This document shows positions 1 through 32,000 of a stretch of 32,000 nucleotides of DNA, piece after piece (within the stretch, counting starts at the first letter, position 1; each line of letters begins with the position of its first letter). The DNA is from Allocatelliglobosispora scoriae. GTDB taxonomy: Bacteria; Actinomycetota; Actinomycetes; Mycobacteriales; Micromonosporaceae. The DNA lies in assembly GCF_014204945.1 (NCBI RefSeq), contig NZ_JACHMN010000002.1, positions 974,503 to 1,006,502 of the forward strand, given 5' to 3'. A program made the position numbers and the translations under genes. The notes under the pieces were generated by a model that worked only from the letters and a program-made list of their open reading frames with translations, searched no databases and was not told the origin of the DNA.

Positions 1-805
1 CGCCGTAAGCCTGCTCGTCACCGTAGAGCTCCAGCAGGTAGGGCTGCAGGGCGTAGAAGACGTAGATCCCGACGCCGCCGGTGAAGACCGCGGCGAGCAT
101 CATCGACTTCACCGCCGGGACCCGCCAGCCGTAGTGCACCGAGTCGACGACGATGCGCCGCATCTCGGCGAGCGGCCGCCCGCCCCGCTGCGGGGTGAAG
201 CCGACGTCGCGCATCGTCACGAACGCCACGATGAACATGACCAGCAGCACCACGGCACGCAGCACGAACGGCACGCCCAGGTTGGTGACCTGGGCGAGGT
301 AGCCGCCCGCGATCGAGCCGGTGAGCATGCCGACTCCCCCGATGACCTGGGCACGGCCGAAGACCGCCTCCAGCGAGCCGGTGTAGCCGGTCGCGGTCAG
401 CGCGTCGACCAGCCAGGCCTCGGTCGCGCCGGAGAAGAACGTGAACCCCAACCCGAGGAGCACGGACACCGCCGCCCACGCCAGGAACGACGCCTCGACC
501 CGCCACAGCAGCACGTAGAGCCCCGTCGACGCGGCCAGGGTGACCGTGCCGAGCAGGAACGACACCCGCCGGCCCCACATGTCGGCGACGATCCCGGTCG
601 GCACCTCGAAGAGCACCATCCCGGCGGTGAAGAACGCGTTGGCGGTGAACGCCTCGAGGTTCGACAGCCCCGCGTCGAGCAGGAAGATCGTGTTGATGCC
701 CCAGATCAGCGACATCGCCAGGGTGTTGCCGAGCGCGAGCGTGAAGTAGGTCCTCTTGATCGACTCCGGGGTGGCGATGGGCGGGGCGTGCACCGGAGCT
801 GTCAC
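1..805 (-). CDS. MFS transporter, N-terminal ~268 aa (3' end runs off the window)
   Basis: Not in the supplied track because it has no stop in the window. My reverse translation from GTG at 805-803 reads VTAPVHAPPIATPESIKRTYFTLALGNTLAMSLIWGINTIFLLDAGLSNLEAFTANAFFTAGMVLFEVPTGIVADMWGRRVSFLLGTVT. It has hydrophobic helices and the MFS motif-A loop (G-x-x-A-D-x-W-G-R-R). Third-position GC is high in this frame. Confidence 0.75.
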   Translation of the reverse strand, partial: MTAPVHAPPIATPESIKRTYFTLALGNTLAMSLIWGINTIFLLDAGLSNLEAFTANAFFTAGMVLFEVPTGIVADMWGRRVSFLLGTVTLAASTGLYVLLWRVEASFLAWAAVSVLLGLGFTFFSGATEAWLVDALTATGYTGSLEAVFGRAQVIGGVGMLTGSIAGGYLAQVTNLGVPFVLRAVVLLVMFIVAFVTMRDVGFTPQRGGRPLAEMRRIVVDSVHYGWRVPAVKSMMLAAVFTGGVGIYVFYALQPYLLELYGDEQAYG

Positions 806-848
806 CCCGACATCATCCACCACGGGTCCGACACCGTCGCGACCAGCA

Positions 849-1190
849 CTAGCCGACGTCGACCGGTCCTCCGGTGCGCCAGTAGAGCCCGTTCTCCCGC
901 GCCATCAGCCCGGCATCGATGAGGTAGCGCCGCAGCGCCACCCAGTCGGTCTCGTAGAAGGCCCGCAGCACCGCGTCGACCTCCCGCTCCGGGATCCGTA
1001 CGCCGGGCTCGAAGGCGGCGGCGACGTGTTCGAGCAGGACCCGCCGCTTGCCCGCCTTGGCCGGCATCGTGACGATCCGGCCGTCCTTGAGAAAGGTGTT
1101 CAGGACCCGTTCCTCATCAGCACTCACCTCAGCACCGTAAACGCCGCCGCCCGCCGGGTGCGCGCGGTTTTCCGTCACGTTTTGCAGCAA
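849..1190 (-). CDS. DUF2087-like small protein (start uncertain)
   Basis: Track ORF of 113 aa. The segment RIVTMPAKAGKRRVLLEHVAAAFEPGVRIPEREVDAVLRAFYETDWVALRRYLIDAGLMARENGLYWR fits the DUF2087 pattern as I recall it. The TTG at 1190 lies inside the family-A palindrome, so an internal start such as GTG 1127 is more likely. Confidence 0.6.
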   Translation of the reverse strand: MLQNVTENRAHPAGGGVYGAEVSADEERVLNTFLKDGRIVTMPAKAGKRRVLLEHVAAAFEPGVRIPEREVDAVLRAFYETDWVALRRYLIDAGLMARENGLYWRTGGPVDVG

Positions 1191-1237
1191 AGCGTGGCAT
1201 CGCTTCGCGAAATGGCCACGCTTTGCTGCAAAACGTG
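1176..1237. repeat. Palindromic intergenic element, family A, copy 1
   Basis: The arms are CACGTTTTGCAGCAAAGCGTGGC (1176-1198) and GCCACGCTTTGCTGCAAAACGTG (1215-1237), which are exact reverse complements. The centre is ATCGCTTCGCGAAATG. Related copies sit at 9548-9605 and 30615-30678. Confidence 0.9.
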
Positions 1238-1282
1238 GCCGGGTAGGGCCCGCTGGACGGGGTCGGGACGGATGATGGCGGC

Positions 1283-1663
1283 GTGACGCACTACAGCAGG
1301 CTTTCGAAGATCGTTGTTGACGTTCCGGCGGCGGTGCACGACACCGAGGTGGCCTTCTGGCGGGGCGCGCTCGGCGTGCCGCTGACCAGGTTCGAGCGCT
1401 TTCCGGACTTCCACGGGGCGGAGTTGACGGCGGACGGGTTCGGGCTCCTGACGCAGGAGATCAAGGAGGGGGAGCCTCGCGTACACGTCGATATTCACAC
1501 CACGGACCGGGCGGCGGAGGTCGCGCGCCTGGTGGCGCTGGGTGCGGCGGTCGTGGACGACGGCCCGCACTGGACCGTGATGCGCGACCCGGCCGGGCTG
1601 GTCTTCTGCGTCGTGCCCGACCCCGACGTCGACGAGAAGACCGGCCACCGCTGGGACCTCTGA
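1283..1663 (+). CDS. VOC (glyoxalase/bleomycin-resistance/dioxygenase-fold) family protein
   Basis: Track ORF of 126 aa with a GTG start. The size and pattern (LSKIVVDVPA...FW..ALG..........VHVDIHTTD...EVARLVALGA......HWTVMRDPAGLVFCVV) are typical of glyoxalase-like domain proteins. Confidence 0.7.
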   Translation: MTHYSRLSKIVVDVPAAVHDTEVAFWRGALGVPLTRFERFPDFHGAELTADGFGLLTQEIKEGEPRVHVDIHTTDRAAEVARLVALGAAVVDDGPHWTVMRDPAGLVFCVVPDPDVDEKTGHRWDL

Positions 1664-1730
1664 GCACCGACTCTTGAAGAGTCGGTGCTGTTCGGCCTCG
1701 TGAATAGCACCGACTCTTCAAGAGTTGCGG
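1664..1730. repeat. Palindromic element, family B, copy 1; probable bidirectional terminator between convergent genes
   Basis: GCACCGACTCTTGAAGAGTCGGTGC (1664-1688) is a perfect 12+1+12 palindrome. After an 18-nt spacer comes GCACCGACTCTTCAAGAGTTGCGG (1707-1730). The element starts 1 nt after the VOC stop and ends 22 nt before the amylase stop. It is homologous to 18712-18782. Confidence 0.85.
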
Positions 1731-1751
1731 GGATCTTGCCCCGGGACGAGA

Positions 1752-3191
1752 TCAGGCGATCTTCGCGCCGCTGTGGATCGCCACCGCGTCGTGGGCGACG
1801 ATGTTGGCCGTGAACCAGCCGTTCGCGTCGACGGTGATCACCGGGCCGGTGCAGGTGGTGGCGCTGGACTTGCTGCCGTGGATCACGTCGCAGTAGCGGC
1901 CCGCGGCCATCCCGGTGCGGTAGCTGCGGCCGTTGACCGCACCGTCCTCGTCGTTGATCGTGAGGTAGCCCTTGTCGCCGCGGCCGAAGGCGATGTGGTT
2001 GTTGCCGTTGTCGTACCAGTTGATCACCGACGTGCCCTTGACCGCGTTGTGGAAGCCGACCATGTTGGCGACGACCAGCCACCGGTGCTCGCAGACCCAG
2101 CCGCCGGAGAAGCAGGTCGCGTTGTTGGTCTTGCCCGCGCCGTTGGAGGGCGGACCGGTGTCGTTGTTGGTGAAGCTGTAGCCGCTCATCACCGACGGCG
2201 AACCGTAGGGCCAGGCCAGCATGAACGCGTTGGCCAGCGCGTAGATCCCGTTGTCCTTGTAGGTCAGCACGTAGCCGCCCTCGCGCTGGGTGTCGTGGTT
2301 GTCGACGAAGACCACGGCCTTGGCGCTGCTGATGTGCCCCCACGGCTCGCCGAAGTTGACCAGGTAGGCGAGCTTCTCGTTGCGGAAGACCCGCCCCAGG
2401 TCCTTGCCGTACCGGAACTCGTGCACGTCGCCGTTGCCGGTGTACTCGGTCGGCTGGACCGGCTCACCGGCACCGTAGATGACCTCCTGCACGATGTACG
2501 CCGACCGCGACAGCTTGCCCTTGATCGCGGCGATGTCGGCGGCCGGCATGTGCTTGCTCGCGTCGAGCCGGAACCCGTCCACCCCGAGTGCGAGCAGGTC
2601 GTTCATGTAGGAGGCGATCTTCGTGCGGACGTAGTCGCTCTCAGTGGCGAGGTCGGCGAGGTTGACCAGCTCGCAGTTCTGCACCTCGTAGCGGTCGCCG
2701 TAGTTGGCGATGTCGTCGTTGCCGTTGCGCCCGCAGTGGTGGAAGTCCTGCGTCTGGTAGATGCCGGGGTAGGTGTAGGGCGTGAAGGTCGAGCCCGCCC
2801 AGCCGGTGCCGGAGCCGACGCCGGTCATGTGGTTGATCACCGTGTCGACGAGCACCTTGACGCCCGCGTTGTGGCAGGTGGTGACCATCGACTGGAACTC
2901 CGCCCGGCTCCCCTTGCGGGACTCGATCCGGTAGCTGACCGGCTGGTAGGCGACCCACCACTGCTGGCCGCTCGCGTGCTCCTGCGGCGGGGAGACCTGG
3001 ACGTAGCCGTAGCCGTTGGGGCCGAGGAAATTGGTGCACTCGGCGGCGACGGACGGCCAGTTCCACTCGAAGAGGGTGACGATGACGTCCTTGGTCCCGG
3101 GTGGCGCGGCGGCGGCCGGGGCGGCCGGCACGGGCAGCAGCGCAGCGAGCACGGCGACGAGGGGCAGAGCGAGTAACCGGCGATAACGCAT
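1752..3191 (-). CDS. Secreted GH13 alpha-amylase
   Basis: Signal peptide [31 protein letters not shown]13 conserved regions are DTVINHM (I), GFRLDASKH (II), IVQEVI (III) and FVDNHD (IV). CAGGAG precedes ATG 3191. Confidence 0.95.
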
Positions 3192-3217
3192 CGAAGCTCC
3201 TGGGGGATGACGGCCTT

Positions 3218-3253
3218 CTGAAACGTTGCTGCAAATTTACGAGCAGGTTTCAG
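3218..3253. promoter_or_regulatory. Inverted repeat CTGAAAC-N22-GTTTCAG in the amylase/efflux divergent promoter region (candidate operator)
   Basis: CTGAAAC lies at 3218-3224 and GTTTCAG at 3247-3253. AACGTTGCTGCAAA lies between them; on the amylase strand this contains TTGCAG, resembling the CTTGCAG motif I recall from Streptomyces amylase/MalR-Reg1 targets. The region is visibly AT-richer. Confidence 0.3.
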
Positions 3254-3483
3254 GCATGTCAACGCTTGTCGATCAGCCTGGCACAGTCCCATGTGGGCAC
3301 CGCCGGGCCGGTGTCGATGACCGCTGACCGAAAGGTCTTGCAGGGTCACCCGGACGGGTGTGACCTGGGCCACCAACACCCGGATCGGGAATGCCGCCAG
3401 GTCGCGGCGATTTGGTGCTGGTAGCGGCACGCAGTCAGCGCCGCTCTCCAATCCAGCGCGAGATTCCACCGCTAAGAGGTCTC

Positions 3484-4743
3484 ATGACTACGCTCGCCGC
3501 CGAGCTCGACACCACGGCACCGATGCCCGGAGACCTGATGACCCGGGCGCAGCGGGTGCGCCTCGTCGTCGTGCTCGGCTCGCTGATCGCCATCGGCCCG
3601 CTCACCATCGACATGTACCTGCCCGCCCTGCCCAACATCACCGCCAACCTGCACACCACCTCGGCCGCGGTGCAGCTCACCCTCACCGGCACCCTGCTCG
3701 GCCTCGCGATCGGCCAGCTCCTCATCGGGCCCGTCTCCGACGCCGTCGGCCGCCGGGTGCCGCTGCTCGCCGGGCTCGCGCTGCACGTCGTCGCCTCCGT
3801 GCTCTGCGTGGTGGCGCCCAACATCGCCGTGCTCGGCGCCCTGCGCGTGCTCCAGGGTCTCGGCGTCGCCGCCTCCTCGGTGGTCGCGATGGCGATCGTC
3901 CGCGACCTGTTCAGCGGATCCGCCTTCGCCAGTCTCTTCTCCCGGCTGATGCTGGTGATGGGCGCCGCGCCGATCCTCGCCCCGACGCTGGGGAGCTGGC
4001 TGCTGCAGTGGACCGACTGGCGCGGCGTCTTCGTGGCCCTCGCCCTGCTCGGCGCCGCGCTCATCGTGATCGGCCTGATCGGCCTCAAGGAGACCCTGCC
4101 CCCCGAGCGCCGCCGCTCCGGCGGCATCGGAAGCACCCTGCACGTCTACGCCGAACTGCTGCGCGACCGCACCTTCGTCGGGCTGGTCGTGGTGGCCGGA
4201 CTCGCCATGGCGTCCCTGTTCTCCTACGTCGCCGGGTCGTCCTTCGTCCTGCAGGAGCAGTACGGCCTCAACGAGCAGCAGTTCGGCTTCGCCTTCGGCG
4301 CCAACGCCTTCGGCCTGATCCTCTCCACCCAGCTCAACGTGCGGCTGCTGCGGCGCTTCAGCCCGCAGCAGATCCTCGTCGCCGCGCTCGCCGCGGGCAG
4401 CGTCGCCGGTGTCGCGCTGCTGCTCTTCGCCGTCACGGAGGTCGGCGGCCTGCCGGCCATCCTCACCTCGCTCTGGTTCCTGCTGACCTTCGCGGGTCTC
4501 GCGCTGCCGAACGCACCGGCGCTCGCGATGTCCCGGCACGGAGAGGCGGCGGGTACGGCGGCCGCGCTGCTCGGCGCCGTCCAGTTCGGCATCGGCGCGG
4601 CCTCGGCACCCCTCGTCGGCCTCCTCGGCACCGACAGCGTCGGCATGGCGATCGTCGTGGCCGGCGGCATGGTCGCCTCGCTGATCGCGATGTTCGTCGT
4701 GGTGCTCCCGGCCGGTGTCCGAGCTGCCCCGGCAGTCGCCTGA
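3484..4743 (+). CDS. Bcr/CflA-family MFS multidrug efflux transporter
   Basis: In-frame ATG at 3484 with AAGAGG upstream; the track start at 3391 is probably too long. LGSLIAIGPLTIDMYLPALPNI and LIGPVSDAVGRR (motif A) are typical of the Bcr/CflA subfamily. About 12 hydrophobic segments. Confidence 0.9.
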   Translation: MTTLAAELDTTAPMPGDLMTRAQRVRLVVVLGSLIAIGPLTIDMYLPALPNITANLHTTSAAVQLTLTGTLLGLAIGQLLIGPVSDAVGRRVPLLAGLALHVVASVLCVVAPNIAVLGALRVLQGLGVAASSVVAMAIVRDLFSGSAFASLFSRLMLVMGAAPILAPTLGSWLLQWTDWRGVFVALALLGAALIVIGLIGLKETLPPERRRSGGIGSTLHVYAELLRDRTFVGLVVVAGLAMASLFSYVAGSSFVLQEQYGLNEQQFGFAFGANAFGLILSTQLNVRLLRRFSPQQILVAALAAGSVAGVALLLFAVTEVGGLPAILTSLWFLLTFAGLALPNAPALAMSRHGEAAGTAAALLGAVQFGIGAASAPLVGLLGTDSVGMAIVVAGGMVASLIAMFVVVLPAGVRAAPAVA

Positions 4744-4794
4744 CCAGCCGCGCCGGTCGGCGAAAATGTCGGTGCCCTCTCGTAGGGTGCGGTT

Positions 4795-5298
4795 ATGAAC
4801 GACATCTCATCGATCGGCGGCGAGCGCGCCGACCTGCTCCAGACCTTGGCGAAACACCGAGGCCTGCTGCTCTACACCGTGCAGGGCCTCACCGACGAGC
4901 AGGCGGCAACGCGCACCACGCACAGCGAGCTGTGTCTCGGCGGCCTGATCAAGCACCTCACCAACGTCGAGCAGCGCTGGGGGCGGTTCATGACCGGCGG
5001 CGCGGCGGCGATGGAGAGCGAGCCCATCGACTGGGTCGGCCAGTTCCGGATGGTCGACGGCGACACCCTCGACGGGCTCCTCGCCGACTACGAGAAGACC
5101 GCCGCGACGACGGTCGACCTGATCACGACGCTCGACCTCGACGTGTCGCACCCGCTGCCCGAGGCACCCTGGTTCGAGCCGGGTGCGAGCTGGTCGGTGC
5201 GGCGGGTGGCGCTGCACATGATCGCCGAGATCTCGCAGCACGCCGGGCACGCCGACATCCTGCGCGAGGCGATCGACGGCCAGAAGAGCATGGGCTGA
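4795..5298 (+). CDS. DinB-fold / DUF664 (mycothiol-transferase-like) protein
   Basis: 167 aa. N-terminal ...LLQTLAKHRGLLLYTVQGLTDEQ... and C-terminal HMIAEISQHAGHADILRE match the DinB_2/DUF664 four-helix-bundle metal-binding pattern. Confidence 0.8.
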   Translation: MNDISSIGGERADLLQTLAKHRGLLLYTVQGLTDEQAATRTTHSELCLGGLIKHLTNVEQRWGRFMTGGAAAMESEPIDWVGQFRMVDGDTLDGLLADYEKTAATTVDLITTLDLDVSHPLPEAPWFEPGASWSVRRVALHMIAEISQHAGHADILREAIDGQKSMG

Positions 5299-5303
5299 CC
5301 GGT

Positions 5304-6128
5304 TCAGGCGTCGAGCAGCTGCGGGCCGCCATCGGCTCGCAGCCGCTCCCGCAGCTGCGCCAGTGCCCTGGTGAGCAGCCGCGAGACGTGCATCTGCGAC
5401 AGCCCGAGCACCTCGGCGATCTGGGACTGGGTCAGCTCCGCGGAGAACCGCAGCTCGATGATGCGCTGCTCCCGTGGCGGCAGCTCCGCGAGCCGGCGTC
5501 GCAGCGTCGTGCGGAGGTCGACGGCGTCGATCGCGGAGTCCGGTTCACCGAGCAGGTCGCCCAGGACGCGGTTCGGGCTGCCGGCGACGGGCAGAGTCAG
5601 CGAACGCGCACGATAGGCCTTGGCGCAGTCGCCCGCCTCGATCACCGCAGTGGTGCCGATGGCGAGGTAACCGGCGATCTCCGCGGTGGTCGGCGGACGC
5701 TGCAGCAGCTGCGCCAGGTGGTCTCGGGCCGCCGCGACCTGCTGCCAGCGGTCGTGCAGCTGCCGGGGCAGCCGCACGCTCCAGGTCGTGTCCCGGAAGT
5801 GGCGCTTGACCTCGCCGAGGATCGTCGGCACGGCATAGGTGGTGAAGGCGACGCCCCGGTCCGCGTCGTAGCGGTCCACCGCCTTGATCAGCCCGAGGAC
5901 GGCGACCTGGGTCAGGTCGGCGAGCGGTTCGCCGCGATGATCGAACTGGCGGGCGAAGTGCGTCGCGAGCGGGAGGTAGCACTCGATCGCCCTGGTCCGA
6001 ACGGCTGCGCGGCGGGTGTCGCCCGGGGGCAGCTCGCCCAGCTGCGCCAGCAGCGTCATGCCCGGATCGGATCCGGACCGTCGCGTCCTGCGGGCGGCTG
6101 GACGGGATGCCTGTGCGGTTGCGGTCAT
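5304..6128 (-). CDS. RNA polymerase sigma factor, SigB/SigF/SigG (group 3) type
   Basis: ATG 6128 is preceded by GGAGG; the longer track start at 6248 is unlikely. Region 2 reads GLIKAVDRYDADRGVAFTTYAVPTILGEVKRHFRD. Region 4.2 HTH reads TQSQIAEVLGLSQMHVSRL. Confidence 0.9.
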   Translation of the reverse strand: MTATAQASRPAARRTRRSGSDPGMTLLAQLGELPPGDTRRAAVRTRAIECYLPLATHFARQFDHRGEPLADLTQVAVLGLIKAVDRYDADRGVAFTTYAVPTILGEVKRHFRDTTWSVRLPRQLHDRWQQVAAARDHLAQLLQRPPTTAEIAGYLAIGTTAVIEAGDCAKAYRARSLTLPVAGSPNRVLGDLLGEPDSAIDAVDLRTTLRRRLAELPPREQRIIELRFSAELTQSQIAEVLGLSQMHVSRLLTRALAQLRERLRADGGPQLLDA

Positions 6129-6287
6129 CGGGGCCTCCACGGCGGGCGAAGTCAGCTGGCCTGCACTGAATCTCGCCACCGGGGACCGGAGTGACACGCA
6201 GATCGTAACGCGCAAACTCCGCACCGTTACCACCCTGGTGGGTTTCATTCCGGTTAACCGATCGCCCCATCGGCCCGCGACAGCCGG

Positions 6288-6467
6288 TCAGCCGAAGTGG
6301 ACGATCAGCTCGGCGCCTCGACGACGCTGCTCGCAGGGGTGCGGCCGACCGCAGGCCCGGCACTCCCCCGTCCCGCCCGGGCGGTGGCGGCGCACCAGGC
6401 TCAGCCCGAAGACCGCCTGCGCCGATGAGTAGCGGCTGAACGCGTCCCGCACGGCCGCCTGATCCAT
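6288..6467 (-). CDS. Candidate 59-aa Cys-containing small protein
   Basis: This ORF is absent from the supplied track, whose shortest entries are 60 aa. I translated it codon by codon: MDQAAVRDAFSRYSSAQAVFGLSLVRRHRPGGTGECRACGRPHPCEQRRRGAELIVHFG*. GAGGAGAGCGAGGG lies upstream of the ATG. GC3 is high, with 6 of 59 codons ending in A or T. Confidence 0.4.
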   Translation of the reverse strand: MDQAAVRDAFSRYSSAQAVFGLSLVRRHRPGGTGECRACGRPHPCEQRRRGAELIVHFG

Positions 6468-6571
6468 CGCACCCTCGCTCTCCTCGGCCGCGAGGTCTGG
6501 GCGGTGGCAACACCTTCACGGTAAGTTCGCCGCCGCCTGCACGCGTGCCGAGCGCGGAGAATGGCACGGGA

Positions 6572-6604
6572 GGTGCCCGCGCAGGCCGAAGCCGCGCGGG
6601 CACC
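6572..6604 (-). terminator. Stem-loop downstream of the M14 peptidase gene
   Basis: GGTGCCCGCGC (6572-6582) pairs with GCGCGGGCACC (6594-6604), an 11-bp stem with an 11-nt loop. It lies 12 nt beyond the stop at 6616. There is no clear U-tract. Confidence 0.5.
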
Positions 6605-6615
6605 ACCCGTGATGG

Positions 6616-8568
6616 CTACAGCGTCAGGGTCCAGCTGTTGATGTAGCCCGTGTCGGCCGAGGCCGCGTCCTGCGCCCGCAGCTTCCAGGTGCCGTTGGCG
6701 ACCTCGCTCGACAGGTTGACCGTGTAGGTCTGGTTGATGTTGTCGGCGCTGCCGCCGGTCCGGTTGTGCAGGAGGTAGAGGGTCCCGTCCGGCGCGACCA
6801 GGTTCACGACGAGGTCGCCCTTGTACGTGTGGACGATGTTCACCGCCACCGTGGAGGTCGCGGTGCCGTTGCGGTTGCAGCCCGCGATGGTGATCGGGCT
6901 CTCCACCGCGGCCCCGTTGTCCGGGATCTGCACGTCGGCGGCGTTGGTGCCGGTGCAGCCCGGGGCGCCGGTGACCGTCAGGGAGTAGGTGACTGTGCGG
7001 GTGGCGCCGGTGCCCGTACCCGTGATGGTGATCGCGTAGGTGCCCGCGGGCGTGGACGCCGTCGTCGCGAGGGTGAGGGTCGACGAGCCGCCGGAGGTGA
7101 CCGACGACGGCGCGAAGGTGGCCGTGGCCCCGGCGGGTAGGCCGGACGCGGCGAGGTTGACGGTCTGGGCCGAGCCGTTGGTGAGGGCCGTGGAGATGGT
7201 GGAGGTCACCGAGCCGCCCGGGGCGACCGAGCCGGACGCGGGGCTGGCCGCGATCGAGAAGTCGTTGGCCGCGGTGCAGTACTGCGCCTGCTTGTTGATG
7301 GCGCGGTAGGGGCAGTCGGCGTACTCCGACAGCAGCAGCACGGCGCTCTTGTTGCGGCTGGTCTGCGCGGTGATGATCTCGTCGGGCGGGTAGAAGCCGC
7401 CGTTGGAGACCGGGTACATCTCGAAGGTGTAGGTCCAGACCTGCTGGTTGCCCCAGAGCCAGTCGGTGATGTCGCCGTCGGTGATGTAGAGGTCACTGCC
7501 CTGCTCGGGGGTGTAGTTGTTGGTCGCGGCCATCTGCTGCCCGATGGCGGCGAAGGTGTTGCGCTGGTCGAGCGTGAGGCCCGGCGCCGTGTCGGCCGTC
7601 GTGTAGCCGAACGGCCACAGGATCAGCTCGCCGTAGGTGTGGAAGTCGATGTTGGCCTTGATCTGCTGCACGCCGCCGACCCGGCGGGAGAGCACGAAGT
7701 CGCGCAGGACCTGCGTCTCCGGCGCGGAGAAGGCCGACGGACCGCGGTAGGTCTCCGACGAGGTGCTGCCGCTGGACCCGCCGCAGCAGCCCCAGTTGTA
7801 GCCGAAGTTGCGGTTGAGGTCGGTGCCGACGTTGGAGGAGCCGCTGTTGGGCTGCCGGTTCTTGCGCCACGACCGGTAGGAGCCGGTGGCGATGTCGTAC
7901 TCGCCGCCGTCCGGGTTGAGGTCCGGGATGATCCAGATCTCGCGCGAGTTGACGGCGGTCGTGACCTGGCTGTCGGTGCCGTAGGAGTCGGTGAAGAGGT
8001 TGGCGAGGTAGAGCGCCATCTCCACGGTGAGGTGCTCGCGGGCGTGCAGGTGCGCGTTGAAGAGCAGCTCCGGCTCGTCCTCGTCGGTCGCGACGTTGTC
8101 GGAGATCTTGAGGGCGACGATGTCACGGCCCTCGTAGGACTGGCCGATCACGGTCTTGCGCGCCAGCGTCGGGTGGTCCGCGACGATCTTGTTGATCTCG
8201 GCGGTCGTCTCGGCGAAGTCGTGGTAGCCGGCGTCCGCCGACGGGAAGCCGTTCAGGCCGGTGCCCGACGGGGACTCCGGGCCGGGCAGCGCCTCCAGCA
8301 GGAAGCCGAGCCTGCGGATCTGCGCGACCTCGTCCGGAGTCGCGGTGATGTAGACGTTGCCGTGTTCGACGAGGTCGATCGCGGCGCCGGTCCTGGCGAC
8401 GGCGTTGCGATCGGCGAGGGTCTTCGGTCCGATGACGACATACTGCGCCGACGCGACGGGTGCGTTGCCCTGATCGATCGGCGGGATCGCGCCGGTGGCC
8501 GGTCCGGTGAAGGTGAGGGACGCGGTCACCGCCAGCGCGGTGATGAGCACGGCGACTCTCGGTCGCAT
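6616..8568 (-). CDS. Secreted M14 zinc carboxypeptidase (carboxypeptidase T-like) with Ig-like linker and C-terminal proprotein-convertase P-domain
   Basis: Signal peptide [27 protein letters not shown]. Zn ligand motif HAREH, with an M14-type core (...NPDGGEYD...). The C-terminal 108 aa (...[33 protein letters not shown]...[26 protein letters not shown]) form a P-domain. GGGAGGAA RBS. Confidence 0.92.
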
Positions 8569-8630
8569 GGGTTCCTCCCGGGGGTAGTGGAGACCCTTAG
8601 GAGATCATGAATTTATACGAGTATCAATGT

Positions 8631-9380
8631 CTACTCGCCGGACAGGATCGCCACCTCCAACCGCCGCAGGCGCGCTCCCGGCTCCATCCCCAGCTCCTCC
8701 GCGAGTGTCTCCCGAGCACGCCGGTAGGCGTGCAACGCCTCGCCGGGACGGCCCGCCCGGTAGAGCGCGATCATCAGCAGCTCCCACATCCGCTCGCGCA
8801 GCGGGTGTCGCGCGACCAGCCCGATCAGCTCCGCCGCCACCTGCGCGCAGCGGCCCAGCTCCAGCTCCGCGGCGAGCAGCTCCTCGGTGGCGTTGAGCCG
8901 CATCTCCTGCAGGCGCGCGACCTCCGCCTGTGCCCACTGCCCGGCCGCGCAGTCCGCCAGCGCCTCCCCGCGCCACAACCCCAGAGCCCGCCGCAGGTAC
9001 GCCGCCGCGGCCTCCGGCGACCCCGAGGCGGCCTCGGCGTGCCCGCGGCCGACGAGGTACTCGAAGCAGTGCACGTCGATCCACTCGGCCGGGACCGCCA
9101 GCGTGTAGCCGGGCGCCCGGGTGGCGATCGGCGAGCCCGCACCCCCGGCGAGCAGCCCGCGCCGCAGGTAGGCGATGTGCGCCCGGAGCGTCTTGGCGGC
9201 ACCCCCGGGCGGCGCGGTGTCCCAGACACCGTCGACGAGGGCGTTGCACGACACCACCTGGGGTACGCGCAGCGCCAGCAGCCCCAGGATCGTCCGCTGC
9301 CGCGGCCCGCCGAGCACCACCGCGCCGCCGTCCCCGCTGACCTGGAGCGGGCCCAGCAGGCGAATCTCCACCGTGGACAT
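8631..9380 (-). CDS. Small SARP (AfsR/DnrI/RedD-type) transcriptional activator: OmpR-like wHTH plus BTAD
   Basis: ATG 9380 with GGAG upstream. The sequence reads MSTVEIRLLGPLQVSG......RQRTILGLLALR.....S...LVDGVWD...P.....TLRAHIAYLRR, followed by a BTAD helical region ...ALYRAGRPGEALHAYRRARETLAEELGMEPGARLRRLE. Confidence 0.9.
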   Translation of the reverse strand: MSTVEIRLLGPLQVSGDGGAVVLGGPRQRTILGLLALRVPQVVSCNALVDGVWDTAPPGGAAKTLRAHIAYLRRGLLAGGAGSPIATRAPGYTLAVPAEWIDVHCFEYLVGRGHAEAASGSPEAAAAYLRRALGLWRGEALADCAAGQWAQAEVARLQEMRLNATEELLAAELELGRCAQVAAELIGLVARHPLRERMWELLMIALYRAGRPGEALHAYRRARETLAEELGMEPGARLRRLEVAILSGE

Positions 9381-9410
9381 CAACTCCGCCCTCCACTCTA
9401 TTGTGGAACT

Positions 9411-9432
9411 TCGATGCATCGATTCATGCATG
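9411..9432. promoter_or_regulatory. Perfect palindromes TCGATGCATCGA and CATGCATG upstream of the small SARP gene
   Basis: The 12-bp palindrome lies at 9411-9422 and the 8-bp palindrome at 9425-9432, 31-52 nt upstream of ATG 9380 in an AT-richer stretch. The core GATGCATC recurs at 20289-20296. Confidence 0.3.
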
Positions 9433-9547
9433 GTACGGCCCGGTTACGAACAATGATCGGCTACTGATGAGTCGCAAATGCCGTCCTACGCACTGGCACG
9501 ACCGGCCTCGGTACGTCGCCTCTCGGCACGTTCCGCGGCCCTCGGCA

Positions 9548-9605
9548 CGTTTCGCAGCAAAGCGTGGCCTCCCGTAGGCGGGAGGCCACGCTTTGCTGCG
9601 AAACG
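9548..9605. repeat. Palindromic element, family A, copy 2 (perfect 27-bp stem, 4-nt loop); terminator position
   Basis: CGTTTCGCAGCAAAGCGTGGCCTCCCG (9548-9574), loop TAGG, then CGGGAGGCCACGCTTTGCTGCGAAACG (9579-9605). It ends 8 nt from the S8 peptidase stop codon (9613-9615). Confidence 0.9.
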
Positions 9606-9612
9606 GAGCGGG

Positions 9613-10830
9613 TTAGACGGGGACGAAGCCTGCGAAGAGCAGCAGGTTCGGCGAGCCCACGCCGGGGTTGATCACCACATTGGGGGTGGCGTTGTTGACC
9701 AGGGCGAGCGCCGTCTGGTCGGCGTTGTCAGCCGGGAACCGCCAGCGCCACAGCGCCGCGACGCCGGCCGCGTGCGGCGACGCCATCGAGGTGCCCGAGA
9801 GCGTGGCGTAGGCGTTGTCGGCGGTGCCGTACGCGGAGTAGATGCCCTGGCCGGGGGCGAAGAGGTCGAGGCACGGTCCGAAGTTGGAGAAGGTGGCCCG
9901 AGCGTCGGTGTTGGTGGTCGCGCCGACCGTGGTGGCCCTCGGTACCCGGGCCGGGGAGAAGCCGCACGCGTTGAGGTTGGAGTTGCCCGCCGCGACCGAG
10001 TAGTGCACGTTCGCGGTGATCGAGTTGGTCACCGCGGTGTCCAGCGGCGGGAAGGCGCTGCCGCCGAGGCTCATGTTGGCCACGCTCGGCGGCGCCGGGG
10101 AGAGGATCTGCTGCAGCGTGACCCAGTTGACCCCGGCGATGACGCCGGCGGCCGTACCCGAGCCCGCGCAGTTGAGCACCCGGACCGAGATGAGCTTGAC
10201 CTGCTTCGCCACGCCGACCGTCTTGCCGCCGACCGTGCCGGCGACGTGGGTGCCGTGACCGTTGCAGTCGGCACCGGTGCCGCCGAACGCGTCGAAGCCG
10301 GGGACCGCGCGCCCGCCGAACTCGACGTGGGTGTAGCGGATGCCGGTGTCGATGATGTAGGCCCGGACGCCGGGTGCGGTGTTGGCGTAGTGGTACTTGT
10401 TGTCCAGCGGCAGGGAGCGCTCGTCGATCCGGTCCAGGCCCCACGACGGGGTCGGCGTCTGCACGCTGACCTGCGTCGTCACCTCCTGGTCCTGGGCGAC
10501 GTACTCCACCAGCGGGTCGGCCGCGACCCGCGCCGCGGTGGCGTCGTCGGCCGCGATGGCGAAGCCCCGCAGGGCGGTGCCGTACTCGAAGGTCGTGCGC
10601 AGGTTGTACTTCGCCTTCAGCTCGTCGCTCGTATTCGACGGCGACGAGTCCTTGAAGACGACGATGTAGCTGCCGGGGACCGCGCCGGGCGACTCGGCGT
10701 AGAGCACCTTGCCCAGCGTGGTGTTCGCGCTCGCCACAGGCAGCGACGATTGGGCGGGTACGCCGGTCAGACCCACCGCGGCGGCGATACCCACCACGAT
10801 GACGAGCCGACGGATTGAACGATTGTTCAT
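9613..10830 (-). CDS. Secreted S8 (subtilisin/proteinase-K-like) serine peptidase with inhibitor-I9-like propeptide
   Basis: ATG 10830 with AAGGA RBS. Signal peptide MNNRSIRRLVIVVGIAAAVGLTGVPAQS. Catalytic triad contexts are DTGI (Asp), GHGTHVAGT (His) and GTSMASPHAAG (Ser). Confidence 0.93.
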   Translation of the reverse strand: MNNRSIRRLVIVVGIAAAVGLTGVPAQSSLPVASANTTLGKVLYAESPGAVPGSYIVVFKDSSPSNTSDELKAKYNLRTTFEYGTALRGFAIAADDATAARVAADPLVEYVAQDQEVTTQVSVQTPTPSWGLDRIDERSLPLDNKYHYANTAPGVRAYIIDTGIRYTHVEFGGRAVPGFDAFGGTGADCNGHGTHVAGTVGGKTVGVAKQVKLISVRVLNCAGSGTAAGVIAGVNWVTLQQILSPAPPSVANMSLGGSAFPPLDTAVTNSITANVHYSVAAGNSNLNACGFSPARVPRATTVGATTNTDARATFSNFGPCLDLFAPGQGIYSAYGTADNAYATLSGTSMASPHAAGVAALWRWRFPADNADQTALALVNNATPNVVINPGVGSPNLLLFAGFVPV

Positions 10831-10924
10831 TGGCCATCCTTCGGTTGATGTGACGGTGCGGCGGGTGCGCACATCTCACCGGTGGACGGTTGGCTTTCGG
10901 TTGCGGTTCGGTTGGGGTGCGGCG

Positions 10925-11371
10925 TCAGGATCGGTTGATCAGGATGATCGCGTCCAGGATGCGGTGCCAGTCCAGCTCGCCGAGCGGCCGGTCTGCGGTC
11001 GCGGCGACGGCCGCCATCGCGCCGAGCAGCTTCTGGCGCTGGTCGAGCAGCGCTGTGCCGCCCGCTTCGGCGAGGCGGCCGGCCTCAGCGGCGAAGCGCG
11101 CCGTTCTGGCGTACGCCACCAGGGTTTCTGGAAGCGCGACCGGCTCGACCGGAGCATCGTCGGCGACGAGCTCGACGGCGAGCCGGGCGCCGAGGGCCTC
11201 GGCGAGCGCGGCGAGGGCTGCGACCGTGGGATTGCCGCGACCGTTCTCCAGATTGGCGATGTAGGGCACGGAGAGTCCGGCCTCGACGGCGACCGAGGCG
11301 ATCGTGCGCCCGGCGGCCGTGCGGCGGGCCCGCAGCCGCCGCCCCAGCTCCGCCGTGGATTCTGTTCTCAC
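10925..11371 (-). CDS. XRE-family HTH transcriptional regulator
   Basis: In-frame GTG at 11371; the track ORF start at 11767 overlaps the divergent MFS gene and is rejected. The HTH reads LGRRLRARRTAAGRTIASVAVEAGLSVPYIANLENGRGNPTVAALAALAEALG. Confidence 0.85.
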   Translation of the reverse strand: MRTESTAELGRRLRARRTAAGRTIASVAVEAGLSVPYIANLENGRGNPTVAALAALAEALGARLAVELVADDAPVEPVALPETLVAYARTARFAAEAGRLAEAGGTALLDQRQKLLGAMAAVAATADRPLGELDWHRILDAIILINRS

Positions 11372-11373
11372 AA

Positions 11374-11396
11374 AACAAATCTTGCCACAGATTGTT
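11374..11396. promoter_or_regulatory. Imperfect inverted repeat AACAAATCT-N6-AGATTGTT in the XRE/MFS divergent intergenic region
   Basis: This 48-bp AT-rich spacer separates divergent starts at 11371 and 11420. It is a candidate operator for the XRE regulator. Confidence 0.35.
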
Positions 11397-11419
11397 CTGT
11401 CGGAATAGAGTCGCCGACC

Positions 11420-12622
11420 ATGCGCGTCCCTCAGAACCGCGACTTCCGTCTGCTGTGGACCGGCGGCGTCATCTCCGGCCTCGGCTCCTGGCTGCTCATC
11501 ATCGCCGTGCCTGTGCAGGTCTTCCGCCTCACCGGTTCGCCGCTCGCCACCGGGCTGACGGTCGCCGTCGAATCGCTGCCCGCGATGCTGCTCGGGCCCT
11601 GGGCCGGCGTCCTCGTCGACCACTGGAACCGGCGGCGCATCATCGTCGGCGCCAACCTCGCCAGCGCCGCCGGGGTCGGTCTGATCCTGCTCGGCGACAC
11701 CCCGGCCCGCGTCGGCTTCATCTGGGCCGGGCTGCTGCTGGAGGCGGTCGCCGTCGTCCTCCTGCAACCCGCGACGCGCAGCATCGTCCCCGCCATCCTC
11801 GGAACCGGCGACGACCTCGTCACCGCGAACGCCGTCTCGGCCTTCACCGGCGGCGCGATGCGGCTCATCGGTCCCCCGCTCGGCACCGCCCTACTCGCCT
11901 GGGGCGGCATCGGGCTCGTCGCCTGGCTCGACGCGGCGACCTACCTCGTCGCCGCCGGGCTCACCTGCCTCGTCCGCGTCGCCGATCCCCCACGACCGGC
12001 GCTCGTCCTGCGCGAGGTCCCCCGGCACCTGGTCGACGGGCTCCGCCATCTGCGCCGGTCCCGGCTGCTGCGCGGGATGCTCGCCGCGAGCTGGGTCTAC
12101 TGGGCGGCCAACGCCGCGCTGACCGCGCTGCTCGTCCCCTTCGTCGTGCAGCGGCTCGGGCGCGACGGCGGCGACCTGGGCTACGTCATCGCCGGGCTGG
12201 GATGCGGCTTCCTCGTCGGGTCGGCGGTCAGCGGGCGACTCATCGGCCCGTACTCGACGCAGGCGGTTCTGACCTGGTCCTATGGGCTGGTCGGGCTCGC
12301 GTTCCTGCTGCTGTTCAACGCGCCGACGCTGTGGGTGGCGGTGCTGGGAGCCGCGGCGGCGGGAGTGCCGGGGTCGGTGGCGATGGTCGCGACCCAGCAC
12401 CGGATCCAGGTGGCGGCTCCGGAGGAGGTGCTGGGGCGGGTGGGCGCGGTCTTCTACGCCAGCGACGCCACGGCCGCCGTCGCCGGCGCCTTGATCGCCC
12501 CACTGGTCGTCGCCGTAAGCGGCCTCTCGACCGGGCTCAACGCGGTCAGCGTCCTCGTCATCGCGGTCGCGCCGATGACGCTGTTCCTGCTCCGCGACCC
12601 CGCCGGTGCGGAGAGTCGGTAG
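11420..12622 (+). CDS. MFS transporter (EntS/MFS_3-like exporter)
   Basis: In-frame ATG 11420 (MRVPQNRDFRLLWTGGVISGLGSWLLIIAVPVQVFRLTGSPLATG...). The N-terminal 237 aa of track ORF 10709..12622 are shadow sequence. Multiple hydrophobic helices throughout. Confidence 0.88.
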   Translation: MRVPQNRDFRLLWTGGVISGLGSWLLIIAVPVQVFRLTGSPLATGLTVAVESLPAMLLGPWAGVLVDHWNRRRIIVGANLASAAGVGLILLGDTPARVGFIWAGLLLEAVAVVLLQPATRSIVPAILGTGDDLVTANAVSAFTGGAMRLIGPPLGTALLAWGGIGLVAWLDAATYLVAAGLTCLVRVADPPRPALVLREVPRHLVDGLRHLRRSRLLRGMLAASWVYWAANAALTALLVPFVVQRLGRDGGDLGYVIAGLGCGFLVGSAVSGRLIGPYSTQAVLTWSYGLVGLAFLLLFNAPTLWVAVLGAAAAGVPGSVAMVATQHRIQVAAPEEVLGRVGAVFYASDATAAVAGALIAPLVVAVSGLSTGLNAVSVLVIAVAPMTLFLLRDPAGAESR

Positions 12623-12665
12623 GCTATCCAGAGATCGACCTGTCTCACCACCATGGGGTGTCTCC

Positions 12666-14390
12666 GTGTCGTATGTCTTCCTCTCCTACGGCCACGGCGA
12701 CGCAGCCGACTACGTCGAACGGCTCGCCGGATGGCTGGGCGAGGCCGGCGTGCCGATCTGGTACGACAAGGAGATCATCTCGGGTCACCGCTGGTCACGC
12801 GTCATCCAGCAGCGGATCGAGGGCTGCTCCGCGTTCATCGTCGTCATGACGCCGCAGGCGGACCAGTCGGAGTGGGTGGAGCGGGAGCTCACCCTCGCCG
12901 AGAGCCTGGGCAAACCGGTGCTGCCGATGCTGCTCGCCGGTCGGCCGTTCTTCCGGCTCGGCAACCGGCAGTTCGAGGATGTCACCGATACGGCGCTGCC
13001 CGGCTCGGCATTCCTCGCCACCGTCCGCAGCCTGGCCGGGGTCACTCCCCCGGCCCCGCTGACCGTCCTCGGGGCCGCCGAACCGCCGCCCGTGCAAACC
13101 GCCGAACCGGTGCCCGTGCAAACCGCCGAACCGGTGCCCGTGCAAACCGCTGAACCGCTGTCCCTGCGGTCCGGTGAACCGCTGTCCTCCGCGCGGACAG
13201 GTGAACCGCGGCAACGGCAGCCGTCGCCCGGCCGGCCGCGGCTCGGCACCCGGCGCGTCCGGCTCCTGGCCCTCACCGCGTCCGCGGTCGCCGTCGTGCT
13301 GGTCGGGTCGCTGCTCGTGCGGCAGTTCGGCCGGGAGAGCGACAAGCCGTCCGCGCCGCCGGACACCGCAGCCCACGGCACGACTCCGGCCCTCGCCATC
13401 AGCCCGGACGGTCGCCTCCTCTACGTCGCCATCACCCGCATGCACATCACCGGAGGGACCCGAACCCTCACGACCGGCAGCCTGGTCGCCGTCAACACAC
13501 AGGCCGGGACCGTCATCCCGAACTCCCACGCCGAAAACGGCGGGAATGGCATGTCGATCACCAGCGCACCGGACGACGCCGCGATCACGGCGGACGGCAA
13601 GCGGCTCTACCTCGGCCGCTTCACCGACCCGTTCCTGATCCGGATCACCGCGCTGGTCCCGGAGCCGAGAGGTATCGGGCGAGGGGTGGACCTCGGCACC
13701 ACTGCCGACCCGGTCGAGGGGGTCCGCAGCGTGGCGTTGAGCCCGGACGGCAAGCGCGCCTACCTGGCCGACGAGCCGACCGCCACCGTCTCCGTGGTCG
13801 ACACGGTGACGGAGAAGCAGGTCGGCAATCCGATCACCGTCGGCCGGGCGCCGCGCGACCTGGTCATGAACCCGACCGGCACGCGGCTCTTCGCCGCCGG
13901 TTCGGCCGCCTCCACGGTCAGCGTCGTCGACACCGCGACCAACGAGGTCATCGCCGCCCCCGCCGTCGGCCGCGGCCCGCGCGGGCTGTTCATCAGGGGA
14001 GACGGGCGCCGGCTCTACGTCGCCAACGCCGAGGCGGGCGGAGTCTCGATCATCGACACCGGCGACAACACGGTGGTGACGCAGTTCCCTGCGGCCTGCG
14101 GAGCGCATCCGATCGCGGTGGCGGTCTCCGACCAGGGCAACCGGCTGCACACCATCTGCGAGGACTCCGACGTGGTCGGCGTCCAGGATGCCGGGAGCGG
14201 GGCGGCTCTCGGATCTCCCACCGCCCGGACCACGCGCCCGGCGAGGTCGATGCTGCTCAGCCCCGACGGGAAGCGGCTGTATGTGGCGGTCGTGGAGGCG
14301 AAGACGGTCACCATCACGATGATCGACACCACCACCAACACCGCAGTGATGGACCCCATCGTCGCCGACACCTGGCTCGTCGACGGTTAG
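12666..14390 (+). CDS. TIR-domain protein with one TM helix and a C-terminal 7-bladed YVTN-type beta-propeller
   Basis: The TIR_2-like N-terminus reads VSYVFLSYGHGDAADYVERLAGWLGEAGVPIWYDKEI..G..W...I...I..CSAFIVVMTPQADQSEWVERELTLA, with candidate catalytic Glu codon at 12885-12887. The start is GTG 12666, or alternatively GTG 12606 overlapping the MFS stop. A Pro-rich linker follows. RRVR plus LLALTASAVAVVLVGSLLV forms the TM. Seven repeats follow, of the form SPDG(K/R)RLYVA...VSV(V/I)DT....V... Confidence 0.85.
   Translation: MSYVFLSYGHGDAADYVERLAGWLGEAGVPIWYDKEIISGHRWSRVIQQRIEGCSAFIVVMTPQADQSEWVERELTLAESLGKPVLPMLLAGRPFFRLGNRQFEDVTDTALPGSAFLATVRSLAGVTPPAPLTVLGAAEPPPVQTAEPVPVQTAEPVPVQTAEPLSLRSGEPLSSARTGEPRQRQPSPGRPRLGTRRVRLLALTASAVAVVLVGSLLVRQFGRESDKPSAPPDTAAHGTTPALAISPDGRLLYVAITRMHITGGTRTLTTGSLVAVNTQAGTVIPNSHAENGGNGMSITSAPDDAAITADGKRLYLGRFTDPFLIRITALVPEPRGIGRGVDLGTTADPVEGVRSVALSPDGKRAYLADEPTATVSVVDTVTEKQVGNPITVGRAPRDLVMNPTGTRLFAAGSAASTVSVVDTATNEVIAAPAVGRGPRGLFIRGDGRRLYVANAEAGGVSIIDTGDNTVVTQFPAACGAHPIAVAVSDQGNRLHTICEDSDVVGVQDAGSGAALGSPTARTTRPARSMLLSPDGKRLYVAVVEAKTVTITMIDTTTNTAVMDPIVADTWLVDG
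13092..13163 (+). repeat. In-frame 24-bp tandem repeat (3 units) encoding VQTAEPVP in the TIR-to-TM linker
   Basis: GTGCAAACCGCCGAACCGGTGCCC is identical at 13092-13115 and 13116-13139. A third, diverged unit starts at 13140. Degenerate (S/T)GEPL units follow. Confidence 0.9.
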
Positions 14391-14452
14391 TCGGCCACTC
14401 TTCGTGCCGAACCCGGGTGCTGCCATCGGCCAATGTGCGTCACACCCGTGAC

Positions 14453-14914
14453 TCAGATGAATCCGAGTTCCTCATCCAGGGCTGTCAGGTCATTCGCCGC
14501 GCGCAGCGTGCGCGCGTCATCTGCACGCTGGTAATCCATCAGGGACTTGAGTTCTATCCGTCGGTGGCTGCCCACCATTCGGTACCGGATCTCACCAGCG
14601 TCGAGCAGCCCGATCAAGAACGGCCGCGACACGTTCAACAGGTCGGCTGCCTGCTGGCTCGTCAGCTCGGATTCCATCGGCAGCACCGCCACACCATGCC
14701 CCTCGGCGAGGTGCGACAGGACTCGGGCCAGCAGAACGACGGCCTCCCGAGGGACCGACAACTCGTCGTGGGGCGAATCGGCCACCACGATGTGGACCTC
14801 TTGCGGACCGTCCGGATGGTTGCGCAGGTAGGAGCGAACTCGATCTAGCGCCTGAGAGGCGACCTCGATAACACGAGCACTCGGCGGTTCAGCATTCAGC
14901 GGGATGGCGGTCAC
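14453..14914 (-). CDS. Excisionase/MerR-like (HTH_17) DNA-binding protein, antitoxin-like, with no cognate toxin gene nearby
   Basis: GTG 14914 with GAGGT RBS. LTSQQAADLLNVSRPFLIGLLDAGEIRYRMVGSHRRIELKSLMDY is the HTH_17 pattern seen in PIN-associated antitoxins. Only 62 nt separate its stop from the convergent TIR gene stop. Confidence 0.7.
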   Translation of the reverse strand: MTAIPLNAEPPSARVIEVASQALDRVRSYLRNHPDGPQEVHIVVADSPHDELSVPREAVVLLARVLSHLAEGHGVAVLPMESELTSQQAADLLNVSRPFLIGLLDAGEIRYRMVGSHRRIELKSLMDYQRADDARTLRAANDLTALDEELGFI

Positions 14915-14938
14915 GTCGACCTCACTTGTTTGCGGTGC

Positions 14939-14974
14939 TAACCGAAATAATCATAACATCCGCAATAACCGAAA
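14939..14974. promoter_or_regulatory. Direct repeat TAACCGAAA x2 (27-bp spacing) in an AT-rich spacer upstream of the HTH_17 gene
   Basis: TAACCGAAA occurs at 14939-14947 and 14966-14974, within ...GCTAACCGAAATAATCATAACATCCGCAATAACCGAAACAACGG.... This is the most AT-rich stretch of the region and a candidate promoter or operator. Confidence 0.35.
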
Positions 14975-15014
14975 CAACGGCGGTCGCCGACCTGCGGGAA
15001 GGGAGGCGGGAGCC

Positions 15015-16616
15015 CTAGATGGAGCTCGGCTGGATGTGCCTGGGGTGGTTGAGCCACCAGTAGGCGGCGATCCGGGCCGGTGCAGCGAGCCGCGAGTCGT
15101 CCTTGATCCGCCGCAGTACGCCCTGCTGGCGGGCGATCCCCGCCGCGTAGGCGACGGCGCGGGCGTTGCCGGCGCCGGCCGGGGTCGCGATCATGCCGCA
15201 GAGATCGTTCCAGAACGCGGTCGGCATCCGAGTATCGCTCGGCACGTGGGCGACCGACCAGATGGCGGCGTCGCGGACCGGGGCGGCCACGGTGGGATCC
15301 AGGATCAGCTCCTGTACCGCCTCCCGGCCGAGGTGATCACCGACAGCGGTGAGCGACTGGACCAGGTGCGACGCGAGCACGACGTCCGCGCGGCTGACCG
15401 GCGTGCGCAGCTCGGCGGTGATCACTCGCCCGGCCGATCGGCGGTACGGCGTGGCGGCGAGCATCCGTGCGGCGATCACACGGCGCGAGAAGTGCGGGTG
15501 CAGCAGGGCTTCCTCGACGAGCCAGGAGAGCATGAGATCGTCACCGGGTTGATGATCCGGAACGCATGCGGCGATCATCCGGGTGATCCGATCGACCAGC
15601 GGCTGATGCTGCCGGCTCGTCCGGCCGCTGGTATAGACACTGTGCACCAGCTCATCGCGGGCGATGGCGGGTGCCAGCGCCCGCCGCAGGCTGGTCTCGA
15701 TGTGCGGTGTCCGCCTGAGCAGGTCGGCGGCCGCCATGCGCGCCGGGACGAGACGCTCCTGGGTGAGCAGCGCGGCAGCCTCCCTGGTCAGGATTGCCCG
15801 ATCAGCCGGCGAGAAGTGCCCGCGAGTGACCTTCTCCGCGGCGGTCCACCAGGCGGCCTGCCGCGCCTGTTCGTTGATCGGCCGGACGATGGCGTTGATC
15901 ACGTGCCGGGCGGCCAGGCGGCCGCCCGCGGCCTCCAGGATCGTCATCGGCTCGTTGAACACCTGGTTGGTGGGGTCGCTCACCACCGCGGCGCAGACGG
16001 CGATCAAGTCCGGTGCGAAGGCGCGGTTGCGCAGCAGCCGGTGTGCCGCCTCGTTGCGGTTGATCCAGCCCTGCCCGTCCGAGATGAGCAGCTCCCGGAG
16101 CAGGCGATCGGTGACGGCCGGGATGTGCGGTTTGATCGCTCGGCCCTTGGCCACGACGAGGCCGCAGCTCAAGGCATCCCAGTCGTTTCCCGTCATGAGC
16201 TCCGTGCTGAGTGCTTTCTCCAGCAACTCGTCCACGACCACGGGATCACTGACGGGGCGGGCCATCACCCGCTTTCCGCCGCCGCTATGAATTTCACGAT
16301 AGATGAGATCCGCGGTGGCGGTCAGAATGGCCATCGGTAGGCCAAGCAATTCCTCATACCGGCGGATGACCGCATAACCGGGAGGGTCGACGCCCCGCTC
16401 CCATCGCGATATCTGCGCGCGATCCGCACTCCTCGTGGAACCTCCACCAAGGAATGCTCGGGAGAATTCCCGGGTTCGGTGCATTCCATGACTCGAGTCC
16501 AACAGCCGGTTGGCTCTCAGCAGCCATGCGACGCGCTGGACCCGACCCGGACCATCCGGACCGAAGCTGGTGACGGCAGGGGAGACAGGCCTGCCCCGCA
16601 TTCGCGGCTCGTCCAT
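15015..16616 (-). CDS. Hypothetical protein: N-terminal XRE-like HTH plus ~400-aa alpha-helical (HEAT/ARM-like) solenoid
   Basis: 533 aa. The N-terminus (VAWLLRANRLL...REFSRAF...STRSADRAQISRWERGVDPPGYAVIRRYEELLGLP) resembles HTH_31/XRE. The rest is helix-rich and repetitive, with no P-loop or catalytic motif that I can recognise. Confidence 0.6.
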   Translation of the reverse strand: MDEPRMRGRPVSPAVTSFGPDGPGRVQRVAWLLRANRLLDSSHGMHRTREFSRAFLGGGSTRSADRAQISRWERGVDPPGYAVIRRYEELLGLPMAILTATADLIYREIHSGGGKRVMARPVSDPVVVDELLEKALSTELMTGNDWDALSCGLVVAKGRAIKPHIPAVTDRLLRELLISDGQGWINRNEAAHRLLRNRAFAPDLIAVCAAVVSDPTNQVFNEPMTILEAAGGRLAARHVINAIVRPINEQARQAAWWTAAEKVTRGHFSPADRAILTREAAALLTQERLVPARMAAADLLRRTPHIETSLRRALAPAIARDELVHSVYTSGRTSRQHQPLVDRITRMIAACVPDHQPGDDLMLSWLVEEALLHPHFSRRVIAARMLAATPYRRSAGRVITAELRTPVSRADVVLASHLVQSLTAVGDHLGREAVQELILDPTVAAPVRDAAIWSVAHVPSDTRMPTAFWNDLCGMIATPAGAGNARAVAYAAGIARQQGVLRRIKDDSRLAAPARIAAYWWLNHPRHIQPSSI

Positions 16617-16634
16617 GCTTCGAGGCTATGCGTT

Positions 16635-16644
16635 ATCAATTGAT
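16635..16644. promoter_or_regulatory. Perfect 10-bp palindrome ATCAATTGAT just upstream of the 533-aa gene
   Basis: It lies 19 nt upstream of ATG 16616, in the 222-bp AT-richer divergent region between 16616 and 16839. Confidence 0.25.
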
Positions 16645-16838
16645 CAGTGGCGATATTCGCGGGGGTTGCATGTTGCCAAAAGTTCAACAATTCCCATCGC
16701 GGGTGTACAGGCACGTCGCGAGAACACGCTCCTGCCGCCTGCGGACAGATGCGGCCGAACCTTCAACAAAAGCCTTGTGCCCGCAGCATTTGCCTACCTT
16801 CGAAGTAGAGCCAACCCCACCTATCGACGGAGGTAGCA

Positions 16839-17231
16839 ATGCTCACCGAACTCAGGTCACCGACGTCTGCGAGGCGTCCGGTCGCCCGCCTCGTCGCGGC
16901 GCTGATGATCGTCGCGGCCGGTGCGATGGCACCGTTCGCCCTCAGCGAGCCGGCCGCCGCGGCCGCCTGCAACATCTGGCCCGGCACCAACGAGAACCGC
17001 CCCGGGGCCTTCCTCGGCGCCGGAGTGAACATCCGGACCGGTCCGGGCACCAACTGCGTCGTTCTCGGCGCGGGCTACACCAACCACAGCGTCACCTACC
17101 GCTGCTGGACCTGGGGCGACAACGTCAACGGCACCTCCTCCTGGACGCTGCTGAGGGACAACTCCACCGGCGTCACCGGCTGGGTGAACGACAGCCTGCT
17201 CAGCAACTTCGGCTCCCAGCAGTTCTGCTAG
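16839..17231 (+). CDS. Small secreted bacterial-SH3 (SH3b) domain protein
   Basis: GGAGGT RBS and signal peptide ...LVAALMIVAAGAMAPFALSEPAAA. GVNIRTGPGTNCVVLGAGYTNHSVTYRCWTWGDNVNGTSSWTLLRDNSTGVTGWVNDSLL fits the SH3_3 pattern. Four Cys residues. Confidence 0.75.
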   Translation: MLTELRSPTSARRPVARLVAALMIVAAGAMAPFALSEPAAAAACNIWPGTNENRPGAFLGAGVNIRTGPGTNCVVLGAGYTNHSVTYRCWTWGDNVNGTSSWTLLRDNSTGVTGWVNDSLLSNFGSQQFC

Positions 17232-17244
17232 CCCGGGGACCAGG

Positions 17245-17278
17245 GCGGCGGCGGATCGGGCGACCGACCCGCCGCCGC
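17245..17278 (+). terminator. GC-rich stem-loop after the SH3b gene
   Basis: GCGGCGGCGG (17245-17254) pairs with CCGCCGCCGC (17269-17278). It starts 14 nt after the stop. Confidence 0.5.
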
Positions 17279-17408
17279 TCCACGGGGTTGCCGGACTCGG
17301 CCACATGCCCGACTTCGCCGTGGTGGCCGCGACCGCGCCCGCACGATCGGAGCGGGCGACGGGCCGTGTCGAGGGCGACATCGGCGGACGGTGCCCTAGC
17401 GTGGGGGT

Positions 17409-18704
17409 GTGCGTACCGCCATCGTGTTGTTCACCCGCGACCTGCGGGTGCGCGACAACCCCGCGCTGCATGCCGCCGTGGCCGCCGCCGACCGCGTCGT
17501 GCCGCTCTTCGTCGCCGACCCCGGCCTGCGCGTGCACCCGCACCGGCAGCGCTTCCTCGCCGAGTGCCTCGCCGACCTGCGCGAATCGCTCCGCCAGCGG
17601 GGCGGCGACCTGGTCGTGCGCCGAGGCGATCCGGTGGCCGAGGCGGTGAAGCTCGCCAGGCAGGTCGGCGCGTTCGGCATCGCCGCCTCCGCCGACGTCA
17701 GCGTCTATGCCCGGCGGCGCGAGCGGCGCCTCACCGACGCCTGCGCGGCTGAAGGGATCTCGCTGCGGCTGCACCCCGGGGTGACGATCGTCGAGCCGGG
17801 CGCGGTGCGTCCGTCGACGGGCGGCGACCACTACAAGGTCTTCACGCCCTACTGGCGGGCCTGGCAGCAGGTCACGCCCCGCGAGCGCGCCGCGACGCCG
17901 CGCACGATCGCCCTCCCCGACGGCGTCACCGGCGCCGATCCGCTCACCGTGCTCGGGCCGGTCCCGGCCGCGAACCCGCAGGCCGCGCGGGGCGGCGAGG
18001 CCGAGGCGCTGCGGCGCCTGAAGAGCTTCGATCCATCGGGGTACGCCGACCAGCACGACGACCTGCCCGGTGACGCGACATCGCGCCTGAGTTCCTACCT
18101 GCACTTCGGCTGCGTCTCCCCGCAGGCGGTCGCCTCCACGGTGGAGAACGAGGCGTTCGTCCGGCAGCTGTGCTGGCGGGACTTCTACCACCAGGTGCTG
18201 CACTCGTTCGGCGATCTGCCGTCGAAGGCCTACCGGACCGGTGCGGTCGAGGACTGGCGCACCGACGAGCACGCGCTGGACGCCTGGCGGGAGGGGCAGA
18301 CCGGCATCCCGATCGTCGACGCCGGGATGCGGCAGCTCGCGGCCGAGGGGTTCATGCACAACCGGGCCCGGATGATCACCGCTTCCTATCTGACCAAGCA
18401 GCTCGGGCTGGACTGGCGTGACGGTGCGGCGCACTTCATGCACCTGCTCACCGACGCCGATGTCGCCAACAACTTCGGCAACTGGCAGTGGATCGCGGGG
18501 ACCGGCAACGACACGAAGCCCTACCGGCGGTTCAATCCCCTGCGCCAGGCTGAGCGCTTCGACCCGGACGGCGACTACGTCCGGCGCTACATCCCGGAGC
18601 TCGCCGGTGTCGAGGGCAAGGCCGTGCACCGCCCGTGGCTGCTGAGCGGCGGCCTCTTAGGCACCGTCGACTACGCGAAGCCGCTGATCGACCCGCCCCA
18701 GTGA
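17409..18704 (+). CDS. phr: Deoxyribodipyrimidine photolyase (class I CPD photolyase/cryptochrome family)
   Basis: N-terminal IVLFTRDLRVRDNPAL. The FAD-binding region reads TSRLSSYLHFGCVSP, WRDFYH, TGIPIVDAGMRQL, GFMHNRARM, NNFGNWQW. GTG start. Confidence 0.95.
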   Translation: MRTAIVLFTRDLRVRDNPALHAAVAAADRVVPLFVADPGLRVHPHRQRFLAECLADLRESLRQRGGDLVVRRGDPVAEAVKLARQVGAFGIAASADVSVYARRRERRLTDACAAEGISLRLHPGVTIVEPGAVRPSTGGDHYKVFTPYWRAWQQVTPRERAATPRTIALPDGVTGADPLTVLGPVPAANPQAARGGEAEALRRLKSFDPSGYADQHDDLPGDATSRLSSYLHFGCVSPQAVASTVENEAFVRQLCWRDFYHQVLHSFGDLPSKAYRTGAVEDWRTDEHALDAWREGQTGIPIVDAGMRQLAAEGFMHNRARMITASYLTKQLGLDWRDGAAHFMHLLTDADVANNFGNWQWIAGTGNDTKPYRRFNPLRQAERFDPDGDYVRRYIPELAGVEGKAVHRPWLLSGGLLGTVDYAKPLIDPPQ

Positions 18705-18711
18705 GCAGGAT

Positions 18712-18782
18712 CGCCGCAACTCTTCAAGAGTTGGTGCCTCAGGCCGCCGGGCCTTAGGACCAACTCTTGAAGAGTTGCGGCG
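18712..18782. repeat. Palindromic element, family B, copy 2; bidirectional terminator position between convergent genes
   Basis: CGCCGCAACTCTTCAAGAGTTGGT (18712-18735) and ACCAACTCTTGAAGAGTTGCGGCG (18759-18782) are exact reverse complements. The centre CCTCAGGCC/GGCCTTAGG pairs with one mismatch. Each arm is also self-complementary (CAACTCTT-C/G-AAGAGTTG). Confidence 0.9.
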
Positions 18783-18795
18783 ATCTCGCGCGGAC

Positions 18796-20256
<1,461 letters not shown>

Positions 20257-20286
20257 TCATGAGTTCCTTGGAAGGTAGCGGCTCCA

Positions 20287-20298
20287 GTGATGCATCAC
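20287..20298. promoter_or_regulatory. Perfect 12-bp palindrome GTGATGCATCAC in the S1-protease/Crp divergent promoter region
   Basis: It has GTGA/TCAC half-sites, like CRP boxes but with 4-nt rather than 6-nt spacing. It lies 77 nt upstream of the Crp-family gene start and is a candidate autoregulatory site. Confidence 0.35.
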
Positions 20299-20374
20299 AA
20301 TATGTCAATTTAGTAGATTGATGTGTCCTGCTCCGTCGTCATATACTCCTCTCTCTCCTTCGAGGGGCGACGCT

Positions 20375-21070
20375 ATGAGACGACGACAGCCGGACCGGCG
20401 ACCGTGGCCGGCGGACAGCTTCCTCGCGGAACTCGCCCCCGACGATCTCGAAGCGCTCATCGCCGCGGGCACCACCCGTGTCTACGACCGCCAGGCGGTG
20501 CTGATCGCCGAGGGCGCCACCGATACCGAGGCACACCTGCTGCTCACCGGCTGCGTCCGGGTGGAGGGCCACACGTCGGCCGGATCCAGCACCCTGCTCG
20601 CCATCCGCATCGGCGGCGACATCGTCGGCGAGCTCGCGGCACTGCACGGCAACCCGCGCTCCACGACGGTCGTCGCCGTCACGCGTACGTCGGTGCGGGT
20701 CATCGACGGGCTGCGGTTCCGGGAGATCGTCAACGCCCGCCCGGCGATCGCGGCGGCCATCCAGCGGACCGTCAGCACCAAGCTGCTCGCCGCCACCCGC
20801 TACCGCATCGACGTGGGCTCCTCCTCCGTGCTCGCCCGGGTGGCGCGGGTCCTGCTGCACCTCGGCGAGGTCTACGGGCGGACCACCTCGCCGGGCACCC
20901 TGATCGACCTGCCGCTGAGCCAGCGCGACCTGTCGTCGCTGGTCGGCGCCGCCGAGCCTAGCGTCTACCGGGCCATCACCGACCTGCGCCGCATGGGGGC
21001 GCTCACCACCGGGTACCGCCGGATCGTCATCACCGACCACGCCCGGCTCCACAAGACCGCAGACTCCTGA
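20375..21070 (+). CDS. Crp/Fnr-family transcriptional regulator (cNMP-binding domain plus C-terminal HTH)
   Basis: ATG 20375 with GAGGGG upstream. The beta-roll has a phosphate-binding cassette, GDIVGELAALHGNPRSTTVVA (GEL...RS(T/A) as in CRP). The C-terminal HTH reads SQRDLSSLVGAAEPSVYRAITDLRRMG. Confidence 0.9.
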   Translation: MRRRQPDRRPWPADSFLAELAPDDLEALIAAGTTRVYDRQAVLIAEGATDTEAHLLLTGCVRVEGHTSAGSSTLLAIRIGGDIVGELAALHGNPRSTTVVAVTRTSVRVIDGLRFREIVNARPAIAAAIQRTVSTKLLAATRYRIDVGSSSVLARVARVLLHLGEVYGRTTSPGTLIDLPLSQRDLSSLVGAAEPSVYRAITDLRRMGALTTGYRRIVITDHARLHKTADS

Positions 21071-21113
21071 ACGTGGCCACTTCTCGTCGGCTCCGGCTGA
21101 TAGAAATATCGCT

Positions 21114-22373
21114 ATGAATCCGTGGCTGATCGATCAGGTGGTCACCGATCCCGCGGCCATCGCGTCCTCGGCGGAGTGGGTCGCGGGGCTCGGCCCCCGC
21201 GGTGATCAGTTCGATCCCACGGTCCCGACATACGCGGTGCGGGTGCGGGAGATCGCGCTGCGGGAGCGGACCTGGCTACAGCTCCTGCGCGGGCCCGACG
21301 TGCGGATCGACATCCTGGCGATCCCGGGCAACCTCGCCTGGCACGAGATCAGCGACGGCGCGATCACCGCGCGATTCCCCGGCGTCGGCGGCGGCCGGCG
21401 GCTCCCCCTCGACGACCGGGGACTGCTCGCCTATTACGGCCAGCCGCAGCACTTCCTCTCCTTCGCCATGATCGCCTCATCGGACCGGCCCGGCACCGCC
21501 GACCTCCGGGATCTGCTGCGCCAGGACATCCACGCCGAGCGGCTCGCGACGGCCCGCGCCGCGTTCGCCGACGCGTCGACCGGCGACCCCGCGTCGCTCA
21601 GCGCAGCGCTGACGGCGGCGAAGTCGGCGACCGAGATCGCCTACCAGGCGGTGCGCTCGACCGGTGGCGCCGTCATCGGCGTCTACCGCGGCGACCGGCT
21701 GGAGTACCCCGATCTGTTCGGCCTCGGCCGCAACCCCGCCGACCACGACTCCTACGACCAGGGCGGCTTCTCGCTCTGGTACGAGGTGGTCGAGACCGCG
21801 CCGCAGGAGCCGGTCGGGCTGCAGAACCGGATGGTGATCGTCGCCGACGTCGCCGGCTACAGCCCTCGCCCCGAACCGCTGCAGGAGGAGATCCAGCACC
21901 GGCTGCACCGGCTGATGGCGCAGGTGGTCGCGGATCTGAAAGTACGCGAGGCCGGGGTGCAGCGGCAGCCCACGGGTGACGGCGTCAACGTGGTCCTGCC
22001 CGCGGACATCGACCACAGCACGGTCCTGCCGGTGCTGCTGCGCACGATGAAGACCCGGCTGGCCTACGACAACGCCGGGCACGACGACCAGATGCGGGTC
22101 CGCCTCGCGGTCCACATCGGAATGGTGCGCGTGGCGCCGCTGGGCTTCACCGGTGGCGGACTGGTCACCGCGAGCCGGTTGGTCGACAGCCTCGCACTGC
22201 GCACGGTGCTGCAGACGCGGCCGGAGCTGGAGCTGGCGGCGATCGTCTCCGACGTGGTGCACCACGATGTGGCGATACACGGATTCGCTGGTCTCGACCC
22301 GGCCGGATTCGAGGGCGCCGACGTGACCGTGAAGACGTTCCAGGGCAAGGGCTGGATCTGGGTCGCGGAGTGA
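21114..22373 (+). CDS. Two-domain protein: unknown N-terminal ~235 aa plus C-terminal class-III nucleotidyl-cyclase-like domain
   Basis: Residues ~238-417 align by eye to the CHD fold. VIVADVAGYS corresponds to (V/I)LFADIVGFT (metal Asp D245). QPTGDGVNVVL corresponds to K(T/I)GDA(Y/F)MAVF (D289). RLAVHIGMVRVAPLGFTGGGLVTASRL corresponds to R(I/V)GIH(T/S)GPV..G..G..VN.A(A/S)RL. ADVTVKTFQGKGWIWV corresponds to the ..V.LKGK...V.VY.L tail. The usual Asn of VN is Thr here. Confidence 0.6.
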   Translation: MNPWLIDQVVTDPAAIASSAEWVAGLGPRGDQFDPTVPTYAVRVREIALRERTWLQLLRGPDVRIDILAIPGNLAWHEISDGAITARFPGVGGGRRLPLDDRGLLAYYGQPQHFLSFAMIASSDRPGTADLRDLLRQDIHAERLATARAAFADASTGDPASLSAALTAAKSATEIAYQAVRSTGGAVIGVYRGDRLEYPDLFGLGRNPADHDSYDQGGFSLWYEVVETAPQEPVGLQNRMVIVADVAGYSPRPEPLQEEIQHRLHRLMAQVVADLKVREAGVQRQPTGDGVNVVLPADIDHSTVLPVLLRTMKTRLAYDNAGHDDQMRVRLAVHIGMVRVAPLGFTGGGLVTASRLVDSLALRTVLQTRPELELAAIVSDVVHHDVAIHGFAGLDPAGFEGADVTVKTFQGKGWIWVAE

Positions 22374-22385
22374 CTCGGGGCCGGG

Positions 22386-22820
22386 TCACTGCTCCCGGCG
22401 ATAGAGGCGCAGCGCGACGGAGAGCTCCCCGGCGAGGACCGCGGTGCTCACCTGCCGGGGCAGCTCCGCCCAGCCCACGGCGGACTCCGCCTCGATCCGC
22501 CGGAACGTGCCGTCGGCTTCGGTGACGATCACCTCGATCGACCTGGTCGCCGGCTGCCGAGCGGCCGGCACCTCGTAGACGACCCGCAGGTGCACCAGCA
22601 CCGTGGTCAGCCAGGACACCACGGCCGGCTCCCGGCGCACCCGCCTGCGCAGCGGTTCGCCGCAGAGCTCGTAGGTCGCGGCGAGGGTGGCCGGGAAGTC
22701 CAGCCCGAGCTGCTCGGCGAGAATGCCCGCGATGGTGTGGATGACGCTCTCCCGCTCGGTCGGCGCGGTCCCCGCCGAATCGGTCATGAGCGCAGCCGCA
22801 ACCCCTGTCTCGTCCCGCAT
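22386..22820 (-). CDS. Hypothetical 144-aa protein (no recognisable family)
   Basis: This is the C-terminal part of track ORF 22386..23447. Upstream of 22820 that frame runs through a terminator, a hairpin and promoter-like repeats, so ATG 22820 (alternatively 22787) is taken as the start. The protein begins MRDETGVAAALMTDSAGTAPTERESVIHTIAGILAEQLG... It has good GC3. Confidence 0.55.
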   Translation of the reverse strand: MRDETGVAAALMTDSAGTAPTERESVIHTIAGILAEQLGLDFPATLAATYELCGEPLRRRVRREPAVVSWLTTVLVHLRVVYEVPAARQPATRSIEVIVTEADGTFRRIEAESAVGWAELPRQVSTAVLAGELSVALRLYRREQ

Positions 22821-22864
22821 CAGGCGCCCGGCGAGTAGGCGAGTCGCGACATTGGAAGCTCCAT
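22820..22864 (-). other. Leader ORF (14 codons, MELPMSRLAYSPGA; extendable in frame to ATG 22900) ending in TGATG overlap with the 144-aa gene
   Basis: GGGAGG (22879-22874) lies 9 nt upstream of ATG 22864. Its stop TGA (22822-22820) shares one base with ATG 22820 of the downstream gene, which has no SD of its own. Confidence 0.35.
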
Positions 22865-22900
22865 TTCCCCACGCCTCCCGATAGGCAGACCGGCGGCCAT

Positions 22901-22920
22901 TCTTGCTGCTCACAGCAAGA
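22901..22920 (-). other. Perfect 8-bp stem / 4-nt loop hairpin in the 5' leader (TCTTGCTG-CTCA-CAGCAAGA)
   Basis: Seen directly. It abuts the in-frame upstream ATG at 22900 of the leader ORF. Confidence 0.5.
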
Positions 22921-22939
22921 GTACGGATGTACGAGCCCA

Positions 22940-22960
22940 CAACCTTGCACGAACCTTGCA
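22940..22960 (-). promoter_or_regulatory. Tandem direct repeat (C/G)AACCTTGCA x2 with 11-bp periodicity: candidate SARP box
   Basis: The two units lie at 22940-22949 and 22951-22960; on the gene strand this reads TGCAAGGTT-CG-TGCAAGGTT. It is followed 9 nt and 17 nt later by TACATC and TACTCT (-10-like). A single related copy, GAACCTTGAA, lies at 24448-24457 upstream of the 57-aa/JAB operon. Confidence 0.4.
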
Positions 22961-23090
22961 GGCGGCTCGGAGGCCCTTGAAGGCCCGGATCAGGCACCGT
23001 ACCGTCGAAATTACAAATAGCTTTCCGCACCCCCGCGAATAGCCATTGAGTACCATTCGGAGGTCGTCGTGGAATCACATTCATGAGAGA

Positions 23091-23123
23091 GGGGGAGCGG
23101 CACAGGACCGGTGCCACTCCCCC
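23091..23123 (-). terminator. Stem-loop terminator after the JAB-fusion gene
   Basis: GGGGGAGCGGCAC (23091-23103) pairs with GTGCCACTCCCCC (23111-23123), a 13-bp stem with one mismatch and a 7-nt loop. It lies 18 nt beyond the stop at 23141-23143. Confidence 0.65.
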
Positions 23124-23140
23124 TCCCCGATCCGGGCGGG

Positions 23141-24133
23141 CTACCTCTGCGGGACCTCCGCCGAGCCGTCCCGCCCGTCGCGATCGGCGACGCTGCTCAG
23201 CAGCTCGCTCACGACCGCCAGGCAGCGCCGAGGCGAGTTGTCCCCGCCGCAGTCGACGACCAGATCCGCGCCACCGGCTCGCAACCGGGCCGGTGAGGTG
23301 GGGAAGTCGAGCGGGAAGCTCAGCTCCCACGCCTCGTCGCCGGCGGTGAGGTGATAGGTCAGCGACAGTCCGGTGAGGACCAGCCTGCTGTCCGGGAAGC
23401 AGCGGCGCAGCTCGGCGTCGAAGACACGCAGGAAGCTCGAGCCCCACGGGCTGGCGTGCCAGCCGTCGGGCACCCGGCGAGCGGCGGTGCCGCCCGACTG
23501 GCCGGCCCGGTGGTCCGCACGCTCGACATGCCAGGCCGACCCCGCGCCGGCCGGGTCGGCGATGATGCGGTCGCGGCGGGCCGAGGCGGCGATGGGGCTC
23601 TCCCCCGGCAGCACGACGAACTGCCCCGCGCTGAACCCGCGCCGGTCCCGGTCGAAGAGGTAGGCGTGCAGGGTCACGACGAGGTCGTTTCCAGCCTGGC
23701 GCCGGACCGGTCCCCGGACCTCGGGCCGGCTGACCCGGCGGCGCGCGCCGACCTCGTCGACCCGGATGTTGGCGATGCAGACGAGGAAGCGCTGGAAACC
23801 GTTGGCCTGCAGCGTTCGGTAGACGGTCGACGCGTCGCCGCCGCTGGGCTCGGCGAGGTTGAGCCCGTGGTGCGAGTGCCAGTCCCCGATGTGCTGCAGC
23901 CCGTGCCGTGCCTGCAGCGCTCTGCCCCGCTCGCTCAGGTAGCGCACGTCCTGGAAGAACGCGGCGGTCTCGTGCCGCGCCTGCGGCCCGGGCCCGAGGG
24001 TGAGCTGCACCGCCGGGGAGCCGCTGTGCGTCCAGAACCCGAAGAGGTCGCCCCCGGTCTCGCGGTCCGGGTACTCCAGCACCCAGTCGGCGATCTCCTC
24101 CAGATCCTGCTCGTAGACCATCACCCGGAACAC
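23141..24133 (-). CDS. JAB/MPN (JAMM-type) metallopeptidase fused to an uncharacterised C-terminal domain (possibly UBC/RWD-like)
   Basis: N-terminal active-site Glu context RETGGDLFGFW (E25). The metal motif is DWHSHHGLNLAEPSGGD, that is H-x-H-x8-S-x2-D, one residue longer than canonical JAMM. C-terminal residues ~222-316 read FLRVFDAELRRCFPDSRLVLTGLSLTYHLTAGDEAWELSFPLDFPTSPARLRAGGADLVVDCGG. The start is GTG 24133 or ATG 24121. Confidence 0.8.
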   Translation of the reverse strand: MFRVMVYEQDLEEIADWVLEYPDRETGGDLFGFWTHSGSPAVQLTLGPGPQARHETAAFFQDVRYLSERGRALQARHGLQHIGDWHSHHGLNLAEPSGGDASTVYRTLQANGFQRFLVCIANIRVDEVGARRRVSRPEVRGPVRRQAGNDLVVTLHAYLFDRDRRGFSAGQFVVLPGESPIAASARRDRIIADPAGAGSAWHVERADHRAGQSGGTAARRVPDGWHASPWGSSFLRVFDAELRRCFPDSRLVLTGLSLTYHLTAGDEAWELSFPLDFPTSPARLRAGGADLVVDCGGDNSPRRCLAVVSELLSSVADRDGRDGSAEVPQR

Positions 24134-24177
24134 GCCGCCACCACCTCGGCCAGGGTGGGCTGCAGCAGGTCGCTCAT
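24121..24177 (-). other. 18-codon bridging ORF (MSDLLQPTLAEVVAACSG) overlapping both neighbours (ATGA upstream, TGATG downstream)
   Basis: ATG 24177-24175 overlaps the TGA (24176-24174) of the 57-aa gene. Its own TGA (24123-24121) overlaps ATG 24121-24119 in the JAB frame. I read this directly from the sequence. Confidence 0.3.
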
Positions 24178-24347
24178 CGGAAATACCCGCTCACGGCGGC
24201 ATCGGTCGCGATCGTGTCGTCGGGCTGCGGCTCCCCGGTGACGACGAGCAGGCCGCTGCGCGTATCGAAGACCAGCTCCTGGCCCGCCCCGCCCGCCACG
24301 TCCCGCAGGGTCGAATCCACCCCCGCCGGTCTGATGCTGTCTGACAT
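24174..24347 (-). CDS. 57-aa protein of unknown function, first gene of the JAB operon
   Basis: A strong SD (AGGAGGAG) lies 5 nt upstream of ATG 24347. The protein is MSDSIRPAGVDSTLRDVAGGAGQELVFDTRSGLLVVTGEPQPDDTIATDAAVSGYFR. The longer track version (106 aa) begins inside the upstream terminator and is rejected. Confidence 0.6.
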   Translation of the reverse strand: MSDSIRPAGVDSTLRDVAGGAGQELVFDTRSGLLVVTGEPQPDDTIATDAAVSGYFR

Positions 24348-24470
24348 CCGCGCTCCTCCTGAACCGCCGGCGGCCGGGCCGCTCGGGCAGCCCGGCCGAT
24401 GGCTTCCTCCGTCAAGGATCGGACACCCGGACCGCCGGTTCTGAAGCGAACCTTGAATGGGCACGTAGAA

Positions 24471-24502
24471 GCGCTGCCGTGGCCATTCGGCCACGGCAGC
24501 GC
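24471..24502 (-). terminator. Perfect 14-bp stem / 4-nt loop terminator after the 62-aa peptide gene
   Basis: GCGCTGCCGTGGCC-ATTC-GGCCACGGCAGCGC. It starts 13 nt beyond the stop at 24515-24517 and is followed on the gene strand by TTCT. Confidence 0.8.
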
Positions 24503-24514
24503 GGGTCAGGTGGA

Positions 24515-24703
24515 TCAGGCGTTACGCGGCGGGGCCGGCGAGCTGACCGGGGTCGTGTCGTAGGCGTTGATCGGGACCGTCGCGGGCACCCGGTCCTGCT
24601 CGGTCCCGGTGTGCTGCGCGTTGGCGGTGAGGTAGCCCGCGGCGGTCGTCACGATCAGCGCGGCGACGACGGCTGCCCGGCGGTATGTCTGCTGCATTTC
24701 CAT
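24515..24703 (-). CDS. 62-aa secreted or membrane-anchored small peptide
   Basis: GGAGGAAGG SD lies 3 nt upstream of ATG 24703. The protein is MEMQQTYRRAAVVAALIVTTAAGYLTANA|QHTGTEQDRVPATVPINAYDTTPVSSPAPPRNA, with an RR n-region, a hydrophobic core and an A-x-A site. The predicted mature part is 33 aa and Pro/Thr-rich. Confidence 0.6.
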   Translation of the reverse strand: MEMQQTYRRAAVVAALIVTTAAGYLTANAQHTGTEQDRVPATVPINAYDTTPVSSPAPPRNA

Positions 24704-24852
24704 GTCCTTCCTCCGGCCCCCGCTGGGGGCGCTGAACTTGCCTGGACATAGAAAACCCGAGGTGGGGGTACACGAACCACTGCACACGATCGAATCTGCG
24801 CAGACTTCGGCCACCGCGATGGTCCGGGAAGCGACACAGGGCGCCGTGAGCC

Positions 24853-27800
24853 TCAGGCCAGGCGGGCCAGCAGCGCCGTCAGCCGATCGGGGTCGGGCAG
24901 GCCCAGCGCCGCGAAGATCGCCTGCGCTGCTGCGGCCTGGTGCCGGACGAGTTCGGGATCCTCACCGCTCGCCCGGTGCGCGGCGGCGAGTCCGGCGTAC
25001 GCCCGGCCCAGCTCGCGCTGATCACCGGAGGACTCGGCGAAACGCATCGCCTCGGCGTGCCGGGACCGGGCGTGGTCGGCGTGGCCGCAGTCCATCAGCG
25101 CCTCACCGAGGTTGTTGAGCACCTCGATCTCGTTGCGGCGGTCGCCGATCTCCCGGAACCGGGTCAGCGCCTCCTCGTGCAGCTCCACCGCCCGGTAGTG
25201 CTGGCCGAGCAGGCCCTGCGCGGTGCCGAGGTTGGTCATCGCCGTCGCCTCGCCCACCCGGTCGCCGAGCTTGCGGAAGGCGTCGCCCGCCATGCCGTGC
25301 AGCCGCACCGCCACGTCCAGCTCCCCTCGGCGCTGATGCACGCCGGCGAGACTGCCCCAGGCCCGGGCGAGCGCGTCACCGCTGCGCAGCTCCTCGCAGA
25401 TCGCCTGCGCCGCGCGGTACTGCAGCATCGCCTTGTCGAGATCGTTCATCGACTCGTGGATCGCGCCGAGGTTGGTGAGGGTGCGGGCCTGGCCGATCCG
25501 GTCGTCGATCCGGGCGAGCAGCTCCAGGGCGTAGAGCTGCTGGCCGATCGCGTCCTCGTTGGCCCCCTGCCGCCAGGAGATCCGGCCCAGGGTGCCCAGC
25601 GCGCGAGCCAGCCCCAGATCGTCGCCCCGCTCGGTGAACAGGTCCACGCTGCGCCCCAGCAGCTGCTTCGCCTCCTCGAAGTCGGCGAACCGGGTCAGGG
25701 TCGACCCGAGCTGGAGCAGGGCCTCCGCCTCGCCGGCGCGGTCCCCCAGCGCCTCGGCCGTCCGCAGGGCCGCGCGGTTGAGGGTGAGCGCGTCGGTGAG
25801 GAACCCGCCGTGGTCGAGGTAGCGGAAGAGCACCACGGCGAGCTTCAGCAGGTACTCCGGGCGGCCGTGCTCCTCGGCGTGGACCGTGGTGGCGAGCAGG
25901 CTGGTGCGCTCGCCGTCGAGCCAGGCGAGCGCGGACGCGGGGTCGGGCAGCGGCGGGCGCGCCAGGTCCGGGAGGTCGACGCGGGGGCGCCGCTCCCGCT
26001 CGTCGGGCATGAGCACGTCCATCGCCGCCGAGGCGGTCGAGAGGTAGTAGCCGAGCACCGATGTGATCGCCTCGTCGCGATCGGCGGGACCGTCGGTCGA
26101 TTCGACGAGCTGTGCGGCGTAGAGCGCCATGAGGTTGTGCATGGCGTAGCGCTCGTGCGCGATCGGCCGGATCAGGTTGGCCTCCGCGAGCTCCCTGAGC
26201 AGCAGGTTCGCCCGCGCCGGCTCGATGCCGCCGAGCGCCGCCGCGGCGTAGGGCGTGACGCCGTCGCCGGGGTGCAGGCTGAGCAGGCGGAACAGTCGCG
26301 CGGGCTCCTGGGGCAGCGCGTCGTAGGACCAGCGGAAGACCTCCTGCACCGCCGTGGTGGAGTCGGCGTCGGCGTCGAGCGCGGAGAGCACCGAGGACCG
26401 GTCGGTCAGCTCCGCCGCCAGAGCCGAGAGCTCCTGCCCGGCCCGCAGGGCCAGGCCCGCGCCGGCGAGGGTGATCGCCAGCGGCAGACCGCCGCAGCAG
26501 CGGGCGATCTGCTGGAGGAACTCGACATCCGCGGACTCCCGGGCCGGGCGGATGTATTCGCGCAGCAGCTCGACGGAGTCGTCGAGGTTGAGCAGGCCGA
26601 GGTTGAGGGCGAGGCCCTGGTTGCGGGCGACGAGCCCGCCTAGGCGGCGGCGGCTCGTCACGATCACCAGCGACCCGGGCGCGGTCGGCATCAGCTGCGC
26701 GACCTGCTCGGCCGCGGCGACGTTGTCGAGCAGGACGAGCACCGGGCGGCGCTCGGCGAGGGTGCGGTAGAGGGCGCGCTTGGCGAGGGTGTCCGGCGGG
26801 ATCCGGGCCGGCGCGACACCGAGGGCGGTGAGGAACTCGTCGAGGACCTGCCCGGTCTCCGCCGTCCCGGCCGGGCCGAACGCCCCGAGGTCGGCTTGCA
26901 GGCACCCGCCGGGGTAGCGGCCCTTGATCCGGTGCGCCCAGCCCACGGCGAGGGTGGTCTTGCCGACGCCGGGCGGGCCGAAGATCCCGACCAGCCGCAC
27001 CGAGTTGCGGCTGCCCCGCTGGTCGGCCTCGAAGATCCCGTTGAGCTGGCCCAGCTCGGTGCCCCGCCCGACGATCGAACCGAGCGCCGGGACCAGGGTC
27101 GACGGCGCGACCGGTGCCGCGGCGGCCGGCGCGCCGAGCGTCAGGCTCGGGTCCTGGTGCAGCATCCGCAGGTGCAGCGACTGCAGCAGCGGCGAGGGCT
27201 GCCGGGCCTCCTGCGCGAGCAGCCGCTTGGTCAGCTTCCGGTAGTGGGCCAGGGCCTGCCCGACATCCCCGGCCCGGTAGAGCGCGACCATGTACTGCTC
27301 GGCGAGGCGCTCGTTGGTGAAGTGCCGGGTGACCAGGCCCCGGATCACGTCGAGCAGCTCGACGTGCAGGCCCGCGTCCAGCCAGGCGCGGTTGCGCGAC
27401 AGGCACGCCTCGAACCACTGCTGGCGCAGGGTCGCGCCGTGCTCGCGCAGCCACAGGCTGTCGGTACGCGCGAACGGAACCCCCCGCCACAGCTCCAGCG
27501 CGTCGTCGAGCATGTGCCGCGCCGCCTCGCCGTACCGGGTCGCCTGCCGCATCAGGTGCCCGAACAGGTGCACGTCGACGAGCAGCGGATCCACGTCGAT
27601 CGTGTAGCCGTCGCCGGTCTTGCGGACACCCACCCCGAGCGGCTTGAGCTTGTCGCGGATGCGGGAGATGTAGACGTGGACCAGCGACGCCGCGGGCGGC
27701 GTATCGCCCCAGACCCGGCTCAGCAGATCCTCGATGGACACCGCCTCGCCGGCCGAGAGGAGCAGCACGGCGAGGACCGCCTGGAGCTTCGTCGGCCCGC

Positions 27801-27870
27801 CGTCCACCTCGACCTCACCGGAACGGATCTGCATGGCTCCCAGCAGCCGAAACACCGGTTCCTCTGGCAT
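24853..27870 (-). CDS. AfsR-type large SARP regulator: wHTH-BTAD plus NB-ARC (STAND ATPase) plus TPR array
   Basis: The N-terminus reads FRLLGAMQIRSGEVEV...KLQAVLAVLLLSAGEAVSIEDLLSRVWGD...YISRIRDKL, followed by a BTAD. Walker A is GIFGPPGVGKTT and Walker B is VLVLLDNV. The C-terminal ~400 aa are TPR-like repeats (...ALGDRAGEAEALLQLG...). The start is ATG 27870, or alternatively ATG 27918. Confidence 0.92.
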   Translation of the reverse strand: MPEEPVFRLLGAMQIRSGEVEVDGGPTKLQAVLAVLLLSAGEAVSIEDLLSRVWGDTPPAASLVHVYISRIRDKLKPLGVGVRKTGDGYTIDVDPLLVDVHLFGHLMRQATRYGEAARHMLDDALELWRGVPFARTDSLWLREHGATLRQQWFEACLSRNRAWLDAGLHVELLDVIRGLVTRHFTNERLAEQYMVALYRAGDVGQALAHYRKLTKRLLAQEARQPSPLLQSLHLRMLHQDPSLTLGAPAAAAPVAPSTLVPALGSIVGRGTELGQLNGIFEADQRGSRNSVRLVGIFGPPGVGKTTLAVGWAHRIKGRYPGGCLQADLGAFGPAGTAETGQVLDEFLTALGVAPARIPPDTLAKRALYRTLAERRPVLVLLDNVAAAEQVAQLMPTAPGSLVIVTSRRRLGGLVARNQGLALNLGLLNLDDSVELLREYIRPARESADVEFLQQIARCCGGLPLAITLAGAGLALRAGQELSALAAELTDRSSVLSALDADADSTTAVQEVFRWSYDALPQEPARLFRLLSLHPGDGVTPYAAAALGGIEPARANLLLRELAEANLIRPIAHERYAMHNLMALYAAQLVESTDGPADRDEAITSVLGYYLSTASAAMDVLMPDERERRPRVDLPDLARPPLPDPASALAWLDGERTSLLATTVHAEEHGRPEYLLKLAVVLFRYLDHGGFLTDALTLNRAALRTAEALGDRAGEAEALLQLGSTLTRFADFEEAKQLLGRSVDLFTERGDDLGLARALGTLGRISWRQGANEDAIGQQLYALELLARIDDRIGQARTLTNLGAIHESMNDLDKAMLQYRAAQAICEELRSGDALARAWGSLAGVHQRRGELDVAVRLHGMAGDAFRKLGDRVGEATAMTNLGTAQGLLGQHYRAVELHEEALTRFREIGDRRNEIEVLNNLGEALMDCGHADHARSRHAEAMRFAESSGDQRELGRAYAGLAAAHRASGEDPELVRHQAAAAQAIFAALGLPDPDRLTALLARLA

Positions 27871-27949
27871 CGTCACGAGTACATGGTGCAGAGTGTCCAG
27901 TCGGCAGACAAGGCTCATAGGACCTATCCGGGCCGATCGGTCCGAGCGG

Positions 27950-29722
27950 TCACACCAGTTGGGCCGCCTGGAGCCGCGCGTAGGCGCCGTTCGCCGTCAC
28001 GAGGTCGTCGTGCGGGCCGACCTCCTCGATCCGGCCGTCGCGCATCACCACGATCCGGTCGGCGTTGCGGATCGTGGAGAGGCGGTGCGCGACGACGAAG
28101 ACCGTGCGGCCCCGCACCAGCCGCTCCAGCGCCTCCTGGATCAGCCGCTCCGAGTGGGTGTCCAGCGCCGAGGTCGCCTCGTCGAGGATGAGCACCCGGG
28201 GGTCGCGGATCAGCGCCCGGGCGATCGCGAGCCGCTGCCGCTGCCCGCCGGACAGGCGCGCGCCCCGGTCGCCGACGACGGTCGCCTCGCCCTCCGGAAG
28301 CGCGTCGACGAACTCCAGCGCGTTGGCATCGGCGAGCGCCTGGCGGACCCGCTCCGGCGAGACGTCGGTCATGCCGTAGGTGACGTTCTCGGTGATGCTG
28401 CCCTCGAACAGGATCGGCTCCTGCGGCACGATCGACAGGCTGGTGCGGTAACTGCGCAGGTCCAGCTCCTCCATGTCGCGCCCGTCGAGCAGGATCCGGC
28501 CGCTGGTCGGGCGCAGGAAGCCGATGACGAGGTTGAGCACGGTCGACTTGCCCGCGCCGGAGGGGCCGACGAAGGCGATCCGCTCGCCGGGGGCCACGCT
28601 CAGGGTGAAGTCGCGCACGGCCTGGACGGTGTCGTAGGCGTACCCGACGCCGTGGAAGTCGATCGCACCGCGGACCTGGTCGACCGTCGCGCGCCCGGCG
28701 TTGCGCTCCAGGTCGGGGGCTTGCAGCACCTCGCCGACGGACCGGACCGACTCGAGTCCCTTCATGATCTGCGGACCGAGGTTCATCAGCATGATCACCG
28801 ATGTGGTGAGGCTGCCGAAATAGGCGCTGAGCATGACCACGTCGCCCGCGGTGATCGGCGCCCAGCCGTAGTAGGCGACCAGGGCCGACCCGGCGAGGCA
28901 GGCGACGCCGATCATGTTGAGCGACATCCACGACAGCGCGCCGAAGCGGCCGTTGACGAGGTCGACCCGCAGCCCCGCGTCGAGGACCCGGCTCAGCGTG
29001 CCGTCGACCCGGCGCATCGCCGCCCGCTCCAGGCCGTGCGCGCGGGTGATCGGGATCAGCGTCGTCATCTCCGAGACCCGGGTGGAGAGCTGCTCCACCT
29101 CGCGGCGCAGCACCTCGTTGTCGGTGCGCATGCGGTTGCGCAGCTTCATCGCCAGCAGCGCCGCGCACGGCACCAGGACGAGGAAGACCGGCAGGAAGAC
29201 GGGTACGCGCACCGCGATCACCACGAGGCCGCCGACGAGCATCATCGTGGCGGCAAGCCCCATGTCCCCGGCCTGCTGCACCATCGTCTCGATGCTCTCC
29301 ACATCGCGGATGACCTTGTTCTGCAGGACGCCCGCGCTCATCCGGGTGTGGTAGCCGATGGAGAGCTGCTGCATCCGGCCGACCAGGGCCGAGCGCAGAC
29401 CGGTGCCCATCCGGCGGACCGCCGTCGACAGGCAGCGGACGAAGAGCACGTGGAAGGGGTAGTTCAGGGCCAGCGCGGCGAGGAGCAGCAGTGTGTTGAG
29501 CCAGAGCTCGCCGATCGGCCGGTGCTGCACGACCACGTCGATCACATTGGCCGTGACCAGGGGCAACAACCAGGTCGGGCTGTGCTTGACCGCGAAGGCC
29601 ACGACCGCCAGCGCGAGTCGCGCCTTGTCGTCGGCGAGCAGATACGCGACGGTACGCACGGGGTGCTCGCCCGAGTAGCGGCGGTCCATGGGATTAACGT
29701 GGGCGGACATGACCTCGATCAT
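27950..29722 (-). CDS. ABC exporter, fused TMD-NBD half-transporter
   Basis: This is the C-terminal 590 aa of the artefactually long track ORF 27950..31849; the start is ATG 29722 (alternatives 29710 and 29689). It has six TM segments, then Walker A GPSGAGKST, signature LSGGQRQR, Walker B VLILDEATSALD and H-loop VVAHRLS. Confidence 0.92.
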   Translation of the reverse strand: MIEVMSAHVNPMDRRYSGEHPVRTVAYLLADDKARLALAVVAFAVKHSPTWLLPLVTANVIDVVVQHRPIGELWLNTLLLLAALALNYPFHVLFVRCLSTAVRRMGTGLRSALVGRMQQLSIGYHTRMSAGVLQNKVIRDVESIETMVQQAGDMGLAATMMLVGGLVVIAVRVPVFLPVFLVLVPCAALLAMKLRNRMRTDNEVLRREVEQLSTRVSEMTTLIPITRAHGLERAAMRRVDGTLSRVLDAGLRVDLVNGRFGALSWMSLNMIGVACLAGSALVAYYGWAPITAGDVVMLSAYFGSLTTSVIMLMNLGPQIMKGLESVRSVGEVLQAPDLERNAGRATVDQVRGAIDFHGVGYAYDTVQAVRDFTLSVAPGERIAFVGPSGAGKSTVLNLVIGFLRPTSGRILLDGRDMEELDLRSYRTSLSIVPQEPILFEGSITENVTYGMTDVSPERVRQALADANALEFVDALPEGEATVVGDRGARLSGGQRQRLAIARALIRDPRVLILDEATSALDTHSERLIQEALERLVRGRTVFVVAHRLSTIRNADRIVVMRDGRIEEVGPHDDLVTANGAYARLQAAQLV

Positions 29723-29758
29723 GGTGTGATCAACGTGGCTTGGCGAGAGGATTACCGC

Positions 29759-30613
29759 ATGATGCGCGTCGCAGTGACCGGTGGCAGCGGCAAGTTGGGC
29801 CGTGCCGTCGTGGACGAACTGGTCAGCCACGGCCACCAGGTGACCAACCTGGACATCGTGGCGCCTCGGGAGCAGCGGTGCCCGTACACCAGGATTGATC
29901 TGACCGACTTCGGGCAGGTGGTGGAGGCGCTGACCGCGATCGACGCCCGGCACGACGGCCTGGACGCGCTGGTGCACCTGGCGGCGATCCCCGGACCCGG
30001 CGCCGCCGCCAACGCGGCGACCTTCCACAACAACGTCACCAGCAGCTACAACGTCTTCTCCGCGGCACGCCTGGCCGGGATCAAGAACGTCGTGTGGGCG
30101 TCGAGCGAGACCCTGCTCGGGCTGCCGCTGGAGATCCCGCCGGTGGCGATCCCGATCGACGAGGAGCAGGACGCCCGGCCGGAGACGGCCTATTCGCTGG
30201 CGAAGCTGGTGGACGAGACGATGGCGGCGCAGTTCTGCCGCTGGGATCCGGCGCTGAAGATGGTCGGGCTGCGGTTCTCCAACGTGATGGAGCCGCACGA
30301 CTACGCGCAGTTCCCCGGCTTCGACGCCGACCCGTCGGTGCGCAAGTGGAACCTCTGGGGCTACATCGACGCCCGCGACGGGGCCCAGGCGGTCCGCAAG
30401 GCGCTGGACTACCAGGCCACGGGCCTGGAGGTCTTCATCATCGCCAACGCCGACACGGTGATGAGCCGCCCGTCGGCGGAGCTGGCGGCGGAGGTCTTCC
30501 CCGGCGTGCCGATCAGCCGCGAGATCACCGGTACGCAGACGCTGCTCAGCATCGACAAGGCCCGCCGGCTGCTGGGTTACGAGCCGCAGCACTCCTGGCG
30601 CGGCCACGCCTGA
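29759..30613 (+). CDS. NAD-dependent epimerase/dehydratase (extended SDR) family protein
   Basis: ATG 29759 with GAGAGGA RBS. The Rossmann motif is VTGGSGKLGRAV and the catalytic motif is YSLAK (YxxxK). Only the last 284 aa of track ORF 27734..30613 are real. Confidence 0.9.
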   Translation: MMRVAVTGGSGKLGRAVVDELVSHGHQVTNLDIVAPREQRCPYTRIDLTDFGQVVEALTAIDARHDGLDALVHLAAIPGPGAAANAATFHNNVTSSYNVFSAARLAGIKNVVWASSETLLGLPLEIPPVAIPIDEEQDARPETAYSLAKLVDETMAAQFCRWDPALKMVGLRFSNVMEPHDYAQFPGFDADPSVRKWNLWGYIDARDGAQAVRKALDYQATGLEVFIIANADTVMSRPSAELAAEVFPGVPISREITGTQTLLSIDKARRLLGYEPQHSWRGHA

Positions 30614-30614
30614 G

Positions 30615-30678
30615 TCACGTTTTGCAGCACAGCGTGGCCTCGCTTCGCGATGAGGCCACGCTTTGCTGCAAAACGTGA
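30615..30678. repeat. Palindromic element, family A, copy 3; between convergent genes
   Basis: TCACGTTTTGCAGCACAGCGTGGCCTC (30615-30641) pairs with GAGGCCACGCTTTGCTGCAAAACGTGA (30652-30678) with one mismatch. The centre is GCTTCGCGAT. It starts 2 nt after the epimerase stop. Confidence 0.9.
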
Positions 30679-30714
30679 CGCGGGCCGACGCGCCTCGCGG
30701 GGCGGCCTCGCTCC

Positions 30715-31284
30715 TCAGGCCTGGGAGATCTCCGTCTCGTAGCGGCGGCGCAGCTCGTCCGGGAGGTCCTTGTCGGCGAAGCCGCTCAGGGCCCTGGCCT
30801 CCAGGTTGTCCGGGATCATCGCGCGGACCCGGTCCGGGTAGCCGAGACCGGCGGCGGCGATCCGGACCTCCGCGGGCGCGGTGAGCGAGACGGCCGTCGG
30901 GCCCGAGATGCGGGACGCGAAGTCCCAGTCGGTGCCCGGCGGCGCGGAGGCGCAGAGGAAGTAGGCGTAGACCCAGCGGACCTGGGCGAGCTCGCGCACG
31001 TCGGCGGGGTCGGTGCCGAACGTCTCCGCCACACAGATGATCTTGTCTTCGGCGGCGACGTCGTGCCCGTGGTCGTGGTGCTCGGCCGGGGAGACGTGCT
31101 CCAGAATCCCGGCCACGGTGATGTCGAGCTGCTCGTAGAGCCGCTCGACCGGGGTGCCCCGCAACGGGACCACCACCAGCAGCGCGGTGACCGCCAACGC
31201 CACGATCGACGCCTCGACGCGAAGCCAGTGCGCGCTGCGCCGCAACCATCCGGTGACGTCGATTCCCGTGGACATAGGCGCCAT
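30715..31284 (-). CDS. Hypothetical membrane-anchored protein
   Basis: The in-frame ATG at 31284 or 31275 gives MAPMSTGIDVTGWLRRSAHWLRVEASIVALAVTALLVVVPL..., with one N-terminal TM. The remaining ~150 aa belong to no family I recognise and include an HHDHGH stretch. The upstream 150 aa of the track ORF are low-complexity shadow sequence. Confidence 0.55.
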   Translation of the reverse strand: MAPMSTGIDVTGWLRRSAHWLRVEASIVALAVTALLVVVPLRGTPVERLYEQLDITVAGILEHVSPAEHHDHGHDVAAEDKIICVAETFGTDPADVRELAQVRWVYAYFLCASAPPGTDWDFASRISGPTAVSLTAPAEVRIAAAGLGYPDRVRAMIPDNLEARALSGFADKDLPDELRRRYETEISQA

Positions 31285-31343
31285 GATCGCATCTCCGATC
31301 GGCGCGGTCCATGCTCGCTGCGCTCCGGCCCTCCCCGCGCCCG

Positions 31344-32000
31344 CTACCGCAGGGCGGCGAGCAGCTCCCGCTCGCGAGCGGCGCTGAGGCCGGCCCGGCG
31401 CCCGCGGTCCAGCCCCTGCTCGCGTTCCCAGACGAGGGTGTCGGCGAGCAGGTCGCGACGCGGGCGGTGCCGCAGCCCGGCCGCCACGGCGGCGGCGCCG
31501 CTGCGCGCGGAGAATCCCTGCCAGTCCGGGTCGGCGATCCACAGCGGCAGCGACTCGGGGCCCATGTACTCCGCCACACCCTGATCGACCAGCCACGACG
31601 ACGGCGCCGCGACGACCGGGCCGGTGTGCCCGCCGAGCTCGCGCGACAATCCCAGCCACTGGCTGAAGGGCTCGATCGGCCCGACCGCGTTGAAGATCCC
31701 GGTCGTGCCGGACTCCGCGCCGTCGAGCAGCCACGCGGCGAGATCGCGCACGTCGATCGCCTGGGTCGGCCGGTCCGGGGTGTCGGGGACGAGCATCGGG
31801 CCCTCGGGGTCGCGGGCGGAGCGGGCCACCCAGTAGCCCGATCGTCCACTGTGGTCGCCGGGCCCGCCGATCAGCCCGGCCCGCGCGACGAGCAGGCGAT
31901 CGCCCAGCGCCTCCATCGAGGCGAGCTCGCAGGCGGCCTTCGCCGGACCGTACTGCTCGATCGCGACCTCGTCCTCGGTCGCCGGCTCGAGCAGCTCCGC
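31344..32000 (-). CDS. SDR/NAD-dependent epimerase-like protein, C-terminal part (5' end beyond the window)
   Basis: The frame stays open to the window edge. ...[33 protein letters not shown]... contains the YxxxK-type catalytic motif (Y-G-P-A-K). The C-terminal region is typical of atypical SDR reductases. Confidence 0.65.

What the first reader, a model, noticed from the sequence alone, without database searches (positions are those of the whole stretch)
12666..14390. Membrane-spanning TIR protein with an outward-facing 7-bladed beta-propeller (inverted Toll-like-receptor layout)
- **TIR domain.** The N-terminal ~135 aa carry the TIR_2 hallmarks: (V/F)FLSYxHxD, WYD, and SxWVxxEL. A Glu (residue 74 from GTG 12666; codon 12885-12887) sits where catalytic NADase TIRs have their glutamate.
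- **Linker and TM.** A Pro-rich repeat linker follows, then a positive-inside cluster (GRPRLGTRRVR) and one TM helix.
- **Propeller.** Seven YVTN/lactonase-type blades follow (SPDGKRLYVA...VSVVDT).
- **Predicted topology.** The TIR lies in the cytoplasm and the propeller outside.
- **Why it stands out.** The bacterial TIR immune effectors I know (Thoeris ThsB, Pycsar PycTIR, CBASS and STING fusions, TIR-NLR/Avs-like proteins) sense cytosolic cues. Direct coupling of an extracytoplasmic ligand-binding propeller to a TIR through a single helix would be a one-protein surface-sensing NAD-cleaving or signal-generating device.
- **Context.** No ThsA-like (SIR2/SLOG/macro) partner is visible nearby. 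The gene follows an XRE-controlled MFS exporter by 44 nt, or overlaps it if GTG 12606 is the start, so the two may be co-transcribed.
Basis: partly seen in the sequence, partly recalled or inferred. Interest (0 to 1): 0.7.

Follow-up and report, generated by a model that had tools for sequence, protein, structure and literature searches.

The report
Membrane-spanning TIR enzyme with outside propeller
This actinomycete gene encodes a single-pass membrane protein with an NAD-cleaving-type TIR domain predicted inside the cell and a seven-bladed propeller predicted outside. That is the wiring of a surface receptor joined directly to an immune-type enzyme, and it is rare, uncharacterised and untested.

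Summary
The ORF 12666-14390 (+) encodes 574 aa and is identical to an Allocatelliglobosispora scoriae protein annotated only as "YVTN family beta-propeller protein".

- **TIR domain:** residues 1-125 match TIR_2 (E 6.6e-18). The AF2 model has pLDDT 93, and its best fold matches are the NADases AbTir and SARM1.
- **Catalytic residue:** the motif is W70-x3-E74. E74 aligns with SARM1 E642 and is invariant in 34/34 subfamily members.
- **Linker and membrane helix:** a Pro-rich linker carries a 24-nt tandem repeat. It is followed by an Arg cluster and the only strongly hydrophobic helix (200-218).
- **Propeller:** seven YVTN blades; the best PDB matches are an archaeal S-layer YVTN domain and E. 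coli YncE.

Charge bias, a conserved Cys pair in the propeller, and kinase-TM-propeller and Hsp70-TM-propeller relatives all support TIR-in/propeller-out.

Colinear orthologues are very rare: one Asanoa genome and one organism seen in two metagenomes. The same TIR subfamily recurs as TIR-TM-WD40, TIR-TM-SH3_3 and TIR-TM-FGE-sulfatase, and as soluble TIR-WD40, TIR-FGE-sulfatase and TIR-TPR forms. It occurs mainly in Micromonosporaceae and Anaerolineae.

No partner gene is conserved, and the MFS/XRE linkage is not conserved.

The most likely reading is a stand-alone receptor-effector in which clustering of the ectodomain switches on TIR NADase activity. The ligand, the activity and the topology are all untested.

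The parts
12666..14390 (+). Complete gene for the 574-aa TIR-TM-propeller protein (GTG start, TAG stop)
   Evidence: ORF list. 100% identical to NCBI P0001, 574 aa. Coordinates checked. GGGGTG lies 5 nt upstream of the GTG and is a plausible Shine-Dalgarno sequence (read).
12666..13040 (+). N-terminal TIR domain (residues 1-125), predicted cytoplasmic
   Evidence: TIR_2 E 6.6e-18. AF2 pLDDT 93. Foldseek hits: AbTir 7uxu (E 6e-7, TM 0.67/0.70), SARM1, SPARTA TIR-APAZ, BtpA and PdTIR. phmmer against the PDB: PdTIR E 2.8e-6.
12873..12887 (+). W70-V-E-R-E74 (WxxxE) motif; E74 (12885-12887) is the putative catalytic glutamate
   Evidence: Aligns to SARM1 WVHKE, where E642 is the catalytic residue, and to PdTIR and AbTir. 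W70, V71 and E74 are invariant in 34/34 subfamily members.
13041..13262 (+). Disordered Pro-rich linker (residues 126-199) ending in the Arg cluster GRPRLGTRRVR (13230-13262)
   Evidence: pLDDT below 50. Translation. The N-flank of the TM helix has 5 K/R and 0 D/E.
13075..13167 (+). 24-nt tandem repeat (3.9 copies) encoding repeats of (P)VQTAEPV within the linker
   Evidence: Tandem Repeats Finder score 144, 91% matches. The repeat is absent from the orthologues.
13263..13319 (+). Single transmembrane helix LLALTASAVAVVLVGSLLV (residues 200-218)
   Evidence: Kyte-Doolittle 2.54; it is the only strong hydrophobic segment. A matching helix is present in the orthologues and in TIR-TM relatives.
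13383..14375 (+). Seven-bladed YVTN/lactonase-type beta-propeller (residues 240-570), predicted extracytoplasmic
   Evidence: TIGR02276 E 1e-28. Lactonase PF10282. The AF2 model has 7 blades, with pLDDT mostly above 90 from residue 350. Foldseek: 1l0q E 6.7e-24, YncE TMt 0.74-0.79.
14097..14159 (+). The only two Cys residues of the propeller (C478 at 14097-14099, C498 at 14157-14159); candidate disulfide
   Evidence: Both are invariant, with identical 20-residue spacing, in all three aligned orthologues. Their proximity in the model was not measured.
11420..12622 (+). Context only: upstream MFS_3/EntS-like exporter, possibly co-transcribed
   Evidence: MFS_1/MFS_3. TIGR00900. The only promoter-like site is at 11382-11411, and there is no terminator before 12666. 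This gene is not found next to the orthologues.

Best explanation
**What it is.** The gene encodes a type II single-pass membrane protein.
- The N-terminal TIR domain sits in the cytoplasm. It has the catalytic WxxxE glutamate of NAD+-cleaving TIRs.
- A long flexible linker leads to one membrane helix.
- The C-terminal seven-bladed YVTN propeller is displayed outside the cell.

**How it most likely works.** It is a self-contained receptor-effector.
1. The propeller binds an extracellular or envelope-associated ligand, which is unknown and probably multivalent.
2. Binding brings several receptor molecules together in the membrane.
3. The resulting proximity lets the TIR domains form the oligomer that all characterised TIR NADases need.
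4. NAD+ is cleaved, either depleting the pool (growth arrest or death of the hyphal compartment) or making an ADPR-derived signal.

**Shown by computation:** domain identities, the position of the catalytic residue, the hydrophobic helix, the charge bias, the recurrence of the layout and the lack of a conserved partner.

**Inferred:** actual topology, NADase activity, activation by clustering, the ligand and a conflict or immune role.
For: **TIR domain is of the enzymatic type.**
- TIR_2 E 6.6e-18.
- E74 aligns to SARM1 E642 and to the AbTir and PdTIR motif.
- D34, W70, V71 and E74 are invariant in 34/34 subfamily members.
- The TIR model (pLDDT 93) best matches the NADases AbTir, SARM1 and SPARTA TIR-APAZ.

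**Propeller.**
- YVTN repeat E 1e-28.
- The nearest solved folds are all extracytoplasmic proteins: the 1l0q S-layer domain, Lp49 and periplasmic YncE.

**Topology.**
- There is one helix with Kyte-Doolittle 2.54.
- K/R residues are richer on the TIR side in all 7 TIR-TM proteins examined, and in the kinase-TM-propeller relatives P0019, P0040, P0046 and P0093.
- The propeller has exactly two Cys, and both are conserved.
- In relatives, a single post-TIR helix is followed by domains that are mostly typical of secreted proteins: YVTN, SH3_3, FGE-sulfatase and TPR (plus WD40 in L008, which is more often cytoplasmic). The one relative with a P-loop domain after the helix has a two-helix hairpin that would keep that domain inside.
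- The N-terminal hairpin of the orthologues has positive charges at both ends, which also places the TIR inside.

**Receptor logic.** The same propeller type is joined by one helix to Ser/Thr kinase domains and to Hsp70 domains.

**Stand-alone gene.** No neighbour family is shared by more than 3 of the 41 loci compared. No defence partner is present in the window.

**Activation mechanism.** That TIR NADases are activated by oligomerisation is established knowledge for SARM1, AbTir, TIR-SAVED, TIR-STING and plant TNLs.
Against: - No experiment bears on this protein.
- The linker and TM region are modelled at pLDDT below 50, and the helix is not even drawn as a helix in the AF2 model. Topology therefore rests on hydrophobicity and charge rules only.
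- The locus is ordinary chromosomal DNA, not a defence island.
- Only three other colinear loci were found (Asanoa L006, and L001 and L039 from one organism). The family is therefore too small to test for diversifying selection on the propeller.
- This copy lacks the N-terminal membrane hairpin that is conserved in the orthologues.
- Some TIRs that carry the Glu are inactive or act as scaffolds.
Confidence: 0.45

Rival explanations
1. Tethered-enzyme model. The propeller is an anchoring or localisation domain that binds the cell wall or surface layer, not a signal sensor. The TIR is held at the membrane and switched on by a cytoplasmic cue or by proteolytic release from its tether.
For: - YVTN propellers occur in structural surface-layer proteins; the best fold hit is 1l0q.
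- Relatives of the same TIR have only short membrane tails and no ectodomain: P0121 (243 aa) and L004.
- Membrane tethering has been proposed to restrain the amoeba TIR NADase TirC (PMC13142454).
Against: - The same propeller type replaces PASTA/NHL-like sensor domains on receptor kinases.
- The ectodomains attached to this TIR subfamily are ligand-binding modules of many kinds: FGE-sulfatase, SH3_3, WD40 and TPR.
- No protease partner is conserved.
Confidence: 0.2
2. Physiological envelope or developmental signalling rather than immunity. The propeller monitors the organism's own envelope state or an environmental molecule, and the TIR produces a local NAD-derived signal or tunes NAD+ levels during hyphal development or stress.
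For: - The gene lies among ordinary chromosomal genes: a sigma factor, SARP regulators, secreted peptidases, an MFS exporter and a photolyase. There are no defence neighbours.
- The propeller gives a weak, far sub-threshold match to the mycobacterial MmpL3/TtfA complex stabiliser propeller (49 bits against a cutoff of 600).
- There are no homologues in phages, and no full-length homologues on plasmids.
Against: - The family is patchy and very rare, which is unlike a housekeeping function.
- The C-terminal domains are swapped rapidly within one TIR subfamily, a pattern typical of conflict systems in multicellular bacteria (framework in PMC7159879).
Confidence: 0.2
3. Scaffold TIR. As in animal Toll-like receptors, the TIR has no enzymatic role and recruits a cytoplasmic partner by TIR-TIR or other protein contacts.
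For: - The layout resembles TLR/IL-1R logic: ectodomain, one membrane helix, then a cytosolic TIR.
- A subfamily-specific conserved surface, G92-x-PFF...Q-x-EDVT...LP, could be an interaction site.
Against: - The catalytic Glu and the WxxxE motif are invariant in 34/34 members.
- The closest structural relatives are enzymes.
- No second TIR gene and no conserved partner gene lie near any member.
Confidence: 0.1
4. Decaying or non-functional copy. The window gene is a 5'-truncated derivative of the ancestral hairpin-TIR-TM-propeller gene and no longer works.
For: - The orthologues P0002/L039 and L006 share a conserved N-terminal two-helix hairpin that is missing here. The space upstream is occupied by the 3' end of the MFS gene.
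- The linker carries a recent tandem-repeat expansion.
Against: - The ORF is intact, with GC3 of 0.89, typical of real genes in this genome.
- All invariant TIR residues and both conserved Cys are retained.
- Other TIR-TM relatives (L008, L021, L027, L034) also lack the hairpin.
Confidence: 0.05

Closest known systems
Bacterial and animal NAD+-cleaving TIR domains (AbTir, PdTIR, BtpA, SARM1 TIR, SPARTA TIR-APAZ)
   Same: - Same fold and the same WxxxE catalytic motif.
- They are the best sequence and structure matches.
   Different: - Those proteins are soluble.
- They are controlled by cytosolic domains such as coiled coil, ARM/SAM or Argonaute.
- None has a membrane helix followed by an ectodomain.
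Actinobacterial receptor Ser/Thr kinases with an extracellular beta-propeller (PknD-type; here P0019, P0040, P0046, P0093)
   Same: - Identical layout: N-terminal cytosolic catalytic domain, Pro/Arg-rich linker, one membrane helix and a C-terminal YVTN propeller.
- The propellers are 30-40% identical to this one.
   Different: The cytosolic module is a kinase rather than a TIR, so the output would be phosphorylation, not NAD+ cleavage.
Animal Toll-like and IL-1 receptors
   Same: A ligand-binding ectodomain is coupled through a single membrane helix to a cytosolic TIR.
   Different: - The polarity is opposite: the TIR is N-terminal here (type II).
- The ectodomain is a propeller, not LRR or Ig.
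- The TIR here is of the enzymatic type, with the catalytic Glu, rather than a scaffold.
- No adaptor genes are present.
Soluble TIR plus repeat-domain proteins of multicellular bacteria (TIR-WD40, TIR-TPR, TIR-FGE-sulfatase)
   Same: - Same TIR subfamily: up to 58% identity to P0071 (TIR-WD40). Searches give the domain evidence.
- Same phyla.
- Same two-module sensor-effector plan, without an NTPase.
   Different: They have no membrane helix, so their repeat domain would face the cytoplasm.
Thoeris ThsB, CBASS TIR-SAVED/TIR-STING and Pycsar PycTIR
   Same: TIR-level similarity: PADLOC SAVED_TIR E 1e-13, ThsB E 1e-5. ThsB_TIR scores 22.5 bits against a cutoff of 21.2.
   Different: There is no ThsA, no nucleotide-sensing domain, and no cyclase or CD-NTase in the window.

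Membership tests
TIR domain superfamily (Pfam TIR_2, PF13676) | Profile match above the curated threshold | tested here: met
   65.8 bits against a cutoff of 28, E 6.6e-18, covering residues 4-107 of the 574-aa protein.
TIR domain superfamily (Pfam TIR_2, PF13676) | TIR (flavodoxin-like) fold matching solved TIR structures | tested here: met
   AF2 pLDDT 93. Foldseek: AbTir E 6e-7 with TM 0.67/0.70; SARM1, BtpA, PdTIR and RPS4 also match.
NAD+-cleaving (enzymatic) TIRs | Catalytic glutamate at the SARM1 E642 / AbTir E208 position | tested here: met
   E74 aligns with the E of SARM1 WVHKE, which is residue 642 in full-length chain numbering. It is invariant in 34/34 relatives.
NAD+-cleaving (enzymatic) TIRs | Measured NAD+ hydrolase or cyclase activity | not testable with these tools
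   Requires a biochemical assay.
YVTN / lactonase-type 7-bladed beta-propeller | YVTN repeat profile and seven four-stranded blades | tested here: met
   TIGR02276: 98.9 bits against a cutoff of 27.85. PF10282: 44.7 bits against 21.7. The model has 7 blades. 1l0q E 6.7e-24; YncE TMt up to 0.79.
Single-pass type II membrane receptor (N-in, C-out) | One hydrophobic helix with positive-inside charge bias and no signal peptide | tested here: met
   Kyte-Doolittle 2.54, a single peak. K/R and D/E counts are 5 and 0 on the N side against 3 and 3 on the C side. This is a prediction only.
Single-pass type II membrane receptor (N-in, C-out) | Experimentally determined topology | not testable with these tools
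   Requires reporter fusions or protease accessibility mapping.
Thoeris (ThsB) | Adjacent ThsA effector (SIR2/SLOG or Macro/TM) | tested here: not met
   No such domain appears in any gene scanned across the window or beside the orthologues.
CBASS / Pycsar TIR effectors | Fused nucleotide-sensor domain (SAVED, STING or cNMP-binding) and a neighbouring cyclase | tested here: not met
   Only the TIR portion of these models matches. The Crp-like cNMP-binding protein at 20291-21070 is an ordinary regulator 6 kb away.
TIR-NLR / Avs-type STAND proteins | Central STAND NTPase domain | tested here: not met
   No P-loop domain was found. Residues 126-199 form a Pro-rich linker.
Toll-like / IL-1 receptors | LRR or Ig ectodomain, type I orientation, C-terminal scaffold TIR | tested here: not met
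   The ectodomain is a YVTN propeller, the TIR is N-terminal, and the catalytic Glu is present.
PknD-type receptor kinases | Cytosolic Ser/Thr kinase domain | tested here: not met
   No Pkinase match in this protein. The layout and propeller type are shared with P0019, P0040, P0046 and P0093.

The most novel reading that the evidence does not exclude
This protein represents an unrecognised class of bacterial surface immune receptors, found mainly in filamentous multicellular bacteria (Micromonosporaceae and Anaerolineae).
- The class has the form TIR-TM-ectodomain, with YVTN, WD40, SH3_3, FGE-sulfatase or TPR ectodomains.
- It would detect a phage particle, a competitor or a damage signal outside the cell.
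- It would directly trigger cytosolic TIR NADase activity, so the response would start before any foreign material enters the cytoplasm.
- Functionally it would be an enzymatic counterpart of Toll-like receptors.
Probability: 0.25. Interest if true: 0.85.

Novelty: new variant of a known kind. Interest (0 to 1): 0.62.

Why it matters
- All characterised bacterial TIR systems respond to cues inside the cell.
- A TIR NADase wired through one membrane helix to an outward-facing ligand-binding domain would give bacteria outside-in immune or death signalling in a single polypeptide.
- It would also be an independent, enzymatic version of the receptor logic of animal TLRs.
- The protein is small (574 aa) and stand-alone, and it has an obvious point mutant (E74A), so the idea is directly testable.
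- If the idea is wrong, the protein is still a clean example of how actinomycetes swap cytosolic output modules (kinase, Hsp70 or TIR) on a common surface propeller.

Tried and rejected
1. **Alternative start GTG 12606.** Rejected. NCBI uses 12666. In most relatives the TIR beta-A strand begins within the first 3-10 residues. The 20 extra codons show no real similarity to the orthologues' N-terminal region.
2. **Thoeris, CBASS, Pycsar, STAND or SPARTA membership.** Rejected. No partner or sensor domains are present.
3. **Functional operon with XRE/MFS.** The pairing is not conserved beside the orthologues. Only local co-transcription remains possible.
4. **Conserved neighbour search.** An all-against-all BLASTP across 41 loci found only the TIR gene itself and its antisense shadow ORFs.
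5. **TIR-only word-index search.** It returned a single hit, so it was repeated with a 4-sequence profile. The hits were mostly short metagenomic proteins under about 220 aa, some of them probably fragments, and said little about architecture.
6. **Full-length search of 1.84 billion representatives.** The list was swamped by giant multi-propeller proteins. Only P0001 and P0002 matched end to end.
7. **afdb50 fold search.** The library was unavailable.
8. **Phage and plasmid searches.** There is no TIR match in phages, and plasmids gave only propeller-level matches.
9. **A possible counter-example to the topology rule.** L114 (TIR, hydrophobic helix, then an AAA domain) looked like an exception. 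It turned out to have a two-helix hairpin, which would keep the ATPase inside.
10. **Literature searches** found no description of this layout.
Full report
**1. What is in the sequence**

The window is about 70% G+C. A single ORF runs from GTG 12666 to TAG 14390 on the + strand. Its GC3 is 0.89, typical of real genes here. Its 574-aa product is identical to a protein of Allocatelliglobosispora scoriae (Micromonosporaceae). NCBI names that protein only "YVTN family beta-propeller protein", so the TIR domain is not reflected in the public name. The NCBI start is the same GTG. GGGGTG lies 5 nt upstream and is a plausible ribosome-binding site. The upstream alternative, GTG 12606, adds 20 residues with no real similarity to the orthologues.

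**2. Domain by domain**

*TIR domain (residues 1-125).*
- Pfam TIR_2 scores E 6.6e-18, 65.8 bits against a cutoff of 28.
- PADLOC and NCBIfam give only TIR-level matches to SAVED-TIR, ThsB and other effector models.
- phmmer against PDB sequences aligns the domain with PdTIR, a TIR-SAVED protein, a TIR-NLR, BtTir, AbTir and SARM1.
- In the SARM1 alignment, query residue 4 pairs with residue 564 of the full-length chain, and there is one 8-residue insertion. E74 therefore pairs with E642, the catalytic glutamate, within W-V-H-K-E against W-V-E-R-E.
- An AF2 model of the domain has pLDDT 93. Its best Foldseek matches are NAD-cleaving TIRs: AbTir 7uxu, SARM1, SPARTA TIR-APAZ, BtpA and PdTIR.

*Linker (residues 126-199).*
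- It is Pro-rich and modelled as disordered.
- It contains a 24-nt tandem repeat, 3.9 copies at 13075-13167. The repeat is absent from the orthologues.
- It ends in GRPRLGTRRVR.

*Membrane helix (residues 200-218).*
- LLALTASAVAVVLVGSLLV is the only strongly hydrophobic segment: Kyte-Doolittle 2.54, against 1.26 for the next distinct peak.

*Propeller (residues 240-570).*
- Four YVTN repeats pass TIGR02276 (E 1e-28).
- The AF2 model shows seven four-stranded blades. pLDDT is above 90 for most of residues 350-570 and lower for blades 1-2.
- Foldseek finds the archaeal S-layer YVTN propeller 1l0q (E 6.7e-24), leptospiral Lp49, periplasmic E. coli YncE (TMt up to 0.79) and hydrazine synthase beta.

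The only slip is the intergenic distance, which is 43 nt rather than 44.

**3. Topology**

Nothing here replaces an experiment. AF2 gives the helix region low confidence. Five independent indications nevertheless agree on TIR-in/propeller-out.

1. There is no signal peptide. A folded N-terminal domain is followed by a single helix.
2. The charge bias fits the positive-inside rule. There are 5 K/R and 0 D/E in the 15 residues before the helix, against 3 and 3 after it. The K/R excess on the N-terminal (TIR) side holds in all seven TIR-TM relatives examined, and in the four kinase-TM-propeller proteins.
3. The propeller contains exactly two cysteines. Both are invariant, with identical spacing, in all three aligned orthologues. 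This suggests an extracytoplasmic disulfide, although their distance in the model was not measured.
4. Across relatives, a single post-TIR helix is followed by domains that are mostly typical of exported proteins: YVTN, SH3_3, FGE-sulfatase, TPR and a small Cys-rich domain. L008 has WD40, which is more often cytoplasmic. The one relative with a P-loop ATPase after the hydrophobic region has a two-helix hairpin that would keep the ATPase inside.
5. The orthologues' extra N-terminal hairpin has basic residues at both ends and an acidic loop. This again puts the TIR inside.

**4. Relatives**

*Colinear orthologues.*
- A phmmer scan of 1.84 billion cluster representatives found only two proteins matching end to end: this one and P0002, a 638-aa metagenomic protein.
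- Pattern scans added Asanoa hainanensis (L006, 620 aa).
- They also added L039, which is syntenic with L001 and therefore the same organism as P0002.
- Identity is about 47-49% in the TIR domain and 38-44% in the propeller.

*The wider TIR subfamily.*
- It was defined by a 4-sequence profile.
- It was found in 37 loci of species-representative genomes. Most are from Micromonosporaceae (Catelliglobosispora, Catellatospora, Asanoa, Dactylosporangium) and Chloroflexota (Anaerolineae, Aggregatilineales), with a few other actinobacterial loci (Acidimicrobiia, Nonomuraea) and single Rhodothermales and unclassified MAGs.
- The TIR is usually N-terminal.
- Its partners vary: WD40 in 6 members, FGE-sulfatase in 8, plus TPR and an Hsp70 fragment.
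- In 5 of 34 members a single membrane helix is followed by an ectodomain:

| Locus | Ectodomain after the helix |
|---|---|
| L006 | YVTN propeller |
| L008 | seven WD40 repeats |
| L027 | SH3_3 |
| L034 | SH3_3 |
| L021 | small Cys-rich domain |

- More distant metagenomic TIR proteins add TIR-TM-FGE-sulfatase (L058), TIR-TM-TPR (L117), TIR-(OmpR-type DNA-binding domain)-TM-TPR (L046) and TIR-TM-984 aa of unknown domain (L103).
- P0060 has a TIR, a block of many membrane helices and a YVTN propeller.
- D34, W70, V71 and E74 are invariant in all 34 aligned members. This argues for a retained enzymatic function.

*The propeller in other proteins.* The same type of propeller is joined by one helix to Ser/Thr kinase domains (P0019, P0040, P0046, P0093) and to Hsp70 domains (for example P0086). 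The propeller thus behaves as an interchangeable surface module, and the TIR is one of several cytosolic outputs.

**5. Genomic context**

| Coordinates | Strand | Gene product |
|---|---|---|
| 6616-8604 | - | M14 carboxypeptidase |
| 8631-9431 | - | SARP/BTAD regulator |
| 9613-10872 | - | S8 subtilase |
| 10925-11389 | - | XRE regulator, divergent from the MFS gene |
| 11420-12622 | + | MFS_3/EntS-like exporter |
| 12666-14390 | + | TIR-TM-propeller gene |
| 14453-14914 | - | excisionase-family HTH protein |
| 15015-16616 | - | 533-aa protein with no family match above threshold |
| 16839-17231 | + | SH3_3 protein |
| 17409-18704 | + | photolyase |

The rest of the window is ordinary chromosomal content.

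PADLOC finds nothing defence-specific in the neighbours. It returns only generic HTH and subtilase matches, plus a cNMP-binding domain match for a Crp-type regulator 6 kb away.

The only sigma-70-like site is at 11382-11411, upstream of the MFS gene. No terminator-like site separates the MFS and TIR genes, so co-transcription is possible.

The orthologues have entirely different neighbours. L001 has LacI and CopC/CopD. L006 has an SBF transporter, a GFA protein and an aldehyde dehydrogenase. An all-against-all comparison of ORFs from 41 loci found no neighbour family shared by more than three loci.

The gene is therefore best treated as a stand-alone unit. No TIR match exists in phage genomes, and no full-length match exists on plasmids.

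**6. How it most likely works**

*Established knowledge.* TIR NADases such as SARM1, AbTir, TIR-SAVED, TIR-STING and plant TNLs become active only when TIR domains are brought together, because the active site is completed across a TIR-TIR interface. Receptor kinases with extracellular propellers or PASTA domains signal by ectodomain-driven association.

*Inference for this protein.*
1. An outside ligand, probably multivalent, is bound by the propeller.
2. Binding clusters the receptor in the membrane.
3. The 75-residue flexible linker lets the TIR domains assemble.
4. NAD+ is cleaved.

With no conserved downstream effector, NAD+ depletion with growth arrest or compartment death is the simplest output. 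A diffusible ADPR-derived signal read by an unlinked protein is not excluded. I put this whole chain at 0.45. The architecture alone I would put near 0.9.

*Rivals.*
- A tethered enzyme whose propeller only anchors it (0.2).
- A physiological envelope or developmental signalling role (0.2).
- A non-enzymatic scaffold TIR (0.1).
- A decaying copy that has lost the N-terminal hairpin (0.05).

**7. Comparison with known systems**

- It works like a hybrid of a PknD-type receptor kinase (layout and propeller) and a SARM1/AbTir-type NADase (output).
- It resembles Toll-like receptors in logic. It fails their defining features: LRR or Ig ectodomain, type I orientation and a scaffold TIR.
- It is not Thoeris, CBASS, Pycsar, SPARTA or a TIR-NLR. 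The defining partners or domains of each were looked for and are absent.
- Surveys and conflict-system papers note TIR fusions to TPR, WD40, FGE-sulfatase (FGS) and STAND modules in multicellular bacteria. They also note kinase-propeller fusions in actinobacteria (PMC7159879; PMC10907252; PMC7075850).
- None of the ten literature searches returned a description of a bacterial TIR-TM-ectodomain receptor. The library covers only open-access papers, so an earlier mention elsewhere cannot be excluded.

**8. Verdict**

The finding is real and correctly read at the level of anatomy. It is a new variant of a known kind: an enzymatic-type TIR in a membrane-receptor layout. It belongs to a small but recurrent set of TIR-TM-ectodomain proteins in filamentous bacteria. 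Function is entirely inferred. Interest is 0.62. It would be considerably higher (about 0.85) if outside-in activation of the NADase were demonstrated.

Noticed in passing
window 14400-17000: This segment has lower G+C (0.64-0.65 against about 0.70-0.74 in the flanks). It carries two minus-strand genes: an excisionase-family HTH_17 protein (14453-14914) and a 533-aa protein with only a weak HTH_3 hit and no other family match (15015-16616). It may be a remnant of an integrated element. No tRNA or integrase is present in the window.
   Followed up: partly
L006:5668-7527 and P0002 / L039:2341-4254: The true orthologues carry a conserved N-terminal two-helix membrane hairpin (RWLIxLGVTAAGF...PFxWWAxQPIE) ahead of the TIR. 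The window gene lacks it, and the 3' end of the MFS gene occupies that position.
   Followed up: yes
L008:5992-7590; L027:5995-7728; L034:1-1662; L058:1213-2763; L117:5001-7112: Other TIR-TM-ectodomain proteins use different outside domains: seven WD40 repeats, SH3_3, FGE-sulfatase and TPR. L008, L027 and L034 belong to the same TIR subfamily. L058 and L117 are more distant metagenomic TIR_2 proteins. Together they suggest a wider class of membrane-spanning TIR proteins, seen here mainly in Actinomycetota and Anaerolineae.
   Followed up: partly
L046:5025-7403: This protein has an N-terminal TIR, an OmpR-type winged-helix DNA-binding domain (Trans_reg_C), one membrane helix and periplasmic-type TPRs. 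That is a ToxR/CadC-like membrane transcription factor carrying a TIR.
   Followed up: no
L090:4983-9107: A 1375-aa metagenomic protein with three TIR_2 domains followed by about 11 WD40 repeats.
   Followed up: no
window 13075-13167: A near-perfect 24-nt tandem repeat (3.9 copies) encodes repeats of PVQTAEPV in the linker. It is absent from the orthologues, so it is a recent expansion that could vary linker length between strains.
   Followed up: partly
window 24853-27996 (-): A large AfsR/SARP-type regulator of 1047 aa: Trans_reg_C, BTAD, an NB-ARC/AAA_16 STAND NTPase and TPR.
   Followed up: no
window 20919-22373 (+) and 23141-24190 (-): A 484-aa ORF has high GC3 and no Pfam or NCBIfam match. 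A nearby Prok-JAB domain protein gives a weak, far sub-threshold hit to the anti-phage 6A-MBL cap2_3 model (30.5 bits against a cutoff of 320).
   Followed up: no
window 6616-8604 (-), 9613-10872 (-), 18796-20256 (-): Three secreted peptidases flank the locus: M14 with a P-domain, S8 with an I9 propeptide, and trypsin with He_PIG and a P-domain. In Catelliglobosispora koreensis (L002), an S8 subtilase ORF likewise lies immediately downstream of a soluble member of the TIR subfamily. Only these two loci show the pairing, so it is probably coincidence.
   Followed up: partly
window 20291-21070 (+): A Crp-type regulator (cNMP_binding plus HTH_Crp_2) scores against the PADLOC PycTIR and PycC models through its cyclic-nucleotide-binding domain only. 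It is not a TIR protein, and could be mistaken for a Pycsar component.
   Followed up: yes

Follow-up and report, generated by a model that had tools for sequence, protein, structure and literature searches.

A probable two-gene remnant of a putative tag-conjugation cassette: a JAB-RWD protease and a 57-aa protein in a locus lacking E1 and E2

Bacterial operons that encode E1, E2 and JAB proteins, such as CBASS with Cap2/Cap3, Bil and Bub, were recently recognized as genuinely related to eukaryotic ubiquitination, and several of them function in phage defence. A type II CBASS operon comprises a CD-NTase cyclase, the E2-E1 fusion protein Cap2 and an effector, with Cap3 being the JAB protein. 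Pup, in turn, is a disordered tag that ends in GGQ or GGE and is served by the PafA/Dop ligases. The JAB peptidases of Bil, Bub and CBASS either cleave pre-proteins, thereby exposing their C-termini, or reverse conjugates (PMC11601596). The Ubl of Bil and Bub (6D/6E) is a beta-grasp protein with a C-terminal Gly, accompanied by BilB/BilD or by BubE (DUF6527) (PMC11601596, PMC1779556), and an inactive E2/RWD-like domain has already been recorded in 6E operons (Iyer 2006, PMC1779556).

Here, we analysed a stretch of 32,000 nucleotides of Allocatelliglobosispora scoriae DNA (hereafter the window), for which an earlier note, made from the sequence, had described a JAB metallopeptidase gene and an ORF for a 57-aa protein on the minus strand. 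Both ORFs were found at the coordinates claimed, and the unit that they form comprises the following features.

24355-24360, minus strand: Shine-Dalgarno sequence AGGAGG, 7 nt upstream of the ATG of the 57-aa ORF, as read from the sequence
24174-24347, minus strand: gene of the small protein, a pro-modifier candidate (57 aa, ATG start)
23141-24133, minus strand: gene of the JAB-RWD fusion protein (330 aa, GTG start)
23564-24133, minus strand: JAB/JAMM metalloprotease domain (residues 1 to ~190; E25, H86, H88, S97 and D100)
23174-23470, minus strand: modelled C-terminal E2/RWD-like domain (residues ~222-320; FPLDFPTSP flap; without catalytic Cys)
23089-23125, minus strand: GC-rich hairpin of 18 bp, an inverted repeat that begins 16 nt past the JAB stop; likely terminator
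24471-24502, minus strand: perfect hairpin of 14 bp, an inverted repeat between an upstream gene for another small protein and the 57-aa gene

The two genes are separated by a gap of 40 nt, and the sequence GAGGTGG precedes the GTG start of the JAB gene. In line with the earlier description, the 57-aa ORF is driven by a Shine-Dalgarno sequence. The GC content at third codon positions (GC3) amounts to 0.94 for the JAB gene, with 0.91 in the C-terminal third, and to 0.86 for the 57-aa ORF, and the codon-position GC of both ORFs is typical of real genes in a genome with ~70% GC. The hairpin downstream of the JAB gene folds as RNA with -41 kcal/mol (z=-2.5), and the hairpin at 24471-24502 is the 5′ boundary of the two-gene unit. 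Scanning for the consensus sequences of sigma-70 promoters and U-tract terminators yielded no hit, and neither hairpin is accompanied by a U-tract. Both genes are intact, with normal codon bias and, for the 57-aa gene, a strong Shine-Dalgarno sequence; a still-useful pair would look alike, which speaks against decay of the unit.

The survey of relatives covered 88 loci, drawn from actinomycetes, cyanobacteria, Bacteroidota, Caldisericota and further phyla, which together with the window gave 89 sequences. The JAB-fusion gene is adjoined by both an E1 and an E2 gene in 78 of the 88 related loci, and nine of the 88 are incomplete, with the contig ending within 1.2 kb of the JAB gene. Among the 89 sequences, only a plasmid locus (L027) and the window lack E1 and E2 despite ample flanking DNA. 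The complete cassette encodes a small protein, a ThiF-type E1, the JAB-RWD protease and a 147-aa Cys/His E2, with the E1 gene located between the small-protein and JAB genes and the E2 gene after the JAB gene. [quoted passage not shown] At least six phyla harbour the cassette, with gut Bacteroidales, bloom-forming cyanobacteria and antibiotic-producing actinomycetes among the hosts, and across phyla it is not accompanied by a cyclase or any other fixed substrate gene. The E1 family matches Pfam ThiF (E=3.9e-29), contains two invariant CxxC pairs and a GxGxxG motif for nucleotide binding, and is recognized by the 6A-MBL cap2_3 model (E=1.4e-17). The E2 proteins share an invariant H91 (MHTL) and, 12 residues further on, a nearly invariant C103 (ICHY). 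When searched against the PDB, the E2 family profile matched the RWD domains of FANCL and RNF25 as well as UBE2T/UBE2K; a PDB search with the E2 sequence gave nothing significant. The literature searched contained no published description of this cassette, which appears to be a widespread, undescribed variant of the bacterial E1/E2/JAB conjugation systems.

Type II CBASS with Cap2/Cap3 and the 6A-MBL systems resemble the cassette in combining an E1 adenylation domain, a Cys E2 and a JAB protein without a beta-grasp Ubl. However, the relatives encode the cassette E1 and E2 as two individual proteins and the window has neither, a CD-NTase or metallo-beta-lactamase partner is missing, and the cassette contains a dedicated ~58-aa protein as well as an extra RWD-like domain on the JAB protein. 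PADLOC and Pfam scans of the window neighbours revealed neither a CD-NTase nor Cap2; the JAB model alone matches. Bil (BilABCD) and Bub/6E are likewise four-component operons with a small modifier, an E1, an E2 and a JAB peptidase, the latter cutting a precursor or fusion to expose the modifier C-terminus. In contrast to their modifiers, the candidate modifier of the cassette comprises 57-73 aa, has no detectable beta-grasp relative and terminates with Gly followed by two aromatic residues. Moreover, the cassette lacks DUF6527/BubE, a JAB-N domain and a JAB-E1 fusion, no DUF6527 protein was present among the window genes scanned, and none of the 6a-6e architectures is matched (Iyer 2006, PMC1779556). 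In QbsD/QbsE and Mec+/CysO, a JAB protein strips C-terminal residues from a small protein that is then adenylated by a ThiF-type E1, but there the carriers are beta-grasp proteins with a Gly-Gly end and the E1 bears a rhodanese domain without any E2, whereas the cassette relatives encode a Cys/His E2 and no rhodanese. A further likeness concerns the core of BRISC/BRCA1-A, where the JAMM deubiquitinase BRCC36 is paired with a cysteine-less E2-variant fold, the UEV domains of BRE/BRCC45, and the window JAB domain has BRCC36 as one of its top structural matches. However, BRISC is a multi-subunit complex of eukaryotes that acts on K63 ubiquitin chains, while here a single bacterial protein combines both folds; the likeness is purely structural, and no homology is apparent beyond the fold.

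The signature of JAB/JAMM (MPN+) proteases consists of a catalytic Glu and an H-x-H-x7-S-x2-D zinc site. The complete catalytic set that had been claimed for the 330-aa protein is present, since E25 (ETGG), H86, H88, S97 and D100 were all found and are invariant in 40 homologues. The spacer between H88 and S97 indeed comprises eight instead of the canonical seven residues, and this holds throughout the family (40 homologues). In addition, the JAB domain of the window keeps every invariant and nearly invariant residue of the family. Pfam Prok-JAB was matched just below its cut-off of 25 bits (24.9 bits, E=1.9e-5); the best library matches were the PADLOC JAB models (E=1.1e-11) and NCBIfam 6A-MBL cap2_3 (E=3e-7), and a PDB sequence search with the JAB family gave nothing significant. 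An AlphaFold2 model (pLDDT 87.6) retrieved JAMM deubiquitinases in a Foldseek search, with a Caldiarchaeum Rpn11 homologue (6fnn) at E=7.6e-8 and AMSH, BRCC36, Rpn11 and CSN5 at a probability of 1.0. As modelled, the window protein carries the MPN fold, and it is a putative zinc-dependent isopeptidase or peptidase with an intact catalytic site.

Members of the E2/UBC superfamily, which includes RWD and UEV, start with a helix, continue with a beta-meander and a (Y/F)PxxxP flap, and then add a strand and a further helix; active E2 enzymes possess a catalytic Cys with an upstream HPN-type His. The earlier note had compared the C-terminal domain with the E2/UEV/RWD fold and had proposed modelling and structural searches, which bore out the comparison. 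The domain is conserved family-wide, with W225 and the prolines P274 and P278 of FPxxFPxxxP nearly invariant, and its separate AlphaFold2 model (pLDDT 89.7) has the order H-E-E-E-FPLDFP-E-E-H. UBC E2 enzymes dominate the Foldseek result, making up ~40 of the top 50 PDB matches, with weak scores (E 0.025-0.5, TM 0.3-0.49). Alignment of the domain profile with the cassette E2 family by hhalign joined the flap regions (E=5.6e-5, probability 66%), and a homologue with a tandem repeat of the domain gave a sub-threshold match to Pfam BRE. The E2/RWD-like fold is confidently modelled. However, the Cys of VVDCGG, which had been taken as a feature of the domain, turned out to be a peculiarity of the window: C295 is unique to this sequence, and neither a Cys nor a His is conserved in the domain among 40 homologues. 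Because a conserved Cys is lacking, the domain would be RWD/UEV-like rather than an active E2.

The 57-aa protein consists of a conserved helix, a LVFD(T)RSGLLVV hairpin and the tail ...SGYF-R, and F27, D28 and G54 are invariant in the family alignment. That it is a genuine partner of the JAB gene, as had been supposed, is supported by conserved homologues located beside the JAB gene of further genomes, with tblastn giving E=1e-18 for Catellatospora. The co-occurrence with this JAB subtype, suggested in the earlier note as a check, extends to at least 45 loci in which homologues adjoin JAB/E1/E2. The protein itself matched nothing in Pfam, NCBIfam or the PDB and has no detectable beta-grasp relative, and its profile gave nothing significant in the PDB. 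In general, searches of PHROGs and NCBIfam revealed no specific family. The tail SGYFR of the 57-aa protein is also unlike that of Pup, as had been noted, and the window genes scanned include no Pup ligase family. In the family, whose members are 57-73 aa long, the tail motif G-[F/Y]-[F/A] is followed by zero to five variable residues, or the reading frame runs on into E1; the protein of one relative locus (L087) stops exactly at GYF, and that of the window carries a single Arg after the motif and lacks the Pro of FDP, a residue that nearly all other members have. Because G-[F/Y]-[F/A] precedes either a few residues or an E1 fusion, the small protein looks like a pro-modifier that would be trimmed by the JAB domain behind this motif, a role suggested solely by gene order, fusions and tail conservation. 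The former verdict that the locus contains no recognisable Ubl holds for a beta-grasp protein, but the 57-aa protein is itself the best modifier candidate.

Alternatively, the small protein of the parent cassette could serve the E1 as an accessory subunit or as a regulator, with E1, E2 and JAB acting on another C-terminus, such as the E1 tail or a neighbouring enzyme, in a manner comparable to Cap2/Cap3 of type II CBASS. Gene fusion is a classic sign of physical partnership, and the small protein is fused to the N-terminus of E1 in several cyanobacteria and one other lineage. Moreover, the E1 tails end in D-[G/N]-[F/I]-F-[G/A], similar to the tail motif of the small protein, and the nearest library models for JAB and E1 are Cap2/Cap3 of the CBASS and 6A-MBL types. 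However, the variable length past G-[F/Y]-[F/A], including the exact GYF end, fits a processed C-terminus better, and a fixed substrate gene or cyclase does not travel with the cassette; we therefore consider this alternative rather unlikely.

The lack of an E1 in the window, as claimed before, was borne out. When three E1 and three E2 proteins of relatives were employed in tblastn searches of the whole 32 kb, nothing significant was obtained, and for E1 no match was found at E<1. Beyond a short ATGAGC junction, neither tblastn (E up to 10) nor three-frame translation downstream of the JAB gene revealed remnants of E1 or E2. The junction lies at the start of the following feature.

24121-24177, minus strand: ORF of 18 codons (MSDLLQPTLAEVVAACSG followed by a stop), likely vestige of the deleted E1; no other E1 similarity remains

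The ATG of this ORF overlaps the stop of the 57-aa gene (ATGA), which is the place and the Met-Ser start of E1 in the relatives. In a DNA alignment, CGATGAGC is common to the window and the actinomycete locus L001, and similar ATGAGC junctions are present in L002 and L086; this scar is short, and its chance occurrence amounts to a few per cent. At the other end of the unit, the hairpin at 23089-23125 occupies the place of the E2 gene in relatives. A 151-aa gene (22386-22841) was considered as a stand-in E2 and rejected: GC3 marks it as a real gene, but it is an unrelated ORFan with no family match and no homologue among 5.8 billion proteins, and the hairpin separates it from the JAB gene.

Upstream of the unit, two neighbouring genes proved informative.

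24515-24703, minus strand: gene of a small protein (~62 aa), secreted or membrane-bound, that is conserved upstream of the cassette in actinomycete relatives
24853-27918, minus strand: gene of a BTAD-NB-ARC-TPR (SARP/STAND) regulator, assigned by Pfam; intact

The former (GC3 0.92) was matched by the L001 protein L001_63 in tblastn (E=1.3e-8) and has a homologue in L086. The latter, a candidate sensor or transcription activator, has orthologues directly upstream of the cassette in L001 (52-56% identity) and L086 (41%). Homologues of both, of a Crp regulator and of a 419-aa gene flank complete cassettes in L001, L086 and L088. Protein-level BLAST was employed in place of whole-locus tblastx against the window, which was swamped by high-GC noise, with STAND orthology alone being usable.

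Since every close relative carries both E1 and E2, their absence from the window indicates a derived loss rather than a design feature, and the proposal of a minimal module without E1 was not borne out. Because the neighbours of the window match those of complete cassettes and the ATGA junction is kept, a decayed copy is favoured. Taken together, we consider it probable (roughly 0.7) that the window harbours a decayed two-gene remnant of a tag-conjugation cassette from which E1 and E2 have disappeared.

In the complete cassette, the ~58-aa protein would most likely act as a ubiquitin-like tag, made as a precursor with zero to five extra residues past G-[F/Y]-[F/A] or as a fusion to E1. The JAB domain would trim this precursor, and the RWD/UEV-like domain, itself non-catalytic, probably serves to hold the tag or to dock E1 or E2. 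E1 would then adenylate the new C-terminus, and the E2 cysteine would accept the tag as a thioester and hand it to the target; the JAB domain may also undo the conjugation. In the window, the E1 gene would have been deleted between the stop of the small protein and the ribosome-binding site of the JAB gene, and a hairpin with unrelated DNA would have taken the place of the E2 gene. The remaining bicistron would at most produce the small protein and remove the residue at its end, with conjugation taking place only if E1 and E2 were supplied from elsewhere in the genome.

A different reading, which we regard as improbable, is that the cassette represents an undescribed pathway, characterized by a ~55-aa non-beta-grasp tag with a Gly-aromatic-aromatic end, maturation by JAB-RWD, a ThiF-type E1, a Cys E2 and STAND control, of which the window pair is a working sub-module, either served in trans or repurposed for protease-peptide signalling. 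The first of these options, a split system in which E1 and E2 of the same family are encoded elsewhere and conjugate the 57-aa protein while the local JAB-RWD protein processes and deconjugates it, would account for the intactness of both genes and of the adjoining STAND regulator, for the retention of all conserved JAB residues and for the good translation signals and coding-type GC3. However, 78 of the 89 sequences have all four genes side by side, no split case was seen, and the small protein of the window has lost the Pro of its FDP motif. In addition, the 4.69-Mb contig of the window revealed neither a second JAB paralogue nor an E2 homologue in an indirect check based on word-sharing homologues on this one contig. 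We therefore judge a split system to be distinctly unlikely. That the pair has taken on a conjugation-independent job, with JAB-RWD maturing or degrading the 57-aa protein, for instance as a STAND-controlled signalling or regulatory peptide, is very unlikely: the hairpin-bounded unit does resemble a self-contained bicistron with both genes intact, but the family offers no precedent, the window is the sole such locus among 89 sequences, and the single Arg past the conserved tail leaves little to process.

On the preferred reading of a decayed copy, the window mainly illustrates cassette decay and calls for caution against taking a truncated locus for a minimal system. The parent cassette is unusual in that a catalytic E2 occurs alongside a second, inactive E2-like domain on the protease, and in its apparently very small tag without a beta-grasp fold. 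If the tag role holds true, the definition of a ubiquitin-like modifier would widen, and a compact study system would be gained. A third oddity is the regular linkage to STAND NTPases. Concerning the other neighbours, a VADVAGYS…GDG motif had made the 419-aa protein a candidate nucleotide cyclase, an assignment that neither Pfam nor the PDB supports. As for the STAND linkage, NB-ARC genes adjoin the cassette in ~16 cyanobacterial loci as well.

The window, which has the base composition of an actinomycete (~70% GC), carries the gene encoding the 330-aa JAB fusion 40 nt behind the stop codon of the 57-aa ORF, with a hairpin on either side of the two genes:

24471-24502: perfect 14-bp hairpin upstream of the gene pair
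24174-24347, minus strand: 57-aa ORF, with AGGAGG 7 nt before its start
23141-24133, minus strand: 330-aa JAB ORF, with a GTG start and GAGGTGG ahead of it
23089-23125: GC-rich 18-bp hairpin beginning 16 nt past the JAB stop (-41 kcal/mol, z=-2.5)

The GC3 values of the 57-aa and the 330-aa ORF (0.86 and 0.94, respectively, vs 0.65 in the 300-nt downstream spacer) reflect the codon-position GC pattern of genuine genes. Given the hairpins on both sides, the pair therefore looks like a self-contained bicistron. These results agree with the earlier note, which had described a JAB fusion and a 57-aa partner without an E1: both ORFs are real, and neither an E1 nor an E2 lies beside them.

By homology search we obtained 127 full-length JAB relatives from Micromonosporaceae, Nocardia, many cyanobacteria and metagenomes. 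The locus set was assembled from the gene contexts of 9 relatives and 80 further loci of a genome-collection scan, and a tblastn survey covered all 88 loci and the window. The minimal E1-less module suggested in the earlier note is not supported: a ThiF-type E1 and a ~147-aa protein both adjoin the JAB gene in 78 sequences. The JAB homologues closest to that of the window (49-60% identity) come with the full cassette in 5/5 cases. In nine incomplete loci the sequence stops at most 1.2 kb from the JAB gene, and a partial cassette on plasmid pREB3 of Acaryochloris marina MBIC11017 (L027, 8001-9364) retains the JAB-RWD protease and the 147-aa E2, the small protein and the E1 being absent within 8 kb on either side. 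Among the 88 loci and the window, only the window has many kb of flank on either side yet neither an E1 nor a 147-aa gene. At least 45 loci carry a recognisable homologue of the 57-aa protein. The gene order is small protein-E1-JAB-E2 in actinomycetes and JAB-E2-small protein-E1 in cyanobacteria, Bacteroidota and Caldisericota. We found no published description of this cassette in the literature. The window locus leads to a conjugation-like cassette that is widely distributed and uncharacterised and whose candidate tag is unusually small.

The cassette E1 matches Pfam ThiF (E=3.9e-29) and has, besides a GxGxxG motif, two CxxC pairs that are invariant. Its crossover-loop position is variable (C/S/A/E), and the Cys of an R-H-x-C-G motif is nearly invariant. 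The 147-aa protein is an E2: alignment of the family revealed an invariant His (MHTL), a Cys (ICHY) 12 residues from it that is nearly invariant, and an FPxxxP flap, and the corresponding profile matches the RWD domains of FANCL and RNF25 as well as UBE2T/UBE2K in the PDB. In the E2 of Nocardia bovistercoris (L010) the catalytic Cys is replaced by Ser (RISHC); this substitution and the variable crossover-loop residue of the E1 are reminiscent of the oxyester chemistry reported for Bub. In ~16 cyanobacterial and 4 actinomycete loci the cassette adjoins a gene for a STAND NTPase whose N-terminus is DNA-binding; this NTPase is a good candidate for the sensor or activator.

The JAB/JAMM domain spans residues 1 to ~190 of the 330-aa protein. 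An alignment of 40 homologues shows that E25, H86, H88, S97 and D100 are invariant, and the His-to-Ser spacer measures 8 residues throughout the family. The Pfam Prok-JAB score lies right at the threshold (24.9 bits, cut-off 25), and the PADLOC JAB models match the protein with E=1.1e-11. The confident AlphaFold2 model built from the same alignment (pLDDT 87.6) retrieved JAMM deubiquitinases in Foldseek, namely the ubiquitin-bound Caldiarchaeum Rpn11 homologue, AMSH, BRCC36, Rpn11 and CSN5.

The C-terminal domain (residues ~222-320) is kept family-wide, W225 and both prolines of the FPxxFPxxxP motif being nearly invariant. The AlphaFold2 model of the isolated domain (pLDDT 89.7) comprises a helix, three strands, the FPLDFP flap, two strands and a long helix. 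Of the 50 PDB structures that Foldseek ranks highest for this model, ~40 are UBC-type E2 enzymes, with weak scores (best E=0.025, TM at most 0.49), and hhalign aligned the profile of the domain with that of the cassette E2 over Y-x-R-x-x-x-P-x-x-[F/Y]-P-x-x-x-P (E=5.6e-5, probability 66%). We therefore accept the E2/UBC/RWD-like fold read from the sequence earlier; the Cys singled out at that time is not conserved among the homologues. As it has no conserved Cys or His, the domain is an inactive, RWD/UEV-like variant. Searching 1.84 billion representatives with its profile gave 241 proteins that carry it, among them stand-alone forms, forms with 3-4 tandem repeats and kinase fusions. In the set P0150-P0154 and P0163 it forms 3-4 tandem copies in proteins with a Cys among the last few C-terminal residues, or is fused to protein kinases. 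P0150 in addition gave a sub-threshold match to Pfam BRE, the UEV-domain protein that partners BRCC36, a JAMM enzyme.

The 57-aa protein has no relative in Pfam, NCBIfam, PHROG or PDB. Its family alignment comprises an N-terminal helix, an L-V-F-D-P-x-T-G-x-L-V-V hairpin with invariant F27 and D28, a common P-D-x-V-V-A-D stretch and a tail x-G-[F/Y]-[F/A] with invariant G54; in our reading it appears to be too short for a standard beta-grasp fold and to have its elements in the wrong order. The small protein of L087 stops exactly at this tail (…GGYF), whereas one residue follows it in the window (R) and in other small proteins (G or S), and some extend up to 5 unrelated residues further; in six loci the tail leads in frame into the N-terminus of the E1. 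Such variation past a constant tail matches the expectation for a precursor that is cut back to a fixed C-terminus, and the small protein is probably such a precursor. Trimming of this kind, or else the reversal of conjugates, is known for JAB peptidases of the Bil, Bub and CBASS systems (PMC11601596).

From the observed gene content, folds and motifs we infer the chemistry of the complete cassette. The JAB would cut the precursor after G-[F/Y]-[F/A], with the RWD/UEV-like domain gripping the tag or docking a partner. The E1 would then adenylate the new C-terminus, and the tag would be moved onto the E2 cysteine and finally joined to a target, a conjugation that the JAB could reverse. A rival that we keep alive is that the small protein is a subunit of the E1 rather than a tag, the true substrate being another C-terminus. 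It draws on the in-frame fusions of small protein and E1 N-terminus (cyanobacterial L004/L005, L016, L021, L023 and L025, and L039), in which only 3-5 linker residues separate the GFF motif from the E1. It likewise draws on the E1 C-termini of complete cassettes (L002, L004, L009, L013, L086, L087 and others), where an acidic tail ends in a look-alike of the small-protein motif (…DDGFFG, …EEDNIFAS, …DESIFAAG, …SGFFGA). This motif might act as a pseudo-substrate that autoinhibits the E1, or might itself be adenylated as a second substrate.

The nearest library models for both JAB and E1 are CBASS Cap2/Cap3 and 6A-MBL; however, the cassette has no cyclase or beta-lactamase partner and encodes its E1 and E2 separately. 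The same four roles and the cleavage of a precursor recur in Bil and Bub operons, whose tags are beta-grasp proteins and whose signature proteins are others. The architecture differs from all five operon types (6a-6e) described by Iyer et al. 2006 (PMC1779556), and in the Ubl systems reported by Kaur et al. 2020 the Ubl is fused to the E2 and a RING E3 is present.

Several window genes have counterparts next to complete cassettes. The BTAD-NB-ARC-TPR regulator shares 52-56% identity with L001 (NB-ARC and TPR parts) and 41% with L086, the small secreted protein upstream of the pair has homologues in both loci, and the Crp-type regulator is 41% identical to its L086 counterpart. The 419-aa protein matches, over its C-terminal half (32% identity, E=5e-25), the product of the gene directly after the E2 in L088. 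The neighbourhood is orthologous to that of complete cassettes. At the expected E1 start, the window retains the overlapping stop and start codons (ATGA) and the codons for Met-Ser, as in L001, L002 and L086, opening a frame of only 18 codons that ends at the JAB start. Downstream of the JAB gene we found a hairpin and lower-GC DNA without trace of an E2. The 151-aa (or 133-aa) gene at 22386-22841 (minus strand), which takes the place of the other genes that follow the E2 in relatives, shows coding-type GC3 and no homologue among 5.8 billion proteins; it is a lineage-specific ORFan. Two deletions from a complete cassette are the simplest history, and the window locus is probably a relic, a degraded member of this family. 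As a consequence of the missing E1 and E2, local conjugation cannot take place, and the JAB could at most remove the terminal Arg of the small protein.

Since both window genes are intact, there is room for two other readings. That the pair still works as part of a split system seems unlikely; on the window's own contig (4,686,091 bp), an indirect check covering word-sharing homologues gave no second JAB paralogue or E2 homologue. A new protease-peptide function seems about as unlikely.

Beside the 419-aa gene (21114-22373, plus strand), whose product has no family match and by eye a putative cyclase-like VADVAGYS…GDG motif, lies that of the Crp-type cNMP-binding regulator (20318-21070, plus strand), which also neighbours the cassette in L086. 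The protein encoded at 12606-14390 (plus strand) combines an N-terminal TIR_2 domain with a beta-propeller, as is common for proteins of bacterial conflict systems. Finally, three secreted-type proteases are encoded on the minus strand (6616-8568, 18796-20256 and 9613-10872), namely an M14 carboxypeptidase and a trypsin-like protease, each with a proprotein-convertase P-domain, and a subtilase; a small SARP regulator is located nearby at 8631-9431.
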